In this document: positions 1 through 64,000 of the stretch, piece after piece | Numbering within the stretch: position 1 is the stretch's first letter | Layout: each line of letters opens with the position of its first letter | DNA from: Maricaulis sp. | Lineage (GTDB): Bacteria > Pseudomonadota > Alphaproteobacteria > Caulobacterales > Maricaulaceae | Assembly (NCBI RefSeq): GCF_048269565.1 | Contig: NZ_JBLXIK010000009.1 | Coordinates: forward strand, 12,487 to 76,486 | Direction: 5' to 3' | Length of the DNA stretch: 64,000 nucleotides | Translations under genes and position numbers: made by a program | The notes under the pieces: model-generated | Databases searched by the model: none | What the model saw: the letters and a program-made list of their open reading frames with translations, nothing else | What the model was told of the DNA's origin: nothing

Positions 1-1
1 C

Positions 2-817
2 GGTGGTGGCGCTGGTGTCCTCGAGTCGGAAACCTCGCGAGCCAGCACGATCGGTTTCGTCTACACCCCTCAGCGGTTTGCGCTCAGCGTGGCGGTTGAT
101 TACTTCCAGATCGAAATCGAAAACCAGGTCGCCCAGCTGGGCGGCGGCGCCATCGTTGGTGGCTGCTACGGTGCCAACAACTATCCGAACGTGTTCTGTA
201 CGTTGTTCGACCGTAACCCTGCGACCGATCCGGTGTCCCCGTATCGCATCGGGGAAGTCCGGGACAGCTACATCAACGTCAACTCGCAGAACACGTCCGG
301 TTTCGACCTGACGCTTCGTTATACCCACGAGCTCGCCATTGGTGACCTGACGATTGAAGGTCAGGGTACCTGGACCATGGATGACGAAGTCTTCCTGTTC
401 GATCCGGCCCTCGAGTCTGGTTATGACACCAACGACTTCAATGGCAGCATTGGCGATCCTGAATTCGTCGCCAACATGCGTACGGAGCTTCGTCGTGGCG
501 ACTGGACCTATTCCTGGTTCATGAACTACATCGATGGGACGTCGAACAGCATCTACACGAGCAATACGGCTTCCTACTATGGCCAGGCCGATGCCTTCTA
601 CGACGTGAATATCGAAGGTACGCTCTATCATGACGTGTCGGTCCGCTGGCAGGGTGACACCCTGTCCATCCTGGCCGGTCTGTCCAACATGTGGGACGAA
701 GAGCCGCCAACGGTCTCGACCGGTACGGCGACTCGCCGCGGCAATACCGCGCTGTCGGCAACCCAGTACGACCTGCGTGGCCGGACCCTGTTCGTCCGTG
801 CAACCAAAACCTTCTAA
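2..817 (+). CDS. TonB-dependent outer-membrane receptor, C-terminal part (5' end lies outside the window)
   Basis: Frame 2 is open from nt 2, so the tracked ORF at 89 is only an internal start. The sequence has beta-barrel-type alternating residues and ends ...RTLFVRATKTF with the terminal aromatic typical of TBDRs. A strong terminator follows. Confidence 0.8.
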   Translation, partial: GGGAGVLESETSRASTIGFVYTPQRFALSVAVDYFQIEIENQVAQLGGGAIVGGCYGANNYPNVFCTLFDRNPATDPVSPYRIGEVRDSYINVNSQNTSGFDLTLRYTHELAIGDLTIEGQGTWTMDDEVFLFDPALESGYDTNDFNGSIGDPEFVANMRTELRRGDWTYSWFMNYIDGTSNSIYTSNTASYYGQADAFYDVNIEGTLYHDVSVRWQGDTLSILAGLSNMWDEEPPTVSTGTATRRGNTALSATQYDLRGRTLFVRATKTF

Positions 818-842
818 GGTTTTGTAATATCAGTAGTGATGA

Positions 843-874
843 GGGGCGATGGGCAACCATCGCCCCTTTTCTTT
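843..874 (+). terminator. Rho-independent terminator after the TBDR gene
   Basis: GGGGCGATGG-gcaa-CCATCGCCCC gives a perfect 10-bp stem followed by TTTTCTTT. Confidence 0.75.
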
Positions 875-1011
875 GCAACCCGTGTTTTCTGCGATCAGGC
901 TGCGGACGGGCAGGGCAAGACCCGCTAGGATATTGTTACGATTTCGCCTAGTGTGTCCGTGGAACAGTTACCGCGCCGGTTTGATTGCGCGAGAGAAGGA
1001 GAATTGCAGTC

Positions 1012-3039
1012 ATGTTGAAGCGAACAATGATCTCGCTGGCCATTGGATTGGGGATCGCGTCGGCAGCGACTGCCGAAATGCGAATTGACCCCATTCCTGC
1101 CGATTCGTTCGCCAGGATCCCCAACATCGCCTCTGTCACCATGAGTACTGAAGGCGACATGATCTCGGCGCTCATCGCCGCGCCAGGGTCGGACAACCAG
1201 GAAACTGCCATCGCGACCTGGAATCTGAACGATCTTTCCCAACCGCCCGTCGTTACGCCCAGTGGCGACCGGATGAAATTCATTGGCGTGACCGCGCTCA
1301 AGGCCGGCCAAATCCTGGCTCTGGGCCGCCAAGAGTGGACCGGCCAGCTCGGTGGTTGCGGTGAAGGTCGTACGACCGGCGCGACCGCGACATTCGTCAC
1401 CCAGGTTTATCTGACTGACCGCGAACAAACGGATTTCGAGCAGGCCTTCGCCAGCAATGGCCGCACGATCGGTGTCAGCCGTGATACGGAACGGTGTTTC
1501 GAACTTGCGGGTACGGCCTCCGTCGCGGCCTTTCTGCCGCTTGACCCGGACAATGTCATCATTCGCCGCGTCAATGTCGGGACCCTCGCAGCCAGCTTCT
1601 ATCGTTACAATCTGCGCACAGGCCAAACCCGAATGATGTACCGCGCCAATGGCCGGACAGAAATTTCGGTGATCGATCCACGCACCGGCGACATTCTGGT
1701 GCGCAACAGCCTCGAGCCAATTGAGGGCAACGACTATGAGGCCCGGACCTTTATCCGGAACGAGACGACGGGTGAGTTCGAAATCCACGATCCGCTGACC
1801 TATCAGCTGCGCGCGCGCCATACCGTTGCGGTGGTCGGTCGCGATGAGGCGACGGGCCAGTATTATGTGATCACGGACCAGTTCTCCGACCTTGCCCAGG
1901 TCTATGCGTATGATGCGGTGAGCCGGCGCTACTCGGATGGCCCGATCCTTGCGCATCCGAATTATAGCGTGACCAACTTGATCCTGGGCAGAACACCCAG
2001 CAATTTCAATGAGGTTCTCGGTTTCCGCTATAGCGGCCCTGGCGGCAATGACGTTTACTGGATTGACCCGGTGATGTCGGCGACCCAGACGACGCTGGAG
2101 GACCTCTTCCCGACAGCCGGCGTATCCATTCTTGATTACACTGATGGAATGGACACGGTGCTGTTCGCGGTCGGAAGTGGCGCGATGCCGACGGTCTATT
2201 ATGTCTACCGCGATGGCCACATTACGCTGCTTGGCAATTCACGTCCGTGGATTGACCCGGAGGACCTGGCTGACTCGACTCTGATCCACTACACGGCTCG
2301 CGATGGTCGTGAGATTCCCGGTATTCTCAGCCTGCCGGCAGGGTGGGAGCCGTCCGACGGTCCATTGCCAACCATTATCCACCCGCATGGCGGACCATGG
2401 GCTCGCGATGGCGTTGGCTGGGACGGTAGCGGCTGGGTGCCCTTCCTGACTTCACGCGGCTATGCCGTGTTGCGTCCGCAATATCGCGGTTCCGAGGGTT
2501 GGGGCCTTGATCACTGGCGCGCCGGCGATGCCCAATGGGGCCTGTCCATGCAGGACGACAAGGATGACGGCGCGGCCTGGATGGTCTCCCAGGGCTTTGC
2601 CGACCCGGACCGGATCGCCATCTTTGGCTATTCCTATGGCGGGTTTGCAGCCATAGCAGCCGTGGTCCGTGACAACAGCCCCTACCAGTGCGCCATTGCC
2701 GGCGCCGGGGTCAGCAATCTGGCCCGTATCGGCACTAACTGGAGCGAAAACCGCGTTCAGCGCGCGGTCCAAGGCTGGACCGTTACCGGCATGGATCCGA
2801 TGCAGAACACCGAACGCGCAAACATCCCGATCATGCTGTTCCACGGCAATCGTGATGTCCGCGTCCCCCTGTTCCACTCGGTCGACTTCTACAATGCGGT
2901 CCGTGGCCGGGTACACGCCGAGCTGTTGGTCGTGGAAGACATGCCCCACAGCATGCCATGGTATCCACGGCACCAGATGGAGACGCTTCCGGCAATCGAG
3001 CGTTTCCTCACCGAGGATTGTGGGCCCGGCGGACTCTAG
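1012..3039 (+). CDS. S9 family serine peptidase (prolyl oligopeptidase / dipeptidyl aminopeptidase-like), secreted
   Basis: ATG at 1012 is preceded by GAGAAGGAG. N-terminal signal peptide MLKRTMISLAIGLGIASAATA. The C-terminal alpha/beta-hydrolase part carries the nucleophile elbow GYSYGG, a later D and HSMP. A long beta-propeller-like N-terminal half precedes it. Confidence 0.8.
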   Translation: MLKRTMISLAIGLGIASAATAEMRIDPIPADSFARIPNIASVTMSTEGDMISALIAAPGSDNQETAIATWNLNDLSQPPVVTPSGDRMKFIGVTALKAGQILALGRQEWTGQLGGCGEGRTTGATATFVTQVYLTDREQTDFEQAFASNGRTIGVSRDTERCFELAGTASVAAFLPLDPDNVIIRRVNVGTLAASFYRYNLRTGQTRMMYRANGRTEISVIDPRTGDILVRNSLEPIEGNDYEARTFIRNETTGEFEIHDPLTYQLRARHTVAVVGRDEATGQYYVITDQFSDLAQVYAYDAVSRRYSDGPILAHPNYSVTNLILGRTPSNFNEVLGFRYSGPGGNDVYWIDPVMSATQTTLEDLFPTAGVSILDYTDGMDTVLFAVGSGAMPTVYYVYRDGHITLLGNSRPWIDPEDLADSTLIHYTARDGREIPGILSLPAGWEPSDGPLPTIIHPHGGPWARDGVGWDGSGWVPFLTSRGYAVLRPQYRGSEGWGLDHWRAGDAQWGLSMQDDKDDGAAWMVSQGFADPDRIAIFGYSYGGFAAIAAVVRDNSPYQCAIAGAGVSNLARIGTNWSENRVQRAVQGWTVTGMDPMQNTERANIPIMLFHGNRDVRVPLFHSVDFYNAVRGRVHAELLVVEDMPHSMPWYPRHQMETLPAIERFLTEDCGPGGL

Positions 3040-3065
3040 TCTAACGGCGACAGACCTGAAGAAGA

Positions 3066-3094
3066 GCCTCCCGGGAAACCGGGGGGCTTTTTTT
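3066..3094 (+). terminator. Rho-independent terminator after the S9 peptidase gene
   Basis: GCCTCCCGG-gaaa-CCGGGGGGC gives a 9-bp stem with one G-U pair, followed by TTTTTTT. Confidence 0.75.
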
Positions 3095-3122
3095 ATCGCG
3101 ATGCCCGTTTTGCAGGGCGCAC

Positions 3123-3150
3123 AAAAAAACACCGCCTCAAGGGCGGTGTC
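3123..3150 (-). terminator. Rho-independent terminator for cpdR (minus strand)
   Basis: ACACCGCC-tcaa(g)-GGCGGTGT stem. On the minus strand it is followed by a T7 run, which is the plus-strand A-run at 3123-3129. Confidence 0.65.
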
Positions 3151-3180
3151 TTCTGTCTTCAATTCGGGCCGTGGCCAGAA

Positions 3181-3546
3181 TCAGGCGGCCATTACCCGGG
3201 CGACCTCGTCGACAAGCTCGCGCAGGTGGAAGGGTTTCGACAGCACTTTCGCATTGGTCGGCGCGCCCGAGCCCGGATTGAGCGCGACGGCGGCAAAGCC
3301 GGTGATGAACATGATCTTCAACGCCGGATCGACTTCCGCCGCGCGGCGCGCCAGCTCGATCCCGTCGACGCCGGGCATCACGATATCCGTCAGCAACAGG
3401 TCGAACTGGGCTGCCGTCTCGCCGATGGCGTCGAGGCCTTCCTCACCGTCGGAACAGACTGTGACGTCATGGCCGGCGCGCTTCAGCGCCTTGGCCAGAA
3501 AGTCCCGCATTGAATCATCATCTTCAGCCAGGAGTATTTTGCTCAT
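3181..3546 (-). CDS. cpdR: Single-domain response regulator, CpdR-like (ClpXP adaptor/localisation regulator of alphaproteobacteria)
   Basis: 121 aa consisting of a receiver domain only. MSKILLAEDDDSMRDFLAKAL...DLLLTDIVMPGVDGIELAR...SKPF closely matches my recollection of Caulobacter/Brucella CpdR. The acidic pocket DDD and the phospho-acceptor D in LLLTD are present. Confidence 0.75.
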   Translation of the reverse strand: MSKILLAEDDDSMRDFLAKALKRAGHDVTVCSDGEEGLDAIGETAAQFDLLLTDIVMPGVDGIELARRAAEVDPALKIMFITGFAAVALNPGSGAPTNAKVLSKPFHLRELVDEVARVMAA

Positions 3547-3662
3547 GATTGGGTCCCACCCTCAGGAAAACCGATATTGACGCCAACATACACCGCTAAG
3601 GTAAAAGCCCGCTGAACGCGCTGCCGCTTGACCCGCGAACTGCACCCGCCCACTCTCACCCG

Positions 3663-4559
3663 ATGACAGTGACCCCCACGATCCTGCCGACAACACCCGC
3701 AAGGGCAGATGCTGCCAGTGTCCCCGGCGTGGTTCGGGTGGTGCGGCCTGATGACGCCGCCCCGCGGCCGCTCATCCTCGCCTCGCCTCACTCAGGACGC
3801 GATTATCGACCCGAATTATGCGCCGCGACCCGTGTCCCTGTCGAGCAACTTCGGCGTTCCGAAGATGCCTATGTCGACCAGCTGATCGAAGGCGCGGCGG
3901 GCAGCGGAGCCAGTCTGGTCTGTGCGTTATTTCCCCGCGTCTTCATCGATGCGAACCGGGCGCGCGGCGAGCTGGACCCCGCTATGTTTCGTGATCGCGC
4001 CGGACTGCAGGTCGATCCAGCCTCGCGCCGCGTCGCCTGCGGGCTGGGCGTGATCCCGCGTGTCGGGGCAGACGGGCAGGCGCTCTATCGCGGACGCTTG
4101 CAGTCGCAGGAGGCCAGCAGCCGCCTCTCGACCTATTATGCGCCCTACCATGCGGCCCTGGCGCAGCTGATCGCTGAGACCCGGGAGGTGTTCGGGTTTG
4201 CCGTGGTGATGGATATGCACTCCATGCCTGAACACAGTGCGCCCGGTGTCGATTTTGTCCTCGGGGACCGTTTCGGTCAGTCCTGCGATCCGCGCGTCAC
4301 GATGGCAATCGAGGCGGGTTTGCGCGGGCAGGGATACGTTGCAGTTCGAAACACTCCCTATGCCGGCGGCTACACCACCGAGCATTACGGCAAGCCCGCA
4401 ACAGGCGTGCACGTGATCCAGATCGAGATCAATCGCGGGCTCTACCTGCACGAGCCCCGTGTCACACCGACCGCCGGGTTTGAAATGTTTCGTGAAAAAA
4501 TACAACGCTTTATCTACGAAACCGCCCATCATGACTGGGCCTGCCTGTCACCGTCATAA
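3663..4559 (+). CDS. N-formylglutamate amidohydrolase (FGase) family hydrolase
   Basis: 298 aa. The motifs ASPHSGRDYP...IDANR...MDMHSM are typical of the FGase/HutG-like family. I recall this pairing with cpdR from other alphaproteobacteria. Confidence 0.7.
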   Translation: MTVTPTILPTTPARADAASVPGVVRVVRPDDAAPRPLILASPHSGRDYRPELCAATRVPVEQLRRSEDAYVDQLIEGAAGSGASLVCALFPRVFIDANRARGELDPAMFRDRAGLQVDPASRRVACGLGVIPRVGADGQALYRGRLQSQEASSRLSTYYAPYHAALAQLIAETREVFGFAVVMDMHSMPEHSAPGVDFVLGDRFGQSCDPRVTMAIEAGLRGQGYVAVRNTPYAGGYTTEHYGKPATGVHVIQIEINRGLYLHEPRVTPTAGFEMFREKIQRFIYETAHHDWACLSPS

Positions 4560-4680
4560 TCATGCCCACATAAGGCGAGCATCATGGTCTCGCTTCGCGC
4601 GGCACGCGCTTTGCTCTCCTCTCAGGTGAGCGTCCCACAGCGGCGCACATCAACAGGCGAAGAATGGGCGGCACACGATT

Positions 4681-5067
4681 ATGACAAGCGATATCGACCT
4701 TCACGTTGGAAAGCGTCTGCGGCGGCGGCGCCGGCTCCTGGGGCTCACCCAGCAACAGCTGGCCGAATCGGTCGGCATCCGGTTTCAACAGATCCAAAAG
4801 TACGAATGCGGCGCCAACCGCGTGAGTGCCAGCCGGCTCTTCGAACTCGCAGAGTCGCTCGACGTTCCGGTGCAGTATTTCTATGAGGGCCTGTCGCATC
4901 GCGACGAGATTGCCGGCGAGGGCCACCTTGCCGCCGATGTGCTCTCGCAAAAGGAAACAGTGGATCTGATCCGCGCCTATTACCGGCTCGGCGAACGCCC
5001 GCGCAAACGACTGCTCGAACTGGCGAAGTCGCTCGAGCCCGAAGAAGCGGCGAACGACGCCGCCTGA
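4681..5067 (+). CDS. XRE (Cro/C1-type) helix-turn-helix transcriptional regulator
   Basis: VGKRLRRRRRLLGLTQQQLAESVGIRFQQIQKYECGANRVSASRLFELAESL is a canonical HTH_3 domain, followed by a roughly 55-aa C-terminal tail. Confidence 0.8.
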   Translation: MTSDIDLHVGKRLRRRRRLLGLTQQQLAESVGIRFQQIQKYECGANRVSASRLFELAESLDVPVQYFYEGLSHRDEIAGEGHLAADVLSQKETVDLIRAYYRLGERPRKRLLELAKSLEPEEAANDAA

Positions 5068-5127
5068 GGCGGGGCTGCAGCCGCATCCTGTCTGGTGCGG
5101 CTGGCGGCGCCATGCTAGGCGCATGGC

Positions 5128-5928
5128 ATGTCTGAAGAAGATACCCACCAGACCGATCTGATTATCGCCGCCCGCATGGCTGATGCCGCGCGGGCTGCGA
5201 TTGCGCCCCATTTCCGGCAGCCCCTGGCCGTTGAAAACAAGCTGCAGGCCGGCTTCGATCCGGTGACGATCGCCGATCGCGCCTCTGAAACTGCGATGCG
5301 CGCTGTGCTGGCTGAAATGGCGCCGGAGGATGGCATTCTCGGCGAGGAATTCGCCGCGAAACCGGGTCTGAATGGCCGCCAATGGGTGCTTGATCCCATT
5401 GATGGAACCCGTGCCTTCATCGCCGGCCTGCCGAGCTGGACGGTGTTGATTGCCCTGTCCGATCACGGCTGCCCACGCATTGGCCTGATCGACCAGCCGC
5501 TGACCGAAGAGCGCTTCACCGGCTGGCCGGGCGGTGCGCGCTGGCAGCGCGGAAGCGAGACGCGAAACCTCAACACCAGCCAGACCACGGCGTTGCCGGA
5601 TGCGATCCTGTCGACGACTGACCCATTCCTGTTCCAGGGAGGCGAGGCCAGTGTGTTTGAGCGGCTGCGCGCGACGGTGCAGTTATGCCGCTACGGCTAT
5701 GACGCCTATGCCTATGCCATGCTGGCCATGGGCGGCGTCGATCTCGTGGTCGAGAGCGGGCTGCAGACCTATGATGTGCAGGCGATCATGCCCGTGGTCC
5801 AGGGCGCTGGCGGGGTGATGACCAACTGGTCCGGCGGTGATTGCAGTGGCGGCGGCCAGGTCATCGCCGCGGCCAATCACGCCCTACACGCTGAAGCCCT
5901 CGCTCTGCTCAAACCGGCGGCGCTCTAG
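5128..5928 (+). CDS. Inositol-monophosphatase-fold phosphatase, histidinol-phosphatase (HisN)-like
   Basis: 266 aa with the IMPase motifs GEE...WVLDPIDGTRAFI and a later WD-type motif. Size and N-terminus resemble alphaproteobacterial HisN. Substrate cannot be proven from sequence. Confidence 0.65.
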   Translation: MSEEDTHQTDLIIAARMADAARAAIAPHFRQPLAVENKLQAGFDPVTIADRASETAMRAVLAEMAPEDGILGEEFAAKPGLNGRQWVLDPIDGTRAFIAGLPSWTVLIALSDHGCPRIGLIDQPLTEERFTGWPGGARWQRGSETRNLNTSQTTALPDAILSTTDPFLFQGGEASVFERLRATVQLCRYGYDAYAYAMLAMGGVDLVVESGLQTYDVQAIMPVVQGAGGVMTNWSGGDCSGGGQVIAAANHALHAEALALLKPAAL

Positions 5929-6596
5929 CTGTCGATCAGGATGAAGGCCGGTGCGCGGCCGAGCACGACCTCGCTGACATTGCGCATATCGCGGTCATTC
6001 GGCCGGTAGATCACGCGGTCTTCCTGCACCGTGAGAGCCGTGCGTTCCTGGCCATCCTGAATCGCCCAGGCCTCTGGTGCCGGGCCATCGAAGACAAAGA
6101 TCACCGTCTTGAAGGACGGCGCGAACAGTGCCGCGACGCCGCCGACGCGGCGCATGGCCTGATTGGCCTGGTCGAGTGCCGCGACGGCGTCGTGCGGATC
6201 GACCCGCATCACATCATCAAAACGCGCCTCGAAGGCCATCCGGGCCGCCATGCTGCCGGCCGGCTGGTTGATGGCTGCGACCGGTTCCGCCTCGATCAGG
6301 GCCGCGTCGGGCGGATTGAGGACGCGTCCATGCGGATCCAGCTCCAGCGTGCCGCTGATGTCTCCCGCCGTATAGCGGATCCGGATTTCCTCGGCTGGCA
6401 CGCCCTGGCTGGAGCTGATATGGTAGGCGAGAGTGAAACGGCTGCGATCCTCGGCCGGCAGGTCCAGATAGGCCTGCCAATGTGGGAATAGCCGCATCAA
6501 CGGGCCGATCTCGCGCAGTTCGCCCTGGCTCGCTGCGCCGCTGGCCAGAAGGCCCGCGGACAGGATGGCCGCGAGAAGGGATCGCATCATTGTCAT
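5925..6596 (-). CDS. Secreted hypothetical protein
   Basis: 223 aa with signal peptide MTMMRSLLAAILSAGLLASGAAS. Its ATG overlaps the stop of the upstream methyltransferase gene by 4 nt (ATGA-type coupling). I recognised no motif. Confidence 0.55.
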   Translation of the reverse strand: MTMMRSLLAAILSAGLLASGAASQGELREIGPLMRLFPHWQAYLDLPAEDRSRFTLAYHISSSQGVPAEEIRIRYTAGDISGTLELDPHGRVLNPPDAALIEAEPVAAINQPAGSMAARMAFEARFDDVMRVDPHDAVAALDQANQAMRRVGGVAALFAPSFKTVIFVFDGPAPEAWAIQDGQERTALTVQEDRVIYRPNDRDMRNVSEVVLGRAPAFILIDS

Positions 6597-7555
6597 TCTT
6601 CGCCTGGCGCGGCTGCTGCCGCGGCGTCATCGGCGACAGGCTTTCTGAACAACAGGGTCATGCGGTCGCTCTCGCCAATCGCATCATAACCGGCGCGGTC
6701 GAAATCGGCCGCCACTTCCTCGCCGCCTGATGCGGAACGGCGCACCGGTGGCAGGGTCCAGACGCCGAAGGGGTGGTCGGCGGTGTCGGCGGGATTGGCA
6801 TTGATCTCGGAGGTGCCGACCAGCTCGAACCCGGCTTCCTCGGCCATGGCGATGACATAGGCCTGTTGCACATAGCCGGTGCGGGCCTGTGGGTCCTGTT
6901 CACGGGTGGAGGGCAGGCGGTGGTCGACGACACCGAGGAGGCCGCCGGGGCGCAGCGCGGCGTAGAAATCGTCAAAGGCCCGCTCCGCATAGCCGAACAT
7001 CATCCAGTTGTGGACATTGCGGAAGGTGAGCACGGCATCGGCGGAACCCGGCTCGACGAGCGCCTGGCTGTTCTGCCCGAAATCAACAATGCGAACATTG
7101 CCGAAAATGGCGCGATCACTGACATGGTCCTCGAATGACGCGCGGGAACTGCGCCGCGAGGCGCTCTCGGCGCTCAGCGGAAAGTGTGCGGCAACATACT
7201 GGCCGTCATTGGCGGCGATCCAGGGTGCCAGAATGTCGGTATACCAGCCGCTGCCGGGCCAGATCTCGATAATGGTTCCACTCGGGTCAATGCCGAAGAA
7301 TTCGAGGGTTTCTGCAGGATGCCGGTCGGCATCGCGCGCAGCATCTGCCTCACGCCAGTCACCGGCGAGGACATCGGAGAGTTCCGTGAGCCGGGGCGCC
7401 TCGGGCTGGACCACTTCGGCCGCTGCCGCTTCGGTGCCGTCAGGGGCATCAGCGCCGGTGAGCGCCGTGTCTGCCGGCGGGGCAGCCGGTTCGCTACAGG
7501 CAGTGGCGAGCATGAGCGAGGCCATGGTGGCCCCCAACAGGATATTCTGATTCAT
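6593..7555 (-). CDS. Lipoprotein-type class I SAM-dependent methyltransferase-fold protein
   Basis: N-terminus MNQNILLGATMASLMLATAC has a lipobox (LATAC), followed by a low-complexity A/P/E linker. Then a Rossmann-MTase-like core: IIEIWPGSGWYTDILAP ... GGLLGVVDH. Confidence 0.65.
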   Translation of the reverse strand: MNQNILLGATMASLMLATACSEPAAPPADTALTGADAPDGTEAAAAEVVQPEAPRLTELSDVLAGDWREADAARDADRHPAETLEFFGIDPSGTIIEIWPGSGWYTDILAPWIAANDGQYVAAHFPLSAESASRRSSRASFEDHVSDRAIFGNVRIVDFGQNSQALVEPGSADAVLTFRNVHNWMMFGYAERAFDDFYAALRPGGLLGVVDHRLPSTREQDPQARTGYVQQAYVIAMAEEAGFELVGTSEINANPADTADHPFGVWTLPPVRRSASGGEEVAADFDRAGYDAIGESDRMTLLFRKPVADDAAAAAAPGEE

Positions 7556-7632
7556 CGGTTCTCTCCGGCAACGGGAGGGATAGTCCTAGAGAAGGCCCGG
7601 CGGCAAGGCAATCACCCTCGCGCCCGGCGGGG

Positions 7633-7661
7633 CTTGCGGCGGCGATAATCAGTTCCCATCT
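7633..7661 (+). promoter_or_regulatory. Candidate RpoH (sigma-32)-type heat-shock promoter for ibpA
   Basis: CTTG (7633-7636), 18 nt, then CCCATCT (7655-7661), resembling CTTG-N17/18-CCCATNT. It would give a 5' UTR of roughly 115-120 nt before the ibpA ATG. Confidence 0.35.
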
Positions 7662-7787
7662 GAAAAATACGAGCCGCCTTCAAGGGGTTCGTGATCCGGT
7701 CGCGGCCAGATGGCGCGACCCGGATTGGCTCAGCTCTGGCAAGTGGTTTGCCAGCAGGCCTTGTCGCTCAAAAGAGGATAAGTTGAG

Positions 7788-8264
7788 ATGAGAACAGTTG
7801 ATTTTACCCCGCTCTACCGCTCCATCGTCGGTTTTGACCGGCTGGCGGACATGATGGATTCCGCGACCAAGATCGAGTCGCAGGGCTATCCACCTTTCAA
7901 CATCCAGCATGTCGATGAGAACGAGTATCTTATCGAACTCGCTGTCGCCGGCTTCGGTGAATCGGATTTGACCGTCGAGGTCCAGGAAAATGTCCTGACC
8001 ATCGCCGGCAAGATCACCGAGAAGGATGAGGCTGAAACGCGACGCTTCCTGCATCGCGGCATCGCCGAGCGCGCCTTCGAGCGCCGCTTCCATCTGGCCG
8101 ACCACGTCAAGGTGGCCGACGCCGAATTGCTCAATGGATTGCTGACGGTGCACCTGGTGCGCGAGATCCCTGAAGCGGCCAAGCCGCGAAAGATCACGAT
8201 CAAGGATGTCTCCGGCAAGCCGAAGGCGCGCCTGATCGAATCAAGCAAGACCAAGGCGGCCTGA
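7788..8264 (+). CDS. ibpA: Small heat-shock protein, Hsp20/IbpA family
   Basis: 158 aa. The N-terminus MRTVDFTPLYRSIVGFDRLADMMD...YPPFNI...YLIELAVAGF...LTIAG is the IbpA/alpha-crystallin signature. RBS AGAGGA lies upstream. Confidence 0.85.
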   Translation: MRTVDFTPLYRSIVGFDRLADMMDSATKIESQGYPPFNIQHVDENEYLIELAVAGFGESDLTVEVQENVLTIAGKITEKDEAETRRFLHRGIAERAFERRFHLADHVKVADAELLNGLLTVHLVREIPEAAKPRKITIKDVSGKPKARLIESSKTKAA

Positions 8265-8301
8265 TCGCCGTCGCACACGATAGCCATTACCCCTCCGAAT
8301 T

Positions 8302-8333
8302 GGGCGGCGAACCCGGGTTCGCCGCCCTTTTTT
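8302..8333 (+). terminator. Rho-independent terminator after ibpA
   Basis: GGGCGGCGAAC-ccgg-GTTCGCCGCCC gives a perfect 11-bp stem followed by TTTTTT. Confidence 0.8.
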
Positions 8334-8337
8334 CGGA

Positions 8338-9639
8338 TCAGGCTGCCTGGATATCGACGGCACCGTCGACCGCTTCGGCCTGGTCGAGGAAATCCCGGTC
8401 GAGCGTCGCGCCGGTAAAGCATGAGCCGCTGAAGCGGGCCTTGCGGACATTGGCGCCATCAAGCCGTGAATAGGAAAAATCGGCGCCGGTCGCCTTCGCC
8501 TGGCGCAGGTCGACCCCGCGCAGGTCGGCATAGCGTGCCTTACTGCCTGCCAGCGATGCCGGCAGCATACGATCTCCCTCGAGAACGAGGGGCCCGAACT
8601 GGCAGTCGCGCAGGTCGGCATTACACAGATTGGCCCCGGTCAGGTCGGCCCCGCGCAAATCGGCGCCGCGCAGGCAGGCCATGCGCAGGTCGGCGCGCTC
8701 AAGCCGGGCCCCCTGCAGCTGCGCCCCTTCGAGGTCGAGGCCATAAAGCGTCGCGCCGCGGGCGTGGAAGGCGGTCAAGGTCTTGCCGGCGAGCGAATGG
8801 AGGCCGCGCAGATCCATGCCGTCAAACAGGGAGGGCTTGCCTTCGCGGCCTTCGGTTTCGCACCACAGGACATGGGCAGCAATCTGGTCGGCGACCGGAT
8901 TTTCAAGCCCGTTGGGGTCTATGCCGACCGGTTCGTTGGTCAGGGCTCCGTCGGTTTTCATACCTTCGGTCTTGGCCATTGTTGTCTTGACGCCGATCAT
9001 CACGCTGTTCGTGAAATCGACGCCCGTCAGGTCAGCCCCGGACAGGTCGGCACCCTCGAGATTGGCGCCGTGGAAGGATGAGCCGCGAAGATTGGCCCGG
9101 ATCATCCGGGCTCCCAGCAGGACCGCGTCGGTGAAGTCGGCGGTCTGGGCCGTCATGCCGGCCATTTTCGAACCCGACAGGTTGGCCCCGGTGAAATTGG
9201 CCTTGCCGGCATCATTCTGCTGCGCCGTATGGGTGAGGATCGCCAGGCCCTTTTCCTTGTCGACCTGGGCGATCGCGCCTTCACGCAGATCGGCCTCGGT
9301 CATGTCGGCCCCGGTGAGATTGGCGCCGCGCATGATCGCACCGCGCAGATCTGCCCGGCGCAGGCAGGCACCCTCGAGTGAGGCACGGCGCAGGTCGGCA
9401 GCGAAAAACACCGCGCTGTTGAGTGTTGCGCCGGCAAGATTGCTGCCGCGCAGGACCGCACCGCTGAAGTCCGCATCCGACAGTTCGCGGTTGGAGAGGT
9501 TGAGGTCTTCAAGAATCGAATAGGCGAAATTGGCCCGGGCGCCGCCCGAGCGTCCTGACCACAGCCGCTCGTGCCGGTCGCAGATCTGGTCGACCTGCCC
9601 CTGGTCGAGTCGCGTGTGCTCGATTTTCTGCCCGGCCAT
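8338..9639 (-). CDS. Pentapeptide-repeat protein with two repeat domains
   Basis: 433 aa dominated by A(D/N)LxG-type pentapeptides (ANLTGADMTEADL, ADLSGADLTGVDF, ADLRGADLTGANL). No signal peptide. The two halves each start with a similar H..LW...G..G.. lead-in. Confidence 0.85.
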   Translation of the reverse strand: MAGQKIEHTRLDQGQVDQICDRHERLWSGRSGGARANFAYSILEDLNLSNRELSDADFSGAVLRGSNLAGATLNSAVFFAADLRRASLEGACLRRADLRGAIMRGANLTGADMTEADLREGAIAQVDKEKGLAILTHTAQQNDAGKANFTGANLSGSKMAGMTAQTADFTDAVLLGARMIRANLRGSSFHGANLEGADLSGADLTGVDFTNSVMIGVKTTMAKTEGMKTDGALTNEPVGIDPNGLENPVADQIAAHVLWCETEGREGKPSLFDGMDLRGLHSLAGKTLTAFHARGATLYGLDLEGAQLQGARLERADLRMACLRGADLRGADLTGANLCNADLRDCQFGPLVLEGDRMLPASLAGSKARYADLRGVDLRQAKATGADFSYSRLDGANVRKARFSGSCFTGATLDRDFLDQAEAVDGAVDIQAA

Positions 9640-9703
9640 GCGTCACCTCTGTCAGCCGCACAGGTCAGTGCGGACTCTGACGGATCAGGCTAGCGATGGA
9701 GTG

Positions 9704-10357
9704 TTAACGCCCGGTGTGAGACGGGGAGCCCGGATATTGCGCCTGGCCGGCCTCGAGCAGGCGGGCCGCCAGCGGGTGTTCCGGGGCCAGGTTGACCCGA
9801 TTCATGCCAGCATCGCCGAGCCGGTCGAGATGCAGGGAAAGCTCGCTCATCGATGCCACCGTCAGCATGGCATCATACTGCGCCGGTTCCGGGTCGAGAT
9901 AGACCATTGGCTGACCGGTCCGGAGCCGGTGGAAGAAGCCGGCATAGAGCGCCGCGGCCTCGTGCGCCCGCAATCCGGTCTCGACCGCGATGCCGGCATC
10001 GCGAAGCCGGACGACGCCGCGACCGGCGACCTTCGGATGCTCGTCGAGGCAGGCAATCACGACCGAGCCGATGCCCGCTCCGACCAGCGCATCGGCGCAG
10101 GGCGGGGTCTGGCCGTGAAAGGCGCAGGGCTCGAGTGTCACATAGGCGCGGCTGCCGCGCGACGTTTCGCCGGCCATCTCCAGGGCGCGGCGTTCGGCAT
10201 GGGGCCTGCCGCCATCGGCGGTCGCACCCCAGCCGACAATGCTGTTGCCGCTGACCAGCACGCATCCCACGGCGGGATTGGGGGCGGTCCGGCCCAGTTG
10301 CGTCCGCGCCAGGGCCAGCGCGGTATCCATGAAGCGGAAATCGGCCGGACTGAACAT
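9704..10357 (-). CDS. RibD-like cytidine/deoxycytidylate-deaminase-fold protein, deaminase domain only
   Basis: 217 aa. MDTALALARTQLGRTAPNPAVGCVLV...HAERRAL...EPCAFHGQTPPC is the RibD N-terminal deaminase zinc motif (HAE...PCxxxxxxxPC). The roughly 70-aa tail is too short to be the RibD reductase domain. Confidence 0.7.
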   Translation of the reverse strand: MFSPADFRFMDTALALARTQLGRTAPNPAVGCVLVSGNSIVGWGATADGGRPHAERRALEMAGETSRGSRAYVTLEPCAFHGQTPPCADALVGAGIGSVVIACLDEHPKVAGRGVVRLRDAGIAVETGLRAHEAAALYAGFFHRLRTGQPMVYLDPEPAQYDAMLTVASMSELSLHLDRLGDAGMNRVNLAPEHPLAARLLEAGQAQYPGSPSHTGR

Positions 10358-10360
10358 GGC

Positions 10361-11086
10361 TCAGGGCAGGGGCGGCAGTGACCGGGCGCGTTCGGGGTCG
10401 AGATAACGTGCGGCGACCGGCTTGAGCTCATCCTCGGAGAGGTCGATCAACAGCGGATTGCCGGTCGGGACCTCGATGTCGATGATGTCCTGGTCATTGA
10501 CCTCGAACAGGAATTTGATCAGCGCGCGCAGGCTGTTGCCGTGGGCCGCGATGATCACGTTTTCACCGGCCGCGAGGCGCGGCGCGATCAGGCCTTCCCA
10601 GGCCGGTTCGACACGTTCGAGCGTCATCTTGAGCGATTCCGAATTGGGCAGCAGCGCCGCCGGGACGCTCTTGTAGCGCTCATCCTTCGCCGGATGCTCG
10701 GGATCGTCCTCGGCCAGGGGCGGCGGCGGCGTGTCGAAGGAGCGGCGCCAGACCTTGACCTGGGCATCGCCATGCTTGGCGCGGGTCTCATCCTTGTCGA
10801 GACCGGCGAGGGCGCCGTAGTGGCGCTCGTTCAGCCGCCAGGATTTCTCGACCGGGATCCAGTTGCGTCCCAGGCCTTCCAGGCACAGATTCAGCGTGCG
10901 GATCGCCCGCGTCAGGACCGAGGTGAAGGCGTGGTCAGGCTTGAATTCGGCCTCTGCCAGCAGGTCGCCGGCGCGGCGCGCCTGCGCGATGCCCTCATCG
11001 GTAAGATCAACGTCGACCCATCCGGTGAACCGGTTTTCCCGGTTCCACTCGCTCTGGCCGTGGCGGATTAGGGCGAGTTGTGGCAT
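10361..11086 (-). CDS. gpmA: 2,3-bisphosphoglycerate-dependent phosphoglycerate mutase
   Basis: 241 aa with the LIRHGQSEWNRENRFTGWVDVDLT active-site signature (RHG) and the later HGNSLRAL motif. Confidence 0.9.
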   Translation of the reverse strand: MPQLALIRHGQSEWNRENRFTGWVDVDLTDEGIAQARRAGDLLAEAEFKPDHAFTSVLTRAIRTLNLCLEGLGRNWIPVEKSWRLNERHYGALAGLDKDETRAKHGDAQVKVWRRSFDTPPPPLAEDDPEHPAKDERYKSVPAALLPNSESLKMTLERVEPAWEGLIAPRLAAGENVIIAAHGNSLRALIKFLFEVNDQDIIDIEVPTGNPLLIDLSEDELKPVAARYLDPERARSLPPLP

Positions 11087-11351
11087 CGCGATATCTCCTT
11101 GCGCATAACGGTGGCGAAGCGATAGCCCGGCGTGAGGTTGCGGGCAAGGATCGGTCGCTGTCGCGGGCGTCGCACAGACCGATTTCGATTCACTTTCCAG
11201 GCGAGTTGTGCTATCTGTTTTCGCGCAAGAGCAGAGGGGCGGATTCGCGGAACAGCTCGCAAGAGATTCCCGCGAAACCGGCCTTGGTGGCGAAAACTGG
11301 TCCGGTATTGCGCGCCCCCCTGTGGAGTGCCGGAACCGTTCTCGCCAGACC

Positions 11352-11392
11352 AGCCGCGCACCTCCCTTTCCGGGATGTGCGCGGTTCTGTTA
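11352..11392 (+). terminator. Terminator-like hairpin inside the 346-bp gpmA/kdsD divergent intergenic region
   Basis: CCGCGCAC (11354-11361) pairs perfectly with GTGCGCGG (11377-11384). An inner TCCC/GGGA extension is followed by TTCTGTTAT. It lies about 45 nt upstream of the kdsD ATG. Confidence 0.35.
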
Positions 11393-11432
11393 TGGAGGCG
11401 CATCCTATGCCCTCGCGATTCAGGAACCCGGC

Positions 11433-12401
11433 ATGATTGATTTTGACCCCGTCGCATCCGCCCGGCGCGTGATCGCGCTTGAACGAGACGGGCTGGACGC
11501 CTTGCTCCAGTCGGTTGACGGCGCATTTTCCGCCACGATCGAACGACTGCGCCGGGTCAATGGACGCCTGATCTGTACCGGCGTCGGCAAGTCCGGCCAT
11601 GTGGCGCGCAAGATCGCCGCGACCCTCGCCTCGACCGGCACGCTGGCCTATTACGTCCACCCGACCGAGGCCAGCCATGGCGATCTCGGCATGATCACGC
11701 CGGACGATGCCGTGCTCGCCCTGTCCAAGTCCGGCGAAACCCGGGAACTGGGCGACCTGATTGCCTATTGCCGCCGCTTCTCCGTACCGCTGATCGGCAT
11801 GACGACCCAGGCGGAGAGCACGCTGGCCCGGGCCGCCGACTACAAACTGATCCTGCCCGATGCGCCGGAAGCCTGCGGCGAGACCAGTGCACCGACGACA
11901 TCGACCACGCTGATGATGGCGCTGGGTGATGCCCTCGCCATCGCCCTGCTCGAGCATCGTGGTTTCACCGCGGCGGACTTCAAGACCTTTCATCCGGGCG
12001 GCGCGCTCGGTGCGGCCCTCGCCACGGCGGGCGACATCATGCATCGCGGCGAGGAAATGCCGCTGATCGCGCGGAGCGCGCCGATGAGCGATGTGCTGAT
12101 CGAGATGACTGTGAAGAGTTTTGGCTGCGCCGGCATTGCCGACGAGGATGGCCGCCTGGTCGGCATCATCACCGATGGCGATCTGCGCCGGCATATGGGC
12201 GACGCGCTGGTCGAGCAGCGCGCCGATGCGATCATGACGCCGGACCCGAAAACCGGGTCCCCGGGCATGCTCGCCGCTGACGCCCTGCGCGAGATGACGG
12301 CGGGCAAGGCCAAGATCATGCAGCTCTTCATCGTCGATGCCGACAACAGGCCACAAGGCATCATCCACCTGCACGACCTGCTGCGCGCCGGCCTGAAATA
12401 G
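11433..12401 (+). CDS. kdsD: Arabinose-5-phosphate isomerase (KdsD/KpsF; SIS + tandem CBS)
   Basis: ATG at 11433 is in frame with the tracked ORF at 11208. SIS motif: RLICTGVGKSGHVARKIAATLASTG...ALSKSGET. C-terminal CBS pair: GIITDGDLRR...GIIHLHDLLRAG. Confidence 0.85.
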   Translation: MIDFDPVASARRVIALERDGLDALLQSVDGAFSATIERLRRVNGRLICTGVGKSGHVARKIAATLASTGTLAYYVHPTEASHGDLGMITPDDAVLALSKSGETRELGDLIAYCRRFSVPLIGMTTQAESTLARAADYKLILPDAPEACGETSAPTTSTTLMMALGDALAIALLEHRGFTAADFKTFHPGGALGAALATAGDIMHRGEEMPLIARSAPMSDVLIEMTVKSFGCAGIADEDGRLVGIITDGDLRRHMGDALVEQRADAIMTPDPKTGSPGMLAADALREMTAGKAKIMQLFIVDADNRPQGIIHLHDLLRAGLK

Positions 12402-12546
12402 ACATCGTTGACGGTTGAGGACGCGCCCGGTTCTGGCATTGATTCCGATGGGCGCAGGAGGTGGTGCCCGATATGGTTGTATTGGCCGGGGCGCAGGGGA
12501 CTGTATTGCCCTCCGACGGGCGACCGCAATTGGCGCGATTGTTAAG

Positions 12547-12708
12547 CTATTTCAACGGAGTTGAGGCGCGGTTACCGGTGATTTTGGCGAACTGGCCCTG
12601 ATAGAAGCGGAACAGGGTGAAGGTGGCGACCACGGTCCCGTATGCCAGGAAGCCGGCGAAGATACCGAGCAGCCCCCAAGTGACCACACTGCACACAAGA
12701 TTAACCAC
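12547..12708 (-). CDS. Possible small (53 aa) hydrophobic membrane protein downstream of rmlD
   Basis: Below the ORF-track cutoff and read by hand: (GTG)VNLVCSVVTWGLLGIFAGFLAYGTVVATFTLFRFYQGQFAKITGNRASTPLK*. It is strongly TM-like, on the same strand as the rml operon and directly downstream. There is no ATG start and no clear RBS. Confidence 0.25.
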   Translation of the reverse strand: MVNLVCSVVTWGLLGIFAGFLAYGTVVATFTLFRFYQGQFAKITGNRASTPLK

Positions 12709-12813
12709 TACCCAAGCCCACCCGCTTGTAACAACAACAAGGCAAGTATCCGGCAGATTAACACTTTTAGCAAGCTTTGGTTGCGTTTCCGGTGCGGGCC
12801 GGGCGGTGGCGGG

Positions 12814-13707
12814 TCAGGCGAGGATCCCGGTGATCGCGCGGACCAGGGCCTCGCGATGATCCGGTTGCGGGATACTGAACCGGTCCGCAATCGCGCCGCA
12901 ATCGAGGACTGAACAGGCAGGTCTCCTTGCCGGGCTGGGGAAGTCCTTTGCGGCGATGCGCTCGACCTGGACGGGGCGCTCGCCCAATCCTGCGGCGATG
13001 TCGAAGATCTCGGTCGCGAAGTCAGCCCAGCTTGCCGCGGCATCGCCGCAAAAGTGGAAGAGGCCGCTATCTGAAGTTTGCGAGGTCAGCTGGTCGGCGA
13101 TGGCCAGGATGGCGACCGCGATATCGGCGGCCGCTGTCGGGTTGGTCCTCTGGTCAGAAACCACCTGCACCCGATCCTGCCGGCGGCCGAGTTCGAGCAT
13201 GGTCCGCACGAAATTCTTCCCGGTCGCTGAATAGACGGCGGCGGTCCGCAGGATGACATGGCGGGCACCGCTGCCCTGCACGGCCTCATCGCCGGCGAGC
13301 TTGGTGCGGCCGTAGACGCCAAGCGGATTGCACGGATCGGTCTCGACATAGGGCTCGCCCTTGGTCCCGTCATGGACATAGTCCGTGGACAGGTGGATCA
13401 GCGGCAGGACCGCCTGTTCGCACTGCCCGGCCAGAATGCCCGGGGCCAGGGCATTGATCGTGTGCGCCAGCTCCGGTTCGACCTCGGCGCGATTGACATC
13501 GGTATAGGCGGTGGCATTGACGACCACGCTGCCCGGCGTGGCGGCGGCCAGCACCGGCTCGAGCACGGGCGCGATACTGTCAGGCTTGGCGAAATCGAAG
13601 TCCGGGCGGGCCAATTGCCGGATCGTGCGCCCTGACGTGGCCGCCAGGGCCGCGATCGCCGTCGCGACCTGGCCGGAGCGTCCGAGCAGGATAATCTCTG
13701 CGGTCAT
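12814..13707 (-). CDS. rmlD: dTDP-4-dehydrorhamnose reductase
   Basis: Start MTAEIILLGRSGQVA at 13707 overlaps the rmlB stop (ATGA). RmlD-type Rossmann N-terminus, with STDYV and PxNxYGxTK catalytic motifs. Confidence 0.85.
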   Translation of the reverse strand: MTAEIILLGRSGQVATAIAALAATSGRTIRQLARPDFDFAKPDSIAPVLEPVLAAATPGSVVVNATAYTDVNRAEVEPELAHTINALAPGILAGQCEQAVLPLIHLSTDYVHDGTKGEPYVETDPCNPLGVYGRTKLAGDEAVQGSGARHVILRTAAVYSATGKNFVRTMLELGRRQDRVQVVSDQRTNPTAAADIAVAILAIADQLTSQTSDSGLFHFCGDAAASWADFATEIFDIAAGLGERPVQVERIAAKDFPSPARRPACSVLDCGAIADRFSIPQPDHREALVRAITGILA

Positions 13708-14765
13708 GGTTTCGATCCGAGCCCGAGCCGTTGCAGCGAGGCCTCGCCACCGACACGCGCCAGCGACTGGCGGCACCAGTCGTCATGATCGAGATACCAG
13801 CGAACCGTCTGCGCCAACCCGTCGGTCAGTGTGTAGCGCGGCGACCAGCCGAGTTCGTGCTGCAGCTTGCTGGCATCGATCGCATATCGGAAATCATGGC
13901 CCGGCCGGTCGGCGACAAAGGTGATGAGATCGCTGGAGGCGCCCTGGCGGGGGCATTGACGGTCGAGCTCGTCGCACAGAAGCCGGATCAGGTCGAGATT
14001 GCTGCGCTCCGCATCGCCGCCGACATTGTAGGTCTCGCCGATCCGGCCGCGTTCGAGAATCGCGAGCAGGGCATCGGCATGATCCTCGACGTGCAGCCAG
14101 TCGCGCACATTGGCGCCGCGCCCGTAAACGGGGATCGGGGCCCCCTTGAGCGCCGACAGGATGACCACCGGAATCAGCTTTTCCGGGAATTGCCGCGGCC
14201 CGTAATTGTTGGAGCAGTTGGAAATCACGACCGGCAGGCCATAGGTCTCGTGCCAGGCGCGCACCATCATGTCGGCCGAAGCCTTGCTGGCGGCATAGGG
14301 GGAATTGGGCCGGTAGGGGCTGTCCTCGGTGAAGCGCCCGGTGGCGCCGAGGGAGCCATAGACCTCATCGGTCGAGACATGGTGGAAGCGGAAGGCATCG
14401 GCGCGGTCTGGCGCCAGCGTCTTGCGATATTCGGCGCTGGCCCGCAGCAACTGGGCCGTGCCGCCGACATTGGTGTCGACGAAAACCTGCGGTCCGTCGA
14501 TCGAGCGGTCGACATGGGACTCTGCGGCGAGGTGCATCACCGCATCAGGCTGGTGCCGTGCAAGGATCGCCTCCAGCGCCGCGCCGTCGCGAATGTCGGC
14601 CTGCTCGAACCGATAGGACGGATTGTTCTCGACGCTGGCGAGATTGGCGGGATTGGCGGCATAGGTCAGGGCGTCGAGATTGACGACCTCATGGCCGCGT
14701 TCCAGCGCTGCGAGGACGACGGCGGAACCGATGAAGCCGCAGCCGCCTGTGATGAGAAGTTTCAC
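13704..14765 (-). CDS. rmlB: dTDP-glucose 4,6-dehydratase
   Basis: MKLLITGGCGFIGSAVV..., HLAAESHVDRS and YAASKASADMMVRAW are canonical RmlB motifs. Confidence 0.95.
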   Translation of the reverse strand: MKLLITGGCGFIGSAVVLAALERGHEVVNLDALTYAANPANLASVENNPSYRFEQADIRDGAALEAILARHQPDAVMHLAAESHVDRSIDGPQVFVDTNVGGTAQLLRASAEYRKTLAPDRADAFRFHHVSTDEVYGSLGATGRFTEDSPYRPNSPYAASKASADMMVRAWHETYGLPVVISNCSNNYGPRQFPEKLIPVVILSALKGAPIPVYGRGANVRDWLHVEDHADALLAILERGRIGETYNVGGDAERSNLDLIRLLCDELDRQCPRQGASSDLITFVADRPGHDFRYAIDASKLQHELGWSPRYTLTDGLAQTVRWYLDHDDWCRQSLARVGGEASLQRLGLGSKP

Positions 14766-15346
14766 CTTGCTACGTCTCCGCTCTGTGCGCCGAACCGGAA
14801 CGGCGTCTCGAATTGCGCCCAGGATAGACCATTGGCATCCTTCTCCGACAGGGTCGCGGCGCTGCGCTCGATGCCCCAGTCAATGCCGAGCTCCGGATCG
14901 TCCCAGGCCAGGCTGCCATCCAGGCCGGGCGCATAGTCATTGTCGACCTTGTACTGGACGATGGTATCGGCCTCGAGCGTTACAAATCCGTGCAGACAGC
15001 CACGCGGCACGAAAACCTGTGTTCCGTTCTGCGCCGAGAGTTCCGATTTCGTGTGCAGGCCAAAGCTTGGCGAGCCAAGCCGGGCATCGACGATCACGTC
15101 GATCACCCGGCCCTGGACCACCCGGACCAGCTTGGCCTGCTCCGCCGGCGGCCGCTGGAAGTGAAGCCCGCGCACCGTTCCCGCCGCTGCAGACCAGGAT
15201 TGATTGTCCTGGCAGAAGTCGGAGTGAATACCCAGCGCCGCGAGTTCATCGCGATTATAGGTGACAGAGAAATATCCGCGGTGATCGCCAAAACGCGGCG
15301 GGGTGAATTGCACCACTCCGGGAATGGCGAGGCGTTCAATCTGCAT
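14762..15346 (-). CDS. rmlC: dTDP-4-dehydrorhamnose 3,5-epimerase
   Basis: 194 aa. FGDHRGYF...NQSWS...GTVRGLHFQ...QAKLVRVVQGRVIDVIVD is the RmlC cupin signature. A 4-nt overlap links it to rmlB. Confidence 0.9.
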   Translation of the reverse strand: MQIERLAIPGVVQFTPPRFGDHRGYFSVTYNRDELAALGIHSDFCQDNQSWSAAAGTVRGLHFQRPPAEQAKLVRVVQGRVIDVIVDARLGSPSFGLHTKSELSAQNGTQVFVPRGCLHGFVTLEADTIVQYKVDNDYAPGLDGSLAWDDPELGIDWGIERSAATLSEKDANGLSWAQFETPFRFGAQSGDVAR

Positions 15347-15505
15347 GTCGGCGCTCCCTGTTCTATCGGGATATGCGCAGGTTTGCAGGCCAACTCAAGT
15401 CTGGCCGGGCAGGAACCGCCTTCGCGCGGTTCCCAGACCGGCTGAGGTCTTGTATGCGTGTAAGCGTCCGTCTGGGGCGTGCGCGGTAACTGACTGGGGT
15501 GGAAC

Positions 15506-16381
15506 GTGAAAGGAATTGTGCTTGCAGGGGGCAGCGGGACGCGGCTTTGGCCTTTGACGCTCTGCACGTCCAAGCAATTGCTGCCTGTCTACGACAAGCC
15601 CATGATCTATTATCCGCTCTCGGTGCTGATGCTGGCGGGTATTCGGGAAATCCTGATCATCACCACGCCCGAGGACCAGGACCGCTTTCGGCAATTGCTC
15701 GGCGACGGCAGCCGGTTTGGTGTTCAGTTGAACTATGTCGTGCAACCCAGCCCGCAGGGCCTGGCGCAGGCCTTCCTGCTCGATGAGGATTTCATCGGCG
15801 ACGAGCCGGTGACGCTGATCCTCGGGGATAATCTGTTTTACGGACACGGCTTCGATGACCTGGTGCGCAAGGCTGCCGGGTTGACCAGCGGAGCGACGAT
15901 TTTCACCTATCATGTCAACAAGCCCCAGCGTTACGGCGTTGTCGTGCTGGATGGCGATGGCCGACCGGTTGCCATTGACGAGAAGCCACGCGAACCGCGC
16001 TCGAATCTCGCCGTCACCGGGCTGTATGTTTACGACAATGACGTCATCGAGATTGCCCGGTCGATCCGCCCGTCATCGCGCGGCGAGCTTGAGATCACGG
16101 ATGTGAACCGCGCCTACATGGAGCGCGGCGACCTGCATGTCGAGAAGTTGGGCCGCGGCATTGCCTGGCTTGATACCGGCACGCCGCAGGCCTTGCTCGA
16201 GGCATCGGAATATGTCCGGTCTTTGGAGCGGCGGCAGGGATTGCAGATCGCCTGCCTTGAGGAAATCGCCTTTGTGAACGGCTGGATAGACCGCGACGCC
16301 CTGCGGTTTTCGGCACAGAAATTCGCTAATTCCGACTACGGCAAATACTTGGCCAAACTGTTGGATGTTGAAGATGATTAG
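15506..16381 (+). CDS. rmlA: Glucose-1-phosphate thymidylyltransferase
   Basis: [18 protein letters not shown]...[18 protein letters not shown] is the canonical RmlA N-terminus. It is divergent from rmlCBD. Confidence 0.95.
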
Positions 16382-16429
16382 AGATGTCCGCCGCCAGGTT
16401 CGGCCGGTGGATCGATGTGGGGAAATTGA

Positions 16430-17404
16430 ATGACGGTTCTAGTGACAGGTGCTGCAGGCTTTGTGGGCTTTCATGCGGTCAATGCCATGCTCGATCGCGG
16501 TGAGGCGGTTGTCGGTATCGACAATCTAAACACCTATTACGACCCGGCCCTGAAACAGGCCCGTCTCGAGCTGTTGCAGGCCCGCGACGGATTCAACTTC
16601 GAGAAGATGGAGCTGGCGGACAATGAGGCCGTGCTGGCGCTGGTCAAACGGGTGCGCCCCGACCGTATCCTGCATCTCGGGGCCCAGGCCGGGGTGCGCT
16701 ATTCGATCGACCAGCCCTTCGCCTATGCCAATTCGAACCTTCACGGCCATCTTTCCATCCTCGAGGCGGCCCGCTTTCTTGGCGATGAGCTGAAACACCT
16801 GGTCTACGCCTCGTCGAGCTCGGTCTATGGCGAGCGCTCGGCGGTGCCCTTTCGCGAGGATGATGTCACCATGCAGCCGGCCTCGCTCTACGCCGCGACC
16901 AAGCTGGCGGATGAATTGATGAGCTCGGCCTATGCCAGTCTCTACGGTATCGCGGCGACGGGCCTGCGCTTCTTCACCGTCTACGGCCCCTGGGGCCGGC
17001 CCGACATGGCCTATTGGTTGTTTTCGGACGCCATGTTCGAAGGGCGGCCGATCAAGGTCTTCAACAATGGCGAGATGGAGCGGGACTTCACCTATATCGA
17101 CGACATCATCGCGCCGCTCCTGCGCGTGCTCGATGACAGCCCGGCGCGCGGCCATCACGACGTGTTCAATATCGGCGGCGCCTCGCCGGTCAAGCTGATG
17201 GACATGATCTCGGCTCTGGAAGGCGCCCTGGGCATGACGGCCGAGAAGATCATGTTGCCGATGCAGGCCGGTGATGTCACGCGCACCTATGCCGACGCCA
17301 GCAAGCTGGAGCGCGTCTACGGCTACAAGCCGAGCATCCGGATCGAGGACGGTCTGGCGCGCTTTGCCGACTGGTATCGGGACTGGCGCAGCCGGTCAGC
17401 CTAA
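16430..17404 (+). CDS. UDP-glucuronate 4-epimerase (NAD-dependent SDR)
   Basis: VLVTGAAGFVGFH...IDNLNTYYDPALKQARL...SSSSVYG...YAATK...RFFTVYGPWGRPDMA is the characteristic UDP-GlcA 4-epimerase (Cap1J/LpsL-type) pattern. Confidence 0.8.
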   Translation: MTVLVTGAAGFVGFHAVNAMLDRGEAVVGIDNLNTYYDPALKQARLELLQARDGFNFEKMELADNEAVLALVKRVRPDRILHLGAQAGVRYSIDQPFAYANSNLHGHLSILEAARFLGDELKHLVYASSSSVYGERSAVPFREDDVTMQPASLYAATKLADELMSSAYASLYGIAATGLRFFTVYGPWGRPDMAYWLFSDAMFEGRPIKVFNNGEMERDFTYIDDIIAPLLRVLDDSPARGHHDVFNIGGASPVKLMDMISALEGALGMTAEKIMLPMQAGDVTRTYADASKLERVYGYKPSIRIEDGLARFADWYRDWRSRSA

Positions 17405-18288
17405 CCCGGGGTCCCTTCGGATTTGAGGACGGCCTCGGCGACGCTGCGCGCGGCGCGGCCGTATTCGGGTTCATTGAGGGCGAAGGCGAGCGTGGCCCGC
17501 AGATAGCCCAGCTTGTCGCCGCAATCATATGAGCTGCCTTCATACTCCACGGCGTGGAAGTCCTGGTGCTGCATCAGGCGCGCCATCGCGTCGGTCAGCT
17601 GGATTTCGCCTCCGGCACCGGCGGCCTGGTCCTCGAGATACTTGAAGATCGAGCCCTGCAGGATGTAGCGGCCGGTGATGGCGAGATTTGACGGCGCCTT
17701 GTCCACGTCCGGCTTCTCGACCATGCCGCGCATGCGGATACGATTGCCCTGGCGTTCGATCGGGTCGATGACGCCGTATTTGTCGACATTCTCCGGGGCG
17801 ACCTGTTCGACGGCGATGATATTGCCGCCGGTCTCCTCATAGGCGGCGACCATCTGTGCCAGGCAGCTGGGCTCGGCGCGCACCAGAACATCGGGCAGCA
17901 GGATGGCGAAGGGATCATCGCCGATAATGTCGCGCGCACACCAGATCGCATGCCCGAGACCGAGCGGCGCCTGCTGGCGCACGAAGCTCATCGAGCCGGG
18001 GGTGGCCCGCGTCTGGTCGAGGATCTCGAGAATGTCCGTCTTGCCCTTGCCCTGCAAGGTGGCCTCGAGCTCGTAGGCGCGGTCGAAATAATCCTCGATC
18101 GCGCCCTTGTTGCGCCCGGTGACGAAGACGAAATGCTCGATGCCGGCAGCGATCGCCTCGTCGACGACATACTGGATCGCCGGGCGGTCGAACACCGGCA
18201 GCATTTCCTTCGGGATGGATTTGGTGGCGGGCAGGACGCGTGTTCCCAAGCCGGCAACCGGCAGGACGGCTTTGCGGACTCGCTTCAT
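17401..18288 (-). CDS. galU: UTP--glucose-1-phosphate uridylyltransferase
   Basis: ATG at 18288 is preceded by GGAGAG. MKRVRKAVLPVAGLGTRVLPATKSIPKEMLPV is the GalU signature. Confidence 0.9.
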   Translation of the reverse strand: MKRVRKAVLPVAGLGTRVLPATKSIPKEMLPVFDRPAIQYVVDEAIAAGIEHFVFVTGRNKGAIEDYFDRAYELEATLQGKGKTDILEILDQTRATPGSMSFVRQQAPLGLGHAIWCARDIIGDDPFAILLPDVLVRAEPSCLAQMVAAYEETGGNIIAVEQVAPENVDKYGVIDPIERQGNRIRMRGMVEKPDVDKAPSNLAITGRYILQGSIFKYLEDQAAGAGGEIQLTDAMARLMQHQDFHAVEYEGSSYDCGDKLGYLRATLAFALNEPEYGRAARSVAEAVLKSEGTPG

Positions 18289-18422
18289 GACGGGCGCTCT
18301 CCATGTCTCTATCGTTGGCAAACGCCTATCGGATCAAACAACTGCCGTCCAGCTTACGCATTCACTTCGCGTAAGGGTCGAGCTCCTATATGGTTTGCAT
18401 AAACCAGTTTCTGGATGCGCGC

Positions 18423-19769
18423 ATGGGCAAGAAATACTTTGGCACGGACGGTGTCCGCGGTCTCACCAATGCTTTCCCGATGACAGCAGAGACCGCGTTG
18501 CGGCTCGGCATGGCGGCGGGGCGGCATTTCGTGCGCCATAATGGCCGCCACTCGGTCGTGATCGGCAAGGATACGCGCCTGTCCGGCTATATGATCGAAT
18601 CGGCGCTGGTCGCCGGATTCACCTCGGTCGGGATGGATGTGTTCCAGTTCGGCCCCCTGCCGACCCCGGCGGTGTCACTGATGACGCGGTCCTTGCGCGC
18701 CGATCTCGGTGTGATGATCACCGCCTCGCACAATCCCTATCATGACAATGGCATCAAGCTGTTCGGACCGGAGGGCAAGAAGCTCGACGATGTGACCGAG
18801 CTGCAGATCGAGGCGCTGATGGATGGCAGCCTCAGCGAGGAACTGGCAGCACCTTCCGACCTTGGCCGCGCCAAGCGGATCGATGATGCCCAGGCGCGCT
18901 ATGTCGAGATCGTCAAATCCACCTTCCCGCGCACCCAGCGCCTGTCCAGCCTTCGCCTGGTGATCGATTGTGCCAATGGCGCGGCCTACAAGGTGGCTCC
19001 GACAGCGCTGTGGGAGCTGGGCGCCGACGTGATCCCGATCGGCGTCGAACCGAATGGTTTCAACGTCAATGAGGATTGCGGCTCGACCGCGCCGGCGCGG
19101 CTGGCCAAGGAAGTCGTGAAATACCGCGCCGATCTCGGCATTGCCCTCGATGGCGATGGCGACCGCCTGATCCTGTGCGATGAAAAGGGCCGTGTGATTG
19201 ATGGCGACCAGATCCTCGCCATGCTCGCGCGTCACTGGAACCGGACCGGCGAGCTGGCCAAGCCGGCCATTGTCGCGACGGTGATGTCCAATCTCGGCCT
19301 TGAGCGTTTTCTCGAGGGCGAGGGCATTGCCCTTGAACGCACCCAGGTCGGTGATCGCTATGTCTCCGAGCGGATGAAGGAGACCGGGATCAATCTCGGC
19401 GGCGAAGCCTCGGGTCATATCGTGATGCCGGATTTCTCGCCGACCGGCGACGGGCTGATCGCGGCGCTGCAGGTCCTGCGCGTGCTGGTCGATTCCGGCG
19501 AGCCGGCCAGCTCGGTGTTCCGCGTCTTCAAGCCGGCGCCGCAATTGCTCGAGAATGTCCGTGTCGGCAAGGGCAAGTCACCGCTCACCAGCGAGGCGGT
19601 GAAAGCCGCGATTGCCGAGGCGGAGCAGCGCATGGGCAGCGATGGCCGGCTTCTGGTGCGGGCGTCGGGTACCGAACCGGTGATCCGGGTGATGGCCGAG
19701 GGCGAAATGAAGCTGATCCGCAGCGTGGTTGACGATGTCCGTTCGGCGATCGAACGCGCGGCTGCTTAG
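18423..19769 (+). CDS. glmM: Phosphoglucosamine mutase
   Basis: [13 protein letters not shown]..., the active-site loop [14 protein letters not shown] and DGDGDR. Confidence 0.9.
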
Positions 19770-20103
19770 CGGCCCTGTCATCAGACCGAGAGGCATCTTC
19801 TCGGTGATCCGCTGCCGGAAAGCTTTGCCTGTTTCAGATTCAGCAGCGTCGACGTCTTCTTCGTCATACCGGTTTCATCATCCGCCATCTCTACGGCAAA
19901 GTGTCGGGGCCGAGGCCGCGCTTCTTCCTGGCGCGGCTGAACCACTATCTGCTCGAACGTCCAATGTTGCGGGCCGGGAAAAAGCTTATCCGCCGCCTCG
20001 CGCCGAATCCGGCCCCGGTCCGGCCGGATTAGCGGCAATCTTTCCTTGCGCAGGCACGCTGGGTCAGCGATACCGGACGCAATCAAAGCAGGAGTAAATC
20101 GAC

Positions 20104-21414
20104 ATGCGCGTAGCAATGATCGGAACGGGATATGTGGGCCTGGTTTCTGGTGCCTGTTTTGCCGATTTTGGCCATGAGGTCATCTGTGTCGACAAGAATG
20201 TCGAAAAGGTCGAGACGCTCCGCTCCGGTGGCATTCCCATTTACGAGCCGGGCCTGGATCTTCTGGTGCAGCGCAATGTCCGCGAAAACCGGTTGAGCTT
20301 CACCCAGGACCTGACCGAAGCCGTGCGCGATGCCGATGCGGTCTTTATCGCCGTCGGCACCCCGAGCCGGCGCGGCGACGGCTTTGCCGATCTGAGCTAT
20401 GTCTACGCGGCAGCGAAGGAAATCGCTGAGGTCATGAATGGCTACACCGTGATCGTGACCAAATCGACCGTCCCGGTCGGCACCGGCGACGAGGTCGAGC
20501 GCATCATCCGCGAAACCCGGCCCGATGCCGATTTCGCGGTCGTCTCCAATCCTGAATTCCTGCGCGAAGGCGCGGCGATCGATGATTTCAAGCATCCCGA
20601 CCGTGTCGTCGTCGGCACTGATGACGAGCGGGCGCGTACCGTGATGCACGATATCTACCGGCCGCTCTTCCTCAATGAGACGCCGATCGTCTTCACCTCC
20701 CGGCGCACGTCGGAACTGATCAAATACGCCGCCAACTCCTTCCTCGCCCTCAAGATCACTTTCATCAACGAGATGGCGGATCTGTGCGAGGCGGTGGGCG
20801 CGAATGTGCAGGAAGTCGCCCGCGGCGTCGGCCTCGACAATCGCATCGGCGGCAAATTCCTGCATGCCGGACCGGGCTATGGCGGCTCCTGCTTCCCCAA
20901 GGACACGCTGGCGCTGACGCGCACGGCCCAGGAAGCCGGCGCGCCGCTGCGCCTGATCGAGACCGTGGTCGACGTCAATGACGCCCGCAAGCGCGCCATG
21001 GCCAAAAAGGTCGTCGAGGCCTGTGATGGCGATGTGTCCGGCAAGACGGTGGCCGTGCTCGGCCTGACCTTCAAACCGAACACCGATGACATGCGCGACG
21101 CGCCGAGCCTGGAAATCGTGCCGGCCCTGCAAAAGGCCGGCGCCCGGATCAAGGCGTTTGACCCGGCCGGAACCCTGGAAGCGGAAAAGCTCCTGTCCGG
21201 CGTCGAGTTCGTCTCGGGACCCTATTTCTGCGCCGAGGACGCCGATGTGCTGGTGATCATCACCGAGTGGAACGAGTTCCGCGCGCTTGATCTCGACCGG
21301 ATCAAGGCGGTGATGCGGGCACCGGTGATTGTCGACCTGCGCAATATCTACTCACCTGAGGAAATGATCGCTGCCGGTTTCGCCTATTCCAGCGTCGGAC
21401 GGCCAACGGCCTGA
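20104..21414 (+). CDS. ugd: UDP-glucose 6-dehydrogenase
   Basis: MRVAMIGTGYVGLVSGACFADFGHEV...GGSCFPKD catalytic-Cys motif. RBS AGGAG lies upstream. Confidence 0.9.
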   Translation: MRVAMIGTGYVGLVSGACFADFGHEVICVDKNVEKVETLRSGGIPIYEPGLDLLVQRNVRENRLSFTQDLTEAVRDADAVFIAVGTPSRRGDGFADLSYVYAAAKEIAEVMNGYTVIVTKSTVPVGTGDEVERIIRETRPDADFAVVSNPEFLREGAAIDDFKHPDRVVVGTDDERARTVMHDIYRPLFLNETPIVFTSRRTSELIKYAANSFLALKITFINEMADLCEAVGANVQEVARGVGLDNRIGGKFLHAGPGYGGSCFPKDTLALTRTAQEAGAPLRLIETVVDVNDARKRAMAKKVVEACDGDVSGKTVAVLGLTFKPNTDDMRDAPSLEIVPALQKAGARIKAFDPAGTLEAEKLLSGVEFVSGPYFCAEDADVLVIITEWNEFRALDLDRIKAVMRAPVIVDLRNIYSPEEMIAAGFAYSSVGRPTA

Positions 21415-21508
21415 GGCCTGGGGGCTCTGTTTTGCGCCGCCGGAAGCATGCCGCCCAACCCGGGATCCGATCCCGGGGTTTGCAGAATTGCGGCCATGCC
21501 ATAGGTAG

Positions 21509-23059
21509 GTGCTCCAAACTTTCAGATGGATGCCCATGATGAGCCAGACCCCCAAAGCGAGCCTGAAACCGAACACCTCCGCGTTCGAAAATGAAGCGCT
21601 GATCAAGCCGACCGGGTTCCGTGAATATGATGCGCGCTGGTGGTTCGGCCATCCGGGCTCCGATGTCGCGCCGGACCTCAATCTCTATGGCGTGCAGGCG
21701 CTGGGGCTGGGTCTGGGGACGCTGATCCATGAGCTTGGCGTCGCACCGAAAATCGCCGTCGGGCATGATTTCCGCAGCTATTCGCTGAGCGTCAAACAGG
21801 CGCTGGAAGTCGGGCTGATGGATGCCGGGATCGAAGTCCATGATATCGGGCTGGCGCTGTCGCCAACGGCCTATTTTGCCCAGTTCGACCTGGATCTGCC
21901 CTGCGTGGCGATGGTCACCGCCAGCCATAATTCCAATGGCTGGACCGGGGTGAAGATGGGGGCCGAGCGCCCGCTGACCTTCGGCCCCGACGAGATGTCG
22001 CGCCTGAAGGAGATCGTTCTGGGCGGGCAGGGAAAATCGCGCGCCGGCGGCGGCTATGTCCGCGAAACCGGTGTGGCGGAACGCTATCTCGCCGATGTCG
22101 CGGACGGTACGAAAATATCCCGCCCGCTCAAGGTCGTCGCGGCCTGCGGCAATGGCACGGCTGGCGCGTTTGCACCACAGGCGCTGCGCGCGATGGGCGT
22201 CGAGGTGGTCGAGCTCGATTGCGAGCTCGATCACAGTTTCCCGCGCTACAATCCCAATCCCGAAGACATGAAGATGCTGCACGCGATCCGCGATGCCGTG
22301 CTCGAGCACAAGGCCGATGTCGGCCTCGGTTTCGACGGCGATGGCGATCGTTGCGGTGTTGTCGACAATGAGGGCGAGGAGATCTTCGCCGACAAGATCG
22401 GCCTGATGCTGGCGCGCGACCTGGCGCCGCTTTATCCCAATTCTACCTTCGTGGTCGATGTGAAGTCGACCGGCCTGTTCGCGATCGATCCGGTGCTGGC
22501 CGAGCATGGCTGCAAGACCGATTACTACAAGACCGGCCACTCCTACATCAAGCGCCGCTCGCGCGAGCTGGGCGCCCTGGCCGGTTTCGAGAAGTCCGGG
22601 CATTTCTTCCTGCAGCCCCCGATCGGCCGCGGCTATGATGACGGCCTCGTCGCGGCGCGCGCCATCCTGCAAATGCTCGACCGCAACCCCGGCCGCTCGA
22701 TGGCCGACCTGCGCCGCGCCCTGCCGGTCAGCTTTGGCTCACCGACCATGTCGCCGGCCTGTGGTGACGAGGTCAAATACGGCGTCGTCGAACGGATCGT
22801 CGCCGATATCCAGGCGCGTCAGGCGGCGGGCGAAAAGGTTGCCGGGCGCAAGATCATCGATGTCAACAACGTCAATGGCGTCCGCTTCACCCTCGAGGGC
22901 GGGGCCTGGGGCCTGGTGCGGGCGAGTTCCAACACGCCCAATCTGGTTGTGGTCATCGAGAGCACCGAATCCGCCGCCGATGTCGCCTCGGTGTTCGCGG
23001 CCATCGAAGATATTCTGTCGGCCTATCCGGAAGTCGGCGAGTTCGACCAGAAGCTCTGA
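21509..23059 (+). CDS. Phosphomannomutase/phosphoglucomutase (AlgC/ManB-type)
   Basis: TASHNSNGWTGVK phosphoserine loop, FDGDGDRCG metal loop and GFEKSGH sugar-binding loop. The start is uncertain, with in-frame ATGs at 21530, 21536 and 21539. Confidence 0.85.
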   Translation: MLQTFRWMPMMSQTPKASLKPNTSAFENEALIKPTGFREYDARWWFGHPGSDVAPDLNLYGVQALGLGLGTLIHELGVAPKIAVGHDFRSYSLSVKQALEVGLMDAGIEVHDIGLALSPTAYFAQFDLDLPCVAMVTASHNSNGWTGVKMGAERPLTFGPDEMSRLKEIVLGGQGKSRAGGGYVRETGVAERYLADVADGTKISRPLKVVAACGNGTAGAFAPQALRAMGVEVVELDCELDHSFPRYNPNPEDMKMLHAIRDAVLEHKADVGLGFDGDGDRCGVVDNEGEEIFADKIGLMLARDLAPLYPNSTFVVDVKSTGLFAIDPVLAEHGCKTDYYKTGHSYIKRRSRELGALAGFEKSGHFFLQPPIGRGYDDGLVAARAILQMLDRNPGRSMADLRRALPVSFGSPTMSPACGDEVKYGVVERIVADIQARQAAGEKVAGRKIIDVNNVNGVRFTLEGGAWGLVRASSNTPNLVVVIESTESAADVASVFAAIEDILSAYPEVGEFDQKL

Positions 23060-23096
23060 TCCTCCCGCTTCGATCCCCCACTTCCGGTTGCCGCGA

Positions 23097-25622
23097 TCAG
23101 CGCTCGTGGAACGCGAGCGCGGCAGCGCGGATGGTGACAGAGCCCATATATTCGTTTGAATAGGCATGGTCGGCGCCTGGCTCGCTGGCCGCCGGCAGTA
23201 GTTCAACCAGAACGCGGCCTGTGCCGGGCGGCAGGTTGAAGGGGATCGTCAGGCGCACACTGTTCTCGGTGAAGTCTGCGGACCATTCGAGCTGTCTGGC
23301 GCTGCGGCGGGCGATGACCCGTCCGGCTGCTCCATCAACCAGGAAATCATATTTCGTGTCGGCGGGATCAACCGTGATCCGGATGACCGGCAGGCTGGCG
23401 CGTGGCCGATCCAGCACGAATTCCAGCGTTGCCGAATCGGCATTCGGGTGCAGTTCGAGGACGGAAGCGGCGATTTCGAACCGGGCAGTCTGGTAGGAGT
23501 TTTCGGCGCTGTCGCTCGCCAGAAGCCCGGCGGCCGAGCCATACAGTCCGGCGCCCTCCCAGCCGGCCGGATCAAGCAGCGAGAGCTGCGGCTCGATCGT
23601 CAGGGCAAGCTCGGGGGCTTGCGCCTGCAGTGAGGCCGCACCGTCGGATCCAATGAAAGAGCGGAATTGCGCGATAATATCCGCGTCGGCACGCAGGGCC
23701 TCGCCAAGCCGTTCCGAGCCACGCCAGCTGAGATGGTCGCGGTCGTAATAGGAAAACTCGCCGTCGATTACGCCTCTGCACGTCGCGCCCTCGCAAAGAT
23801 AGTCATTGAAGTCGACAAAGCGCGCGCCCAGCGATTCCGCTGTCATGCGTATGACGGTGTTGACCTCGTCAGCGACCCCACGGTCTGCGGCCGACCTGTC
23901 AGCGCAGCGCAGGAAGGGGAAATGCAACGCCTTGATCGGGCAGGTCGGATCGGTTTGCGCCAGTTGCGGAACGCGCCCGATCACCATGACCGCCGCGCCC
24001 TCCTCTGTCAGCGCCCGGATCGTGTCGCTCAGGGCGCCAAGGAAGGCCTGTCCGTTGCGTGACAGGTGGTTTTCCCAATTCGCCGCCAGGATGATGTGAT
24101 CGTAATCCGGCAGGATATCGCGGACCATGTCCACGGACGCCTCGCAGCTATTGCTGAAGCGCGCCGCCGCGAAGCGGCCCGGATTGGTCAGGAGTGGAGG
24201 ACAGGACGAAATCGAGACGTTTCTGAAGCCGAATCCCGCTTCATCGGCGATCTCGCGAACGGCTCCGACATAGTGTCCCGAATTGGAGTCACCCCACATC
24301 AGGACGGGAGGCTCTTCATCTGCATTGATGCGGCAGGCCGGGTCGGTCAACATCGTGTCGCGCAGCATGAAACGCTGGCAGACATACCCGGCATCGGTGG
24401 ACTTGCCGGACTCGGCAAACATCTGTTCAACCTGTGCCACATAGGTGGAATCGATGCGCCACAGGCCGAAACCGCCGGTCGCGAAGACGGCTGCCGTGAC
24501 GATGGCGAGCGCGGCGGTCGGGGCGGCGAAATAGATGGTGAAAATCCGCGAGAGCGGGGCTTTGGTCCGGCGCAGCGGCTGCTCGACCAGCCGGTAGGAC
24601 AGGATGGAGGCGGCGATCATGACGACGAAACAGAGCAGTTTCAGCTGCAGATCGAGATCGCCGGTCAGATAGCGCGTGAAGGCCAGAACCGGCCAGTGCC
24701 ACAGATAGAGCGAGTAGGAGATCAGGCCGATCCAGACCGCCGGCCGGAAGGACAGCGCCCGGTTGACCAGCGAACCGCCGACACTGCCGGTATAGATCAG
24801 CCCGACGGAGCCGAGCGTCACCGGGATGGCGAGGAAGCCCGGGAAGGTGTCGCCTTCATGGATGAAGACCAGGCTGCCGGCAATCAGGGCCAGCGAGATC
24901 AGGGCGAGGGCTTCGCGCAGCAGGCGCGGCAGCTGGACGTCGCGATAACGGTGCCGGACGACCAGCAGGCAGATCGCGCCGGCGAGCAGTTGGCCGGCGC
25001 GCATGGGCAGCATGTAGTAGGCCGTCATCGGTGCGGCCGGTGCCACCAGTTGCGCCAGTACAAAGGAGACCAGCGCCACGATTCCGAGCCCGATGAGGAT
25101 GAAGCGGCCATAGCGCCGCGAACCCCAGGCCGCCAGCACCAGTGGCCAGAGCAGGTAGAATTGCTCCTCGACGCCGAGCGTCCACAGGTGCAGCAACGGA
25201 ATAGTGGTGGAATCATCGGCGAAATAGCCGGTATCAACCGAGAACAGGAAGTAGAAATTGGCCAGCGACAGCGCCGAGAATACCGAGGAAAGCGTGAGGT
25301 CCTTGAAGTCGGCCGGCAGCATGACGAGCTGTCCGACCAAAAGCGTCACGAACAGCAGTGCCATCAGCGCGGGCACGATGCGTTTGATCCGGCGCTGATA
25401 GAAGCCGGCAATGCTGAAACTGCCCCTGCCGATGTCGGCCGTGATATTGCCGGTGATGAGGAAGCCGGAAATCACGAAGAAGATGTCGACGCCGATGAAG
25501 CCGCCGGGCACCCAGCTCTTGTCGATGTGGAAGAGCACGACGGCCATCACGGCAATCGCGCGCAAACCGTCAATATCAGGCCGGTAGTTCGACGTGGTTC
25601 CGGAGTGCGGGTAGGTCATCAA
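23097..25622 (-). CDS. Acyltransferase-3 (OafA/YrhL-type) membrane O-acyltransferase fused to an SGNH domain plus an extra C-terminal domain of about 190 aa
   Basis: 841 aa. AT3 signature: DIDGLRAIAVMAVVLFHI...GFIGVDIFFVISGFLITG, with about 10 TM segments. Then an SGNH-like part (LMWGDSNSGHY ... DRDHLS). The tail of about 190 aa has no motif I recognise. Confidence 0.85.
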   Translation of the reverse strand: MMTYPHSGTTSNYRPDIDGLRAIAVMAVVLFHIDKSWVPGGFIGVDIFFVISGFLITGNITADIGRGSFSIAGFYQRRIKRIVPALMALLFVTLLVGQLVMLPADFKDLTLSSVFSALSLANFYFLFSVDTGYFADDSTTIPLLHLWTLGVEEQFYLLWPLVLAAWGSRRYGRFILIGLGIVALVSFVLAQLVAPAAPMTAYYMLPMRAGQLLAGAICLLVVRHRYRDVQLPRLLREALALISLALIAGSLVFIHEGDTFPGFLAIPVTLGSVGLIYTGSVGGSLVNRALSFRPAVWIGLISYSLYLWHWPVLAFTRYLTGDLDLQLKLLCFVVMIAASILSYRLVEQPLRRTKAPLSRIFTIYFAAPTAALAIVTAAVFATGGFGLWRIDSTYVAQVEQMFAESGKSTDAGYVCQRFMLRDTMLTDPACRINADEEPPVLMWGDSNSGHYVGAVREIADEAGFGFRNVSISSCPPLLTNPGRFAAARFSNSCEASVDMVRDILPDYDHIILAANWENHLSRNGQAFLGALSDTIRALTEEGAAVMVIGRVPQLAQTDPTCPIKALHFPFLRCADRSAADRGVADEVNTVIRMTAESLGARFVDFNDYLCEGATCRGVIDGEFSYYDRDHLSWRGSERLGEALRADADIIAQFRSFIGSDGAASLQAQAPELALTIEPQLSLLDPAGWEGAGLYGSAAGLLASDSAENSYQTARFEIAASVLELHPNADSATLEFVLDRPRASLPVIRITVDPADTKYDFLVDGAAGRVIARRSARQLEWSADFTENSVRLTIPFNLPPGTGRVLVELLPAASEPGADHAYSNEYMGSVTIRAAALAFHER

Positions 25623-25694
25623 TCTGCTCTTTTGGCTTGAAACCAGGCCGCGCTATCGCAGCAGGAGGGGATCAGTGGGGCGATCCGGCAGGGG

Positions 25695-28268
25695 TCATGG
25701 GGTCGCATCGGGGTCGGCAATCGCCAGGTCGGACAGCACGATGCTGCCCGTCGCCGCTACCGCATACTCGGTCTCTGACGCCAGGGCGGCGGCCGGGAGA
25801 AGGTCGATCCGGAGCGTGCTGCTGCCGGGCTCGAAGGGGATGGTGGCGGTCAGGGTGATGATGTCGCCCTCGAGCGTGGCCGACCAGTCGTCCAGCCGCC
25901 CTCGGCGCAGGCCGAGGCCATCACCGTCTTCATTGGCGAGGAAATCAGAGCGGCCGTCAGGGTCTGTGGTGGTGATACGCAAGACGGGACGGCTCGTGTC
26001 GAGGCGCCGGAAGACCGCGGTGATCGTCAACGAGTGGGCATCGGAAGCCGGCAGGGCTGCCGCGTCCAGTTCGATATAGCTGGACTGGTAAGCGGTTTCG
26101 GATTCGTCGCGAAACAGAAGGCCGGAGGTGATCGGCGTGGCGCGTCCGTTCGACCAGATGGCGGGGTCCATCAGATTGACCACAGACGGCCTCCCGTCGA
26201 TCACTGCACCATCGCTGCGGGCCGGCATGTCGGTCGGACTGATCGCGGTGATGGGCCGGAAGACGTCGAGGATGGCGTCGTCAGCGACGACGAGCGCGCC
26301 GAGGCGTTCCGATCCGCGTTCACTGAGATGGCCGACATTGTAATAGGCTATCCGGCCGTCGAGCGTGCCGTGGCAGACGCCGTCCTGGCAGAGATGATCA
26401 TTGAAATCGACATAGCGGGCACCAGCGGCCTCGGCCACTTCGCGGATCGCGGCATTGACCCGGTCCGGCCGTGAGCGATTGATGACGGCGCGGGCACCGC
26501 AATCCATGAATGGCAGCCGCAACTGCTTGCGCTCGCAATCATGGTCGACGGCCTGCAATTGCGGCAAACGTCCGACCACCAGGACATCGACACCGCGCGA
26601 GCGCAGTTCGGTGATCGTGGCGCCAACCTCGCCGAGGAAGCGGTCGCCCCACTGATTGAAGTGGTTTTCCCAGTTCGCGGCCAGGATGACCGACGGGTAT
26701 TGGTCGAGCACTTCCAGAGTCGCGGCGATGGACTGGGCGCAACCGTCGGCGGTGCGTGGATTGGCGAATTCCGGTGCATGTTCCAGCAGGGGCGGGCAGG
26801 CCGAGTGCGCGATATTGCGGAAGCCGAAGCCGAGATGTTCCGCGATCTCGCGGATGGTGCCGACATAGTGGCCGGCATTGGAGTCGCCCCAGAGCAGCGC
26901 ACGTGGCTCGTTGATACTGTTGATGCGGCACGCCGGCAGCGTGACATCGTCATGGTCCAGATAGGGGCCCTGACAGACATAGCTCGCGGAGGTGCTGGGC
27001 AGATTGTCCTGCTCAAGCTGGGCGAGGCGTTGCGCATAACCGGCATTGAACTGCCAGAGCCCGAAGCCGTCCGTGGCGCGGATGCCGATTACAGCGACGG
27101 CCAGGCAGGCGGTGGGCAGCAGGAAATGGGTTGTGAATACACTCTTGAAACTGGCCCGGGTGCGGCGCAGCGGTCCTTCGACCCACAGGAAGGACATCCA
27201 TGACAGCGCCACCATGGCGAAGAAGGCCAGCGCCTGCTGCACCAGGTTGAGCTCGCCGATCACGTAGCGGGCGAAGGCGAGGACCGGCCAGTGCCACAGA
27301 TAGAGCGAGTAGGAGATCAGGCCGATCCAGACGAAGGGACGGAAGGTCAGGGCGCGTGACAGGGAGGAGCCACCCAGCGCCCCGGTCATCAGCAGCCCGG
27401 CCGAGCCCAGCGTCACGGGGATGGCGAGCAGGCCGGGGAAGGTCATGCTCTCATCGATCCACACAAGACTGGCGGCGATCAGCGCCATCGAGCCCCAGCC
27501 CATGGCTTCACGGGTCCAGCCCGGTACCGGGCTGATCGTCTCGGGTTGGCGCACGAGGAAATAGCACAGGGCGCCGGCCAGCAATTGCCCGGCGCGGGTC
27601 GGCAGCATGTAATAGGCGGTCATCGGCGCTTCCGGCGCGATCAGCTGGGCTGCGATGAAGCTTGCCGCTGCGACCAGGACCAGCACGGCGACCAGGATTC
27701 GGTTGAAGCGGAAGGCGCCGATCGCGGCCAGCGCGAGTGGCCAGAGCAGGTAGAATTGCTCCTCCACGCCCAGCGTCCACAGGTGCAGCAGCGGGTGCAG
27801 GGCGGAATCATCGGCAAAATAGCCGGTGTCGATCGAGAACAGGAAATAGAAGTTGGCGACGGAGAGCTGGGAGGCCAGGGCGCTGAAGGCCAGGTCCAGC
27901 ATGTCTTCGGGCAGGAAGAGGAATTGTCCGACGACCAGGCAGCTCAGAAGAACAGCCGATAGCGCCGGCATGATCCGCCGGATGCGGCGCCGGTAGAATT
28001 CGGTGATCTTGAAGGTTCCGCGGGTAATTTCCTGCGCGATATTGCCGGTAATCAGAAAACCGGAAATGACGAAAAAGATATCGACACCAATGAAGCCGCC
28101 GGGCACCCAGCTCTTGTCGATGTGGAACAGAACGACCGAGAGTACCGCCAGGGCGCGGAGCCCGTCGATATCTGCCCGGTAACCTTCGCGGACTGTCGCG
28201 AGTAGCTTCATTTGCCGTTGCCCAGATGATAGTAGTGGAAAATCATGCGATGAAAGCTTCATGATCAT
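25695..28268 (-). CDS. Second AT3-SGNH O-acyltransferase paralogue with the same extra C-terminal domain
   Basis: 857 aa with the same architecture: DIDGLRALAVLSVVLFHI...GVDIFFVISGFLITG; LLWGDSNAGHY; NVGHLS. It shares a 50-nt perfectly identical DNA patch with the neighbour. The start could instead be the ATG at 28211 (MKLLATV...). Confidence 0.85.
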   Translation of the reverse strand: MIMKLSSHDFPLLSSGQRQMKLLATVREGYRADIDGLRALAVLSVVLFHIDKSWVPGGFIGVDIFFVISGFLITGNIAQEITRGTFKITEFYRRRIRRIMPALSAVLLSCLVVGQFLFLPEDMLDLAFSALASQLSVANFYFLFSIDTGYFADDSALHPLLHLWTLGVEEQFYLLWPLALAAIGAFRFNRILVAVLVLVAAASFIAAQLIAPEAPMTAYYMLPTRAGQLLAGALCYFLVRQPETISPVPGWTREAMGWGSMALIAASLVWIDESMTFPGLLAIPVTLGSAGLLMTGALGGSSLSRALTFRPFVWIGLISYSLYLWHWPVLAFARYVIGELNLVQQALAFFAMVALSWMSFLWVEGPLRRTRASFKSVFTTHFLLPTACLAVAVIGIRATDGFGLWQFNAGYAQRLAQLEQDNLPSTSASYVCQGPYLDHDDVTLPACRINSINEPRALLWGDSNAGHYVGTIREIAEHLGFGFRNIAHSACPPLLEHAPEFANPRTADGCAQSIAATLEVLDQYPSVILAANWENHFNQWGDRFLGEVGATITELRSRGVDVLVVGRLPQLQAVDHDCERKQLRLPFMDCGARAVINRSRPDRVNAAIREVAEAAGARYVDFNDHLCQDGVCHGTLDGRIAYYNVGHLSERGSERLGALVVADDAILDVFRPITAISPTDMPARSDGAVIDGRPSVVNLMDPAIWSNGRATPITSGLLFRDESETAYQSSYIELDAAALPASDAHSLTITAVFRRLDTSRPVLRITTTDPDGRSDFLANEDGDGLGLRRGRLDDWSATLEGDIITLTATIPFEPGSSTLRIDLLPAAALASETEYAVAATGSIVLSDLAIADPDATP

Positions 28269-28563
28269 AGCGGGTTCATGAGCTTATGGACTGACCGGTT
28301 TCGCCGGTCAATGTGAGGCGCATCGCGAAAATCGGACGACTATTGTTGGGGCAAGAGGTCGGCATTGGCAAAAGTTTTGCGGACATTTTTCCATCATCAA
28401 GAGTGCATCGCGTATGGCGTCGATCCTGCATTCGCAGGGTCTCGCCGGGGATGAATGAATTCGGCAGCACCGTCCCGGAAATGATGCTGCAGGCTGCGTT
28501 GTGTGTTCGACTTGAGGGTGCAGGTCTGGCTTGAATGGACCTGCGGGCGTGCGCGTTCGGTGA

Positions 28564-31500
28564 ATGTGCCCGCGGCATGTGCCGGACAGGGGTTTCCCGG
28601 CAGAATGGAATGACGACGCAATTATGCAAAACTTTCTGACCCGTATTCTTGGACTGCTGTCGCAGTGGGCGGGCTTCCGGTCCGCCCTCCTCAAATTTCT
28701 CGAGGGTCCGGACGGGCAACCGGTTTTCGACCAGGCGGTAACGGCCGATCCCGAGCGGGCGGCCACCCTGCTGGCAAGGTCCGCGCGTCTGCCCCGCGCC
28801 GCAGATGTGTCCGGCCTTGCAGATGCGGTGATCGATCATGCGTCTGACGGGGTCCTGGCGCATGCGCTGCAGGCCCGGATGTCGGCGACCGGTGCGGTGC
28901 CGCCCGAACTGGCCAGCCCCGAATTCGTCAAGAGCCTTGTGAGCAGTCCGGATTTTGCGGCCCAGCTCGCCCGCCAGGCCGGCCGGCCGGCGATGGTCGA
29001 GGCCATGCGCGCGCGCATGGAAGCGGACATGGCCTTCACCTGGCAGCTGGTGAATGACCGGGTCCTGAAGAATTTGAGCGAGGCCAGCCGTTTTGACGCT
29101 GTCGCCGCGGACAGCCTGTCGCGACCGGCCGTCCGCGATGCCGTCAAGCTCCGCCTGGCCAGCGATGCCGCCTATGCGCGCAGCGTGCTGACCCGCGATC
29201 AGATGATGGCTGTTTGCCATCATCCGGTTTTCCTCGAAATTGCCGCGAGCTGTATCGATGACCCGGTGCTTGTCGAAGCGGCTTCCCGCCGCGCCGAGCA
29301 GGATCCGGCGATCGCCCGCAGCCTGATCAGCCTCGGCGCGCTGCGTCATCTCGTCGATGGTGAGGATTTCCGCACCCTCGTCGCAGAGCGTCTCGATAGC
29401 CCTGCGATCACGCAAATGGTCACGGCCCGCCTCGCAACGGACGCGTCCTACCGCGCAGCAACGCTGGACCAGGGCGTTTATGATGCGGCGCGGGAGGATG
29501 CCCTGTTCCTGGCGACCGCCGCCGGCATGATTGGCGCTGCGCCGGTCGTCGAGGCTGTCCGGAGCGCCGCGAAGGGCGATCCCGACTTCGCACGGTCGAT
29601 CATTTCGCCGAAGGCGCTGGCGCTTATCGCCCGCGACGCGGTCTTCCTCGATGCCGCTGCCGCGGTGACAGGCGAGGCAGCCATGGTTGCCGCCGTGCGC
29701 CAGGCCGCGCAGGACGATGCCGGATATGCGCGTTCGATCATGTCACCGGAGGCGCTCGCCGGGCTGTCATCCGAGCCGGACTTCATCGAGCTGGCGGCCG
29801 GGCTCGTCGGTGAAGAGCCTCTGGTCGATGCGGTCCGGGCGGCCCTTGGTGCCGATGCAGATTATCGCTCGCGCATTATCGATCCGGGCCTGCTCGAGCA
29901 CCTGCGCGAGATGCCTGCCTTCCGGAAACTGGCAATTGCGGAAATCGGCAGTGATGATCTGGTCAAGGCCATCCGCGCGGCGATTGAAGCGGACGGGGAC
30001 CTGCGCGATCGCATCGTGTCCCGGACGACGCTCAAGGCGATGGCGGATTCCAAGGCTTTCGTCGAGCTCGCGGCCGGACGGATCGCTGCCGATCCGATCG
30101 TCGATGCCATCCGCCGGCGCCTGCTGGAAAATCACCGCTATCGCGACCGGATTCTGGACCCCGACATCCTGCGTGCGGCCACAGAGGGGGCCGCGCTCGG
30201 CCCGCTGTTGTCCGACCGTCTTGATGATGACCAGGTACTGACAGTCATCCGTGATGCGGTCGCCGGGCGACCGGGCTTTGGCGATCAATTGCTTGATGAG
30301 CGGACAGCGGATCTCGTTGCCGGTCACGCGTCCATCGAAGCCAGGGCCGGCACGCTGATTAGAAAACCGGTGTTCCGACAAGCGGTTCGCGCCGCGCTGC
30401 TCGAGGATGCAAGCTATAGCCGTGGCCTGCTGGACGAGGCAGTTCTGGGCAAGGCCCGCGACACGATGGCCTTCGTGGCCGTGGCCGCAGGCTCGATCCG
30501 CGCCACCGGTGTCCAGTCGGCGATCCGGCGCCTGATGACCGGCGATGCGGATTATGCGCGAGGGCTGCTGACCGAAGCGATAATCGAGTCGATTGCCGAC
30601 GACGATATGGTGCTCAAGCCGGCTGCGCGTCGCATCGCCGGCGATGTCCTGATCGCGGCGGCGAAACAGGCGCTGCACGATGACGAGCGATATGTCGCCC
30701 GGATACTGACCACCGAAGTGTTGAAGACCGTGGCCGATCACGAATCCTTCCTGAAATCGGTCCCGAACCTGCTTCGCGTCGGCCGCTTCAGAAACAGTGT
30801 GCAGGCGGCCCTGGGCGAGGAGCCGGCCCTGGCCGCGAAGCTTGCCGGTTCACCGGCGGTGCTCTCCAACCTGCTGGACCAGCCGTGGAAGGGAAAGGGC
30901 AAACTGCTCGATTTCACCGGACGCGCGGCGCATGTCTGGCGGTCGCTGGAGCGCCTGTATGGCAAGGAAAGGCTTGAGGAACTTGCCTCTCCTGTGCCAA
31001 TGCCCGAGCGTGGTTTCGGCCACGAGACCGATGTGCGCGATTACATGCTGGAGCGGCTGTGCGAGGGCGACGTCATGCGCCTGCCCCACGCCGAGATCGA
31101 GTTCATCGATCGCCGTTCGCTCTGGACCCTGGTCAATGAGATCCTGATCGACGAGGAATATTATTTCCACAGCGACAAGTCGGACCCGGTGATCCTCGAT
31201 TGCGGTGCCAATTTCGGGATGTCGACGACCTATTGGAAATTGCTCTATCCGGACGCGCGGGTCACCGCCTTCGAGCCGATCAAGGCCTATGCCGACCTGA
31301 TCCGCGCAAACGCGAAACGCAATAATTTCCGCGATGTTGTCGTGCATACCGCGGCCCTGTCGAACCATGGCGGACAGGAGACATTCTTTGTCTCCGAAGA
31401 CCATTCCATGGCTGGCTCGCTCACCGAGCGGCGGACCGCCTTTGGCGACACGATTCACGAAATTACGGTCGATACCGTGCGCCTCAGCGAATACATCACA

Positions 31501-31806
31501 GGCCCGGTCGATTATCTCAAGCTCGATATCGAGGGTGCCGAACCGATGGTGCTGGCCGAGATCGAACACAAGCTCAAATGGGTCGATCAGCTGACCATGG
31601 AGTGGCATATCGATCCGGACAAGACTGCGGACGGACTCTCCGAGGCGCTGAGCCTGCTGGAACGCGCCGGTTTTGCCTATGGCGTGTCCAAGTCATACAA
31701 TTATCTGCGGGCAACTTCCCATCGTCCGATTTCGCATATTGCCGGCGTCGGCACGTTCAACGTCTGGGCGATCAAACGCGAAAGCCTGGAACGCCTGCGC
31801 GGATAG
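28564..31806 (+). CDS. Large repeat protein: 15 x 46-aa helical repeats fused to a C-terminal FkbM-family SAM methyltransferase
   Basis: 1080 aa, with an alternative ATG at 28624. Residues from about 860 to 1080 carry the FkbM pattern VILDCGANFGMST...VTAFEPI...FFVSE...LKLDIEGAEPMVL. Residues 63-752 are a strictly periodic repeat array. Confidence 0.8.
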   Translation: MCPRHVPDRGFPAEWNDDAIMQNFLTRILGLLSQWAGFRSALLKFLEGPDGQPVFDQAVTADPERAATLLARSARLPRAADVSGLADAVIDHASDGVLAHALQARMSATGAVPPELASPEFVKSLVSSPDFAAQLARQAGRPAMVEAMRARMEADMAFTWQLVNDRVLKNLSEASRFDAVAADSLSRPAVRDAVKLRLASDAAYARSVLTRDQMMAVCHHPVFLEIAASCIDDPVLVEAASRRAEQDPAIARSLISLGALRHLVDGEDFRTLVAERLDSPAITQMVTARLATDASYRAATLDQGVYDAAREDALFLATAAGMIGAAPVVEAVRSAAKGDPDFARSIISPKALALIARDAVFLDAAAAVTGEAAMVAAVRQAAQDDAGYARSIMSPEALAGLSSEPDFIELAAGLVGEEPLVDAVRAALGADADYRSRIIDPGLLEHLREMPAFRKLAIAEIGSDDLVKAIRAAIEADGDLRDRIVSRTTLKAMADSKAFVELAAGRIAADPIVDAIRRRLLENHRYRDRILDPDILRAATEGAALGPLLSDRLDDDQVLTVIRDAVAGRPGFGDQLLDERTADLVAGHASIEARAGTLIRKPVFRQAVRAALLEDASYSRGLLDEAVLGKARDTMAFVAVAAGSIRATGVQSAIRRLMTGDADYARGLLTEAIIESIADDDMVLKPAARRIAGDVLIAAAKQALHDDERYVARILTTEVLKTVADHESFLKSVPNLLRVGRFRNSVQAALGEEPALAAKLAGSPAVLSNLLDQPWKGKGKLLDFTGRAAHVWRSLERLYGKERLEELASPVPMPERGFGHETDVRDYMLERLCEGDVMRLPHAEIEFIDRRSLWTLVNEILIDEEYYFHSDKSDPVILDCGANFGMSTTYWKLLYPDARVTAFEPIKAYADLIRANAKRNNFRDVVVHTAALSNHGGQETFFVSEDHSMAGSLTERRTAFGDTIHEITVDTVRLSEYITGPVDYLKLDIEGAEPMVLAEIEHKLKWVDQLTMEWHIDPDKTADGLSEALSLLERAGFAYGVSKSYNYLRATSHRPISHIAGVGTFNVWAIKRESLERLRG
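28750..30819 (+). repeat. In-frame tandem array of 15 units of exactly 138 nt (46 aa), with no indels between units
   Basis: Counted by hand. Units start at aa 63, 109, 155, 201 ... 707. The core is 13 clear units at 29026-30819. Approximate consensus: D-[AP]-x-[YF]-x-R-x-[IL]-[ILM]-x-P-x-x-L-x-x-L-x-x-x-P-x-F-x-x-L-A-A-x-x-[IV]-x-x-x-P-[ILV]-V-[DE]-A-[IV]-R-x-A. The units are diverged at DNA level. Confidence 0.85.
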
Positions 31807-31947
31807 GGGCAATGCTGTGTCCGACTGCGCAAATCACCCGAATGGGCGTTCCAAACCGGCCAAAAATTGCTACAAGCAGTGGCATTGATCAACTAGCTGA
31901 TCGGTCGTGAGCGCGGGTTGGCTCAAGTCTATTTCCGGGAGTTCGAA

Positions 31948-32517
31948 ATGTCCGACGTGAACCATGCCTGGCTTGGTGAGTATTTCAACAAGTACCAAGG
32001 CCTGATGTTCGATGAGCAGGTCTATGACAAGCTGTTGGAATTTCACAAGCTTTGCCTGAGCGTCCGCGAGCGTGGCGGCAAGCTGATGTTTGCCGGAAAC
32101 GGCGCCAGCGCCTCGATTTCCTCGCATGGCGCCGTCGATTTCACCAAGCAGGGACGCGTTCGGGCCGTCGATTTCAACGAACCCAATCTGATCACCTGCT
32201 TCTCGAACGATTTTGGCTATGAAAACTGGATCGCCAAGGCGGTCGAATTCTACAGCGATCCGGAAGACGTGCTGGTCCTGATTTCCGTCAGCGGCAAATC
32301 ACCAAATGCCGTCAAGGCCGCCGAATACGCCAAGTCCAAGGGCATCCCGATTGTCGCTTTCACCGGCTCCGGCGCTGACAATCCGCTGCGCGCCATCGCC
32401 GACATTGATTTCTGGGTTGAGAGCCGCGCCTACAATATCGTCGAGTGTATTCACATGGGCTGGCTCATGGCGGTTGTCGACATGCTGGTGGGCCGGGCCG
32501 AATATCCTGTGACCTGA
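31948..32517 (+). CDS. SIS-domain sugar-phosphate isomerase (GmhA/phosphoheptose-isomerase-like)
   Basis: ATG at 31948 is preceded by GGGAG. GGKLMFAGNGASASISSHGAVDF...VLVLISVSGKSPNAVKAAEYAKSKGIPIVAFTG is the SIS signature. GC is visibly lower than in the flanks. Confidence 0.75.
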   Translation: MSDVNHAWLGEYFNKYQGLMFDEQVYDKLLEFHKLCLSVRERGGKLMFAGNGASASISSHGAVDFTKQGRVRAVDFNEPNLITCFSNDFGYENWIAKAVEFYSDPEDVLVLISVSGKSPNAVKAAEYAKSKGIPIVAFTGSGADNPLRAIADIDFWVESRAYNIVECIHMGWLMAVVDMLVGRAEYPVT

Positions 32518-32572
32518 TAAAACTCCAAACCCGTCATCCCATTAGCGGTGCCGGGCGATTGAGGGGGGCGAC

Positions 32573-33454
32573 GTGTTATCCTGGAGTTCGGATATTTCGC
32601 ATCTGGAGCGGCTCGTGAGCTATCTCCGGGTGAGGCGCGCGCGGGCGCGGTATTTCGAGACGCTGCGTCTCGATCTCGGCAAGGGTTTTCCTTTTACGTC
32701 GCGCGACCCCGGATATCAGGGCCGCATTGCGAGCCTGTGGAACAAGCACAAGGGCAAGCGCGGCTTTGTGCTCGGCAATGGGCCGAGCCTGGGCCAGATG
32801 GATCTGACCAAGCTCAAGGATGAGGTCACGATCGGGTCGAACGGTATTTTCCTGAAATTCGAGGAAATGGGTTTTCACACCACCTATTTCACGATGGAGG
32901 ATATCCAGCAGGTTGAAGACCGGCGCCACCAGCTGGCGAAGGTGAAGGGCCCGACCAAGATTTACGGGCTGCACAACTCCTATGCGATCAAGGATGTCGA
33001 TGAGGACACGCTGTTCGCGAATGTCGCGGTCGACAGCTATCCGACGAAAAACCGTTGGCGGGAGCATTATCCGGGCTTCTCGACGGATTTTGCCAATATT
33101 GTCTATCTCGGCTCGACCATCACCTACATCAATCTCCAGCTGGCCTTCTTCCTCGGTCTCAACCCGGTCTACATCATCGGTTGCGATCACAGCTATGGTC
33201 CGCTGGCCAAGGCCTATCCGCCGGGCAAGATCCGGATCACACCTGAAGTCTATGAAATGCTGAAGGAAGCGCATTTCATCAACAATTACCATAAGATCGG
33301 CGGCACGTTCGGCATTCCCTACGTGTCCTACCAGGAAGAGGCGTATCAACGAGCGCTCGATGTGTTCCGCGACTCCGGCCGTGAAGTGTTCAATGCGGGC
33401 GAGAATTCGAAGCTCGACATCTTCCCGCGCGTCAAATTTGATTCCCTGTTCTAG
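32573..33454 (+). CDS. DUF115/MptE-like (Maf / GT42-sialyltransferase-like) putative CMP-ulosonate-dependent glycosyltransferase
   Basis: 293 aa, GTG start after GAGGGGGG. GFVLGNGPSLGQMDLTKL matches the GNGPSL motif I recall from DUF115/Maf proteins and CstII-type transferases, followed by IIGCDHSY. The region is low in GC. The assignment rests on motifs only. Confidence 0.55.
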   Translation: MLSWSSDISHLERLVSYLRVRRARARYFETLRLDLGKGFPFTSRDPGYQGRIASLWNKHKGKRGFVLGNGPSLGQMDLTKLKDEVTIGSNGIFLKFEEMGFHTTYFTMEDIQQVEDRRHQLAKVKGPTKIYGLHNSYAIKDVDEDTLFANVAVDSYPTKNRWREHYPGFSTDFANIVYLGSTITYINLQLAFFLGLNPVYIIGCDHSYGPLAKAYPPGKIRITPEVYEMLKEAHFINNYHKIGGTFGIPYVSYQEEAYQRALDVFRDSGREVFNAGENSKLDIFPRVKFDSLF

Positions 33455-33472
33455 AATTCAAAGCGAGTTCCG

Positions 33473-34762
33473 ATGCGAATCGTCCACCTGACCTACACAC
33501 TCCGCGGCGGCGCCGGCACAGCATTGCGACGCCATCATGAGGCGTTGCGCGAAAAAGGCATCGACTCCCAGATCGTGGTCGGCGAGGCGGTGAAGGGGGA
33601 TACGCCCTATATTCACTGTCTCAAGGATCTGGTCGAAGTGCCCGAAGCCAAGGCGCGGGCGTTTGAAGCGCTGGCGCGCCGGCATCAGAAGCGCGACGGC
33701 AGCGGCGATCTTTGGGCCAGCCCGGAAAGCTTCGGGCTCAAGGATACCGAGCTTGTGCGGGCGGCCGATATTTTCGAGGTACGCCAGCTGCATGCCGGTG
33801 GTCACCGCCCCTTCTTCAACTTCCGCGCCCTGCGCGCCATTGCGCGTGAGAAACCCGTCATCTGGCGCCTGTCGGACATGTGGGCCTTCACCGGTTATTG
33901 TGCCTACTCGCTGGATTGCGAGCGCTGGCGTGAGGGTTGCGGTCCGTGTCCGCAGCTCACGACCGAGCCGGAAAAGGCCGAACTGCGCCGTCCGGACCGG
34001 GATAATTCCGCCATCATGTGGAATGCCCGGCGCAAGGCGTTCCAGGGCGTGCCCTTCCATATGGTTTTCCCGTCCGAATGGCTGCTCGAACAGGCCCGGG
34101 TCAGCCTGCTCAAGGATGCCGCCTCCTTCACCCATATTCCCGTTGGCGTGGACCCGAGCGTGTTTCGGCCGGCAGCGCGGCAGGCCAATCGCGCGCGGCT
34201 CGGCATTTCCAAGGCGAATTTCGTGATCTCGGCCGTACTCTCGAACTCGAAGAACCATCGCAAGGCCTTCGATCTGTTTGCCGATGTGGTGGGGCGCCTG
34301 CGCGAACGCCAGCGCACGACACTGGTCATCGTCGGCAATGTCGGTGAGATCGAAGGGCATCCGGCCTTTGAGGGGCTCCAGATCGTCAGCCCGGGTTATG
34401 TCGGCGACGAGGCCGAGCAGGCCGGCATTCTGTCGACCGGGGATGTCTTCCTCTTCCCGTCACGGTGTGACAACTCGGCCCAGGTTCTGCTTGAAGCCGG
34501 GGCCTGCGCCTTGCCGACCGTGTGTTTCGATGTCGGCGGCAATGCGGAATACGTCAGGGAAGGCGAGACCGGCCGGGTGATCGAGCCCTTCGACATGGTC
34601 GCCATGTCGGCAGCGGTGCAAGCGTATCGCGATGATCCGATCCTGGCGAAAGCGCACGGCAAGGCCGCGCGCCGCTTCATGGATCAGGAGTGCTCGGTCA
34701 AGCTGCAGCGCCAGCGCTTCCAGAAGCTGTACGCGACTGTTCTTGCGGGCGGGGCGAGCTAG
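33473..34762 (+). CDS. Glycosyltransferase, GT-B fold (GT4-like)
   Basis: MRIVHLTYTLRGGAGTALRRHHEAL... N-terminal domain. C-terminal part has the GT4 E-x7-E-like region: FLFPSRCDNSAQVLLEAGACALPTVCFDVGGNAEYV. Confidence 0.8.
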   Translation: MRIVHLTYTLRGGAGTALRRHHEALREKGIDSQIVVGEAVKGDTPYIHCLKDLVEVPEAKARAFEALARRHQKRDGSGDLWASPESFGLKDTELVRAADIFEVRQLHAGGHRPFFNFRALRAIAREKPVIWRLSDMWAFTGYCAYSLDCERWREGCGPCPQLTTEPEKAELRRPDRDNSAIMWNARRKAFQGVPFHMVFPSEWLLEQARVSLLKDAASFTHIPVGVDPSVFRPAARQANRARLGISKANFVISAVLSNSKNHRKAFDLFADVVGRLRERQRTTLVIVGNVGEIEGHPAFEGLQIVSPGYVGDEAEQAGILSTGDVFLFPSRCDNSAQVLLEAGACALPTVCFDVGGNAEYVREGETGRVIEPFDMVAMSAAVQAYRDDPILAKAHGKAARRFMDQECSVKLQRQRFQKLYATVLAGGAS

Positions 34763-36182
34763 CCACCGGCGTCGCCGATAGGTCACTCAACGCTTCAGGC
34801 TCCGGTGCTCCCGGCAGCAGTCCGGACTCGGCCAGGCAATGCTTTAGCGTCGCGACAAAGGCTTCGTCCGACAGGCGGCGTTTGAAATATTCCTGCGCCC
34901 GGGCCGCATACTCGTCATAATTCTGGTCGAGCTCGTCGAAGGCCGCCACGAACGAGTCGTAATTGTTCGGTTCATAGGTCAGGCCAACCCGGTTGGCTTC
35001 GGTCCGGAAACCGCAAACGCCGTAGGACGGGAAGATTACCGGCTTGCCGAAGGACATAACCTGACGCCAGACACCGCTGGTGCGGGCATGGTCCCGATAG
35101 GCCAGCGGAATGTAATGGGCGTCGCGGAACAGCCGGTCGATGAATTTCTGGGATCCGCAATAGGTGCTGAACTCCAGCAGCCGGTCGTCCTCGATCAGCT
35201 TTTCGCGGGCGCGGACCTCGCGCCAGTTGAGGACCTGATAGCCCGGCTTGATGCGGCCGAGGCGGACCAGGATGAGGTCTGGCCGGTCGGCCACGAGCCG
35301 GAGCAGGAAATCGAAGCCCTTGCGCACTTCCAGATCGCCGAACAACAGCACGATCTTCTTGCCCTTGTGGCGGCCCTTCCACTGCTGGTAACGGCCGGCC
35401 AGGCGTTTGTAGAGCGTGGTCTCTTCCTCGGTGAGGACTTCTTCCGGCTCGTAATGTCCGACCTCTTCGATAAGGTGGACCCGACCGGTTTCCGTGTGGC
35501 GCTGGGCGTAGACGTCGTCGGAGGCCAGGATGCCGTCAAGATAGCCCGGCTCGACAAGCAGGTGCTCATAGATCACCCCGCGCAGCCAGTGGCGGCGGTC
35601 ATTGAGCTGCTTGAAGCGGCGCTCGGCGAGCGTCCGGCGGTAGAGGTAATCATAGCGGATGAAGACACCGTAGGTATTGCCGATGAATTTCGGCTTCCCG
35701 GCGCGGCCCTGGGCGAGGAAGGTCTCGAGCATTGCGTCGCCATCCATGAAGAAGGTCGCCGCGATGTCCTCGTTCTTCTGGTATTCCACGATCATCTCGA
35801 GCTCGGATGTCGCCGTCGGCATTTGCTTGCGCAGGCTGACGACACGAACATTCTCGAGATCACGAATGCCCTTCATGCTCGGGGATGTGAAATCCTTCCA
35901 GGTCGCCTGGGTCGCATCGTGCAATAGCCATTGCAGCGAGGTTGCATCCTGTTCGCCGCAATAGACGACATGGACCTCGAAGCCGAGGGCGTGCAGCGCA
36001 TCGGCAAAGCGGGCGGCATAGAGATGCCGGTGACCGCCCAGATGGCTGGAATAGATCATGACGCGGCGGGATGTGGGTGCACTCGAAGCGCTGCTGGACA
36101 CGCGGCCGTATTTGACCCGCAGCCCGAACGCAACGACCTTGGAGATCAGGTCATTGACCACATTCACATTTTCTAGATTCAT
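34698..36182 (-). CDS. Divergent GT-B-like protein (putative glycosyltransferase), function unknown
   Basis: 494 aa. The C-terminal half reads KKIVLLFGDLEVRKGFDFLLRLV...MSFGKPVIFPSYGV, like a GT-B C-domain. The N-terminal half was not recognisable. It lies on the opposite strand to its neighbours, and its 3' end overlaps the preceding GT4 gene by 65 nt. Confidence 0.55.
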   Translation of the reverse strand: MNLENVNVVNDLISKVVAFGLRVKYGRVSSSASSAPTSRRVMIYSSHLGGHRHLYAARFADALHALGFEVHVVYCGEQDATSLQWLLHDATQATWKDFTSPSMKGIRDLENVRVVSLRKQMPTATSELEMIVEYQKNEDIAATFFMDGDAMLETFLAQGRAGKPKFIGNTYGVFIRYDYLYRRTLAERRFKQLNDRRHWLRGVIYEHLLVEPGYLDGILASDDVYAQRHTETGRVHLIEEVGHYEPEEVLTEEETTLYKRLAGRYQQWKGRHKGKKIVLLFGDLEVRKGFDFLLRLVADRPDLILVRLGRIKPGYQVLNWREVRAREKLIEDDRLLEFSTYCGSQKFIDRLFRDAHYIPLAYRDHARTSGVWRQVMSFGKPVIFPSYGVCGFRTEANRVGLTYEPNNYDSFVAAFDELDQNYDEYAARAQEYFKRRLSDEAFVATLKHCLAESGLLPGAPEPEALSDLSATPVASSPRPQEQSRTASGSAGAAA

Positions 36183-36239
36183 ACCGCTCTCGACCTGATT
36201 ATCCCTGTCATCGCCCCATACTACACATCAAGCCGGGGC

Positions 36240-37224
36240 TCAGCCAGATATGCGGTCGTTCGGCCCCCTGCCGCCGACACTGTTGGCGAGATACCACTCA
36301 TAGGCATCCGCCAGCCCTTCGCGGAACCCGATCGAGGGCTCCCAGCCAAGGCTGCGCAGCCGCGAGACGTCGAGCAGCTTGCGTGGCGTCCCGTCCGGCT
36401 TGCTGGTGTCCTTGCGCAATGAACCCTCAAAGCCCACGACGTCCATCACGAGCCGGGCGAGGTCATCAATGCGAATGTCCTCGCCGGTGCCGACATTGAC
36501 GTGTTCATCGCCGGAATAGACCTTGAGCAGCGTCACGATCGCATCGGCGCAATCGTCGGCGTGCAGGAATTCCCGCCGCACCGAGCCGCTGCCCCAGATC
36601 TCCATGGAGTCGGCCTTCGCCATTTTTGCTTCATGAGCCTTGCGGATCAGGGCTGGAATGACGTGCGAGGACTGCAGGTCATAATTGTCGAACGGACCAT
36701 AGAGATTGGTCGGCATGGCCGAGATGAAGTCGCACCCGTGCTGCCGGCGGTAGGCCTGGCACAATTTGATGCCGGCGATCTTGGCCAGCGCATACCATTC
36801 ATTGGTCGGCTCGAGCGCGCCGGTGAGCAGCGCGCCCTCCTGGATCGGCTGGTCGGCGAATTTCGGGTAGATGCAGGATGACCCCAGCAGGATCAGCTTC
36901 TCGACACCGACGCGGTGAGCCGCCTCGATGATGTTCGCTTCGATCATCAGGTTGTCATAGAGGAAGTCAGCCGGGTAGTGGTCATTGGCGAGGATGCCAC
37001 CGACTTTTGCTGCGGCGACTATGACCAGTTCCGGACGCGCATCCGCCATCCAGGCGCGTGTGGCCTGCTGGTCGCGCAGGTCGACCGACTTGCTGCCAAC
37101 GGTGAGCAGTTCGCCGGGCGCCTCGCGCTCAAGGCGCCGGACCACGGCCGAGCCGACCATGCCGCGATGGCCGGCGACCCATATCCGCTTTCCCTTCAGC
37201 GAACAGTGGGAGGGGAAATCGGGA

Positions 37225-37250
<26 letters not shown>
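36240..37250 (-). CDS. fcl: GDP-L-fucose synthase (GDP-4-keto-6-deoxy-D-mannose 3,5-epimerase/4-reductase)
   Basis: [20 protein letters not shown]...AAAKVGGI...GSSCIYP...[15 protein letters not shown] are canonical Fcl/WcaG motifs. Confidence 0.9.
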
Positions 37251-38295
<1,045 letters not shown>

Positions 38296-38774
38296 TACTT
38301 CCCCCTGGAGCCGATCGCACGACCTGATGAGGCACGGAAAGGCCCAGTCAGCCTCACGTTTCGCATGCCAGAACGCGCGATGAAAGATGTGGCGGACCGT
38401 CTAAGAAACTTGGCGGCATCACGCAACCCCTTATCTCAACAGGCGTGCCCATATTTTTCGCGCCAGGGCTGCAGTTTCCGGCCTCTGGCGTGCCAGTTCG
38501 CCGGGGCCTGGCCTTCGGGGCGCCCGGGACGGCAACCCGTCCGCCGGACCGACTCTGGCGCGAACGCGTGCTGGCGTGTGAAGCTGAGAAGAGATATAGG
38601 CCCAGTCAGACAGGGGATGTATACAGATTTGTCGCCGGGAACCCGGCAATATCAGGGGGCTGGGGCTTCAGGCCGGCCATATCCATCGAAACCGGTCTCG
38701 CGAAGGCCGCGGACGGGGTGCTCCGGCACCGGCGCCGCATCGCCCACGCCCCGGCAACCAGCAATAGGTGAACC

Positions 38775-39512
38775 TTGGGTCAACCGGCCATTCAACTCGT
38801 GAGACGGGATATCCGCGCACAATATGCCGGATCGGGGCTCGGACTTTTCTGGGCCTTGCTCGAACCGCTCATCCTGGCCGGGGCGTTCATCTTTCTGCGC
38901 CATTCCGGCATGATCACGATCGGCGACATCACCTTGCCCTATGCGGTCTACGCCGTCACGAGCCTGATGGTGTGGCAGACCTGTGTCGACGGCATCAATG
39001 GCGGTCTCAATTCGATCACCCGGATGCGGCCATTGCTGAAGACGACCCAGGTGTCGGCTGGCTCGGTGGTCTCGGTCGTCATCCTGACTTCCTGCTTCTT
39101 CCATCTTTTCCGGCTCGTCGTCGCGCTCGGGGTGGCGATTGCCTTTGGCATCCATGACCCGGTCAATCTGCTCGCCTACGCCCTGTTTTCATTCCTGGCC
39201 CCGTTGTTCGGAGTCGCGATCGGCCTGTTGCTGGCGCCCTTCGCGGAGATATACCGGGATCTCAAGATTCTGGTTTCCTCTGCTCTGCGCCCGCTTCTCT
39301 TCGTGTCCGGCGTCATCATCCCCATCCCGGCCCAGTTCGGATTTCTGGGGATTTACAATCCCATCGCCGTGGCCATTTCCACCGCCCGTGATGCGCTTGT
39401 CGGCGTGGGGCGGGTGGATTACGTTCTGGCCGGGCTCTGGCTCGCCATCATGATCATTGTGTTCGCAGTCGCGCTTTTCGTCTTCCGGCGTACACTCAGA
39501 ATTGTCCTGTGA
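38775..39512 (+). CDS. wzm: ABC-2 type polysaccharide export permease (Wzm/KpsM-like)
   Basis: 245 aa. VRRDIRAQYAGSGLGLFWALLEPLILAGAFIFL is the ABC-2 N-terminal signature, followed by about 6 TM segments. Only TTG (38775) or GTG (38799) starts are possible after an in-frame TGA. Confidence 0.8.
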   Translation: MGQPAIQLVRRDIRAQYAGSGLGLFWALLEPLILAGAFIFLRHSGMITIGDITLPYAVYAVTSLMVWQTCVDGINGGLNSITRMRPLLKTTQVSAGSVVSVVILTSCFFHLFRLVVALGVAIAFGIHDPVNLLAYALFSFLAPLFGVAIGLLLAPFAEIYRDLKILVSSALRPLLFVSGVIIPIPAQFGFLGIYNPIAVAISTARDALVGVGRVDYVLAGLWLAIMIIVFAVALFVFRRTLRIVL

Positions 39513-39524
39513 GATCCTCCCGAT

Positions 39525-40988
39525 ATGCCGATCATTTCTGCCACTGGAATATCCAAGAAATATTCCCTTCGAGACCAGCAAACACGCCGCCGCGGCCTGG
39601 GCGCCCTGTTCCGCGAGATTGTCGGTCCGACTGAGGGCGACTCGGCATCGGTCGCGCTGTCCGAGGGGGAGTTCTGGGCCCTGCGCGATGTCGATCTGAC
39701 GGTGTCCGATGGCGAGACGCTGGGCGTGATCGGCCTCAACGGTGCCGGCAAGACGACGCTGATGAGCCTGCTGGCCGGCGTGATCAAGCCGGACACGGGC
39801 AGTGTCGTGCACAATGGTGATGTGCAGGCTGTGCTGAGCCTCGGGGCCGGCATCAACCAGAAACTGACCGGGCGCCAGAACGCCGAAAGCGGTGTCGCCC
39901 TGCGGGCGAGTTCCATCGAACAGCGTGAGGAAATGATCGCGCGAATCGAGGAATTTTCCGAACTCGGCGAATTCTTCGACAGTCCGGTCGGCTATTATTC
40001 CAGCGGCATGAAGGCGCGGCTCGGTTTTGCCATCTGTATCAGCGCCACGCCGCAGGCGATCCTGATTGATGAAGCGCTCTCGGTCGGGGACGCGTCCTTC
40101 AAGCAGAAATGCCTGCTCTATCTTGAGCAATTGCGCCGCCGCGGTGTCGGCATGGTGATGGTGTCCCATTCCATGACCTCGATCCGGCAGTTCTGCGATT
40201 CCGCGATCTGGGTCCATGACGGCCAGATCCGCGCGCGCGGATCGAGCGGCGAAGTCGTGCATGAATATCTCCAGTTTGTGGAGCAAAGGCAGACCAGCTC
40301 GCTGGCAACGCCCGCGCCTGCCAGGGATGGCAATGCCGCACCGGTTGCCCGCAGCGGCACGCGGGCCGAGCCGGCGGGCAGCAAGATCAAGAGCGTCATG
40401 GGAACGGCGTTCAACGCGGTGGACCGCCGGCCGTCCGTGCGGGCGCTCGGTCCGGTGGAGCGTGAACTGCATCTCTCGGGACAGCCCGGTGAGTGGATCC
40501 GGCCGGAAATCACTGCGACCGAGGTGAATGAATTATACGGGCGCCAACGCCCGGAACCCGGTGTCGCCGAATTCTCCGCCGCACTGCTGGTCAATGGCCA
40601 GCCCACAAACGAGGTGTGGCCGCATGAGAGCATGGAGATCGAGTATCGCTTCCGGCTGGCTGAGCCCGTCGGCAATCTCAACGTTTCGCTGGTGTTTCAC
40701 AAGGAAGGCAGCGGCCGCCTCGCGACCATCTCGACCCTGAACCAGGACTTGCTCAAGGACCAGAGCGAGGCCGGGGTGGTGCATTGCCGGGTGAGGATCC
40801 CGGACATGGTGCTCGCGCCGGGCAATTATGTCGTCACCATCTCGATCCATGACGGCAAGCCCTATCTGTGGCGGGATGTGATCCTGACTTTCCGCGTGCG
40901 GACCTCCGAATTGCTCACCTGGGGCGATATCAACCTGCCTTACAGCTATGAGGTCTATTCGACCATCGACGAAGCCGATGTCGAATAG
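39525..40988 (+). CDS. wzt: Polysaccharide ABC-exporter ATPase with C-terminal glycan-binding-type domain (Wzt-like)
   Basis: 487 aa. Walker A GLNGAGKTTL, signature YSSGMKARL, Walker B ILIDEALSVGD. After a Pro/Ala-rich linker comes a beta-rich domain of about 170 aa (ESMEIEYRFRL...LNVSLVFH...APGNYVVTISIHDG). It resembles my recollection of Wzt C-terminal domains in length and pattern. Confidence 0.85.
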   Translation: MPIISATGISKKYSLRDQQTRRRGLGALFREIVGPTEGDSASVALSEGEFWALRDVDLTVSDGETLGVIGLNGAGKTTLMSLLAGVIKPDTGSVVHNGDVQAVLSLGAGINQKLTGRQNAESGVALRASSIEQREEMIARIEEFSELGEFFDSPVGYYSSGMKARLGFAICISATPQAILIDEALSVGDASFKQKCLLYLEQLRRRGVGMVMVSHSMTSIRQFCDSAIWVHDGQIRARGSSGEVVHEYLQFVEQRQTSSLATPAPARDGNAAPVARSGTRAEPAGSKIKSVMGTAFNAVDRRPSVRALGPVERELHLSGQPGEWIRPEITATEVNELYGRQRPEPGVAEFSAALLVNGQPTNEVWPHESMEIEYRFRLAEPVGNLNVSLVFHKEGSGRLATISTLNQDLLKDQSEAGVVHCRVRIPDMVLAPGNYVVTISIHDGKPYLWRDVILTFRVRTSELLTWGDINLPYSYEVYSTIDEADVE

Positions 40989-41027
40989 GGCCGCGGCCAG
41001 GCCAGCGCGCCGCCCGGGGAGTCGTTG

Positions 41028-42242
41028 GTGAAACTGCTCGTGTTGTCCCATGCCGCAGATCGGACCGGCGCGCCGCGGAGCGCGTTGCTGCTGGCCCGGG
41101 AATGGGCCGCGATGGGGCTTGATGTCGAAATCCTGCTGCGCCGGGATGGCGTTCTTAGGCCCGCATTCGAGGCTGTGGCGCCCACCGCGATTTACCGGGG
41201 GCGGCCGGAATTCGGCCCGGGGGACGTCCTTCCTCTCCTGCGCGATTACGATCCTGGCATGGCTTTGAAGTGCCTGCGTAATCCTGACCGGCCCTATTGC
41301 CTCTCCCGCAACGAACGGCGGGATGCCGCCGCGCTGGCCGCTCGCTATCGCGCCTGGGGCGCGCAGGCGATCTATGCCAACACCTCGCACTGCGCCGATA
41401 TGATCGAGCCTCTGGGTCTCGATTTGCCGGTCCTGACCCATGTCCGGGAGATGGCGCCCAGTCTCCGGGCGTTGGACCCCCGCCGGCGCGCCCATCTCCT
41501 CCATGGCGATGGCCCGGTGTTGGCGGTGTCCGAACGTGGCCGGGCCGACCTGGCGGAAATCGGTGTGGCCGCATCGCGCCTCGGGGTCGAGCCGCCGGCC
41601 GCCGCGGTGCCAGATCTTCAGGCGCTGGAGCGGCAACGCGACCGTGTCGAGCAGCAATTTGGCCTGGCGCCGGGCGACCGCCTGGTGGTCGGGGCCGGCA
41701 CGGTTGGTCCGCGCAAGGGTCCCGACCTGTTCATTGAAAGTCTCGGGCGAGCGATTGAAGCCGCACCTGCCGGCGAACGCATTGCCGGCCTCTGGCTTGG
41801 TGAGGGCGAGTGGCTGGATCCTTGCCGCGACCGCATCAAGGCGGCCGGGCTGGGCGATGCCGTCAGCTTCCCCGGGGCGATGGCGGATATCGCGCCGGTC
41901 CTGTACCGCGCCGACCTGCTGCTCTGCACCTCGCGCGAGGATCCTTATCCACGCGTGGTAATCGAGGCTGCCCTGGCGGGCACGCGGAGCGTCGCCTTCG
42001 CGGCGACCGGCGGCGCCGAGGAGTTCATCACCCGGTTCGATGCCGGCTCGCTGGTGCCCGCCTTTGATACCGGGGCCATGGCTGCCGCGATCACGACCGT
42101 GCTCAAGCGGCCGCACCGGTGTGACGCCGGCCTTGCCGCGCGCGTCGCTGCCGAACGCTCGGTCGAGCGCAGCGCCCGGCGCATTCTCGACCGGCTGCAG
42201 ATGCTGACAGGAGAGGCCAATGCCACGTCTGCTGATTCATAG
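41028..42242 (+). CDS. Glycosyltransferase, GT-B fold (GT4-like)
   Basis: GTG at 41028 lies 6 nt after GGGGAG (TTG at 41025 is also possible). VKLLVLSHAADRTGAPRSALLLA... N-domain. C-domain: LLLCTSREDPYPRVVIEAALAGTRSVAFAATGGAEEFI. Confidence 0.8.
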   Translation: MKLLVLSHAADRTGAPRSALLLAREWAAMGLDVEILLRRDGVLRPAFEAVAPTAIYRGRPEFGPGDVLPLLRDYDPGMALKCLRNPDRPYCLSRNERRDAAALAARYRAWGAQAIYANTSHCADMIEPLGLDLPVLTHVREMAPSLRALDPRRRAHLLHGDGPVLAVSERGRADLAEIGVAASRLGVEPPAAAVPDLQALERQRDRVEQQFGLAPGDRLVVGAGTVGPRKGPDLFIESLGRAIEAAPAGERIAGLWLGEGEWLDPCRDRIKAAGLGDAVSFPGAMADIAPVLYRADLLLCTSREDPYPRVVIEAALAGTRSVAFAATGGAEEFITRFDAGSLVPAFDTGAMAAAITTVLKRPHRCDAGLAARVAAERSVERSARRILDRLQMLTGEANATSADS

Positions 42243-42921
42243 CACGCCCGACACGCTGGCCAGTGCTGCGGCCGACGAGATCGTCCGGGCCGTGAACCGG
42301 CATGCCGGGCGGCGCTTCAATCTGGCGCTGTCGGGCGGGTCGACGCCGCCGCTGATCTTTCGCCGGTTGCGCCGTTTGCTTGAACGCCGGCTGCCCGTCG
42401 ACCGCCTGCGCCTGTTCTGGATTGACGAGCGCTGTGTGCCGATCGGCCACCCCGACAGCAATGCCGGCAGTGCCCGCCGCCATCTCGGGCGCATCTGGAA
42501 TGGCGCTGATGTCCGCGCAATGTCGGGCACGGTCCCGCCGCAGGCCGGCGCTGCCGCCTATGCCCGGCGCCTGGCGTATTTTGGCGGCGCTCAGGCTTTC
42601 GACATGGCGCTGGTGGGGCTGGGGCCAGACGGACATGTCGCCTCGCTCTTTCCCGGCTCTGACGCGCTGGATGCGAGCGGGACCGTGACAGTGGGTCAGT
42701 CGCCACGCGGTGATCAACGATTGTCGGTGACGCTCGACGTGCTGCGGGCAACGCGATCCCTGCTGGTGGTGGCGTGCGGTGAGTCGAAGGCCTGGGCCGT
42801 GCGCGAGGCCCTTACCGGGCCGGTGCTTTGCCCGTTCGCGCGCGCCTGCGCCGGTCGGCCGAGCGTCCAGATCCATGTCGACGCCGCCTGTGCCCGGGCA
42901 TTGGGCCGGCGCGGGTCATAA
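42220..42921 (+). CDS. 6-phosphogluconolactonase / NagB-fold sugar-phosphate isomerase-deaminase family protein
   Basis: 233 aa. FNLALSGGSTPPLIFRRL...WIDERCVP...ALVGLGPDGHVASLFPG is the Pgl/DevB signature. RBS GGAGAGG. The start overlaps the preceding GT gene by 23 nt. Confidence 0.7.
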   Translation: MPRLLIHSTPDTLASAAADEIVRAVNRHAGRRFNLALSGGSTPPLIFRRLRRLLERRLPVDRLRLFWIDERCVPIGHPDSNAGSARRHLGRIWNGADVRAMSGTVPPQAGAAAYARRLAYFGGAQAFDMALVGLGPDGHVASLFPGSDALDASGTVTVGQSPRGDQRLSVTLDVLRATRSLLVVACGESKAWAVREALTGPVLCPFARACAGRPSVQIHVDAACARALGRRGS

Positions 42922-43030
42922 ATCTCATGCTGTGGCAGTGAAACGAGCCGCTAACAGCCTCTCCGGTCGATTGATCATTGAGGTCTAAGCAGATATTCTT
43001 TCGCCTGAATCAATCAATTGGAGAATTCGA

Positions 43031-43762
43031 ATGGCTAGCACGGGGGGCGTCAAGAACTACTATGTGTTCACGACACACAAAGCGGCGTCGAGATTTATTG
43101 ATGCCCTGATGAGGGACATCGCAATTGGAACTGGATTGGAGCTGCATGCCCCCAAACATCCGGGATTTCCACGCGAGAAAGAACTCGAGCGCGATCCAAG
43201 CAAGCTGACAGTAACCGGTTTGATCGGAACTTTGCGATACGCGTTCATGCCGCTGGACTGGGAAGATTCACATATCATGCTGCACCTGCGAGATCCGCGG
43301 GACGTGCTGGTGTCATTGTATTTCTCCCACAAATACTCCCACCGGCGGAGCAGTGAGGGCTTCAACCCTTCCTCTGACTCTTTGAATGAGTTGGACAAGG
43401 GGATTGATAACTACGTTATGTTCAGGGCGCCCCAGTATCTGGAGCGGTACAACTTCTATATCGAGAATATGCTCGGCAAGGAGAATGTGACCTTCTCGCG
43501 CTATGAGGACATGGTCATGGACTTCGAGGGCTGGTTGCCCCGTTTCCTCGAGCCCTATCCGCTGCGCAACCGCAAGGGTTTCATTGCCAAGCAGATGAAG
43601 AAGCGCGCGGCGCAGTTCGAGCTCGATGGCAGTGAGGATGTCACGGCGCACAAGCGCAAGGCCGTGCCGGGTGACCACAAGGAAAAGCTGGAGCCGGCGA
43701 CGATCGAGGCGCTGAACAAGATGTTCGCGGGGCCGCTCGCCAGCCTGCAATACGAAGTCTGA
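43031..43762 (+). CDS. PAPS-dependent sulfotransferase (Sulfotransfer_1/3-like)
   Basis: 243 aa. VFTTHKAASRF lies at the position of the 5'-PSB loop, and LRDPRDVLVSLYFS is a 3'-PB-type motif (RDPRD..VS). RBS GGAGAA. GC is clearly lower than in the flanks. Confidence 0.7.
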   Translation: MASTGGVKNYYVFTTHKAASRFIDALMRDIAIGTGLELHAPKHPGFPREKELERDPSKLTVTGLIGTLRYAFMPLDWEDSHIMLHLRDPRDVLVSLYFSHKYSHRRSSEGFNPSSDSLNELDKGIDNYVMFRAPQYLERYNFYIENMLGKENVTFSRYEDMVMDFEGWLPRFLEPYPLRNRKGFIAKQMKKRAAQFELDGSEDVTAHKRKAVPGDHKEKLEPATIEALNKMFAGPLASLQYEV

Positions 43763-43921
43763 CGGGCGCCGCACCCGGCTTGCTGCGGGGCATCCTGTAA
43801 TGGAATACCGGGTGGCTGCCCTGTGCGCCGGCCGCCCGGACGTGAAGTGGGAGTGCGCCCCGGCCGGACTTGCGCCGGGCCGGGGCGCCACCCTTTCCGA
43901 TCAGGCACCAGGGGGATACAG

Positions 43922-44620
43922 ATGAGCGTTGATGGCGAATACCTTTACCTTTTCAACCACATTCCAAAAACAGCCGGGACGGCGTTCAAGAAGTTCATCC
44001 TGAAGAATGTGGGTGAACAGCGCTTTCTGGACATCATCCATCCGGACAAGGCGAAGATCGACGAGACCCTGGCGGTCACGAATACCGGCGAGCTGAGCTG
44101 GATTTGCGCCAATTTTCACAAGAACCAGATCGAGGGGCTGCGCCAGTCTGACGGCCGGCCGTTGAAAATCGTTACCATGCTGCGTCACCCGGTTCAGCGC
44201 GGCATGTCGCTGTACCGCTTTGTCCGCAACAAGAAGTCCCACGCCCTGTACGAGACCATCTCGCGCATGGATATCCTGGACTTTGCGCGTGACGACGCGC
44301 TCGACCGGCAATTGTCGGAATATTACACGCGGCGCTTTGGCGGTGGTTCGATTGAGGCGGCGACGGCATTCCTCGAACAGGACAAGCTGGTGGTCGGGAT
44401 CACCGAAGAGATGAACGCGACGATGGCGGCGATCGCCGAGGCGACGGGTTTCGCCCAGCTTGAAGTCCCGCGCGCGAATGTTTCAAAGGAGTTTTCCGAA
44501 TTCGATGTCGACGGTGAGCGTGTCGCCGAGGCCACGCGGATCCTGACCGAAAAGAACCGGCTGGATATCGAGCTGTATGATCGTTACCGCGATGCCCTGT
44601 TGGCGTCTGTAGTTTCATAA
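43922..44620 (+). CDS. Sulfotransferase family 2-like protein
   Basis: ATG at 43922 after GGGGGA. LFNHIPKTAGTAFKKFI (the HIPKTAGT PAPS loop) and MLRHPVQRGMSLYRF (RHP..R..S.Y) are the family-2 sulfotransferase hallmarks. Confidence 0.7.
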   Translation: MSVDGEYLYLFNHIPKTAGTAFKKFILKNVGEQRFLDIIHPDKAKIDETLAVTNTGELSWICANFHKNQIEGLRQSDGRPLKIVTMLRHPVQRGMSLYRFVRNKKSHALYETISRMDILDFARDDALDRQLSEYYTRRFGGGSIEAATAFLEQDKLVVGITEEMNATMAAIAEATGFAQLEVPRANVSKEFSEFDVDGERVAEATRILTEKNRLDIELYDRYRDALLASVVS

Positions 44621-44770
44621 CAAATCCGGATTCCGGCGCTGCCGTTAACCAGGTTATTTGGTGTGTGGGCTGGTTTTTCAGCCATGATTCCGGTTGATTT
44701 CAGGCGCGATTGCGCTAATCAGTCCGGATCGTCCCTGAACACTAATTTCTGGTCCTGAGAGAGGAAAATT

Positions 44771-44950
44771 ATGAGCTTTGAACCAAACGGTCTGGGTTGC
44801 CCGGAAGCCGTCGCCTATGCCCTGATGCTTCACATGGCCGCCGTTGAAGGCGTGTCGCTGTCCGGTGGCGAAAACTCCGCCAGCAAGAAGTGGATCATGA
44901 ATACCTACGCCAAGTGCCTCGAGCTCGTGAAGCAGCAGCCTGCGTCCTGA
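44771..44950 (+). CDS. Possible small protein (59 aa), unknown function
   Basis: Below the ORF-track cutoff and read by hand: MSFEPNGLGCPEAVAYALMLHMAAVEGVSLSGGENSASKKWIMNTYAKCLELVKQQPAS*. ATG lies 6 nt after GAGAGGAAAA. It sits in an otherwise empty 440-bp gap. The tracked antisense ORF 44678-44953 looks spurious. Confidence 0.35.
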   Translation: MSFEPNGLGCPEAVAYALMLHMAAVEGVSLSGGENSASKKWIMNTYAKCLELVKQQPAS

Positions 44951-45060
44951 CATCCCGCCTCGACGCTGTGTATTGCCCTTGTCAAAAGGGGCGCCCAGTT
45001 TTCGGTTGTCGATGAGTTTTCAGTGACATCCCAGAAACTTAGCCCGGGTGAAGTGTTCCA

Positions 45061-45744
45061 GTGACTATCATTGCCATGATCCCGGCCCGGATGGGCAGCC
45101 AGCGGCTCAAGAAGAAGAACCTTGCGCCGCTGGCCGGCATCCCGCTGATCCGCCGTGCGGTCCGGCGCTGCCAGGCGGCCGGTTGTTTCGACCGGATCGT
45201 CGTCAATTCCGAAAATGTGGAATTTCGTGAGCATGCGCTTGCGGAAGGCGCCGAATTTCACCAGCGCCCGGACTGGCTCGGCGGCCATGACGCTACCAGC
45301 GAGGACTTCGTTGGCGAATTCATGCGCGCCCATTCCTGCGATCGTGTCTACCAGGTTCATTCGATCGCACCGCTCGCATCGGCCGATCATATCCGCCGCT
45401 TCGTCGAATATGGCGAGAGTGGCGAGCTGGACACGGTCCTCAGCTGCGTCGAGGAACAGATCGAGTGTGCCATGGGTGGCGAGCCGGTCAATTTCACCTT
45501 CGACTCCAAGACCAATTCCCAGGAATTGCCGCCACTGCAGCGCATCACCTGGAGCCTGACCAGCTGGACCCCGTCGGTTTTCCTCGAAGCGCAGGACGCC
45601 GGGCGCTGCGCCACCTATGCCGGCCGCGTCGGGATAATGCCCTTGGATCGCTGGTCCGGGCATGTCATCAAGACACAACAAGACTTGGATATCGCGGAAG
45701 CCCTGCTGAGCCATCTCGGAGACGGCCCGCAATTCGGTGGCTGA
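45061..45744 (+). CDS. Acylneuraminate/KDO-type cytidylyltransferase family protein (CTP_transf_3; NeuA/KdsB-like)
   Basis: 227 aa. IIAMIPARMGSQRLKKKNLAPLAGIPLIRRAV is the N-terminal CTP-binding signature of CMP-ulosonate synthetases. GTG start. Confidence 0.8.
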   Translation: MTIIAMIPARMGSQRLKKKNLAPLAGIPLIRRAVRRCQAAGCFDRIVVNSENVEFREHALAEGAEFHQRPDWLGGHDATSEDFVGEFMRAHSCDRVYQVHSIAPLASADHIRRFVEYGESGELDTVLSCVEEQIECAMGGEPVNFTFDSKTNSQELPPLQRITWSLTSWTPSVFLEAQDAGRCATYAGRVGIMPLDRWSGHVIKTQQDLDIAEALLSHLGDGPQFGG

Positions 45745-45787
45745 ACGGGCGATCGCCCGTCGCGTCACATTCCAGAAGGACAGGATA

Positions 45788-46822
45788 ATGGTGTTGAAGA
45801 TCGGGGTCGTCGGATTCGGCAAGATGGGGCGAATCCGCAAGGCGACGCTTGATGCGCGCAGTGATGCGCGCGTTGTGGCGCTGGCCGATCCCTATGCCGA
45901 TATGTCGGACCAGCCGGGCATGATCCGGCATACCGACTGGGAAAAACTCCTGGAAGAAGACATTGATGCGGTTGTCATCAGCTGCACCAATGAGCTGATC
46001 CCGACCGTGGCCGTCGCCGCCCTGGCCAAGGGGCTCCACGTCTTCTGCGAGAAGCCGCCGGGGCGCAACCCGCAGGATGTCTACCGCATTCGCGAAGCCG
46101 CACAGCAGCATCCGGAACTGATGGTGAAGTTCGGTTTCAACCATCGCTATCATGAATCCGTCGAACAGGCGCGGCGGCTGGTGTCGTCGCAGAGCCTTGG
46201 CAAAATCCTGTGGATGCGCGGTGTCTACGGCAAGGCCGGCGGCCCGGAATTTGACAAGAACTGGCGCAATGTGCCGAGCCGCTCCGGTGGCGGCATCCTG
46301 CTCGACCAGGGCATTCACATGATCGACCTGTTCCATGATTTCTGTGGGACCTTCAGCGAAGTGAAGAGCTTCGTCACCAGCCAGTACTGGAACATTCCGG
46401 TCGAGGACAATGCCTTCGCCCTGCTGCGCAATGACCAGGGCCAGGTCGGCGTTATCCACTCTTCGGCGACGCAATGGCGCCACACCTTCCGGCTCGAGAT
46501 CTTCCTCGAAAAGGGCTTTTTGACGCTTGAGGGAATCCTGTCCTCGACCATGAGCTACGGCAAGGAAACCCTGATCGTCGCGCGCAACACCATGGACGAG
46601 AACGGCTATCCACTGCCCAATCCCGAAGAGGTGATCAGCTTTTTCGCCGATGACCGCTCTTGGGAAAAGGAAATGACCGAATTCGTCACCTGCGCCCTGG
46701 CCGGCGAACCGGTGCGGATCGGCACGGTGCAGCAGGCGGTCGATGCCATGGAAACGGTGTTTGCCATCTACGGCGCTGACAATAGCTGGACCCAGTCTGA
46801 CGAAAGCGAGCAATCGGCATGA
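45788..46822 (+). CDS. Gfo/Idh/MocA family NAD(P)-dependent oxidoreductase
   Basis: ATG at 45788 after AAGGACAGGA. LKIGVVGFGKMGR Rossmann start and the FCEKPP motif typical of the family. Confidence 0.8.
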   Translation: MVLKIGVVGFGKMGRIRKATLDARSDARVVALADPYADMSDQPGMIRHTDWEKLLEEDIDAVVISCTNELIPTVAVAALAKGLHVFCEKPPGRNPQDVYRIREAAQQHPELMVKFGFNHRYHESVEQARRLVSSQSLGKILWMRGVYGKAGGPEFDKNWRNVPSRSGGGILLDQGIHMIDLFHDFCGTFSEVKSFVTSQYWNIPVEDNAFALLRNDQGQVGVIHSSATQWRHTFRLEIFLEKGFLTLEGILSSTMSYGKETLIVARNTMDENGYPLPNPEEVISFFADDRSWEKEMTEFVTCALAGEPVRIGTVQQAVDAMETVFAIYGADNSWTQSDESEQSA

Positions 46823-47823
46823 AAACCTCGGTCCTGATTGATGAAATGCGCCTCGCCGAAGTGCGTCCCGACCAGGTCTCGAAACGCTACGAGGAATTGC
46901 GCCGGGCCGAAGCGGCGCATTTGCTGCAGAACCCGTCGACACGCTGGGTCGGCCGCGCCAATCCGACCCGGAGCTGCAAGCCGGAACCGGCTTTCATGTC
47001 CGACGGTCTGAGCTTCCATCATTGCCCCGACAGCGGTTCGCTGTTCGCCTCGCCGGTACCGGTGCAGGACGAGCTCGACCGGCTGGCCCGCGATGGTGAG
47101 GCCGCGCGCTGGCGCCGTGATTATTTCGGTCATCGCTTCTCGGAAAAACAGCGCCAGTCGATCCATGCGCCGATCGTGCGCTGGGCCCAGGAAGTCATTG
47201 ATGAATACGGTCTCGAGGCGCCGCGTACCGCTCTGGTCGGCAATGACGAGACGGGACTGGCCAGCTCGCTCAGCGCCATGGGCCGGCTCGGCGAGATGGT
47301 GCTGACCGAGCGCGTCTCCGGTCAGCCTGCGCCGGAGGGCACGGTTGAAAGGCCGGTTGCCGAACTCGGCGCCGCGTCCTTCGATCTCGTCTTTGACATG
47401 GGCTCGCTGGAACGGGTGTCCGACCCGGAACGCCGTTTCGCCCTCTGGTCGGAACTGGTCACGCCCGGCGGCTTCCTCGCCTTCACCACCAGCATGGCCA
47501 GCGGGCTGGAATATCGTGTGCTCGGCCCGAAAGCGGCCAGCTTTATCGCGCTCGACCGGCTGACGCTGTATTCGGTGCCGGCGCTGATGGAACAGCTCGC
47601 GGCGCACGGCTTTGAAGTCGTTGAATTCTCAACGCCGGGCCGGCTCGATGTCGAAGTCCTGACCCAGGCCTTCGCCGACGGGGCTCCAGCCGACAATCCG
47701 CTCGATTTCTGGACCCACGCGCTCAAGCATGGCGGCGAGGACTTCAAGACCGACCTGCAGCGCCTGCTGCAGCGTCACCGTTTCTCATCCTTCGCGCGTG
47801 TGCTCGCGCGCCGGGTTACCTGA
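46819..47823 (+). CDS. Class I SAM-dependent methyltransferase-like protein
   Basis: 334 aa. The C-terminal half has FDLVFDMGSLERVSDPERRFALWSELVTPGGFLAFTT (Methyltransf_11/23-like post-I/II motifs). The N-terminal half was not recognised. A 4-nt overlap links it to the upstream gene. Confidence 0.55.
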   Translation: MKTSVLIDEMRLAEVRPDQVSKRYEELRRAEAAHLLQNPSTRWVGRANPTRSCKPEPAFMSDGLSFHHCPDSGSLFASPVPVQDELDRLARDGEAARWRRDYFGHRFSEKQRQSIHAPIVRWAQEVIDEYGLEAPRTALVGNDETGLASSLSAMGRLGEMVLTERVSGQPAPEGTVERPVAELGAASFDLVFDMGSLERVSDPERRFALWSELVTPGGFLAFTTSMASGLEYRVLGPKAASFIALDRLTLYSVPALMEQLAAHGFEVVEFSTPGRLDVEVLTQAFADGAPADNPLDFWTHALKHGGEDFKTDLQRLLQRHRFSSFARVLARRVT

Positions 47824-47855
47824 TCCATCATTCTATCTGAAGGCAGTAGCATCTC

Positions 47856-48770
47856 ATGACAAAAGGCAAGATCCTCATCGGCCCCTCGAGCTATGGCGAG
47901 GCGAGCCCGGCGCCCGTGGAACTGCTGCGTTCGGCGGGATATGAAGTGATCGATAATCCGTTCAAGCGCCGTCTGACCCGCGAGGAATTGCTCGAGCTCC
48001 TGCCCGGCATCACCGGCCTGATCGCCGGCCTCGAGCCGCTCGACCGGCCGGTGCTGGAAAAGTCCGATCTCAAGGCCCTGGCCCGCGTCGGTTCGGGCAT
48101 GTCCAATGTCGACATGCCGGCGGCGGAAAGCCTGGGCATCCACGTTTCGAACACGCCGAACGGTCCGGTTCTCGCTGTTGCCGAACTGACGGTCGGCTGT
48201 CTGATGAACCTCTTGCGCCAGACCTCGGCCATGGACCGCGCCATGCGCGCCGGCGGCTGGGACAAGCGCATGGGCCGCCAGTTGCGCGACCTGACCATCG
48301 CCATCGTCGGCTATGGCCGTATCGGCCGCCAGACCGGCGATCTGTTCACCGCGCTCGGTGCCAGGATTCAGATTGTCGACCCCTTCGTCGACCCGTCGAC
48401 CGTGTCGGCGCCGGTGGTCACGCTCGAACAGGCGCTGGCCGAAGCCGATGCCATCTCCCTGCATGCCAGCGGCGAGACCTGCATCATCGATGCGGCGGCC
48501 TTTGCGGCGATGAAGCCGGGCATGTACCTGCTCAATGTCGCCCGCGGCGAGCTGCTTGATTATGACGCGCTGTTTGCGGCACTCGATGATGGCCGCGTCG
48601 CCGGTATCTGGGCCGACGCCCACCCGCAGGAGCCCTATAAGGGCGATCTGCTCAAATACGACCAGGCCCTGCTGACGCCGCATGTCGGCTCCTACTCGCT
48701 GGAGGGGCGCATCAAGATGGAAATGGATGCGGCCGAGAACCTGCTCGCCGATCTCGGCAAGGCCTCCTGA
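47856..48770 (+). CDS. D-isomer-specific 2-hydroxyacid dehydrogenase (phosphoglycerate-dehydrogenase-like)
   Basis: IAIVGYGRIGRQTGDLFTALGARI NAD motif, followed by LLNVARGELLD and the PHVGS catalytic His region. Confidence 0.8.
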   Translation: MTKGKILIGPSSYGEASPAPVELLRSAGYEVIDNPFKRRLTREELLELLPGITGLIAGLEPLDRPVLEKSDLKALARVGSGMSNVDMPAAESLGIHVSNTPNGPVLAVAELTVGCLMNLLRQTSAMDRAMRAGGWDKRMGRQLRDLTIAIVGYGRIGRQTGDLFTALGARIQIVDPFVDPSTVSAPVVTLEQALAEADAISLHASGETCIIDAAAFAAMKPGMYLLNVARGELLDYDALFAALDDGRVAGIWADAHPQEPYKGDLLKYDQALLTPHVGSYSLEGRIKMEMDAAENLLADLGKAS

Positions 48771-49525
48771 TGGCGGATCTCGCCGAACTGCGCGCCGTGC
48801 TGGTGGCGGCCGAGGATGCGGCCCGCGCCGCTGGCCAGGCCCTGCGCGATGGCGGCGGCGATTTCGAGGGCGTCGAGCGCTCGGAAGGCCGGGACATCAA
48901 GCTCAATGCCGACCGCGCGGCCGAACGCATCATCATCGACCGGCTCACCGCTCTGGTGCCGGCGCCGATCCTGTCCGAGGAAACCGGCTGGACCGCGGCG
49001 GCGGGCGACAAGGTCTGGGTCGTCGATCCGCTGGACGGTTCGGCCAATTACAATCGCGATATTGCCCTGTGCAGTGTCTCGATCGCCTGGGTCGAGAACG
49101 GGCGTCCGGTCGCCGGTGTCATCTATGAATTCCTCAGCGAGCGCCTCTATAGCGGCGCCGTCGGGCTGGGGGCCTGGTTGAATGGCAAGCCGATGAGTGT
49201 CGCCGATCACACGCGGACCGAGGACTCGATCCTGTTTACCGGCCTGGCGATCAACCGGGATTTCAGCGCGCAGGCGCTGGGGGATTTCGCAGCCGGTTTC
49301 GCGCGCTGGAAGAAGGTGCGGATGATCGGTTCGGCGGCAACATCGCTGGCCTATGTCGCGCGCGGTGCCGCCGATGCCTATTTCGAGGACTCGATCATGT
49401 TCTGGGACGTCGCAGCCGGCTGTGCCCTGGTCGAGGCCGCTGGTGGCCGCTTCTCCATCGCCGGAGACTCAATGGACATGCCCGTTTGTGTGCATGCGGA
49501 CAATGGCAAGCTCTGGACGCTCTGA
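48770..49525 (+). CDS. Inositol-monophosphatase-fold sugar/acid phosphatase
   Basis: SEETG...WVVDPLDGSANY...WDVAAG are IMPase motifs. TGATG overlap with the upstream dehydrogenase gene. Confidence 0.8.
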   Translation: MADLAELRAVLVAAEDAARAAGQALRDGGGDFEGVERSEGRDIKLNADRAAERIIIDRLTALVPAPILSEETGWTAAAGDKVWVVDPLDGSANYNRDIALCSVSIAWVENGRPVAGVIYEFLSERLYSGAVGLGAWLNGKPMSVADHTRTEDSILFTGLAINRDFSAQALGDFAAGFARWKKVRMIGSAATSLAYVARGAADAYFEDSIMFWDVAAGCALVEAAGGRFSIAGDSMDMPVCVHADNGKLWTL

Positions 49526-50297
49526 CCCGGCCGCCATCGCGCAGGCGCTGGGCGCGGCGCGGGCCGCAGGCCAGGCGTTTGACCCGCTGACACGTTTCGG
49601 ACCGCTCAGCCTGGAAGCCGGTTATGCGATCGCGGCCCTTCGCTGTGATCCTGCTCAGGCGGCGGCCTACAAGCTCGGCGGCACGACCGGGGCGACGCGC
49701 ACGGCGTTCGCGGTTTCGCGGGCCTATGCCGGGGCGCTGTGCGCCGATCAATTGATCAAGGACGGCCAGGACCTGCCGACGGGCCTGATCAATCCGGTGG
49801 TGGAGCCGGAAATTCTGCTCGCCTTTGACCGCCCCTTCGCGCCGCAGCGCGCCGCCCGCAGCGTCCAGGCGCTGCGCGACGAACTGGCCTGGGTCGGGAT
49901 CGCGCTGGAAGTGCCCGCCACCCCCGTCAGCGGCCTGCCGCAAACCGGGGTCGGCTGGCTGCTCGCCGATTGCTGTGCCGCCGGCGCCCTGGTGGTCGGC
50001 GAACAGCTGTCGCCAGCGCATCTCGACACCCTGTCGCAGGCGCGGGTCACACTGCAGGTCGGCACGCGGACATCACAGGGCGAGGCCTCGCGGCTGCTTG
50101 ATGGCGCGCTTGGCGCGATGTCCGACATCCTGGCGGTGTTCGGGCAATTGGGCTGGGCCGTGCCGGCGGGCATTCCTTTTGCAACCGGCGGGCTGGCCCC
50201 GGCGCTGCCGATTGGCGCGGGCGAGACGGTGCAGGCCGGCTTTGCCGGTCCGGGGATTGAGTTGTCGATATCGACCCGCCTGTGCGAAGAAGGCTGA
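49503..50297 (+). CDS. Possible FAH-fold 2-keto-4-enoate hydratase/decarboxylase-like protein (MhpD/HpcG-like)
   Basis: About 264 aa from the ATG at 49503, overlapping the upstream gene by 23 nt. AGYAIAA...AYKLGGTTGATR...PVVEPEILLAF...ATGGL loosely follows the hydratase family pattern as I remember it. This is the weakest call in the block. Confidence 0.4.
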   Translation: MASSGRSDPAAIAQALGAARAAGQAFDPLTRFGPLSLEAGYAIAALRCDPAQAAAYKLGGTTGATRTAFAVSRAYAGALCADQLIKDGQDLPTGLINPVVEPEILLAFDRPFAPQRAARSVQALRDELAWVGIALEVPATPVSGLPQTGVGWLLADCCAAGALVVGEQLSPAHLDTLSQARVTLQVGTRTSQGEASRLLDGALGAMSDILAVFGQLGWAVPAGIPFATGGLAPALPIGAGETVQAGFAGPGIELSISTRLCEEG

Positions 50298-50332
50298 ACG
50301 AGCGGGTCTGAACTGGTCAGGAGACACGGTGC

Positions 50333-52153
50333 ATGTGCGGAATTGTTGGCGTAACCGGTAACCCCGATGCCCGGGACATCCTGATGGAAGGCCTCCATCG
50401 GCTCGAGTACCGGGGCTATGACTCCGCCGGTGTGGCAATGATGGACGCGGCGGGCACGGTGCGGCGCGCCCGCGCGGCCGGCAAGGTGTCCAACCTCGCC
50501 TCCGAGCTGACCGGCGAGATCGTCGGCTGCACCGGCATCGCCCACACCCGCTGGGCCACTCATGGCGCCGCCACCCGCGACAATGCCCATCCGCACACCG
50601 CCGGCCGGGTGACGCTGGTACACAATGGCATCATCGAAAACTACAAGACGCTGCGCGCGGATCTCGCAGCCCGCGGCCGGGTGTTCGCGAGCGAGACGGA
50701 TACCGAGGTGCTCGCCCACCTGCTCGACGCGGCCCTGGCCGATGGCGCCGACCCGCGCACCGCCCTGCTGTCCACCGTCGCCAAGCTGGAGGGCGCCTTT
50801 GCCTTCGCAGCCATCATTGATGGCGAGCCCGACCTGCTGCTCGGGGCCTGCCGCGGCGCGCCGCTGATTGCGGCCATCGGTCCGTCCAGCGGCTTTCTCG
50901 CCTCCGACATCATGGCGATTACCGGCGCTGCACACTCCGTGGTCTATCTCAATGTCGGCGATGCCGTCATCGTGCGCCCGGACCAGGTCGAGGTCTTCGA
51001 TGTTTCGGGACAGCCGGTCAAACGGCCGGCGACCGTGGCGCCGACCTCGCTGGTGCTCGCCGAGAAGGGCAATTATCGCCACTTCATGCAGAAGGAAATC
51101 TACGAACAGCCGGAAGTCGTCGGCCATACGCTCAGCGCGTATCTGGACCCGGTCGCCGGTCAGGTTCGTCCCCGGGACGGGATTGATTTCGCGGCCGCCT
51201 CGCGCCTGCTGATCGTCGGTTGCGGCACCGCCTCCTATGCCGGCCAGATCGCCGAATACTGGTTTGAGGGCCTGGCGGGAATGCCGGTCGAGGTCGATAT
51301 CGCCTCGGAATTCCGCTACCGCAAACCGGCCTTCATGCCCAATGACATGGCGCTCTTCATCTCCCAGTCCGGCGAGACCGCCGACACGCTTGAAGCGATG
51401 CGGATGTGCAAGGCCGCCGGGCTGACGACCGTCGTGCTGGTCAATTCGCCGCTGTCGACCATGGCGCGTGAGGCTGATATCGTTGCGCCGACCATGGCCG
51501 GACCCGAGATCGGCGTCGCCTCGACCAAGGCCTTCACCTGTCAGCTCGCCTCGCTCGCGGCGCTCGCTGTGCTCGCCGGCGTCCAGCGCGGCCGTATCGA
51601 TGCCGCCGACCAGGCCAGCCATGTCAGCCGGCTGATGGGCGTGCCGGGTCTGATGGCGCTAGCGCTGCGGATCGAGGACCAGATCAATCACCTCGCTGGC
51701 GAGCTGTCACAGGCGTCGATCGTGCTTTATCTCGGCCGCAATGAATTTTTCCCGATGGCGCTGGAAGGTGCCCTGAAACTCAAGGAAATCAGCTATATCC
51801 ACGCCGAGGGCTATGCCGCCGGCGAGCTCAAGCACGGCCCCATCGCGCTGATCGAGGACGACGTCGCGGTGGTCGTGATCGCACCCTATGACGAGCTTTT
51901 CATCAAGACCCGCTCCTCGATCCAGGAAGTGCGCGCCCGCGGTGCCCGCGTCATCGCCATCACCGACCCGCGCGGTGCCGCCGAACTCGAGGGCGAGGCG
52001 AGCGCCATCATCACCCTGCCGCAAGCCGAAGGCCTGGCGGCCCCGCTGGTTGCGGCGGTGGCGGTGCAATTGCTGGCCTATTATGTCGCCGTCCACAAAG
52101 GCACCGATGTCGACCAGCCGCGCAATCTGGCGAAATCGGTGACGGTAGAATAG
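50333..52153 (+). CDS. glmS: Glutamine--fructose-6-phosphate aminotransferase
   Basis: MCGIVGV... with the N-terminal Cys nucleophile, two SIS domains and the C-terminal ...NLAKSVTVE typical of GlmS. Confidence 0.95.
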   Translation: MCGIVGVTGNPDARDILMEGLHRLEYRGYDSAGVAMMDAAGTVRRARAAGKVSNLASELTGEIVGCTGIAHTRWATHGAATRDNAHPHTAGRVTLVHNGIIENYKTLRADLAARGRVFASETDTEVLAHLLDAALADGADPRTALLSTVAKLEGAFAFAAIIDGEPDLLLGACRGAPLIAAIGPSSGFLASDIMAITGAAHSVVYLNVGDAVIVRPDQVEVFDVSGQPVKRPATVAPTSLVLAEKGNYRHFMQKEIYEQPEVVGHTLSAYLDPVAGQVRPRDGIDFAAASRLLIVGCGTASYAGQIAEYWFEGLAGMPVEVDIASEFRYRKPAFMPNDMALFISQSGETADTLEAMRMCKAAGLTTVVLVNSPLSTMAREADIVAPTMAGPEIGVASTKAFTCQLASLAALAVLAGVQRGRIDAADQASHVSRLMGVPGLMALALRIEDQINHLAGELSQASIVLYLGRNEFFPMALEGALKLKEISYIHAEGYAAGELKHGPIALIEDDVAVVVIAPYDELFIKTRSSIQEVRARGARVIAITDPRGAAELEGEASAIITLPQAEGLAAPLVAAVAVQLLAYYVAVHKGTDVDQPRNLAKSVTVE

Positions 52154-52261
52154 CGAAACCTTTCGTGACTTTATCGCTGTGATGGCCGGGTCTATAGGGC
52201 GTTCTGTTTCAATGGCGTGGCGCGTTCGCGGCCCGCATATCTTGCAAGACCGGGAAGCCCC

Positions 52262-53398
52262 ATGACCGACATGATCCCCTTCATCGACCTCCAGGCCCAG
52301 CGTGGGCGCATTGGCGCGAAAATCGACGCCGCCGTCGCCAAGGTTCTCGGTGAGGGCCGCTATATTCTCGGGCCGGAAGTCACCCAGCTGGAAGCGGACC
52401 TGGCGGCGTTCAATGGCGAGGGGCGGGCCTTGTCCTGTGCCAATGGCACCGACGCGATCCTGATCCCGCTGATGGCCTGGGAAATCGGGCCGGGCGATGC
52501 CGTTTTCGTGCCCAGCTTCACCTTCGCCTCGACGGCCGAGGTCGTGGTGCTGGCCGGGGCCTCGCCGGTCTATGTCGACATTGATCCCGACACCTACAAT
52601 ATGTCCCCCGCCAGCCTGGCTGCCGCGATCGATGCGGTGAAGGCCAAGGGCGAGCTGACACCGCGCGCGGTCATCGCCGTCGATCTGTTCGGCCAGCCGG
52701 CCAATTATCCGGCGCTCAACGAGATCACCCGTGCCCACGGCATGAAGCTCATCGCCGATGGCGCCCAGGGCTTCGGCTGCACGCTGGACGGTCAGTCCTC
52801 GCTGCATTGGGCCGACGTGCTCACCATCAGCTTCTATCCGGCCAAGCCCCTCGGCTGCTACGGCGATGGTGGCGCGGTGATGTGCAAGGATGACGCCCTG
52901 TATGATCTGATGAAGTCGGTGCGCGTGCATGGTGAGGGCAAGGAGCGCTATGAGTATGCGCGCATTGGCCTCAACTCGCGTCTCGACACCATCCAGGCCG
53001 CCGTCCTGCTCGAAAAATTGCGCGTCTTCCGCGAGGAAATCGGCATGCGCCAGCGCGTCGCCGATCGCTATGCAGCGGGCTTCGGCAACCAGGTCAAATA
53101 CCCCCGCGTGCCGGACAATGCCCAGTCCACCTGGGCGCAATACACGATCGAAGTCGCCGATCGCGACGGTTTCCGCGCCCATCTGGCCGCCAAGGGTGTG
53201 CCGAGTGCGATCTATTATCCGATCCCGCTGCACCTGCATGAGCCCTATGCGCCTTACCCGCTCGCACCGGGCGGGCTGCCGGTCACCGAAGCGGCCGCCG
53301 GGCGCGTCGTCTCGCTGCCGATGCATCCGGACATGTCGGACGCGCATATCGACCAGGTGATCGAGGCGGTGCTGAGCTATCCGGCTGCGCACGCCTGA
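52262..53398 (+). CDS. DegT/DnrJ/EryC1/StrS-family PLP-dependent sugar aminotransferase
   Basis: ATG at 52262. IPFIDLQAQ...ILGPEV..LE...CANGTDA...SFYPAKPLGCYGDGG has the catalytic Lys context. The family is unmistakable. Confidence 0.9.
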   Translation: MTDMIPFIDLQAQRGRIGAKIDAAVAKVLGEGRYILGPEVTQLEADLAAFNGEGRALSCANGTDAILIPLMAWEIGPGDAVFVPSFTFASTAEVVVLAGASPVYVDIDPDTYNMSPASLAAAIDAVKAKGELTPRAVIAVDLFGQPANYPALNEITRAHGMKLIADGAQGFGCTLDGQSSLHWADVLTISFYPAKPLGCYGDGGAVMCKDDALYDLMKSVRVHGEGKERYEYARIGLNSRLDTIQAAVLLEKLRVFREEIGMRQRVADRYAAGFGNQVKYPRVPDNAQSTWAQYTIEVADRDGFRAHLAAKGVPSAIYYPIPLHLHEPYAPYPLAPGGLPVTEAAAGRVVSLPMHPDMSDAHIDQVIEAVLSYPAAHA

Positions 53399-53531
53399 GC
53401 CGCAAAGCTGAATTGATCGGGAATTGATGGCGCTTACGGGTGGTATTTGCGCGCTACCTGTCCTAAATCGCGCTGATGCGGTGCGCGCCCGGCTTTCTTC
53501 CTGCATTTGAAGCGTATCGGCCAGTGAGGAC

Positions 53532-54503
53532 ATGATGAGTACGATCCAGGAGAGCGTCCGCGCCTACGCGAAGCGATTTCAGAGCGCCCGTCACCGGGAA
53601 CGTCCGCTTTCGGCTCACCTCAAGGCCCTCGAATCCGAGAGCATGCACATCATGCGTGAGGTCGCGGCCGAGTTTGACCGTCCGGTGATGCTCTACTCAG
53701 TTGGCAAGGATTCGGCCGTCATGCTGCATCTGGCGATGAAGGCCTTCTACCCCTCCCTGCCGCCTTTCCCGCTGCAGCATGTCGACAGCACGTTCAAGTT
53801 CCGCGACATGATCGCGTTTCGCGATGCCATTGCCGCGGAACTCGGTCTGGAAATCCGCGTCGAGATCAATGAGGAGGGGGTCGAACGCGGCATCAATCCC
53901 TTCGACCATGGCTCCAATCTGCACACCCAGGTGATGAAGACCGAGGCGCTGCGCGCCGCCATGAACCGGCACAAATATGATGCGGCCTTCGGCGGTGCCC
54001 GCCGCGACGAGGAAAAATCGCGCGCCAAGGAACGGATTTTCTCCTTCCGTGACGGCAATCATGGCTGGGATCCGAAGAACCAGCGGCCCGAGCTCTGGCG
54101 CAATTACAATACCAAGATCAAGCAGGGGGAATCGATCCGCGTCTTCCCGCTGTCCAACTGGACCGAGCTCGATATCTGGCAGTACATCCTCGAGGAAGAA
54201 ATCCCGATCGTGCCGCTGTATTTCGCGGCGCACCGCCCGGTCGTCGAACGCGATGGCCAGCTGATCATGGTCGATGACGAGCGCCTGCCGCTCGCCGACG
54301 GCGAGACGCCGGAGCTGCGGCTTGTGCGTTTCCGCACCCTGGGCTGCTATCCCCTGACCGGTGCCGTTGAATCCGGTGCCACGACGCTTGAGGAAATCGT
54401 GATCGAAATGCTCACGGCGCGGACCTCCGAACGGTCCGGCCGCCTGATCGATCATGACGAGTCCGGGTCGATGGAGAAGAAGAAGCGGGAGGGCTATTTC
54501 TGA
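53532..54503 (+). CDS. cysD: Sulfate adenylyltransferase subunit 2
   Basis: [39 protein letters not shown] (PP-loop SxGKDS) and the C-terminal ...[10 protein letters not shown] typical of CysD. RBS GTGAGGA. Confidence 0.9.
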
Positions 54504-56398
54504 TGGACGACCTCGACCCACAAGCCGCCGTCATGGAACGCCTGACCCATTCAGGCGGCCAGGGCGTCCTGCGCTTTCTCACCTGCGGTTCCGTCGATGA
54601 CGGCAAGTCGACCCTGATCGGCCGGCTGCTGTATGATTCCAAGCTCCTGTTCGAAGACCAGCTCTCCGTGCTGGCGCGCGACAGCCGCAAGCATGGCACG
54701 GTTGGCGAGGAGATCGATTTCGCCCTGTTGCTCGATGGCCTCGAAGCCGAACGCGAGCAGGGCATCACGATTGATGTCGCCTATCGCTATTTTGCGACCG
54801 AGAAGCGCAAATTTGTCGTCGCCGACACGCCGGGCCATGAGCAGTACACGCGCAATATGGCGACGGGGGCCTCGACGGCCGATGTTGCCGTGATGATGAT
54901 TGATGCCCGCAAGGGCGTGCTGATCCAGACCCTGCGCCACACCTATATCGCGCGCATGATGGGCATTCGCCACATCGTGCTGGCGGTCAACAAGATGGAC
55001 CTGGTCGAGCATTCGCGCGGCCGTTTCCACGAGATCGTCGCCGAATATCTCAAGAGCGCCGACAGTCTGGGCTTCGAGACCATCACGCCGATTCCGATGT
55101 CGGCCCGCTTTGGCGAGAACGTCACCGTTCGTAGCGAGACCATGTCCTGGCATACTGGTCCGACCCTGATCGAGCACCTCGAAGGGCTCGACATCTCGGC
55201 CGATATCCAGAACGAACCCTTCCGCATGCCGGTGCAGTGGGTCAACCGGCCCAATCTCAATTTCCGCGGCTATTCCGGCATTATCGTCTCCGGTTCGATC
55301 AAGCCGGGCGATGCGATTGTCGTGGCCAAATCCGGCACCGCCGCCAATGTCAGCCGGATCGTTACCGCCGATGGCGATCTTGACGAGGCCGTGGCCGGCG
55401 ATTCCGTCACCCTGGTGCTCAATCACGAGATCGATATCTCGCGCGGTGACGTGATTGCCTCCGCCGAAGAACGGCCGGAAGTCTCCGACCAGTTCGCGGC
55501 CGAGATCCTGTGGATGAACCAGGAAGACCTGCTGCCGGGCCGTTCCTATCTGCTGAAGATCGGCACCGCGACCACGCCGGCGACCATTTCCTCGCTGCGC
55601 CATCGCGTCGACGTCAACACCTATGAGAAACAGCCCTGCCGCAAGCTGGAGATGAACGGCATCGGCATGTGCAATGTGTCGACCGCGCAACCGATCGCCT
55701 TCGACCCCTATCACAAGATCCGGGATATGGGCGCCTTCATCCTGATCGACCGTTTCACCAATCAGACGGTGGGGGCGGGCATGATCGAATTCGGTCTGCG
55801 CCGGGCGTCCAATATCCACCATCACGCGATGACGGTGACCAAGACCGAGCGGGCCCAGATCAAGGCGCAAAAGCCGGCCGTGCTCTGGTTCACCGGTCTG
55901 TCCGGTGCCGGCAAGTCGACGGTGGCCAATCTGGTCGAGCAGAAACTGGCCCGCGCCGGCCACCACACCTATTCGCTCGATGGCGATAATGTCCGCCATG
56001 GCCTCAATCGCGATCTCGGCTTCACCGATGAGGACCGGGTCGAGAATATCCGCCGGATCGGCGAGGTCGGACGGCTGTTCGTCGATGCCGGTCTGCTGGT
56101 GACCTGTTCCTTCATCTCGCCCTTCCGTTCGGAACGCCGGATGGTGCGGGAACTCGTCGCCGAGGACGAGTTTATCGAGGTGTTTGTCGACACGCCGCTC
56201 GAAGTCTGCATGCAGCGCGATCCGAAGGGGCTCTACAAGAAGGTCGCCGCCGGCGAGATCAAGAATTTCACCGGTTTTGACAGCCCCTATGAAGCGCCGG
56301 AAGACCCGGAGCTGCGCATCGATACCACCGAGATTTCGGCGGAAGATGCGGCCGACCAGGTTATCGCCTTCCTGCGCGAGACCGGCCGTCTCGGCTAG
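54503..56398 (+). CDS. cysNC: Bifunctional sulfate adenylyltransferase subunit 1 / adenylyl-sulfate (APS) kinase (CysN-CysC fusion, NodQ-like)
   Basis: GTPase motifs: [31 protein letters not shown]-terminal APS kinase: [17 protein letters not shown]...[21 protein letters not shown] coupling to cysD. Confidence 0.9.
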
Positions 56399-56420
56399 GG
56401 CCAGGCGGCAGCAAAATACA

Positions 56421-56453
56421 AAAAAGGCCGGGCATTCGCGCCTGGCCTTTTTC
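56421..56453. terminator. Bidirectional Rho-independent terminator between cysNC and cysQ
   Basis: AAAAA-AGGCCGGGC-attcgc-GCCTGGCCT-TTTT gives a 9-bp stem with one G-U pair, flanked by A-run and T-run. Confidence 0.7.
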
Positions 56454-56468
56454 ATGTCTGCAGTCGGG

Positions 56469-57269
56469 TTATGACGGGCGCTGGCCCCAGGCGACGAAAG
56501 CGCCATTGAGGAATTCGGTTTCCGTCTTGGCGTAGAGGAAAGGCTCGCCATCGGGCATCAGCACCGCACCGCCGGCGGCGTTGAGCACGGCATGACCGGC
56601 GCCGGTATCCCATTCGCGCGTCGGGCCGAAACGCGGATAGACATCGGCGAGCCCTTCCGCGACGAGACAGAATTTCAGCGAGGAACCGGCCGAGGTGCGC
56701 TCGGTGACGCCGACGGAGTCGGCGAAGGCGAGGGTGGCGGCATCGGCGTGCGACCGGCTCATTACCCCGGTCAGCCCGCCGGCCGGGCGCGCACGGGTAC
56801 TGATCGGCGCGAGCTGGTCAGGCCGGATCGCATCGCCGGCCTTCAGGGCTCCGGCCCAGGCCTCGGTGCCGCCGATATAGACGCGCTCGCGTGCCGGTGC
56901 GTAGACGCAGCCGGCGGTCGGGATGCGGTCTTCGACCAGGGCGATATTGACGGTGAATTCGCCGTTCTTGTTGATGAATTCCTTGGTGCCATCGACCGGG
57001 TCAACGAGGATGAAGGTCTGGCCGACATCGGGGCGGAAGCCGGCCGAGAAGCTTTCCTCGGCGAGGACGGGGATGCCCGGGAGCAGTTTCTCCAGCCCGG
57101 CGAGGATGATCTTCTCGGCGAGCTCGTCGGCATCGGTGACCGGCGAGGCATCATCCTTGTCGCGCGCGGCGAAGTCGGAATTGTAGATTTCCATGATGGC
57201 GGAACCGGCTTCGCTGCACAGGCGGGCGAATTCGAAGGCGAGGGCATTCTTGTCATTGATCAGGGACAT
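56469..57269 (-). CDS. cysQ: 3'(2'),5'-bisphosphate nucleotidase (PAP phosphatase)
   Basis: ATG at 57269 after GGAG, so the tracked 409-aa ORF is an upstream extension. SPVTDADE...LAEES...ILVDPVDGTKEF...WDTGAGHAVL are CysQ motifs. Confidence 0.85.
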   Translation of the reverse strand: MSLINDKNALAFEFARLCSEAGSAIMEIYNSDFAARDKDDASPVTDADELAEKIILAGLEKLLPGIPVLAEESFSAGFRPDVGQTFILVDPVDGTKEFINKNGEFTVNIALVEDRIPTAGCVYAPARERVYIGGTEAWAGALKAGDAIRPDQLAPISTRARPAGGLTGVMSRSHADAATLAFADSVGVTERTSAGSSLKFCLVAEGLADVYPRFGPTREWDTGAGHAVLNAAGGAVLMPDGEPFLYAKTETEFLNGAFVAWGQRPS

Positions 57270-57286
57270 GGGAACTCCAGACGGGG

Positions 57287-59095
57287 TCAGAAATGCAGGA
57301 TTGCCAGTGTGGCAATGGCGGCAATGGCGTAGGCGATGAGCACCACACTTCCCAGGCGCAGGAAGTGGGACAGGCGATATTGCCCCGGCGTCAGCACCAT
57401 CAGGTGGGTCTGATAGCCGAAGGGCAGGAGAAAACTGGCGCTGGCACCGAAGGCGGTCGCGAGCACGAACGCGTCGGCGGGCAGGGCGAGCTGGACCGCG
57501 GTGCCCAGGGCGACGGGCAGGGTGATCAGCGCCGCGCTGGCGTTCGAGAACAGCTCGGTCATGCACCAGGCGAGCAGAAATATCGCCGCCAGCGCCGCCC
57601 AGTCGGGCAGGCCATTGACCTGGTGGGCAATGAAATCGGCCAGCACATCGGAGGCACCCGATTGCTGGATCAGCTGGCTCAGCAGCACCGCGCCCCACAG
57701 GATGATCACCAGCTCGAAGGGGAATATCCGCTTGGTCTCGCGCGGCGTGATCCAGCCGCTGAGGACGCAGGCCGCCGCCATCAGGAAGGCCGCCAGTGCA
57801 AAGGGCAGAAGCTGGAACACCGCGACGATCAGGAAAAGCACAAAGCTGGCCCCGAGCAACAGCGTGTTGCCGCGGCTGAGCGGGACCTGGCCAGGCTCCT
57901 CGACATCGAGAATGTGCAGATTGGTGCGCAGATTCCTGCGCGAGCGGAAGTCGGGCCCTGCGGCGAGGATCAGGATATCGCCGGTCTTGAGCCGGATCTC
58001 GCCCAGCTTGCCCGACAGGCTTTCATCACCGCGGCGCACCGCGACCACCGAGGCATCGAAGCGGGCGCGGAAATCGGCCTCCTTCAGGGTGCGGCCGTCG
58101 AGGACGGAATTGTTGGCGATCACGGCATGAAACAGCGTGCCGAGGCGCTCCGGCTGCGAGGGGCCGTCAATCGAGATACCATTGATGGCGTGCAATTCGT
58201 CAACATGGATGAAGTCACCGACGAAGATCAGCCGGTCGCCTTCCTCGATCGCATGGCTGGGATTGACCGGGGAGATGATGCGTTCCTGGCGCACGATTTC
58301 GGCGAGGAAAAAGCTTTGCAAATGCCGCAACTGGTTTTCGCCGATATTGCGGCCGATCAGTTTCGAGCCGGGCTGCACCCGGGCCTCGACATAGTAGACG
58401 GCCGTGTCGGCATCGCCCGAGCCTGCCGGCCGCCGCAGGATGATCGGGGCCACCAGCACAAGCGCGCCGAACACGGCCAGCGCCGCCATCGCACCGGGCA
58501 GGGCAAAGTCGAGCACGGTGAGTTGCAGCCCGCCGCGCGCCGCCTCGCCGACCACCATCAGGCTGGCGCTGGTCCCGAACGGCGTCAGCATGCCTCCGGC
58601 CAGCGCCATGTAGGACAGCGGCAGCAACAGGGCGTGCGGCGGGATATTGGGGTGCCGTGCGGCCGGACCCATGAAGGCGCCGACGACAGCAGTATTGGGC
58701 GTGAAGGCGGAGACCAGACCGGTCAGGCCGAGAAAGCGGAACAGGCTGGCGCGCATGCCCAGCCGGGCGCGCCCGAACAATGCCTGTCCGATCCCCGGGA
58801 TCTTGGTCAGGGCGGCCGCGACAATCACCAGGCTGGTGACGGCGATGATCGCCGGAGATGTGATGGCGGTGACGGCGTCGGAAAATCCGATCTGTCCAGT
58901 GATGATGACGCCGATGATGAAGCCGGCAAAGGCGCGCGTTGTCCCGACCCGGCCCGACAGGAGGGCCGCGGCCAGCAGTGTAATCAGCACAATATCGATG
59001 ATCGTCGCGCTCAATCTTCCCCCCGGAATTTGCCTGCCCTTGCGGGTGAGCAAGTGGTAGCGTATCGCGAGCACAATCCAAATCCCTGCCTGCAT
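57287..59095 (-). CDS. SLC13/DASS-family anion permease with two central TrkA-C (RCK_C) domains, a putative sulfate importer
   Basis: 602 aa with multiple TM segments at both ends. Two central soluble repeats have the pattern V..GS.L.G..I....LR.....L..I.R......P......EGD.L...G. It ends 18 nt upstream of cysQ on the same strand. Confidence 0.7.
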   Translation of the reverse strand: MQAGIWIVLAIRYHLLTRKGRQIPGGRLSATIIDIVLITLLAAALLSGRVGTTRAFAGFIIGVIITGQIGFSDAVTAITSPAIIAVTSLVIVAAALTKIPGIGQALFGRARLGMRASLFRFLGLTGLVSAFTPNTAVVGAFMGPAARHPNIPPHALLLPLSYMALAGGMLTPFGTSASLMVVGEAARGGLQLTVLDFALPGAMAALAVFGALVLVAPIILRRPAGSGDADTAVYYVEARVQPGSKLIGRNIGENQLRHLQSFFLAEIVRQERIISPVNPSHAIEEGDRLIFVGDFIHVDELHAINGISIDGPSQPERLGTLFHAVIANNSVLDGRTLKEADFRARFDASVVAVRRGDESLSGKLGEIRLKTGDILILAAGPDFRSRRNLRTNLHILDVEEPGQVPLSRGNTLLLGASFVLFLIVAVFQLLPFALAAFLMAAACVLSGWITPRETKRIFPFELVIILWGAVLLSQLIQQSGASDVLADFIAHQVNGLPDWAALAAIFLLAWCMTELFSNASAALITLPVALGTAVQLALPADAFVLATAFGASASFLLPFGYQTHLMVLTPGQYRLSHFLRLGSVVLIAYAIAAIATLAILHF

Positions 59096-59223
59096 TTACA
59101 GGCCCGGTTTCCGCTGTGAAGCTGGGCGGGAAGCCGCAAGGGTGGTAACGGTGCGGCAGATTGGCTTCAATCCACGGCGCGGACCCCTCAATGACCGTCG
59201 ACAATACATCCCGGCAAGGGCCC

Positions 59224-60213
59224 ATGGCGGATATCGCCGTCCTGATCGTGGCTTATCGCAGCCGCGACACGCTGGGCCAGTGTCTCGAGACGCTGGCGGC
59301 GCAGACCGTGCGGCCGCGCCGGGTCCTGGTGCTGGAGAATGGCTCGCCCGAGGGCGAGCGGATCGATGCTGCGACGCTGCCCGACTGGATCGAATTCATC
59401 GAGAGCGATGAAAACCTCGGTTTTGCCGGCGGCAATAACCGGCTGGCGGATCTGGCGGATAGCGAATGGCTCGCCCTGCTCAATCCCGACGCCTTTCCCC
59501 GGTCGGACTGGCTGGAACAATTGCTCGAGGGCGCGGCGCGCTACCCGCAGATTGACCTGTTCGGATCGACGCAATACGCGGCCGGCTATTCCGGACAACT
59601 CGACGGCGTCGGCGATGTCTATCATGCGACCGGGCTGGCCTACCGGGCCGGCTATGGGCGCTCCGTCGACCTGCTGCCGCCCGATGGCGAGGTGTTCGCG
59701 GTCTGCGGTGCTGCAACCTTTGTCCGCCGGTCGCTGTTCGCGGCCCTGGGCGGGTTCGACGAGCGCTTCTTTTGTTATAATGAGGATGTCGACCTCGCCT
59801 ATCGCGCCCGGCTGGCCGGGCACAGGGCGATGCAGCTGCGCGACGCAGCGGTTGATCATCTGGGCTATGCCTCGTCGGGACGGCGATCGGAATTCGCCAC
59901 CTATTATGGCGTGCGCAACCGGCTGTGGGTGTTTCTCAAGAATACGCCCGGCTGGCTGTTCTGGCTGCTCTTGCCGGTGCATGCCGCCATCACCGCCCTT
60001 CTGTGGCTGTCGGCGGCGCGCTTTGGTCAGTTCACCGTATTCGGGCGGGCCCTGCGCGATGCGCTGGGCCGGCGCGGCGAGATGATGCAGTCGCGGCGGG
60101 AGATTCAGGCGAACCGCGTCGCCACGACCTGGCAGATGGCGCAGGCGATGAGCTGGAATCCATTGCGCCTGCTCACCCGGGCGCCGGACGTTCGCCCGCT
60201 GGCCCGGGACTAG
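59224..60213 (+). CDS. Glycosyltransferase family 2
   Basis: MADIAVLIVAYRSRDTLGQCLETLAAQT...VLENGSPEG...NLGFAGGNN...CGAATFVRR...EDVDLAYR is the GT2 (rhamnosyltransferase-like) pattern. Alternative upstream starts exist at 59191 and 59161. Confidence 0.8.
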   Translation: MADIAVLIVAYRSRDTLGQCLETLAAQTVRPRRVLVLENGSPEGERIDAATLPDWIEFIESDENLGFAGGNNRLADLADSEWLALLNPDAFPRSDWLEQLLEGAARYPQIDLFGSTQYAAGYSGQLDGVGDVYHATGLAYRAGYGRSVDLLPPDGEVFAVCGAATFVRRSLFAALGGFDERFFCYNEDVDLAYRARLAGHRAMQLRDAAVDHLGYASSGRRSEFATYYGVRNRLWVFLKNTPGWLFWLLLPVHAAITALLWLSAARFGQFTVFGRALRDALGRRGEMMQSRREIQANRVATTWQMAQAMSWNPLRLLTRAPDVRPLARD

Positions 60214-60815
60214 CAGTCGGGCAGCTGGTCCAGCGGCGTCAGCTCGACGCGTTGGAGATCGACGGTGTTGCGCTCGAAATCCCAGGCCGGCCACAGGCCG
60301 ATATAGGCATGGTCCCAGCTGCAGACCGGGGCTGCCACTTCGATGGTGAAGGACTCGAATCCGTCGTCGGGCTCGACATGCTCGCCGGAATTCTGACCGA
60401 TGCCGGGGACAAAGAAATTGAGACGCACGTTGTCGGCGCCGTGTTCGGGCGCGCGGCGCAGGGTGAAGCTGACCCGGACGCGCCGGCCCTGGATCGCGTC
60501 AATCTCGGTCGGCGACAGCGCGAAAAAGGCGCCGGCTGACTGGATGCCGTCGAACGGGCCACGCACCGCGTCGATGCGGGCGAAGTTCTCGTCGCCTTCG
60601 GTGAGGAACCGCGCTGTCAGACCGTTGCCGGTCGTCAGGGCGTTGAGGCCGTCGCCCTCGTAAACGATGCCCTCGGAGAGGATTTCCTCGCGTGAGCGCA
60701 CGGTATTGTCACCATGGCTCAGGGCGCCGCCGACCATTCCGGCGGTGACGAGGGCTGCGATCGGGTAAAAGGCCCAGTCGGGCAGGCTGTACATCTGAGT
60801 TTTCGACCTGGACAA
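60210..60815 (-). CDS. Membrane-anchored hypothetical protein
   Basis: 201 aa with one N-terminal TM (WAFYPIAALVTAGMVGGAL) followed by a beta-rich domain. Its stop shares a palindromic CTAG with the convergent GT2 gene. I recognised no motif. Confidence 0.5.
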   Translation of the reverse strand: MSRSKTQMYSLPDWAFYPIAALVTAGMVGGALSHGDNTVRSREEILSEGIVYEGDGLNALTTGNGLTARFLTEGDENFARIDAVRGPFDGIQSAGAFFALSPTEIDAIQGRRVRVSFTLRRAPEHGADNVRLNFFVPGIGQNSGEHVEPDDGFESFTIEVAAPVCSWDHAYIGLWPAWDFERNTVDLQRVELTPLDQLPDC

Positions 60816-61029
60816 GCGATGGATGACGAAGAAAGTGTTTGGCGCGGATGTCCGGCCGGGTCAACGGCGGCATCGCGGTCCGCACGCCATGAATTGTTGC
60901 GGATATCGGCCTCGCTTTTGCCCCGATCCGGTGCGAGAAAACCCGGTATTGACCACGGGAGTCAAGGCGCGGGGCGGCAATCTTGAGACAGTACTTGAAC
61001 TTTGACGCGACGCAGCGGATTTTAGGACG

Positions 61030-61323
61030 ATGACGGAACGACCCAATTCCGCTGACGATCCCCTTCTGGCGGCCGTAACCCGGTTGAACGGGGCGTTGGC
61101 GCGCATTGAGGGGCAGACCAAGAAACTGCGCGGCCGTGTTGAACGCGCCGAGTCGGCGGCGATCGGGGCCCGTGATGCCGATGATGACCGGGCACGGCTC
61201 GCCGATGCGCTCGATACGGCGCGGGCCCGGGAACAGGCCCTGCAACAGGTTGCGCAGGAGACATCGGACGCGCTCGACCGGGCGATTGGCGAATTGCGTC
61301 TGTATATGGATGAGGGGGGCTAG
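61030..61323 (+). CDS. Small coiled-coil protein upstream of zapA (ZauP-like)
   Basis: 97 aa, helical and charged (LNGALARIEGQTKKLRGRVERAE...RAREQALQQVAQE). It sits immediately upstream of zapA, as described for Caulobacter ZauP. RBS AGGACG. Confidence 0.5.
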   Translation: MTERPNSADDPLLAAVTRLNGALARIEGQTKKLRGRVERAESAAIGARDADDDRARLADALDTARAREQALQQVAQETSDALDRAIGELRLYMDEGG

Positions 61324-61329
61324 ATCGGC

Positions 61330-61758
61330 ATGTCCAAGGTAGCGGTCACACTCAATGGTCGGGTTTATTCGATTGGCTGCGAGGAGGGGCAGGAAGCCTA
61401 TCTGCGCGAGCTCGCCGGCTATCTCGACGGCAAGGTCTCCATCATGGCCGGCCAGGTCGGACAGATCGGTGATCTGCGCCTGGCGGTGATGGCCTCGCTG
61501 ATCGTGGTCGACGAGCTCAAGGATGCCGAGCGCCGCATCGAGACGCTCGAGGCCGAGCTGGATGCACTGCGCTCGCAGGCCCAGGGTTCCGACAGCGAAT
61601 ATGGCGAGGAGCGCCAGCACCTCGCGGAACACCTGCTCAAGGCGGCCCAGCGCCTGGAACAGCTCGCCGCCAGCCTCGACTTTCCCGAACCCGATCTCGA
61701 CGCGGACGCCAGCCCGGTCACTGAGCCGAAGATCAAATTCGCAGATGCCCGCCCTTGA
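61330..61758 (+). CDS. zapA: Cell-division protein ZapA
   Basis: MSKVAVTLNGRVYSIGCEEGQEAYLRELAGYLDGKV...LAVMASLIVVDEL is the ZapA domain, followed by a coiled-coil tail. Confidence 0.85.
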   Translation: MSKVAVTLNGRVYSIGCEEGQEAYLRELAGYLDGKVSIMAGQVGQIGDLRLAVMASLIVVDELKDAERRIETLEAELDALRSQAQGSDSEYGEERQHLAEHLLKAAQRLEQLAASLDFPEPDLDADASPVTEPKIKFADARP

Positions 61759-61779
61759 GCCGCAGCCCGTTAGGCCTCA

Positions 61780-61950
61780 CATAGGGGGCGGCGGTGTCTG
61801 CAGCGTGCGATGGGACATAAATTCCACGGACCGTACATCACCACGAGGGAGCTGCCTCTGCTAGGGACCCTGGTCCTCTGTATGCGGCGCCCACCTGCAC
61901 CGTCGGGTCAGTGGGGATTTACATGTCTTGCCGGCGCAGGTGGAGCCGCC
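61780..61950 (+). ncRNA. ssrS: Predicted 6S RNA (ssrS); boundaries approximate
   Basis: A non-coding gap of about 190 nt lies exactly between zapA and the 5-formyl-THF cyclo-ligase gene, the conserved zapA-ssrS-ygfA context. Long-range pairings found by hand: GGCGGC (61786-91) with GCCGCC (61945-50), CGGCGGTG with CACCGTCG, and GGGACATAAATTCCACGG with CAGTGGGGATTTACATGTC. No covariance model was run. Confidence 0.5.
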
Positions 61951-61952
61951 AC

Positions 61953-62522
61953 ATGAATTTGCAAGCGCTCAAGGATGAGTTGCGGCGGCGCGCCCTTGCA
62001 GCGCGCCAGGCCGCCCATGAGAGCGATCCCGATGCCGGTGAGCGCCTGGCAGCGCATTTTTCGTTTGAGCGTCTGGCGCTCGGCTCGGTGGTTTCGGGCT
62101 ATTGGCCGCTGCCCGGCGAGATCGACCCGCGCCCGCTGATGGCGGCGCTGGAGGCGCGGGGCGCCTGTCTTGCCCTGCCGGTGGTGATTGGCCCCGGCCA
62201 AGCCCTGATATTCCGCGAATGGCGCGCCGGCGATCCGCTGCAGCGCCGGGCCTTTGGCCTGATGGAGCCGCAGGAGAGCGCCCCGGAACTTGTCCCGGAT
62301 GTCCTGCTGGTGCCTCTGCTGGCGGTCGATCCCGACGGCAACCGCCTCGGCTTCGGCAAGGGCTACTATGACCGCACGCTGGCTGGGCTGCGCGCCACCG
62401 GCGCGCCGCTGGCGATCGGGCTGGCCCATGAGGCGCAGATCGTGGCGGCGGTGCCGGTGGATGAGTTCGATCAGCCGCTGGACGGGGTGGTGACCGGGGA
62501 GCGGCTTTTCTGGACGGGATGA
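61953..62522 (+). CDS. ygfA: 5-formyltetrahydrofolate cyclo-ligase
   Basis: Start MNLQALKDELRRRALAAR at 61953. LPGEIDPRPL...LALPVV...PDVLLVPLLAVDPDGNRLGFGKGYYDR is the MTHFS signature. Confidence 0.85.
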   Translation: MNLQALKDELRRRALAARQAAHESDPDAGERLAAHFSFERLALGSVVSGYWPLPGEIDPRPLMAALEARGACLALPVVIGPGQALIFREWRAGDPLQRRAFGLMEPQESAPELVPDVLLVPLLAVDPDGNRLGFGKGYYDRTLAGLRATGAPLAIGLAHEAQIVAAVPVDEFDQPLDGVVTGERLFWTG

Positions 62523-62523
62523 C

Positions 62524-62575
62524 GGGACAGACACGATGAGCTGGTGTTCGCGAACCCGATAATCGTGTCTGTCCC
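62524..62575. terminator. Perfect 14-bp inverted repeat between convergent genes, a likely transcription stop or protein-binding site
   Basis: GGGACAGACACGAT (62524-62537) pairs with ATCGTGTCTGTCCC (62562-62575) around a 24-nt loop. There is no clean T-tract. Confidence 0.45.
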
Positions 62576-62640
62576 GATTGCCTCCAATTGCCTCAAGGGG
62601 TGCTGCCACCATTTGTGACAGCACCCCGGACAGCGACGCT

Positions 62641-63360
62641 CTAGTCGGCAGTTGATGGCTCCCCGACGCGTGCTTTCGTGTTGATGCCCGCAAACAACAG
62701 CCAAAACGCGGCGACCCATTCGAACAAGGCGCCTGGCACGAAAAACAGCATGACCTGCTCTGCCAGGGACGGGTATAATATGATTGACGCCGCCAGGGTT
62801 CCGATCACCGAGTAGGTCACAATGCCCCAGGCAGACAGCCAGCGGGGAATAAGGCGCGACCGGAAGAACAGGCTGAAAAAGATCACCCCGCCCACGGCCA
62901 TCGGAACAAGCAGGATGTAGAGCGCCGATCCGTAGATGTCGCGCAGGAACGCCACGAGCGAGACGCGCGCCTCGCCCGACAGGCCCGGAGTCAGATCCGG
63001 GTTCACGACCGCTGCAAAAGCGGCATATTTGAAGATGATGAATGTTGCGCCCATCGCACCTTCGATCAGCCGGCAGAAGGCGGCAATGAGCGCGCCACCC
63101 TGGCTGACCGACTTCAGGACGACATACATCGCGGCAGCCGAGACGCAGACAAAGGTGTAGAGCACGGCCTCGGCCAGAAACCCCGTACGGAACATGAATT
63201 CGAGCGCCGGCGACGCGGCACCTTGCTCCGAAAGCGCACCGAGCGATGGAATTGGCCCGAAGGTGATGTACAGCCCCGCCAAGGTGTAGGCGAGATATGA
63301 AAACCCGGCCAGCCGAGCCATGCGGCGAACGGTTGCTTCAGTGTGGTGTATTGCAGACAT
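62641..63360 (-). CDS. DUF4386-like integral membrane protein
   Basis: ATG at 63360 (MSAIHHTEATVRRMARLAGFSYLAY...). About 6 TM segments. The N-terminal RxAG..YL pattern resembles DUF4386 as I remember it. Confidence 0.55.
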   Translation of the reverse strand: MSAIHHTEATVRRMARLAGFSYLAYTLAGLYITFGPIPSLGALSEQGAASPALEFMFRTGFLAEAVLYTFVCVSAAAMYVVLKSVSQGGALIAAFCRLIEGAMGATFIIFKYAAFAAVVNPDLTPGLSGEARVSLVAFLRDIYGSALYILLVPMAVGGVIFFSLFFRSRLIPRWLSAWGIVTYSVIGTLAASIILYPSLAEQVMLFFVPGALFEWVAAFWLLFAGINTKARVGEPSTAD

Positions 63361-63493
63361 GGCGTGAGCGCCTCCTTCTATCAAGCAATGATCCGGGCCG
63401 GTGTCGAATGCCGGCGGATCGAAACTGAGGGAGGTCAGGCTGTCTGTCGTCCGAATGGGGCTATTCGGACGTCGTTGGGATCATTTTGTCAGA

Positions 63494-64000
63494 TTATGCC
63501 GCGTCGTGCGTCCGGGCGTTACCTGCATCTTCGCGATAGGTGCTTGGAGGAGAGCCGACATGTTTCTTGAACGCCGCGTTGAAGGTGGACCGGGAGTTGA
63601 ACCCGACCTCCAGGCCGATCTCGAGAACGTTCAGGTCGGTCTCGGTCAGCAGCCGTTTGGCCTCGGCGGCACGATGGCTGTTCACAAAGTCAAAGAAATT
63701 CACGCCCAGATGCTGGGATAGCGTTTCGGAGATGTGGTTCTTGGTAACGCCGGTGATGTCGGAGAGCCTGCGAAGTGACAGGTCATTGTCGGCATAGAGC
63801 TTGTTCGTGTTCAGGGCACCTGTCAGCTTGGCCGCGGTTCGGCGTATGCGCTCAACCGTGAGGATAGGATGCCGGGTCTGTGAGCCGGCTTTGGAGGCCT
63901 TTTCAAAATTCAACTCCGGCTGGTGCAAACCGAGATAGGCAAAGGCTGCTATCGCCAGGGATTCGGTGAAGGCCAGGGCAATGTTGAAGGCCGGGATCGA
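63494..64000 (-). CDS. AraC-family transcriptional regulator, C-terminal HTH part (N-terminus outside the window)
   Basis: LSLRRLSDITGVTKNHISETLSQHLGVNFFDFVNSHRAAEAKRLL...IGLEVGFNSRSTFNAAFKKHVGSPPSTYR is the AraC dual HTH. The frame stays open to nt 64000 (…SIPAFNIALAFTESLAIAAFAYLG…), so a hydrophobic N-terminal domain continues upstream. Confidence 0.8.
   Translation of the reverse strand, partial: SIPAFNIALAFTESLAIAAFAYLGLHQPELNFEKASKAGSQTRHPILTVERIRRTAAKLTGALNTNKLYADNDLSLRRLSDITGVTKNHISETLSQHLGVNFFDFVNSHRAAEAKRLLTETDLNVLEIGLEVGFNSRSTFNAAFKKHVGSPPSTYREDAGNARTHDAA

Follow-up and report, generated by a model that had tools for sequence, protein, structure and literature searches.

How ABC-transporter-dependent systems control the length of O-antigen and capsule chains is explained so far by one structural solution, the coiled-coil ruler. 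The coiled coil has been called 'a characteristic marker' of the terminators involved and serves to find them bioinformatically (PMC11231755), and PMC13168486 agrees on the marker. The original prediction made for the DNA studied here held that no ruler of another kind has been described, and in the open literature searched the rulers of such terminators are indeed described only as coiled coils. In WbdD, a non-catalytic C-terminal bundle is needed for the recognition of polymer, not of monosaccharide (PMC3482155). ORF7-O4 is an example of a spacer combined with a helical bundle of TPR-like type (PMC11231755).

The window, the whole stretch of 64,000 nucleotides of Maricaulis sp. DNA that was analysed, encodes a protein with an N-terminal array of 46-aa repeats and a C-terminal FkbM-type domain. 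We tentatively read it, with slightly more doubt than confidence, as a chain-terminating O-methyltransferase whose solenoid-like arm is a spacer or scaffold replacing the coiled-coil ruler. We infer the ruler role of the arm, while there is reasonable support for the terminator role. The protein was likened to known terminators from its sequence, locus and predicted structure. As in WbdD (E. coli O8/O9a, K. pneumoniae O3/O5), a methyltransferase module lies at one end, followed by a long non-catalytic helical region and by a candidate docking element opposite the catalytic end; the WbdD gene accompanies wzm-wzt(CBM), and its slot directly after wzt is also where relatives of the window gene are located. 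In contrast to WbdD, to which it has no sequence homology, the window protein has an FkbM-type fold and no kinase, its domains come in the opposite order, the catalytic one being C-terminal, and a tandem array of short helices takes the place of the trimeric coiled coil. With WbbB (K. pneumoniae O12), ORF7-O4 and ORF6-O7 it shares the modular logic of terminator, spacer and polymerase or anchor (PMC11231755). These all retain a coiled coil, and in them termination is carried out by glycosyltransferases or methyltransferase-kinase pairs, whereas the window polypeptide has neither a coiled coil nor a glycosyltransferase module.

V. cholerae has an ABC-transporter-dependent O antigen whose terminal sugar, at the non-reducing end, is methylated by RfbT (Ogawa/Inaba); this case illustrates that an FkbM-like enzyme can methylate the chain end without controlling length or export. 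The window protein has the SAM-dependent FkbM-like catalytic fold in common with RfbT/WbeT (V. cholerae O1, PF05575) and with generic FkbM O-methyltransferases (PF05050, PDB 2py6); unlike it, RfbT lacks a repeat arm and is dispensable for export and length control. ARM, HEAT and PUF proteins also consist of tandem all-helical units of 36-47 residues in strict register, but no profile match links them to the window unit, in which the helices number four and are very short, against two or three in those families. We know of no member of the ARM, HEAT or PUF families fused to a glycan-modifying enzyme.

The repeat-array/FkbM gene lies in the open reading frame 28564-31806 of the forward strand, which is present and has a coding-type GC3 of 0.75, with dN/dS below 1 in every segment. 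The start formerly placed at 28564, giving 1080 aa, is probably 60 nt too far upstream. In the orthologue alignment all proteins begin with MQxFLTRILG, and two orthologue loci (L002 and L003) have no in-frame ATG upstream of this conserved start, so the true start is most likely the ATG at 28624, with a gene of 28624..31806 (+) and a product of 1060 aa. The N-terminus (aa 1-26, 28624..28701 (+), MQNFLTRILGLLSQWAGFRSALLKFL) is a hydrophobic/amphipathic helix, predicted by AlphaFold for residues 2-26 and 62-86% identical among orthologues. Its hydrophobic moment is not exceptional (muH about 0.5 and H 0.25 in L002), and the proteins of relatives begin with basic amphipathic segments. The helix is a candidate membrane- or partner-docking end.

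The array was predicted to contain 15 consecutive in-phase units of 46 aa. Its coordinates (aa 43-732, 28750..30819 (+)), its single phase and the lack of indels stood, as seen from autocorrelation, a unit HMM and AlphaFold helices, but 13 units are solid and the two N-terminal ones are degenerate. The autocorrelation of the protein (BLOSUM62) peaks solely at lags 46, 92, 138, 184, 230 and 276, and the lag 46 score of the repeat region is +0.86 against -0.70 ± 0.08 for 500 shuffles (z = 20). The HMM, trained on units 3-15 (29026-30819 (+)), detected these 13 full units and, outside the training set, a partial unit 2 (iE 1e-4), all in phase 0 and with no indel between units; unit 1 was not detected by it. 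The array is followed by an arm tail (aa 733-760, 30820..30903 (+), EPALAAKLAGSPAVLSNLLDQPWKGKGK; row 16 of the unit matrix) with short predicted helices at 734-741 and 744-752 and 93% identity between the window and L002, i.e., between two Maricaulis lineages. At the DNA level, TRF and a DNA repeat search detected no repeats, which indicates that the 46-aa repeats are old and diverged. The unit consensus is rich in Ala, Leu, Asp and Arg, with 1.3% Tyr and 0.1% Trp, and the arm as a whole is Ala-rich, with a net charge of -17 and modest hydrophobic moments.

Pfam and profile searches, of the kind suggested in the original prediction, matched the repeats to no known family. Pfam gave no match at E ≤ 1, the unit profile gave 0 matches in the PDB at E ≤ 10, and in NCBIfam only TPR_END_plus appeared (20.5 bits, cut-off 32). 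Except for chance V-ATPase matches, no PDB chain, including the WbdD and WbbB structures, was matched at E ≤ 1, and homology of the window protein to WbdD or WbbB was not found in this search. Among 1.84 billion representative proteins the repeat has no relatives; it was found in the window protein and four Maricaulis orthologues only. By these searches, the repeat is a Maricaulis-restricted sequence orphan, not a general element.

AlphaFold places about 3.85 short helices in each unit, beginning at unit positions 2, 11, 21 and 33-35, so the hairpin of two helices originally envisaged gives way to roughly four short ones. In the 13 solid units the predicted helices are at most 14 residues long (median 8); the breaks between them recur at fixed unit positions, with Pro, Gly or Asp interrupting every 7-14 residues. 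The confidence of the repeat region is low (pLDDT about 50). On this model the arm is not a coiled coil, given its short helices, its periodicity of 46 aa (10 aa in relatives) and the absence of heptads, and the non-coiled-coil nature claimed for it is thus borne out by helix length and the fixed breaks. The array of one distant relative, P0012, is modelled better (pLDDT 75-86) and has 25 nine-residue helices. Its Foldseek neighbours are CNOT9, APC-ARM, MO25, importin-alpha and PUF (TM 0.2-0.36, rmsd 13-15 Å), so that the modelled array resembles armadillo-type solenoids only loosely. Residue for residue, a solenoid reaches much less far than a coiled coil does, and would therefore be odd as a pure ruler.

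A linker or cap (aa 761-858, 30904..31197 (+)) precedes the Rossmann fold. It is conserved across 20 relatives, and its pLDDT is 75-97 from about aa 770; the query coverage of distant relatives begins in it, and it is common to all of them. The FkbM-type SAM-dependent methyltransferase domain (aa 859-1018, 31198..31677 (+)), which had been recognized from the sequence before, scores above the cut-offs of both PF05050 (8e-15, 55.8 bits, cut-off 22.7) and TIGR01444 (2e-24, 86.5 bits, cut-off 37.7). In its DCGANFG motif, D859, G861 and G865 are invariant in the 20 relatives. The domain is modelled with pLDDT >90, and Foldseek matches it to class I methyltransferases, including FkbM 2py6 (E 3e-5 to 1e-4). 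The catalytic module can be confidently assigned as an FkbM methyltransferase, with methylation as its predicted activity.

All five Maricaulis-clade versions, i.e., the window and four orthologues, are exactly 1060 aa long and in the same phase, and all five genomes keep an intact frame of 3.2 kb. Of all segments of the locus the arm has diverged most: its identity is 47%, while neighbouring genes reach 72-96% and the C-terminus of the same protein 88%. The dN/dS of the arm, 0.15-0.21, indicates purifying selection. In the salignorans lineage, three units of the arm were replaced or duplicated, and the length is still 1060 aa. This pattern suggests that the arm evolves like a spacer, with fast sequence turnover and constant length. 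Since the orthologue comparison covers two independent Maricaulis lineages, a thin sampling, the constant length hints only faintly at selection on length. Solenoid packing combined with in-register gene conversion may also keep the length constant, with no selection on reach.

The repeat-array gene is followed by three co-directional genes (31918..34762) encoding, by Pfam, a SIS_2 isomerase (31918-32517 (+)), an MptE-like/DUF115 putative transferase (32573-33454 (+)) and a GT4 glycosyltransferase (33473-34762 (+)). The order and sizes of this trio are kept in M. salignorans L002, and a similar set is present in L007, the locus of a distant relative. The minus-strand genes 34698..38295 encode a GT1-like protein (34698-36182), a GDP-6-deoxyhexose reductase/epimerase (36240-37250) and a GDP-mannose 4,6-dehydratase (37225-38295), and from their Pfam matches they would provide for backbone sugar supply and transfer. 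Further downstream, on the forward strand, are the ABC-2 permease Wzm (38775..39512, PF01061), the Wzt ATPase (39525..40988, PF00005 and PF14524) with a Wzt_C carbohydrate-binding module, or CBM (40566-40925, PF14524, 47.4 bits, cut-off 30.4), and, directly 3' of wzt, a GT4 glycosyltransferase that is a candidate polymerase component (41025..42242, PF00534/PF13692). These matches agree with the original prediction of a Wzm/Wzt locus with a glycan-binding-type Wzt C-terminus. In Maricaulis the repeat-array gene is 7 kb from wzm-wzt, not adjoining it, and the window locus is syntenic in M. salignorans.

What the distant relatives have in common with the window protein is the linker and the FkbM part. 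Their N-terminal arrays are helical and lineage-specific, with periods of 10, 20 or 40 aa and lengths of 30 to 450 aa; the repeat pattern D-x-x-h-h-x-x-h-h is amphipathic. Across the wider family, including the window protein, the N-terminus is always helical and repetitive, with units of 10, 20, 40 or 46 aa over about 30 to 760 aa. The L007 locus is syntenic with the window and encodes an arm of only about 230 aa. No homology between the 46-aa unit and the relatives' 10/40-aa units was detected: hhalign gave a probability of 5%, the unit HMM found no domain below iE 0.02 in the relatives, and BLASTP gave E = 0.09. In all seven distant relatives with long arrays, which are 33-46% identical in linker plus FkbM, the gene lies directly 3' of wzm-wzt, where E. 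coli O9a has wbdD. Wzt_C is present in six of these seven (one Wzt has no CBM), and a GT4 gene is often next. The CBM of the window Wzt is 37-48% identical to the relatives' CBMs, compared with 36-41% for the whole Wzt; being conserved at least as well as the rest of the protein, it fits a shared recognised cap.

The gene order of the relatives matches the wzm-wzt-wbdD-wbdA and TET-operon arrangements (PMC7820976), which puts the gene in the position of a terminator. The pathway would be that of an ABC-transporter-dependent surface polysaccharide, most likely an O-polysaccharide. The FkbM domain would methylate the last sugar at the non-reducing end of the undecaprenyl-linked polymer, the methyl cap would halt elongation, and the CBM of Wzt would read the cap, with export to follow. 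The N-terminal 730 residues would be non-catalytic, an alpha-solenoid-like arm built from 15 units of constant length with four short helices per unit. The conserved hydrophobic helix at its far end may dock the protein at the membrane or the polymerase complex, and the arm may then set a constant spacing between polymerase and methyltransferase. Such a protein would be expected to have terminal specificity, an elongated rigid shape, an anchoring end and an effect on chain length.

It is also conceivable, if rather unlikely, that the enzyme decorates the polymer, on internal or terminal sugars, with no control over length or export, and that the array is an ARM/HEAT-style docking platform tethering it to the glycosyltransferase/transporter complex. 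Alpha-solenoids are typical interaction scaffolds, and the P0012 array resembles ARM proteins; a docking platform, however, could be expected to retain sequence-specific surfaces, whereas from one lineage to another the sequence of the arm is wholly replaced and its length is kept. Other products of the locus could also be the terminator, namely the MptE-like transferase, which is accompanied by a CMP-sugar pathway, either of two sulfotransferases or another methyltransferase. Some family members have hardly any arm (e.g., L004, 322 aa), and sub-threshold matches to PF05575 (17.1 bits in the window protein and 24-25 bits in relatives, cut-off 27.9) recall the export-dispensable terminal methylation by RfbT. 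The adjacency to wzm-wzt in seven of seven relatives and the conservation of the CBM nevertheless point to a link with export recognition. An improbable reading makes the array a glycan-binding groove along the nascent polymer, which would raise affinity or measure length by binding a set number of sugar repeats. Fixed-length units in strict register would suit such a groove, and the concave surfaces of ARM and PUF solenoids, the folds matched by Foldseek, bind extended ligands. The WbdD C-terminal bundle is a precedent (PMC3482155). The low Tyr and Trp content of the Ala/Leu/Asp/Arg-rich consensus, however, is unlike that of sugar-binding surfaces, and the arm is poorly conserved between lineages in which the sugar-biosynthesis locus is nearly identical.

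Slightly harder still to credit is a membrane-localisation or chaperone-like module in place of a spacer, with the short amphipathic helices binding the cytoplasmic membrane surface or hydrophobic partners in the manner of STI1/ubiquilin or apolipoproteins. The amphipathic pattern of the relatives' arrays speaks for it, as do their matches to STI1/UBQLN1 (23.5-24 bits in P0004 and P0005 and 17.9 in P0008, cut-off 27) and STI1-HOP DP (19.5 bits in P0012, cut-off 29.1). All of these are sub-threshold, however, and such matches occur only in relatives; the charge, Ala-richness and modest moments of the window arm do not favour it, and the helices of P0012 pack on each other at pLDDT 75-86, as in a folded core and not as in helices lying on a surface. 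That the repeat region is functionless evolutionary baggage or an annotation artefact is very unlikely: its high divergence and the lack of homologues among the representative proteins would fit, but its dN/dS, the intact frame and identical length in five genomes, the coding GC3 and the analogous arrays in all long relatives speak against this.

If the chain-terminating reading with a spacer arm is true, terminators have been missed by coiled-coil-based searches, and a naturally modular ruler in integer units becomes available for tests of the distance model and for glycan-length engineering. A broader proposition, which we regard as doubtful, is that rigid short-helix arrays form a second structural class of glycan-length rulers, with units of 46 aa in Maricaulis and of 10, 20 or 40 aa in other phyla. 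Unit number would set the distance between polymerase and capping enzyme and hence the modal length, and the sequence of the array could change freely as long as its length stays the same. The idea is directly testable, as the cultured strain M. salignorans DSM 16077 carries the gene.

The open reading frame at 28564–31806 (+) named in the original prediction is present in the window and, with a GC3 of 0.75, its GC content by codon position is that of genuine genes (window GC 63%). Upstream DNA and alignments of orthologous proteins place the real start of the gene at ATG 28624; the protein is thus 1060 aa long, and its residues are numbered here from this codon. Positive BLOSUM62 autocorrelation of the translation was found only at lags 46, 92, 138, 184, 230 and 276, and the lag-46 score within aa 43–732 was +0.86 versus −0.70 ± 0.08 in shuffles (z = 20), which bears out the predicted 46-residue periodicity. 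A unit profile trained on units 3–15, with unit 2 left out of training, recovered 13 full units and a partial unit 2 (iE 1e-4) in a single phase throughout. Unit 1 was too degenerate to be detected by the profile. At the DNA level, the array region contains no tandem or direct repeats, including any that might cause slippage or phase variation; it is therefore an old array that has diverged and is not slippage-prone. A 324-aa antisense ORF within the repeat region (29767–30741, − strand) has a coding-like GC3 of 0.75; it is probably no gene and most likely arises from the high GC content of the DNA and the Ala/Arg/Asp-rich sense frame.

Matches to known families are confined to the C-terminus, where the FkbM methyltransferase was recognised as predicted (PF05050, 55.8 bits; TIGR01444, 86.5 bits). 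An exhaustive phmmer search of aa 1–820 against 1.84 billion representative proteins yielded only one Maricaulis fragment and one spurious match to a low-complexity eukaryotic protein (P0002). The profile of the 46-aa unit had zero matches in the PDB, and a plasmid megablast with the gene matched nothing. Judged by sequence comparison, the 46-aa repeat is an orphan.

AlphaFold2 modelling of the full protein with the alignment of its relatives gave pLDDT values of 75–97 for the linker (aa 761–858) and methyltransferase (aa 859–1018) and of ~50 for the repeats, the latter because the alignment has almost no depth there. A Foldseek search with this full-length model, in which the repeats are of low confidence, returned matches for the methyltransferase alone. 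Despite the poor pLDDT, the helix pattern of the repeats is regular: about 3.85 helices per unit were predicted at pLDDT ~50, with a median length of 8 and a maximum of 14 residues, starting at unit positions 2, 11, 21 and 33–35. Such short, regular helices make the array, as modelled, incompatible with a coiled coil, in agreement with the non-coiled-coil element of the original prediction; the helical hairpin proposed for each unit gives way to four short helices. Were each unit to correspond to an ARM/HEAT-like turn, which measures ~1 nm, the 15 units would span ~15 nm.

A single scan of species-representative genomes and a single scan of metagenome contigs found only four full-length orthologues, one with 78% identity (L001) and three with ~60% (L002, from M. 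salignorans, L003 and L012). The metagenome scan added just one of them. All four, representing two lineages, are exactly 1060 aa long with repeats in a common register; no natural variation in repeat number was found among them that could be set against another trait. Between the lineages, identity is 47% in the array, 88% in the C-terminal third and 72–96% in neighbouring genes. No other protein segment of the locus evolves as fast as the array, whose dN/dS is still 0.15–0.21 versus 0.03 in the methyltransferase. Units 1–6 and 13–15 are one-to-one orthologous between the window and salignorans lineages. In mid-array, three units of the salignorans lineage are duplicated (units 7–9 versus 10–12 at 59, 67 and 46% aa identity) and replace units without a counterpart in the window lineage, with the unit count left as it was. 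In-register conversion could preserve array length without selection.

Orthologous loci assign the window to a Maricaulis-like alphaproteobacterium. The gene heads a co-directional group followed by a SIS_2 isomerase, an MptE-like/DUF115 protein and a GT4 glycosyltransferase. Two paralogous AT3-SGNH acyltransferases of 841 and 857 aa (23097–25622 and 25695–28268, − strand) are arranged in tandem and transcribed divergently from it. Genes for a GDP-mannose dehydratase, a reductase and additional glycosyltransferases lie within 10 kb, as do those for Wzm and Wzt; the latter ends in a Wzt_C carbohydrate-binding module (CBM), as anticipated for this ABC exporter locus. Located farther away are genes for two sulfotransferases and for PAPS synthesis, together with a CMP-sugar-type gene set. 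M. salignorans DSM 16077 shows synteny for the entire arrangement.

A search with aa 600–1060 recovered distant relatives with 33–46% identity across the linker and FkbM region. Relatives of 455–718 aa feature N-terminal extensions of tandem short helices with periods of 10, 20 or 40 aa (e.g., D-x-x-h-h-x-x-h-L-x), and the region preceding the linker ranges from ~30 to 760 residues across all members. The array of one relative, P0012 (aa 1–344), folded alone with pLDDT 75–86 into 25 nine-residue helices with a strict 10-residue period; its nearest PDB neighbours are the armadillo/PUF-type solenoids CNOT9, APC, MO25 and importin-alpha, with TM values of just 0.2–0.36. Derivation of the 46-aa unit from a stretched 40-aa (4 × 10) unit was considered and was not demonstrable (hhalign probability 5%); BLASTP against the relatives' units gave E = 0.09, and the unit HMM had no significant match among them. 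What the family arms have in common is thus their make-up as tandem helical arrays, which vary in length, and no common sequence.

In all seven long-array relatives with enough flanking DNA, the gene lies directly downstream of wzm-wzt and often precedes a GT4 gene; Wzt_C is present in six of the seven Wzt proteins. The CBM of the window Wzt is 37–48% identical to those of the relatives, no less than the whole Wzt (36–41%). Wzt CBMs normally evolve far more rapidly than the ATPase domain, and on that premise the conservation would argue for a recognised terminus shared across these loci. Gene order at locus L007 largely matches that of the window (AT3-SGNH, gene, MptE-like, GT4), and its AT3-SGNH gene likewise adjoins the relative's gene; the arm there is only ~230 aa long.

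Known terminators, namely WbdD, WbbB, the K. pneumoniae O4 and O7 proteins and the E. coli O101 methyltransferase, cap the non-reducing end, and their coiled coil keeps the capping site at a distance from the polymerase near the membrane (PMC11231755; PMC3482155; PMC13168486). This coiled coil was termed 'a characteristic marker' of terminators (PMC11231755). The slot directly after wzm-wzt, held by the relatives' genes, is the wbdD position of E. coli O9a and also of the 'transport-elongation-termination' operon of Pseudomonas syringae (PMC7820976). The Maricaulis protein and its relatives resemble these terminators in genomic position, in the accompanying CBM-bearing Wzt and in their domain layout, where a catalytic domain is combined with a long helical region and a terminal helix that is conserved. 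They show no homology to WbdD, have no coiled coil, and possess a reversed domain order and an FkbM catalytic fold; hence, they are outside the WbdD family.

The main rival explanation is a decorating methyltransferase with the arm merely as a docking platform. It is favoured by the other potential terminators in the locus, by family members with short arms and by one relative whose Wzt lacks a CBM; moreover, the constant array length was sampled in two lineages only, and in-register conversion could maintain it without selection. The protein fits a terminator system in position, Wzt and layout and falls outside the WbdD family, so a terminator role is reasonably supported and probable, whereas the arm as a spacer or ruler is plausible and put forward tentatively. 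The combined reading of a chain-terminating methyltransferase, in the looser form with the arm as 'spacer or scaffold', has slightly less than an even chance. The searchable literature, with coverage incomplete for surveys of known terminators, describes no glycan terminator whose spacer is anything but a coiled coil, and the present system is built from an orphan repeat. As the gene is present in a cultured strain, the hypothesis is experimentally testable.

Several distant loci pair the FkbM family with a gene set comprising a CTP_transf_3 cytidylyltransferase, GFO/IDH/MocA oxidoreductase, Methyltransf_23, 2-hydroxyacid dehydrogenase, inositol-monophosphatase-family phosphatase, SIS_2 isomerase and MptE-like/DUF115 putative transferase. 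The set, found in the window at 45061–49525 and 31918–33454 and also in L004, L005, L007 and L011, looks like a pathway for a CMP-activated sugar, which could be the terminal residue itself. Near the two sulfotransferases of the locus lie genes for CysD and a CysN/CysC fusion, which serve PAPS synthesis (43031–44620 and 53532–56398 for these genes together), and for a transporter resembling sulfate symporters (57287–59095); this suggests that the polysaccharide is sulfated.

The unusual, strict 10-residue helix repeat (e.g., DPNFLLRIVR DQRTLDKILD) occurs in P0012, P0005, P0004 and P0008 (loci L005, L010, L015 and L009), with 20- and 40-aa super-periods, only sub-threshold STI1/UBQLN1 matches in Pfam and stacked nine-residue helices as predicted by AlphaFold; as a repeat in itself, this decamer array seems not to have been described. 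The short form of 322 aa lacks the array; a Desulfovibrio MAG (L004) and an independent metagenome contig (L013) encode identical versions, and its neighbours are CTP_transf_3, carbamoyltransferase, Inositol_P and MptE-like genes, not wzt. A separate upstream protein as the arm in L004 was rejected, the 845-aa upstream ORF having neither periodicity nor a Pfam match. The Wzt-like ATPase of L011 (relative P0014) is just 268 aa long and lacks a CBM, and the locus includes Capsule_synth/Glyphos_transf-like and radical-SAM genes; the family may therefore act on capsule or teichoic-acid-like polymers as well. Upstream of the dTDP-rhamnose genes, the window encodes a 433-aa pentapeptide-repeat protein and a KdsD/KpsF-type SIS+CBS arabinose-5-phosphate isomerase (8338–9639, − strand, and 11208–12401).

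Follow-up and report, generated by a model that had tools for sequence, protein, structure and literature searches.

A Maricaulis glycan locus with two predicted sulfotransferases and the sulfated surface polysaccharide that it may encode

Described sulfation systems and the Maricaulis locus

The closest described systems come from two marine Gram-negative bacteria: Cobetia marina KMM 1449, which carries the cluster for a chemically proven sulfated capsule (PMC11766843), and Vibrio sp. KMM 8419, which has a sulfated polysaccharide cluster with PAPS genes and sulfotransferase genes as its hallmark (PMC11641403). Because PAPS genes combined with sulfotransferases and an ABC exporter are a design already described in marine bacteria, the locus reported here leaves the thinking of the field unchanged, and the view of the initial annotation, that sulfated bacterial glycans are rare and have rhizobia as their precedents, is outdated now that the Cobetia and Vibrio clusters have been published. 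The rhizobial NodPQ proteins with NodH, NoeE, LpsS and KpsS follow a like logic, in which a PAPS supply of the CysD/CysN-CysC type serves surface-glycan sulfotransferases, and fucosyl sulfotransferase activity has been reported for KpsS (PMC11625862). NodH is a member of yet another Pfam family, PF13469, different from those of the two Maricaulis proteins, which we call ST1 and ST2. A tblastn search of 72,556 plasmids, the usual carriers of nodH and noeE (LpsS and KpsS being chromosomal), gave no rhizobial plasmid match to ST1 or ST2 at E <= 1e-3, so that within the reach of this search the Maricaulis and rhizobial proteins are not orthologues. A literature search for glycan sulfate or glycan structure in Maricaulis found nothing.

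The window, which is the whole stretch of 64,000 nucleotides of Maricaulis DNA that was analysed, contains a glycan locus of about 43 kb with ST1 and ST2 at its middle. The features on which the argument depends are as follows.

36240-37250, minus strand: Fcl, GDP-L-fucose synthase (NCBIfam equivalog, 515.8 bits, cut-off 500)
37225-38295, minus strand: Gmd, GDP-mannose 4,6-dehydratase (NCBIfam equivalog, 598.1 bits, cut-off 415)
38775-39512, plus strand: Wzm, ABC2_membrane (Pfam)
39525-40988, plus strand: Wzt, ABC_tran with a C-terminal, glycan-binding Wzt_C domain (47.4 bits, cut-off 30.4)
41025-42242, plus strand: GT4 glycosyltransferase (Pfam and NCBIfam)
42220-42921, plus strand: 6-phosphogluconolactonase-family (6PGL-like) gene, directly upstream of ST1 (Pfam and NCBIfam)
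43031-43762, plus strand: ST1, predicted soluble Sulfotransfer_1-type protein, 243 aa (Pfam PF00685)
43922-44620, plus strand: ST2, predicted soluble Sulfotransfer_2-type protein, 232 aa (Pfam PF03567)
45061-50297, plus strand: CMP-activated-sugar genes, downstream of ST2 (Pfam and NCBIfam)
53532-54503, plus strand: CysD (NCBIfam, 524.5 bits, cut-off 413)
54503-56398, plus strand: fused CysN-CysC (NCBIfam, 1001.8 bits, cut-off 715)
57287-59095, minus strand: anion permease (Pfam: CitMHS, two TrkA_C domains, Na_sulph_symp weakly matched)

As in this locus, the Cobetia and Vibrio clusters gather sugar-precursor genes, glycosyltransferases and an ABC exporter together with cysD and cysN/cysC, an anion/sulfate permease and one or more sulfotransferase genes, and in those systems too the presence of sulfotransferases varies between strains; the likeness described here is one of gene content. 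The exporters differ, being Kps-type with KpsS/C priming in Cobetia and Vibrio and Wzm/Wzt with Wzt_C, of the O-antigen type, in Maricaulis. The products of the former are proven and contain sulfated rhamnose, whereas the deoxyhexose of the Maricaulis glycan would be L-fucose, as predicted from the genes.

The locus probably directs the synthesis of a surface polysaccharide that leaves the cell through an ABC transporter. Wzm and Wzt (38775-40988) are the predicted ABC exporter for a lipid-linked glycan, and the closest structures to the nucleotide-binding domain of Wzt are TarH/TagH and the Aquifex Wzt. The downstream set comprises a cytidylyltransferase, a Gfo/Idh/MocA oxidoreductase, a methyltransferase-like gene, a 2-hydroxyacid dehydrogenase, an IMPase-family phosphatase and a hydratase-like gene, and it is also found in loci without ST1 or ST2, among others in the Roseobacter group and in Pseudovibrio. 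The IMPase-family (Inositol_P) gene at 48770-49525 had been considered as the PAP phosphatase CysQ, a label that we dropped because its NCBIfam scores fall below the cut-offs (100 bits for CysQ against 228.8) and because the gene is present in sulfotransferase-free loci.

The gene assignments of CysD and CysN-CysC, the latter with its APS-kinase domain at residues 458-607, are firm, and their inferred role is to make PAPS from sulfate and ATP; they could also serve sulfur assimilation, the window being only part of the genome. The permease at 57287-59095, with an NCBIfam DASS score under the cut-off, is a possible sulfate importer. A third sulfotransferase was sought with tblastn and family HMMs in all six frames of the window, and nothing beyond chance (E about 0.9) was found; the chance-level match lies in an ORF at 60709-61632 (minus strand) that looks non-coding and has no Pfam match. 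Since two predicted sulfotransferases, CysD/CysN-CysC, Wzm/Wzt and GDP-L-fucose synthesis are found together in one locus, a sulfated surface polysaccharide is the best reading of the locus; this proposal of the initial annotation now stands on stronger grounds, which are the CysD/CysN-CysC, Wzm/Wzt and GDP-L-fucose genes.

Two predicted sulfotransferases and the histidine column of ST2

The two reading frames and all four motifs quoted in the initial annotation are present in the sequence. ST1, which is preceded by a GGAG ribosome-binding site 8 nt upstream, matches PF00685 with 38.2 bits (gathering cut-off 22, E 1.4e-9), the match covering only model positions 92-248. Its THKAAS motif occupies residues 15-20, in an F-T-x-H-K-A-A-S loop after a predicted strand at residues 9-14, and RDPRDVLVS occupies residues 87-95. 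In a 40-sequence family alignment H16 and K17 are kept in at least 90% of members, the residues R69, R87-D91, S95, Y158, E159, H207, R209, P213 and K219 never vary, and the C-terminal HKRKxxPGDxKxKL loop is invariant or almost so. Direct sequence searches against the PDB gave only marginal matches for ST1 and ST2, so family profiles and predicted folds were needed. The AF2 model of ST1 (pLDDT 89.7) gave 81 PDB matches at E <= 1e-3 in Foldseek, of which the best 50 are all sulfotransferases and the very best are cytosolic SULTs with probability 1.0. SULT2A8, SULT7A1 and SULT2B1 (PDB 7EOV, 5X2B and 1Q1Z) share the fold of ST1 (TM 0.55-0.64) as well as the RxPxDxxVS 3'-phosphate motif and the RKxxxGDxK loop, with the ST1 elements aligning with those of SULT2B1 and SULT2A8, but ST1 is only 14-18% identical to them, is shorter (243 aa) and has HKAAS in place of PKSGTTW. 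Neither ST1 nor ST2 has a hydrophobic or membrane segment. From its profile match, its PAPS-binding residues and its modelled fold, ST1 is thus predicted to be a soluble cytoplasmic PAPS-dependent sulfotransferase. It is also under purifying selection (dN/dS 0.055-0.087 against relatives), and its family is a large set of bacterial proteins of about 240-300 aa (227 matches), mostly unannotated metagenome sequences.

In canonical SULTs the catalytic histidine, which is His108 in SULT1E1, stands where strand 3 ends. The ST1 family has no histidine at this column and carries the invariant R69 after the equivalent strand; the aligned stretch of SULT2A8, the best-matching structure, is SLLPIQLF and is likewise without histidine. 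Candidate catalytic bases of ST1 are H16, H85, H104 and E159.

The start of ST2 required correction. The GTG at 43823 proposed by the ORF call over-extends the protein by 33 Arg/Pro/Gly-rich residues, which are the last 99 nt of the preceding spacer misread as an N-terminus, while the ATG at 43922 is the true start, with a GGGGGA ribosome-binding site and orthologues annotated at 231-232 aa.

43763-43921, no strand: ST1-ST2 spacer, GC-rich and non-coding (from the sequence and the orthologue starts)

The folding energy of 43760-43925 is indistinguishable from that of shuffled sequences (z -0.67), no promoter-like sites were found in the spacers, and terminator-like sites there number 3 against 2.1 +/- 1.5 expected.

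ST2 matches PF03567 with 39.8 bits (gathering cut-off 22, E 7.5e-10) and contains HIPKTAGT and RHPVQRGMSLY. Among 124 relatives the residues H13, K16, G19, R88, P90, S96 and Y98 show little or no variation: R88 and P90 never vary, S96 is serine in 123 and Y98 tyrosine in 121, and the K16 column holds lysine in 110 and arginine in 11. A smaller alignment of 40 sequences has K16, R88, P90, S96 and Y98 all invariant. With the AF2 model of ST2 (pLDDT 93.2) the top seven PDB matches in Foldseek are HS2ST and HS6ST (probability 1.0, TMq 0.62-0.67), and the family profile finds HS6ST (E 1.6e-25) and HS2ST (E 1.3e-17). These animal Golgi enzymes (PDB 4NDZ/3F5F and 5T03), whose substrates are polysaccharide chains, are about 14-17% identical to ST2 and have the PKTxxT loop and the RxPxxRxxSxY and GxTE motifs in common with it. 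By homology, in profile and in modelled fold, the placement of ST2 in the Sulfotransfer_2 family stands; this family has about 1,400 representative proteins.

The assignment of both proteins as sulfotransferases of two families was therefore borne out, with Pfam cut-offs passed, PAPS residues kept and confident folds that match sulfotransferase structures only. To call the two unrelated, as had been done, is too strong: the fold is common to both families, their two PAPS motifs line up in a profile-profile alignment, and some ST2 relatives match PF00685 and PF03567 over overlapping stretches.

Whether both enzymes work is a different matter. The second histidine of the HS2ST HGH motif, which we take to be the catalytic base His142, aligns together with that of the HS6ST GlH motif with the histidine of a GH dyad in the ST2 family. 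At this column 122 of the 124 relatives have histidine, and 118 have glycine at the first position of the dyad, whereas ST2 reads AN, with Asn64 in place of the histidine. All five Maricaulis orthologues have A-N-F-H with a 4-residue insertion. The activity of ST2 is uncertain because of this asparagine, and it is conceivable that only ST1 works and that the Maricaulis ST2 is impaired, either binding PAPS/PAP without transfer or being a gene on its way to loss; in that case the locus would sulfate one kind of position instead of two. The gene is indeed frameshifted in three related loci (L001, L002 and L010) and missing from a fourth (L003), while ST1 is kept everywhere. Nevertheless, the dN/dS of ST2 (0.07-0.135, over dS values up to 1.2) indicates purifying selection and long-term constraint, its PAPS-contact residues are all intact, the alignment near the insertion is ambiguous, and the lineage-conserved His66, next to the insertion in the same loop and two residues past Asn64, could serve as the base. 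We consider an impaired ST2 rather unlikely, about the most serious of the alternatives discussed here, and think that the catalytic base may have been shifted rather than lost. A novel reading, less ambitious than the one on the chain end below, is that the Maricaulis ST2 clade may have either a relocated catalytic histidine or the role of a constrained, non-catalytic PAPS/PAP-binding partner. Of the earlier proposal that two enzymes imply two acceptor positions, the two predicted sulfotransferases remain and the two positions are uncertain, both for the histidine column and for the strains in which ST2 is a pseudogene or absent.

Composition and history of the sulfotransferase segment

The low-GC islet described in the initial annotation corresponds to a real dip in sliding-window GC (56-57% against 63%). 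ST1 has 55.6% GC, ST2 56.9% and the whole window 63.2%; the interval 42951-45000, at 56.9%, is within the lowest 1% of sliding windows of its size, and the lowest 500-bp value is 51.4% (43000-43499). Two very GC-rich genes just upstream (GT4 and 6PGL-like, 69-70%) exaggerate the contrast with the flanks, the downstream flank has only about 60%, and the window has a second, equal dip at 31.4-33.5 kb. Since the GC3 of ST1 (0.74) and ST2 (0.75) is close to that of 50 window genes (0.778 +/- 0.035), the dip lies mostly in codon positions 1 and 2; the two proteins consist of 27-29% K/N/I/F/Y/M. The picture differs in sister strains, where GC3 is 0.57-0.64 for ST1 and 0.68-0.69 for ST2 against 0.75 +/- 0.015 for the other genes of the locus (z -3 to -12.6).

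Comparison of Maricaulis loci gave the segment its borders and revealed a small companion gene:

42724-44960 (approximate), no strand: exchangeable segment with the 3' end of the 6PGL-like gene, ST1, ST2, s59 and the spacers (from the L009/L003 breakpoints)
44771-44950, plus strand: s59, a conserved 59-aa orphan ORF that accompanies ST1 and ST2 (conserved in relatives)

Two M. salignorans genomes (loci L009 and L003) are 97-100% identical in nucleotides on both sides of the segment, but inside it they are 70-80% identical or unalignable, and the ST1 of L003 is 69.8% identical in amino acids, with ST2 absent. Both genes are intact in L009, which belongs to the cultured strain M. salignorans DSM 16077. 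Between L005 and L001 there is a recombination patch that begins near nt 100 of ST1 and ends near nt 400 of ST2. The exchangeable segment matches the window's low-GC stretch in position. As far as the contigs reach, gene order is kept in all fetched Maricaulis loci, and those that extend far enough also carry CysD and CysN-CysC; the GT4 gene is the most divergent of the locus (66% amino-acid identity to relatives, dN/dS about 0.2). The s59 gene lies inside the replaced segment; in seven fetched relatives a gene of 59 aa occupies the corresponding position, and in L003 one of 62 aa, with 83-93% tblastn identity in the three relatives measured and a dN/dS of 0.085-0.19. It has no Pfam or NCBIfam match, and a homologue search found it in Maricaulis alone.

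The segment could be regarded as a recent horizontally inserted islet of this genome, on account of the low GC (lowest 1-3% of windows), a codon fit of ST1 that is 1.6 SD under the mean, and unusually long spacers of 109-159 bp between the genes. Several observations speak for an older history. In all related Maricaulis loci recovered over the whole pair region, except L003 (ST1 only), ST1 and ST2, or a remnant of ST2, occupy this site; their dS values (0.36-1.2) are like those of the flanks; nucleotide identity to relatives is unbroken at the borders in the lineage of this genome; and GC3 in this genome departs from the window mean by about 1 SD or less. In addition, no integrase or transposase ORFs were found at 40-48 kb, no tRNA in the window, and only short, chance-level repeats at the flanks. 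No empty site turned up: all three Maricaulis genomes found with the neighbouring cytidylyltransferase carry ST1 there, and more distant loci have a different architecture. A recent insertion is therefore very improbable. From the segment replacement and patching, the decay and loss of ST2 and the deviant GC3 of the relatives, the ST1-ST2-s59 segment is best described as an old, compositionally distinct and recombining modification cassette. The suggestion of horizontal insertion keeps its part on a separate history, in the GC3 of the relatives and the segment replacement, and loses that on a recent event in this genome. Given the recombination of ST1-ST2-s59 and the loss of ST2, related strains probably differ in the sulfation of their coat, the gene variation being what is seen and the phenotype what we infer from it.

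Proposed pathway, chain end and biological meaning

In the mechanism that we propose, CysD and CysN-CysC, whose genes lie 9 kb downstream in the same orientation, would activate sulfate to PAPS, and ST1, probably with ST2, would act as an O-sulfotransferase that adds sulfate esters to the lipid-linked glycan on the inner side of the membrane, before export by Wzm/Wzt. L-fucose made through Gmd and Fcl is one plausible acceptor of the sulfate. The cassette recombines between strains, with ST2 lost in some. We give this whole proposal, that is, the PAPS supply, sulfation before export and a recombining cassette, a probability of roughly 0.7.

A further alternative concerns the substrate, since the acceptor is not readable from sequence. 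LpsS in Sinorhizobium acts on lipid A or core, and ST1 and ST2 might likewise act off the exported polysaccharide, on lipid A/core, on a CMP-sugar precursor or on a small molecule. The neighbours of the nearest ST1 homologue outside Maricaulis (44% identity), which are a CTP_transf_3 cytidylyltransferase and a 2-hydroxyacid dehydrogenase, give a hint of a link to the CMP-sugar branch, and one homologue, in Hyphococcus, lies outside any glycan locus. Other homologues are found among glycosyltransferase and flippase genes; an ST1-like and a family-2 sulfotransferase gene lie beside gmd, fcl and GT4 on a Pseudosulfitobacter plasmid, and a family-2 gene lies beside the same three on a Phaeobacter plasmid. 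In Maricaulis itself both genes are flanked by Wzm-Wzt-GT4 on one side and by the sugar-precursor genes on the other, with all of them on a single strand, and the nearest structures of ST2 are polymer-acting enzymes. A substrate other than the exported polysaccharide is thus unlikely, more so than an impaired ST2, and sulfation of the polysaccharide remains the preferred reading.

A further question is how the chain ends. Established Wzt caps are methyl, phosphomethyl and beta-Kdo. The Wzm/Wzt O-antigen systems of E. coli O9a, K. pneumoniae O12 and Aquifex aeolicus have, as here, an ABC2 permease and a Wzt_C ATPase, and transporters of the Wzt_C type recognise the completed chain by a chemical cap (PMC9445017). 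The Wzt_C domain implies that some cap should exist in Maricaulis, and the locus has three candidates for its chemistry, namely a methyl group, a CMP-activated sugar and sulfate. Strains that have ST2 and strains that lack it are 98-99% identical in the C-terminal domain of Wzt, which makes ST2 an unlikely cap maker. The idea that the cap read by this domain before export is sulfate placed by ST1, or a terminal sugar bearing sulfate, is a long shot, the least probable of the ideas considered here; a literature search on sulfate as a Wzt cap found nothing relevant. If true, it would give ABC-transporter-dependent O-antigen assembly a chain-terminating signal of a new kind, on a fucose-containing, fucoidan-like bacterial glycan.

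Nature has provided useful variants in near-identical backgrounds: strains with both genes intact, strains in which ST2 is a pseudogene, and one with a divergent ST1 and no ST2. Comparison of their glycans would assign the position sulfated by each enzyme without the need for mutants. Polysaccharide sulfotransferases of known specificity are wanted for the enzymatic production of sulfated glycans (PMC11641403). If the sulfated surface polysaccharide is confirmed, a stalked marine alphaproteobacterium would join the makers of sulfated surface glycans, and two large, uncharacterised families of bacterial sulfotransferases would be tied to a defined locus.

A sulfotransferase pair inside a glycan locus

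The glycan locus that contains the adjacent, same-strand genes ST1 and ST2 extends from about 17.4 to 60.2 kb of the window, and its main features are as follows.

23097-28268, minus strand: two tandem AT3-SGNH acyltransferases, ~850 aa each
28564-31806, plus strand: 1080-aa protein with an FkbM methyltransferase domain
31.9-33.5 kb: SIS and MptE-like genes
41025-42921, plus strand: GT4 glycosyltransferase and 6-phosphogluconolactonase-family gene (6PGL), upstream of ST1
43031-43762, plus strand: ST1, Sulfotransfer_1 family, 243 aa
43763-43921: GC-rich spacer of 159 bp between ST1 and ST2
43922-44620, plus strand: ST2, Sulfotransfer_2 family, 232 aa
44771-44950, plus strand: s59, an ORF of 59 aa with a good ribosome-binding site
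45061-50297: putative CMP-activated-sugar gene set, downstream of ST1, ST2 and s59
48770-49525, plus strand: Inositol_P-family (IMPase-family) phosphatase, easily mistaken for CysQ
Also in the locus: a nucleotidyltransferase, two phosphohexomutases and a UDP-glucose/GDP-mannose dehydrogenase; GT4 glycosyltransferases; Gmd and the GDP-L-fucose synthase Fcl (both above their NCBIfam equivalog cut-offs); Wzm, and Wzt with a Wzt_C domain; GlmS-like and DegT-type genes; CysD and a fused CysN-CysC (both above their cut-offs); an anion permease and a GT2

Just past the far end of the locus, the stretch within 60709-61900 between the GT2 gene and a DUF4386 gene has no gene assignment, and the ORF at 60709-61632 (minus strand) looks non-coding, being Arg-rich, with GC1 close to GC3 and no family match.

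Both adjacent ORFs and all four motifs cited in the initial annotation are present in the sequence, and only the start of ST2 had to be corrected. The ORF listing began ST2 at GTG 43823, where the extra 33 codons are read-through of the GC-rich spacer; because GGGGGA precedes ATG 43922 and the annotated orthologues are 231-232 aa long, the true ST2 is the 232-aa product of 43922-44620. By homology, both proteins are sulfotransferases, as had been proposed: Pfam Sulfotransfer_1 matches ST1 with 38.2 bits and Sulfotransfer_2 matches ST2 with 39.8 bits (cut-off 22 in both cases), and the predicted folds agree. The AlphaFold models (pLDDT 89.7 for ST1 and 93.2 for ST2) have as structural neighbours the cytosolic SULTs for ST1 (probability 1.0, TM 0.55-0.64) and the heparan sulfate 2-O- and 6-O-sulfotransferases for ST2 (TMq 0.62-0.67), which the ST2 family profile also matches by sequence (E 1e-17 to 1e-25). 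In an alignment of 40 ST1 family sequences, H16 and K17 of the P-loop are kept in at least 90%, while R87-D91, S95, Y158, E159, H207, R209 and K219 are invariant, and the RNPRDVxVS and RKGxxGDWK motifs of cytosolic sulfotransferases align with conserved ST1 elements. Likewise, a 40-sequence alignment shows no variation at H13, K16, G19, R88, P90, S96 and Y98 of ST2, and these residues vary little or not at all across 124 relatives. Both genes are under purifying selection (dN/dS 0.055-0.087 for ST1 and 0.07-0.135 for ST2), and one Maricaulis sp. protein is 100% identical to ST1. No hydrophobic segment was found in either protein, so both should be cytoplasmic.

The pair had been called unrelated, a word that goes too far. 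The profile-profile alignment of ST1 and ST2 is weak (probability 10%), yet both PAPS motifs are in register, and overlapping stretches of some ST2 relatives match both Pfam families. ST1 and ST2 are distant members of one fold rather than recent duplicates. The nearest non-orthologous relatives of ST2 (P0132, P0134, P0135, P0138 and P0154) are proteins of 500-960 aa with at least two tandem sulfotransferase domains, Gal-3-O-sulfotransferase-like and Sulfotransfer_2.

The active site of ST2 deviates from that of its relatives. Of 124 non-Maricaulis relatives, 122 have a G-H dyad after the third strand, and by profile its His aligns with the HS2ST motif HGH and the HS6ST motif GlH, which contain the catalytic His142 and His158. 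In place of this dyad, the five Maricaulis orthologues all have A-N-F-H with a 4-residue insertion, which puts Asn64 at the column of the dyad His and a conserved His66 two residues further on. Judging from these alignments, the catalytic base of Maricaulis ST2 may have shifted to another residue or been lost. The residue matching the canonical SULT His is absent from the ST1 family alignment too, and SULT2A8, the best PDB match of ST1, likewise lacks a His in the aligned stretch; the missing His is less worrying for ST1 because it is common to the whole family. The suggestion that two sulfotransferases imply two acceptor positions is weakened by the missing canonical His of ST2 and by the dispensability of this gene.

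Composition and history of the segment

The sliding-window analysis bore out the reported GC dip: ST1 and ST2 have 55.6% and 56.9% GC against 63.2% for the window, among the lowest 1-3% of windows. The contrast is overstated by the upstream GT4 and 6PGL genes, the most GC-rich ones here (69-70%). GC3 of ST1 and ST2 is 0.74 and 0.75 (compared with 0.778 +/- 0.035), and GC1 and GC2 are low; the dip in this genome is mostly an amino-acid effect. The SIS and MptE-like genes (31.9-33.5 kb) lie in a second, equally deep dip (31400-33500, ~56%) and have the same composition, with low GC1 and GC2 and normal GC3. The spacer between ST1 and ST2 holds a 13-14-bp G+C hairpin (GCGCCCCGGCCGG...CCGGGCCGGGGCGC) without a T-tail and of ordinary folding energy.

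A horizontally inserted islet had been proposed, and this idea survives in part. Recent insertion in this genome is unsupported, because no mobility genes, tRNAs or flanking repeats were found as insertion marks, those related Maricaulis loci in which the entire pair region was recovered hold both genes, or what is left of them, at the same site, the dS of the pair is similar to that of its flanks, and there is no identity break at the segment borders between this genome and its relatives. An empty site was not found in related loci. However, the relatives show that the segment has its own history. Their GC3 is deviant, at 0.57-0.64 for ST1 and 0.68-0.69 for ST2 versus 0.75 +/- 0.015 for other locus genes (z -3 to -12.6). 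Two M. salignorans loci, L009 (strain DSM 16077, both genes intact) and L003, share 97-100% nucleotide identity on both sides of the segment and are 70-80% identical or unalignable inside it. The segment begins ~180 bp ahead of the 6PGL stop and ends ~100 bp short of the cytidylyltransferase start, which corresponds to ~42.72-44.96 kb of the window, almost exactly the low-GC stretch drawn in the initial annotation. In L003, ST1 is 69.8% identical in amino acids and ST2 is missing. Between the related loci L005 and L001, the flanking proteins are 99-100% identical. A divergent patch starts near nt 100 of ST1, stops near nt 400 of ST2 and turns the latter gene into a frameshifted pseudogene, with a remnant that reads LCLFNYIPS. 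Thus, ST1-ST2-s59 is an old, compositionally foreign cassette exchanged again and again by recombination, from which ST2 was lost repeatedly. The small ORF s59, within this exchangeable segment, is 78-93% identical across Maricaulis (dN/dS 0.085-0.19), with no family match and no homologue found beyond Maricaulis. The GT4 upstream of ST1 is the most divergent gene of the locus (66% amino-acid identity to relatives, dN/dS ~0.2), compared with 91-93% for Wzm and the cytidylyltransferase.

Proposed sulfation pathway and its acceptor

PAPS synthesis requires APS kinase, and many alphaproteobacteria assimilate sulfur via APS, for which this kinase is not needed; its presence in the locus would therefore point to sulfation. 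From the gene identities, we infer that CysD and CysN-CysC would produce PAPS in the cytoplasm, that soluble ST1 and ST2 would add sulfate to a lipid-linked glycan at the cytoplasmic face, and that Wzm/Wzt would export the glycan after sulfation. It is unlikely that the sulfate made by ST1 is the cap read by Wzt, and ST2 is disfavoured as a cap maker because the C-terminal domain of Wzt is 98-99% identical whether or not a strain has ST2. The 1080-aa protein is a candidate for an enzyme that modifies or terminates the chain for Wzt_C-dependent export; its C-terminal FkbM domain (residues 876-1038) is the only part recognised, and the first ~870 residues have no family match. The tandem AT3-SGNH acyltransferases suggest that the glycan is also O-acylated.

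Since the locus makes GDP-L-fucose, L-fucose is a reasonable acceptor candidate. A Pseudosulfitobacter plasmid carries an ST1-like gene and family-2 sulfotransferase genes alongside gmd, fcl and GT4, a family-2 sulfotransferase gene has these same neighbours on a Phaeobacter plasmid, and rhizobial KpsS was reported as a fucosyl sulfotransferase (PMC11625862). Alternatively, the sulfotransferase could be linked to the CMP-sugar branch, as the nearest non-Maricaulis homologue of ST1 adjoins a CTP_transf_3 gene and a 2-hydroxyacid dehydrogenase. This branch is a set of ~8 genes (45061-50297 and 31918-33454) that recurs at 25-60% identity in loci L012-L023 from Leisingera, Phaeobacter, Pseudooceanicola, Pseudovibrio, a gammaproteobacterial MAG and an Anaerolineae MAG. 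It comprises a CTP_transf_3 cytidylyltransferase, a Gfo/Idh/MocA oxidoreductase, a methyltransferase-like gene, a 2-hydroxyacid dehydrogenase, the IMPase-family phosphatase, a hydratase-like gene, a GmhA-like SIS isomerase and 1-2 MptE-like putative transferases; a NeuB-type synthase is absent from the recurring set, which probably makes and transfers a CMP-activated acidic sugar. The IMPase-family gene scored 100 bits against a CysQ cut-off of 228.8, which does not support a CysQ identity. It may encode a sugar-phosphate phosphatase, because it accompanies the CMP-sugar genes in Roseobacter-group loci lacking ST1 and ST2.

Relation to known sulfation systems

Sulfated bacterial glycans had been described as rare, but the design of the Maricaulis locus has already been described in marine bacteria. 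Cobetia marina KMM 1449 makes a chemically proven sulfated capsule from a cluster that includes an ABC exporter, cysN/cysC, cysD, cysQ, a sulfate permease and a sulfotransferase (PMC11766843), and in Vibrio sp. KMM 8419 the presence of PAPS and sulfotransferase genes in a polysaccharide cluster was considered a hallmark of sulfated polysaccharide synthesis, with related strains lacking the sulfotransferase reported in the same paper (PMC11641403). The rhizobial sulfation systems are functional analogues and, as far as tested, not orthologues. In contrast to the Cobetia and Vibrio clusters, the Maricaulis locus has an O-antigen-type exporter (Wzm/Wzt with Wzt_C) and a supply of fucose, and both sulfotransferase families of this host are uncharacterised. 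The initial interpretation as a whole is partly supported; its core, that this Maricaulis locus encodes two sulfotransferases and produces a sulfated glycan, stands with a probability of roughly 0.7.

Follow-up and report, generated by a model that had tools for sequence, protein, structure and literature searches.

Six tightly coupled genes in a Maricaulis sp. genome belong to a larger conserved gene set that appears to make and attach a CMP-activated keto-sugar acid by oxidizing a sugar phosphate rather than by using the usual PEP-condensing synthase. We found no paper describing such a route. A relative of the cytidylyltransferase of this set is encoded in at least 210 species-level bacterial genomes. 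In about 80 loci from at least eight phyla the cytidylyltransferase travels with a 2-hydroxyacid dehydrogenase, a Gfo/Idh/MocA dehydrogenase, an IMPase, a GmhA-like SIS_2 isomerase, and an MptE/Maf-like transferase. NeuB was found in 0 of 80 loci and KdsA in 1 of 80. The stretch of DNA analyzed (the window) is 64 kb long, and the features considered here are as follows:

31918..32517 (+), GmhA-like SIS_2 sugar-phosphate isomerase (SIS2), proposed ketose-phosphate to aldose-phosphate step
32573..33454 (+), MptE-like/DUF115 protein (MptE), proposed CMP-ulosonate transferase
38775..40988 (+), Wzm and Wzt, the latter with a Wzt_C carbohydrate-binding domain, export system for the polymer that probably receives the sugar acid
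42220..42921 (+), 6-phosphogluconolactonase-family lactonase belonging to the cassette
45061..45744 (+), NeuA-like cytidylyltransferase (CT) of a distinct conserved subfamily, proposed CMP-ulosonate synthetase
45788..46822 (+), Gfo/Idh/MocA NAD(P) oxidoreductase (GFO), proposed aldose(-phosphate) 1-dehydrogenase
46819..47823 (+), class I methyltransferase-fold protein with an N-terminal zinc-ribbon remnant (MT), accessory, role uncertain
47856..48770 (+), D-isomer-specific 2-hydroxyacid dehydrogenase, PGDH-like (HAD2), proposed aldonate(-phosphate) 2-dehydrogenase that makes the 2-keto acid
48770..49525 (+), IMPase-family phosphatase (IMP), proposed ulosonate-phosphate (or aldose-phosphate) phosphatase and functional analog of KdsC
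49503..50297 (+), MhpD/HpcG/NahK-type FAH-superfamily enzyme (FAH), predicted to bind Mg2+ and a 2-oxo acid, proposed accessory tailoring step on the 2-keto acid

Gene content of the Maricaulis locus

The initial annotation described six coupled genes at 45061-50297 that lack a KdsA/NeuB-type synthase partner, and this observation was confirmed. All six open reading frames are present on the plus strand and have coding-type GC3 values of 0.75-0.83. GFO and MT overlap as ATGA, HAD2 and IMP overlap as TGATG, and IMP and FAH overlap by 23 nt, whereas the other gaps are 32-43 nt. The real start of GFO is probably the ATG at 45788, which has an AAGGA ribosome-binding site, rather than the GTG at 45737. 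No NeuB or KdsA homolog was found by tblastn anywhere in the 64-kb window (best E values, 0.39-1.1) with probes that had been validated against the PDB. Metatranscriptome contigs from a marine biofilm cover the CT, MT, HAD2, and FAH genes and the MT/HAD2 junction, suggesting transcription in situ, although DNA carry-over in those runs cannot be excluded.

The CT matched Pfam CTP_transf_3 (PF02348) with 65.2 bits against a cutoff of 22.6, over its N-terminal half only, and only residues 1-131 aligned by sequence to NeuA in the PDB. Its scores against the KdsB, PseF, and NeuA equivalogs were 28-54 bits, far below the cutoffs of 155-281. The AF2 model (pLDDT, 87) best matched CMP-Neu5Ac, CMP-Pse, and CMP-Kdn synthetases at TM 0.76-0.78, above KdsB and IspD. 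Thus, the possibility that the CT is simply a housekeeping KdsB, which had been named in advance as an outcome that would count against the initial annotation, was not borne out.

GFO contains three Pfam domains, and the EKP and GGG..D.G.H motifs are visible in the sequence. The nearest PDB entries are sugar and inositol ring dehydrogenases at E values of 1e-20 or weaker, so that regiochemistry is not fixed by homology. HAD2 has the 2-Hacid_dh and 2-Hacid_dh_C domains (139.6 bits for the latter). Its best NCBIfam and PDB matches are phosphoglycerate dehydrogenases, below the equivalog cutoffs, and the catalytic Arg/Glu/His positions are seen in the sequence. IMP matched Pfam Inositol_P with 176 bits, but reached no SuhB, CysQ, or HisN equivalog.

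The FAH protein had no Pfam hit and only a weak NCBIfam MhpD hit. However, a profile of its homologs matched MhpD (1SV6) over its full length at an E value of 1.3e-40, and K57, E101, E103, and E136 are invariant and align with the MhpD Lys and ExE...E positions. The protein that the initial annotation called a SAM methyltransferase gave a weak match to Methyltransf_23 (25.6 bits, just below the cutoff of 27). All 16 members of its family hit Methyltransf_23, and the family profile hit UbiG only over the C-terminal half. Although the protein has the fold, its family lacks a conserved glycine-rich SAM motif (motif I), and the Cys ribbon is degenerate in the window protein. Thus, SAM use is doubtful.

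The isomerase and DUF115 genes that had been pointed out elsewhere in the locus are also real. The isomerase matched Pfam SIS_2 and is 54-62% identical to cassette homologs. Its best NCBIfam and PDB matches are phosphoheptose isomerases, below the equivalog cutoff. The SxSGxSPN phosphate loop and the His are kept, and the Glu is replaced by Asp. The MptE-like protein (Pfam MptE-like, 42 bits against a cutoff of 34.6) has an invariant GNGPSL motif. The top PDB fold match of its AF2 model (pLDDT, 92.7) was the Maf glycosyltransferase 5MU5, followed by archaeal HPPK and CMP-dependent sialyltransferases. The gene at 42220 matched TIGR01198 pgl (136.4 bits against a cutoff of 124.45) and Pfam Glucosamine_iso (166.7 bits). 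Wzm and Wzt were identified by Pfam ABC2_membrane, ABC_tran, and Wzt_C, and homologs lie beside the cassette in several other loci.

Conservation of the cassette

A search with the CT returned 1744 homologs, with 56-65% identity across phyla. The phyletic spread covers Alpha-, Beta-, Gamma-, and Deltaproteobacteria, Planctomycetota, Verrucomicrobiota, Lentisphaerota, Hydrogenedentota, Chloroflexota, Nitrospirota, and Bacteroidota. Among 60 large loci (at least 15 kb), the CT co-occurs with HAD2 in 54, GFO in 51, IMP in 47, MptE in 41, and SIS2 in 37. CT, HAD2, GFO, and IMP lie within 6 kb of each other in 39 loci. HAD2 is the most constant CT partner and the one most often adjacent, being directly adjacent on the same strand in 33 of the 60 loci that have it. 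A minimal HAD2-DUF386-CT trio was seen in a Hydrogenedentota locus (L062; L numbers denote individual loci of the set), and the same three genes without Gfo or IMPase were found in four more, so Gfo, IMPase, and SIS_2 may be dispensable or encoded elsewhere.

Two unrelated lactonase families are embedded in the cassette. The Pgl type was found in 9 loci plus the window (homologs sit inside the cassette in L001, L002, L005, L006, L024, and L040), and an SMP-30 lactonase was found in nine Roseobacter loci. The two never occur together, and lactonases were detected in only 18 of 79 loci. MT is present in 25 of 79 loci. FAH is present in 32 of 79 loci, all of them Proteobacteria, and never co-occurs with DUF386/YhcH, which is found only in the other phyla and is related to N-acetylneuraminate anomerase (75 bits). 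In Sinorhizobium fredii SMH12 the cassette abuts KpsC/KpsS-family genes, a family (GT107) that transfers ulosonic acids from CMP donors (PMC13171606).

A proposed oxidative route to a CMP-activated 2-ulosonic acid

The interpretation offered in the initial annotation, that a FAH-type hydratase might provide a noncanonical route to a CMP-activated 3-deoxy-2-ulosonate, was only partly supported. The CT is not KdsB, it lacks a synthase partner here and in 79 of 80 related loci, and the IMPase-fold, SIS, and DUF115 proteins do belong to the same pathway; they co-occur with the CT in loci that have no sulfation genes. In contrast, a role for the FAH-like enzyme as the step that makes the 3-deoxy acid was not supported, given its restriction to a subset of the loci. 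The premise that CMP-activation genes normally accompany a synthase is also too strong, because Escherichia coli capsule loci carry kpsF/kpsU without kdsA (PMC13171606).

Instead, the constant partners of the CT (the D-2-hydroxyacid dehydrogenase, Gfo, and IMPase), together with the two lactonase families, point to an oxidative route from aldose to aldonate to 2-keto-aldonate. We propose that the six genes are the core of a self-contained nucleotide-sugar cassette that also includes the SIS_2 isomerase (31918), the MptE-like transferase (32573), and the Pgl-type lactonase (42220). We consider this explanation about as likely as not. Gene membership, protein families, and the absence of a synthase from the loci are established by the analysis, but every chemical step, as well as the enzyme activities and the product, is inferred. 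In this view, the GmhA-like isomerase would convert a ketose phosphate from central metabolism to the aldose phosphate. Sedoheptulose-7-P is the best guess and fructose-6-P is possible, but the starting sugar is a guess because the protein falls below the GmhA cutoff and has Asp in place of Glu. The Gfo enzyme would oxidize C1 to the aldonolactone, and the Pgl-type lactonase (SMP-30 in roseobacters, perhaps spontaneous hydrolysis in other lineages) would open the lactone. The PGDH-like dehydrogenase would then oxidize the C2-OH to give the 2-keto-aldonate phosphate, for which PdxB acting on 4-phosphoerythronate and 2-ketogluconate-6-P reductase are precedents. The IMPase-family enzyme would remove the phosphate in place of KdsC. 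In Proteobacteria the MhpD-like enzyme would process the free 2-oxo acid, by enolization (tautomerization) or C3 epimerization, or by C4 dehydration leading to a 4-deoxy acid, whereas other phyla have a YhcH/NanQ-like DUF386 protein instead. The NeuA-like enzyme would make the CMP-sugar, and the MptE/Maf-like protein would transfer the sugar acid to the sulfated, Wzm/Wzt-exported polysaccharide, possibly as a chain cap. In S. fredii and others a GT107-like protein probably plays this last role. The net chemistry would turn a 2-ketose into the matching 2-ulosonic acid, which would keep its 3-OH, unlike Kdo and the sialic acids.

The presence of two lactonase families implies an aldonolactone intermediate, and by family both accessory enzymes, the MhpD type with its intact Lys and metal triad and DUF386, would act on 2-oxo or ulosonic acids. 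The predicted folds of the CT and the MptE-like protein are also consistent with this proposal, and a non-3-deoxy 2-ulosonic acid, 4-deoxy-2-hexulosonic acid, occurs in the E. coli K3 capsule (Dengler 1988, cited in PMC10433991). However, the closest solved relatives of the Gfo enzyme oxidize ring carbons such as C3 of glycosides or C2 of inositol, not C1. SMP-30 lactonases usually act on unphosphorylated lactones, so the position of the phosphatase step is ambiguous. The absence of a synthase applies to the loci examined and does not exclude a housekeeping KdsA elsewhere in the genome. Furthermore, to our knowledge no polysaccharide containing a 3-hydroxy hept- or hex-2-ulosonic acid has been described from any organism that carries the cassette.

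Alternative explanations and related systems

It is possible, but seems unlikely, that the cassette tailors Kdo. Housekeeping KdsA would supply Kdo-8-P, which the cassette would only boost or modify, as kpsF/kpsU do in E. coli capsule loci. SIS_2 would act as an arabinose-5-P isomerase, IMPase as a KdsC substitute, and the dehydrogenases as epimerizing or oxidizing tailoring enzymes, and the CT would activate the modified Kdo ("Kdx"). Capsule loci carry CMP-Kdo genes without kdsA (PMC13171606), Sinorhizobium K antigens typically contain Kdo-like "Kdx" sugars (PMC4881576), the S. fredii cassette sits beside KpsC/S-like genes, and one locus (L063) has KdsA 8 kb away. However, the CT is NeuA-like rather than KdsB-like by score and by predicted fold, the SIS protein is of the GmhA type (SIS_2) rather than the KdsD type, and a D-2-hydroxyacid dehydrogenase and two lactonase families have no obvious role on Kdo. 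The cassette also occurs in Chloroflexota (Anaerolineae) MAGs, a phylum that is not known to have LPS, although kdsA is not thereby excluded from those genomes.

Equally unlikely is that the FAH-fold enzyme is the key step, either hydrating a 2-keto-4-enoate to a 4-hydroxy-2-keto-3-deoxy acid or dehydrating the 2-keto-aldonate at C4, with Gfo reducing the resulting 2,3-diketone. The latter would give a 4-deoxy-2-ulosonic acid like that of E. coli K3 (PMC10433991). The protein is a real MhpD-family member with its catalytic Lys and metal triad conserved, and in the typical proteobacterial cassette its gene sits directly between SIS_2 and IMPase, two genes upstream of the CT. However, it is absent from 47 of 79 loci, including all nonproteobacterial ones, while the CT stays 56-65% identical, which makes it a lineage-specific accessory step rather than the founding one. 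No enzyme in the cassette would supply a 2-keto-4-enoate. No homolog of the cassette was found in E. coli genomes by blastn, which has low sensitivity at this divergence, or on any E. coli plasmid by tblastn of the plasmid collection, so that the link to K3 remains conjectural.

A cyclitol or polyol-phosphate pathway is less likely still. In such a pathway IMPase and an IolG-like dehydrogenase would act on inositol phosphate or inositol, or the CT would make a CDP-linked sugar or polyol phosphate, as in CDP-glucitol, CDP-ribitol, or CDP-inositol. The best NCBIfam hit of the Gfo protein is inositol 2-dehydrogenase (103 bits against a cutoff of 355), the phosphatase is of the IMPase family, and IspD-type structures matched the CT model at TM 0.65-0.70. 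However, clustering of the recurrent neighbor genes, as opposed to a dedicated search, turned up no recognizable inositol-1-phosphate synthase family. Known CDP-polyol cytidylyltransferases are of the PF01128/IspD type (PMC10918830), whereas this CT hits PF02348 and ranks NeuA structures first. The 2-hydroxyacid dehydrogenase, the lactonases, the MhpD-like and DUF386 proteins, and a conserved phosphatase placed before activation do not fit this model. Chance neighborhood, with a CysQ-type PAP phosphatase serving the adjacent sulfotransferases and a SerA-like housekeeping dehydrogenase, draws on the sulfation genes of the window (two sulfotransferases, cysD, cysNC, and a permease) and on similar CysQ and IMPase model scores (100 against 104 bits), but is already contradicted by recurrence of the gene set in dozens of loci from other phyla, by the overlapping start and stop codons, by the match of only 4 of the 82 loci to either window sulfotransferase (three Maricaulis, plus L061 at 25% identity to ST2, one of the two), and by a phyletic spread and divergence (25-60% identity) that argue against an artifact of a single mobile element.

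The overall logic of the proposed pathway matches that of the CMP-Kdo pathway (KdsD, KdsA, KdsC, KdsB) and its capsule paralogs KpsF/KpsU, namely, a sugar-phosphate isomerase, formation of a phosphorylated 2-keto acid, a phosphatase, CTP-dependent activation, and transfer to an ABC-transporter-exported glycan, and the CT shares the PF02348 family and fold. It differs in that there is no KdsA-type PEP aldolase, the isomerase is GmhA-type, the phosphatase is IMPase-fold rather than HAD, the CT is nearer to NeuA, and the keto acid is proposed to arise by two oxidations and so would not be 3-deoxy.

The CMP-nonulosonate pathways (NeuB/NeuA for Neu5Ac, PseI/PseF, LegI/LegF, and Kdn-9-P synthase with CMP-Kdn synthetase) with Maf/DUF115 transferases resemble the cassette in the structures on which the CT model superposes best, in the similarity of the MptE-like model to the flagellin NulO transferase Maf and to sialyltransferases, and in the YhcH/NanQ-like protein of many loci. 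However, a NeuB-family synthase is lacking in 80 of 80 loci, the core lacks UDP- or GDP-sugar dehydratase, aminotransferase, and acetyltransferase steps, and the CT scores far below the PseF and NeuA thresholds. MhpD/HpcG/NahK (2-oxopent-4-enoate hydratase and 4-oxalocrotonate decarboxylase) of aromatic meta-cleavage pathways align over their full length with the FAH family, with conserved Lys and Glu-x-Glu...Glu positions, but the context here is polysaccharide biosynthesis, there is no partner aldolase or dehydrogenase of a meta-cleavage pathway, and all equivalog thresholds are missed by a wide margin (37.5 bits against a cutoff of 350).

The proposed reaction sequence, from aldose-phosphate to aldonate-phosphate to 2-oxo-aldonate-phosphate with a Pgl-family lactonase and a D-2-hydroxyacid dehydrogenase family member, is the same as in the oxidative sugar-acid steps of primary metabolism: Zwf/Pgl (glucose-6-P to 6-phosphogluconate), Epd/PdxB (erythrose-4-P to 4-phosphoerythronate to the 2-oxo acid), and 2-ketogluconate-6-P reductase. 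Those pathways are catabolic or make cofactors, and none is known to feed a nucleotide-sugar, whereas here the C1 dehydrogenase would be of the Gfo/Idh/MocA type and the product would be CMP-activated and polymer-bound.

Operon and surrounding polysaccharide locus

In order to determine whether the group of genes described in the initial annotation is real, open reading frames and frame-specific GC content were examined, and the translations were searched against Pfam and NCBIfam. Six codirectional genes were confirmed between 45061 and 50297, and thus the observation in the initial annotation held:
45061-45744 (+), CTP_transf_3 cytidylyltransferase (CT)
45788-46822 (+), Gfo/Idh/MocA oxidoreductase (Gfo), for which the ATG preceded by an AAGGA ribosome-binding site is the likely start
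46819-47823 (+), weak Methyltransf_23 protein (MT-like)
47856-48770 (+), D-isomer 2-hydroxyacid dehydrogenase (HAD2)
48770-49525 (+), Inositol_P family phosphatase (IMPase)
49503-50297 (+), open reading frame with only a faint MhpD hit (FAH-like)

The junctions between these genes are an ATGA overlap, a TGATG overlap, a 23-nt overlap, and gaps of 32 to 43 nt. The cytidylyltransferase is 92% identical to one from M. salignorans. Metatranscriptome contigs from a marine biofilm cover the CT gene, the MT-like gene, the junction between the MT-like and HAD2 genes, HAD2, and the FAH-like open reading frame, although DNA carry-over in those runs cannot be excluded. A scan for promoters and terminators gave nothing above the shuffled expectation.

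A 59-amino-acid open reading frame (44771-44950, +) lies in the 440-nt gap upstream of the CT gene. It has a good ribosome-binding site, a GC3 of 0.75, and no Pfam hit, is covered by a metatranscriptome contig, and is 83 to 93% identical in three other Maricaulis loci (L003, L004, and L007 in our numbering, L001 to L083, of about 80 related loci). It could encode a small regulatory or leader protein. Downstream of the six genes, glmS, a DegT aminotransferase, cysD, and cysNC follow on the same strand. The glmS gene (50333-52153, +) is full length (759 bits, well above its cutoff) and directly follows the FAH-like gene; it is followed by the PseC/DegT-type aminotransferase, which hints at an amino sugar in the polymer.

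The operon sits in an ABC-transporter-type polysaccharide locus that contains Wzm and Wzt, the latter with a Wzt_C carbohydrate-binding domain; Gmd and GDP-fucose synthase; several GT4/GT1 glycosyltransferases; a 1,080-amino-acid protein with a C-terminal FkbM methyltransferase domain; two AT3-SGNH acyltransferases; two sulfotransferases; PAPS synthesis genes; and an SLC13-type permease. The 1,080-amino-acid protein (28564-31806, +) also has a TPR hit and lies directly upstream of the SIS_2 and MptE-like genes. A similar GT9-plus-FkbM giant precedes the cassette in Terasakiella (L001), and the protein is a candidate chain-terminating or capping enzyme of the Wzm/Wzt pathway. The two acyltransferases (23097-25622 and 25695-28268, both −) are tandem paralogous Acyl_transf_3 (AT3) and SGNH fusion proteins of about 850 amino acids that are probably O-acyltransferases of the polymer, and this stretch also shows the strongest AT skew of the window. 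A complete sulfation module (43031-44620, 53532-56398, and 57287-59095) surrounds the operon and consists of the two sulfotransferases (Sulfotransfer_1 and Sulfotransfer_2), cysD, a cysN/cysC fusion, and an SLC13/CitMHS permease with TrkA_C domains. The polymer is therefore probably a fucose-containing, O-acylated, sulfated O-antigen or capsule. One contig from a biofilm metagenome (DNA run X1) joins 55311 to 55730 within cysNC and skips 418 nt, which suggests a deletion variant of cysNC in a related population.

Gene neighborhoods of related cytidylyltransferases

In order to search for a PEP-condensing synthase, which the canonical ulosonate pathway requires, N. meningitidis NeuB and E. coli KdsA sequences were used as tblastn probes. 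Both probes were validated against the PDB, scoring 789 and 631 bits to 1XUU and 1D9E, respectively, essentially identical. No NeuB or KdsA homologue was found in the 64-kb window (best E, 0.39 to 1.1).

The first two distant contexts that were examined, a 3.7-Mb Terasakiella contig and Alterinioella, both have the CT gene together with genes for a 2-Hacid_dh, a Gfo/Idh/MocA protein, an IMPase, an SIS_2 protein, an MptE-like protein, an unannotated protein of about 250 amino acids, and a Glucosamine_iso (Pgl/NagB) protein. Comparison by tblastn showed that these are homologues of the window genes, including the distant SIS_2 (31918) and MptE-like (32573) genes, and also revealed a Pgl-type gene in the window at 42220-42921.

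A scan of one genome per species found 210 genomes with a CT relative, and 80 loci were retrieved. These come from Alpha-, Beta-, Gamma-, and Deltaproteobacteria, Planctomycetota, Verrucomicrobiota, Lentisphaerota, Hydrogenedentota, Chloroflexota, Nitrospirota, and Bacteroidota, and the CT is 56 to 65% identical throughout. NeuB was absent from all 80 loci, and KdsA occurred in one of them (L063), 8 kb from the CT gene.

Co-occurrence of each gene with the CT gene. Values are numbers of loci by tblastn among the 60 loci of at least 15 kb, followed by numbers of loci by clustering among 79 nonredundant loci.
HAD2: 54; 60
Gfo: 51; 52
IMPase: 47; 52
MptE-like: 41; 32 (small and large forms together)
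SIS_2: 37; 40
FAH-like: 26; 32
MT-like: 20; 25
Pgl-type lactonase: 10; 9
SMP-30 lactonase: not probed; 9
DUF386/YhcH: not probed; 15

All-against-all clustering of every open reading frame in these loci confirmed the counts and added two recurrent families that are not in the window, DUF386/YhcH and an SMP-30 gluconolactonase, the latter found only in Roseobacter loci. HAD2 is directly adjacent to the CT gene on the same strand in 33 of the 60 loci that have it, and the CT, HAD2, Gfo, and IMPase genes lie within 6 kb of each other in 39 loci. A Hydrogenedentota locus (L062) has a minimal HAD2-DUF386-CT trio, and the same three genes were found without Gfo or IMPase in four more Hydrogenedentota loci. 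The cassette also lies on a Leisingera plasmid and on the megaplasmid of S. fredii SMH12, where the order is HAD2-Gfo-SIS_2-FAH-IMPase-CT, next to KpsC/KpsS-family (PF05159) genes. A large multidomain glycosyltransferase, with a GT4-like N-terminal domain and, in some loci, a Capsule_synth/GT107-like C-terminal domain, recurs next to the cassette at 962-5047 of locus L083 and in more than 20 other loci (for example, L002, L005, L040, L054, and L073) but is absent from the window.

The FAH-like gene (32 loci, all Proteobacteria) and DUF386/YhcH (15 loci; PVC group, Hydrogenedentota, Nitrospirota, and Desulfobacterota) never co-occur beside the CT gene (0 of 79 loci; Fisher P = 2e-4, not corrected for phylogeny). 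The Pgl-type and SMP-30-type lactonases, each in 9 loci, also never co-occur. These may be nonhomologous replacements.

Family assignments of the cassette proteins

The CT belongs to PF02348 (CTP_transf_3), the family of the CMP-ulosonic acid synthetases KdsB, NeuA, PseF, and LegF, with 65.2 bits against a gathering score of 22.6, but only profile positions 1 to 120 of 217 are matched. The N-terminal CTP-binding loop (IPARxGSxxxxxKN) is present, with IPARMGSQRLKKKNL aligning with NeuA IPARGGSKRIPRKNI, and R10, G12, S13, K19, and N20 are invariant in the family. Orthology to a named enzyme was not supported, because the PseF score was 54 bits against 205.7 and the KdsB models gave 28 to 45 bits against 155 to 281. 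A family profile aligned only residues 1 to 131 to solved NeuA enzymes (E, 5e-23), and more weakly to KdsB, and residues 132 to 227 did not align by HMMER to any solved NeuA or KdsB. Nevertheless, an AlphaFold (AF2) model (pLDDT, 87.3) superposes over its full length, about 225 columns, on CMP-Neu5Ac, CMP-Pse, and CMP-Kdn synthetases (1EYR, 6IFD, 9FTC, 9T4Z, and 1QWJ) at TM 0.75 to 0.78, compared to 0.60 to 0.72 for KdsB and 0.65 to 0.70 for IspD. Thus, the possibility that the CT is simply a housekeeping KdsB, which had been named beforehand as grounds for refuting the initial annotation, was rejected on both equivalog scores and fold ranking. Within the C-terminal 95 residues the family has an invariant Lys204 and Asp208 in GHVIKTxxDLxIAEAL (residues 200 to 216). 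NeuA enzymes carry the metal-binding DxD motif at that position, and it is possible that Lys204 replaces the catalytic Asp residues; an Aeromonas NeuA open reading frame examined in order to map this motif was truncated.

The single FAH-like sequence had no Pfam hit, and its best equivalog score (MhpD, HpaH, DmpE, or DmpH) was 37.5 bits against a cutoff of 350. A word-indexed protein search with it returned only 6 hits, and profiles built from the retrieved loci were used instead. A 17-sequence profile matched MhpD (1SV6) end to end (positions 1 to 257) at E 1.3e-40, and K57, E101, E103, and E136, corresponding to the catalytic Lys and the Glu-x-Glu...Glu metal triad, are invariant. It is therefore a real enzyme that, as inferred from sequence, binds Mg2+ and a 2-oxo acid. 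The possibility that this open reading frame is noncoding was rejected, because its GC3 is 0.80, 32 further loci carry a homologue, the profile hits MhpD, and a metatranscript contig covers it.

The MT-like protein scored 25.6 bits against a Pfam cutoff of 27, and all 16 family members hit Methyltransf_23, the best at 1.4e-14. However, the region of the glycine-rich, SAM-binding motif I is not conserved in the family alignment, only the C-terminal half aligns to UbiG, and the N-terminal zinc ribbon is degenerate in the Maricaulis copy.

HAD2 has both 2-hydroxyacid dehydrogenase domains (139.6 and 66.8 bits), and the catalytic Arg/Glu/His positions are visible in the translation (ARG...QEP...TPHVG). 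Its closest relatives are short phosphoglycerate dehydrogenases, but the PGDH equivalog was not reached (167 bits against 454). Gfo has the N- and C-terminal domains of its family (56.7, 61.4, and 90.1 bits) and the EKP motif (CEKPPG). The IolG equivalog was not reached (103.5 bits against 355). The closest solved relatives of Gfo are glycoside or levoglucosan 3-dehydrogenases and inositol dehydrogenases at modest scores, so its regiochemistry is not fixed by homology. The phosphatase has Inositol_P (176 bits) and both metal motifs of the IMPase/FBPase/CysQ superfamily, DPxDG and WDxAAG (VDPLDGS and WDVAAG in the translation), and no SuhB, CysQ, or HisN equivalog cutoff was reached.

The Pgl-type protein passes the curated 6-phosphogluconolactonase threshold (TIGR01198; 136.4 bits against 124.45). 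For the SIS_2 protein, the GmhA model TIGR00441 gave 74.5 bits against 209.45; of the 15 best PDB hits, the first 13 are all GmhA and the last two are DiaA. The SxSGxSPN phosphate loop and the catalytic His are kept, and the Glu is replaced by Asp. The MptE-like protein has PF01973 (42 bits against 34.6), and its predicted structure (pLDDT, 92.7) matches the flagellin glycosyltransferase Maf first (5MU5; Foldseek E, 2e-5; probability, 1.0; TMq, 0.49), followed by archaeal HPPK and then CMP-dependent GT29/GT42 sialyltransferases.

Proposed pathway and alternatives

The activating enzyme has the predicted fold of CMP-ulosonate synthetases, and its constant neighbor is an enzyme whose family interconverts 2-hydroxy and 2-oxo acids. 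In this view, the recruitment of two unrelated lactonase families would imply an aldonolactone intermediate, which only the Gfo enzyme could produce, and a sugar-phosphate isomerase and a phosphatase would bracket the pathway, as KdsD and KdsC do for Kdo. The simplest scheme is conversion of a ketose phosphate to an aldose phosphate (SIS_2), oxidation to the lactone (Gfo), opening to the aldonate phosphate (Pgl or SMP-30 lactonase), oxidation to the 2-keto-aldonate phosphate (HAD2), dephosphorylation to the 2-keto-aldonate (IMPase), formation of the CMP-sugar (CT), and transfer to the polymer (MptE-like or GT107-like protein). Because both the FAH-like and DUF386 families handle 2-oxo or ulosonic acids, they are read as alternative accessory steps on the free keto acid, such as anomer or tautomer supply, C3 epimerization, or, for the FAH-like enzyme, C4 dehydration. 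GmhA similarity makes sedoheptulose-7-P the best guess for the starting sugar, but it is only a guess. The existence of the cassette and the lack of a synthase gene in these loci come from the analysis itself, with moderate to good confidence, whereas every chemical step, including CMP transfer by the CT and the donor sugar of the MptE-like protein, is inference from gene content, and confidence in the specific chemistry is only moderate.

The most serious alternative is that the cassette tailors Kdo, because capsule loci do carry kpsF/kpsU without kdsA (PMC13171606). However, this explanation gives no role to HAD2 or to the lactonases, and the CT and the isomerase are of the wrong subtypes. 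The interpretation in the initial annotation was only partly supported: the lack of a synthase partner in the window held, but a route centered on the FAH-like hydratase fails on the distribution of that gene. A 4-deoxy variant remains possible for the Proteobacteria. A 4-deoxy-2-hexulosonic acid is present in the E. coli K3 capsule (cited in PMC10433991), but that capsule could not be linked to this cassette: a distant blastn search with a gammaproteobacterial cassette gave no E. coli hit, tblastn gave no E. coli plasmid hit, and two capsule-typing papers do not assign a K3 locus. It is thus a chemical precedent only. A link to Kdn through S. fredii was also dropped, because the 5-O-methyl-Kdn polymer reportedly concerns an HH103 derivative rather than SMH12, and no structure for the SMH12 capsule was found in the literature. 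A cyclitol or CDP-polyol pathway is weakly supported; CDP-polyol cytidylyltransferases that have been described are IspD-type (PMC10918830). Chance proximity, with the IMPase acting as CysQ, is excluded by the co-occurrence data. The CysQ reading of the IMPase was rejected because the IMPase stays with the CT in loci that have no sulfation genes.

It is possible, though this suggestion is tentative, that the cassette encodes a third, oxidative route to CMP-activated ulosonic acids that uses no PEP and no aldolase. A central ketose phosphate such as sedoheptulose-7-P would be converted to its 1-carboxy analogue, for example, a hept-2-ulosonic acid that keeps its 3-OH. The computed [M-H]- values of the CMP-linked acids are 528.087 for a hept-2-ulosonate, 498.077 for a hex-2-ulosonate, and 482.082 for a 4-deoxy-hex-2-ulosonate, compared to 542.103 for CMP-Kdo. 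That would define a previously unrecognized class of bacterial surface sugar, spread across at least eight phyla and installed by Maf-like or GT107-like transferases. Many marine and soil bacteria, including Roseobacters, Maricaulis, Sinorhizobium, Planctomycetes, Verrucomicrobia, and Hydrogenedentes, would then decorate their surfaces with an acidic sugar of an unrecognized type. In the Maricaulis locus the sugar may be the terminal cap that the Wzt carbohydrate-binding domain reads on a sulfated O-polysaccharide. The finding yields a directly testable set of six to eight small soluble enzymes, new donor substrates for glycoengineering, and a candidate explanation for non-3-deoxy ulosonic acids such as the one in the E. 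coli K3 capsule.

Literature searches for the gene combination, for hept- or hex-2-ulosonic acids, and for DUF115 found no description of this gene set or of its product, and the proteins are annotated only generically, as "NTP transferase domain-containing," "MptE-like," or "hypothetical." Genome mining for CMP-activated sugars relies on the synthase, and a conserved cassette that pairs a NeuA-like activating enzyme with dehydrogenases, a lactonase, and a phosphatase would therefore be invisible to current searches. The CMP-activated sugars described to date, as far as we are aware (Kdo, sialic, pseudaminic, and legionaminic acids, and Kdn), are made by a KdsA/NeuB-type condensation with PEP, whereas the cassette is proposed to be a CMP-sugar-acid pathway with a different way of making the acid.
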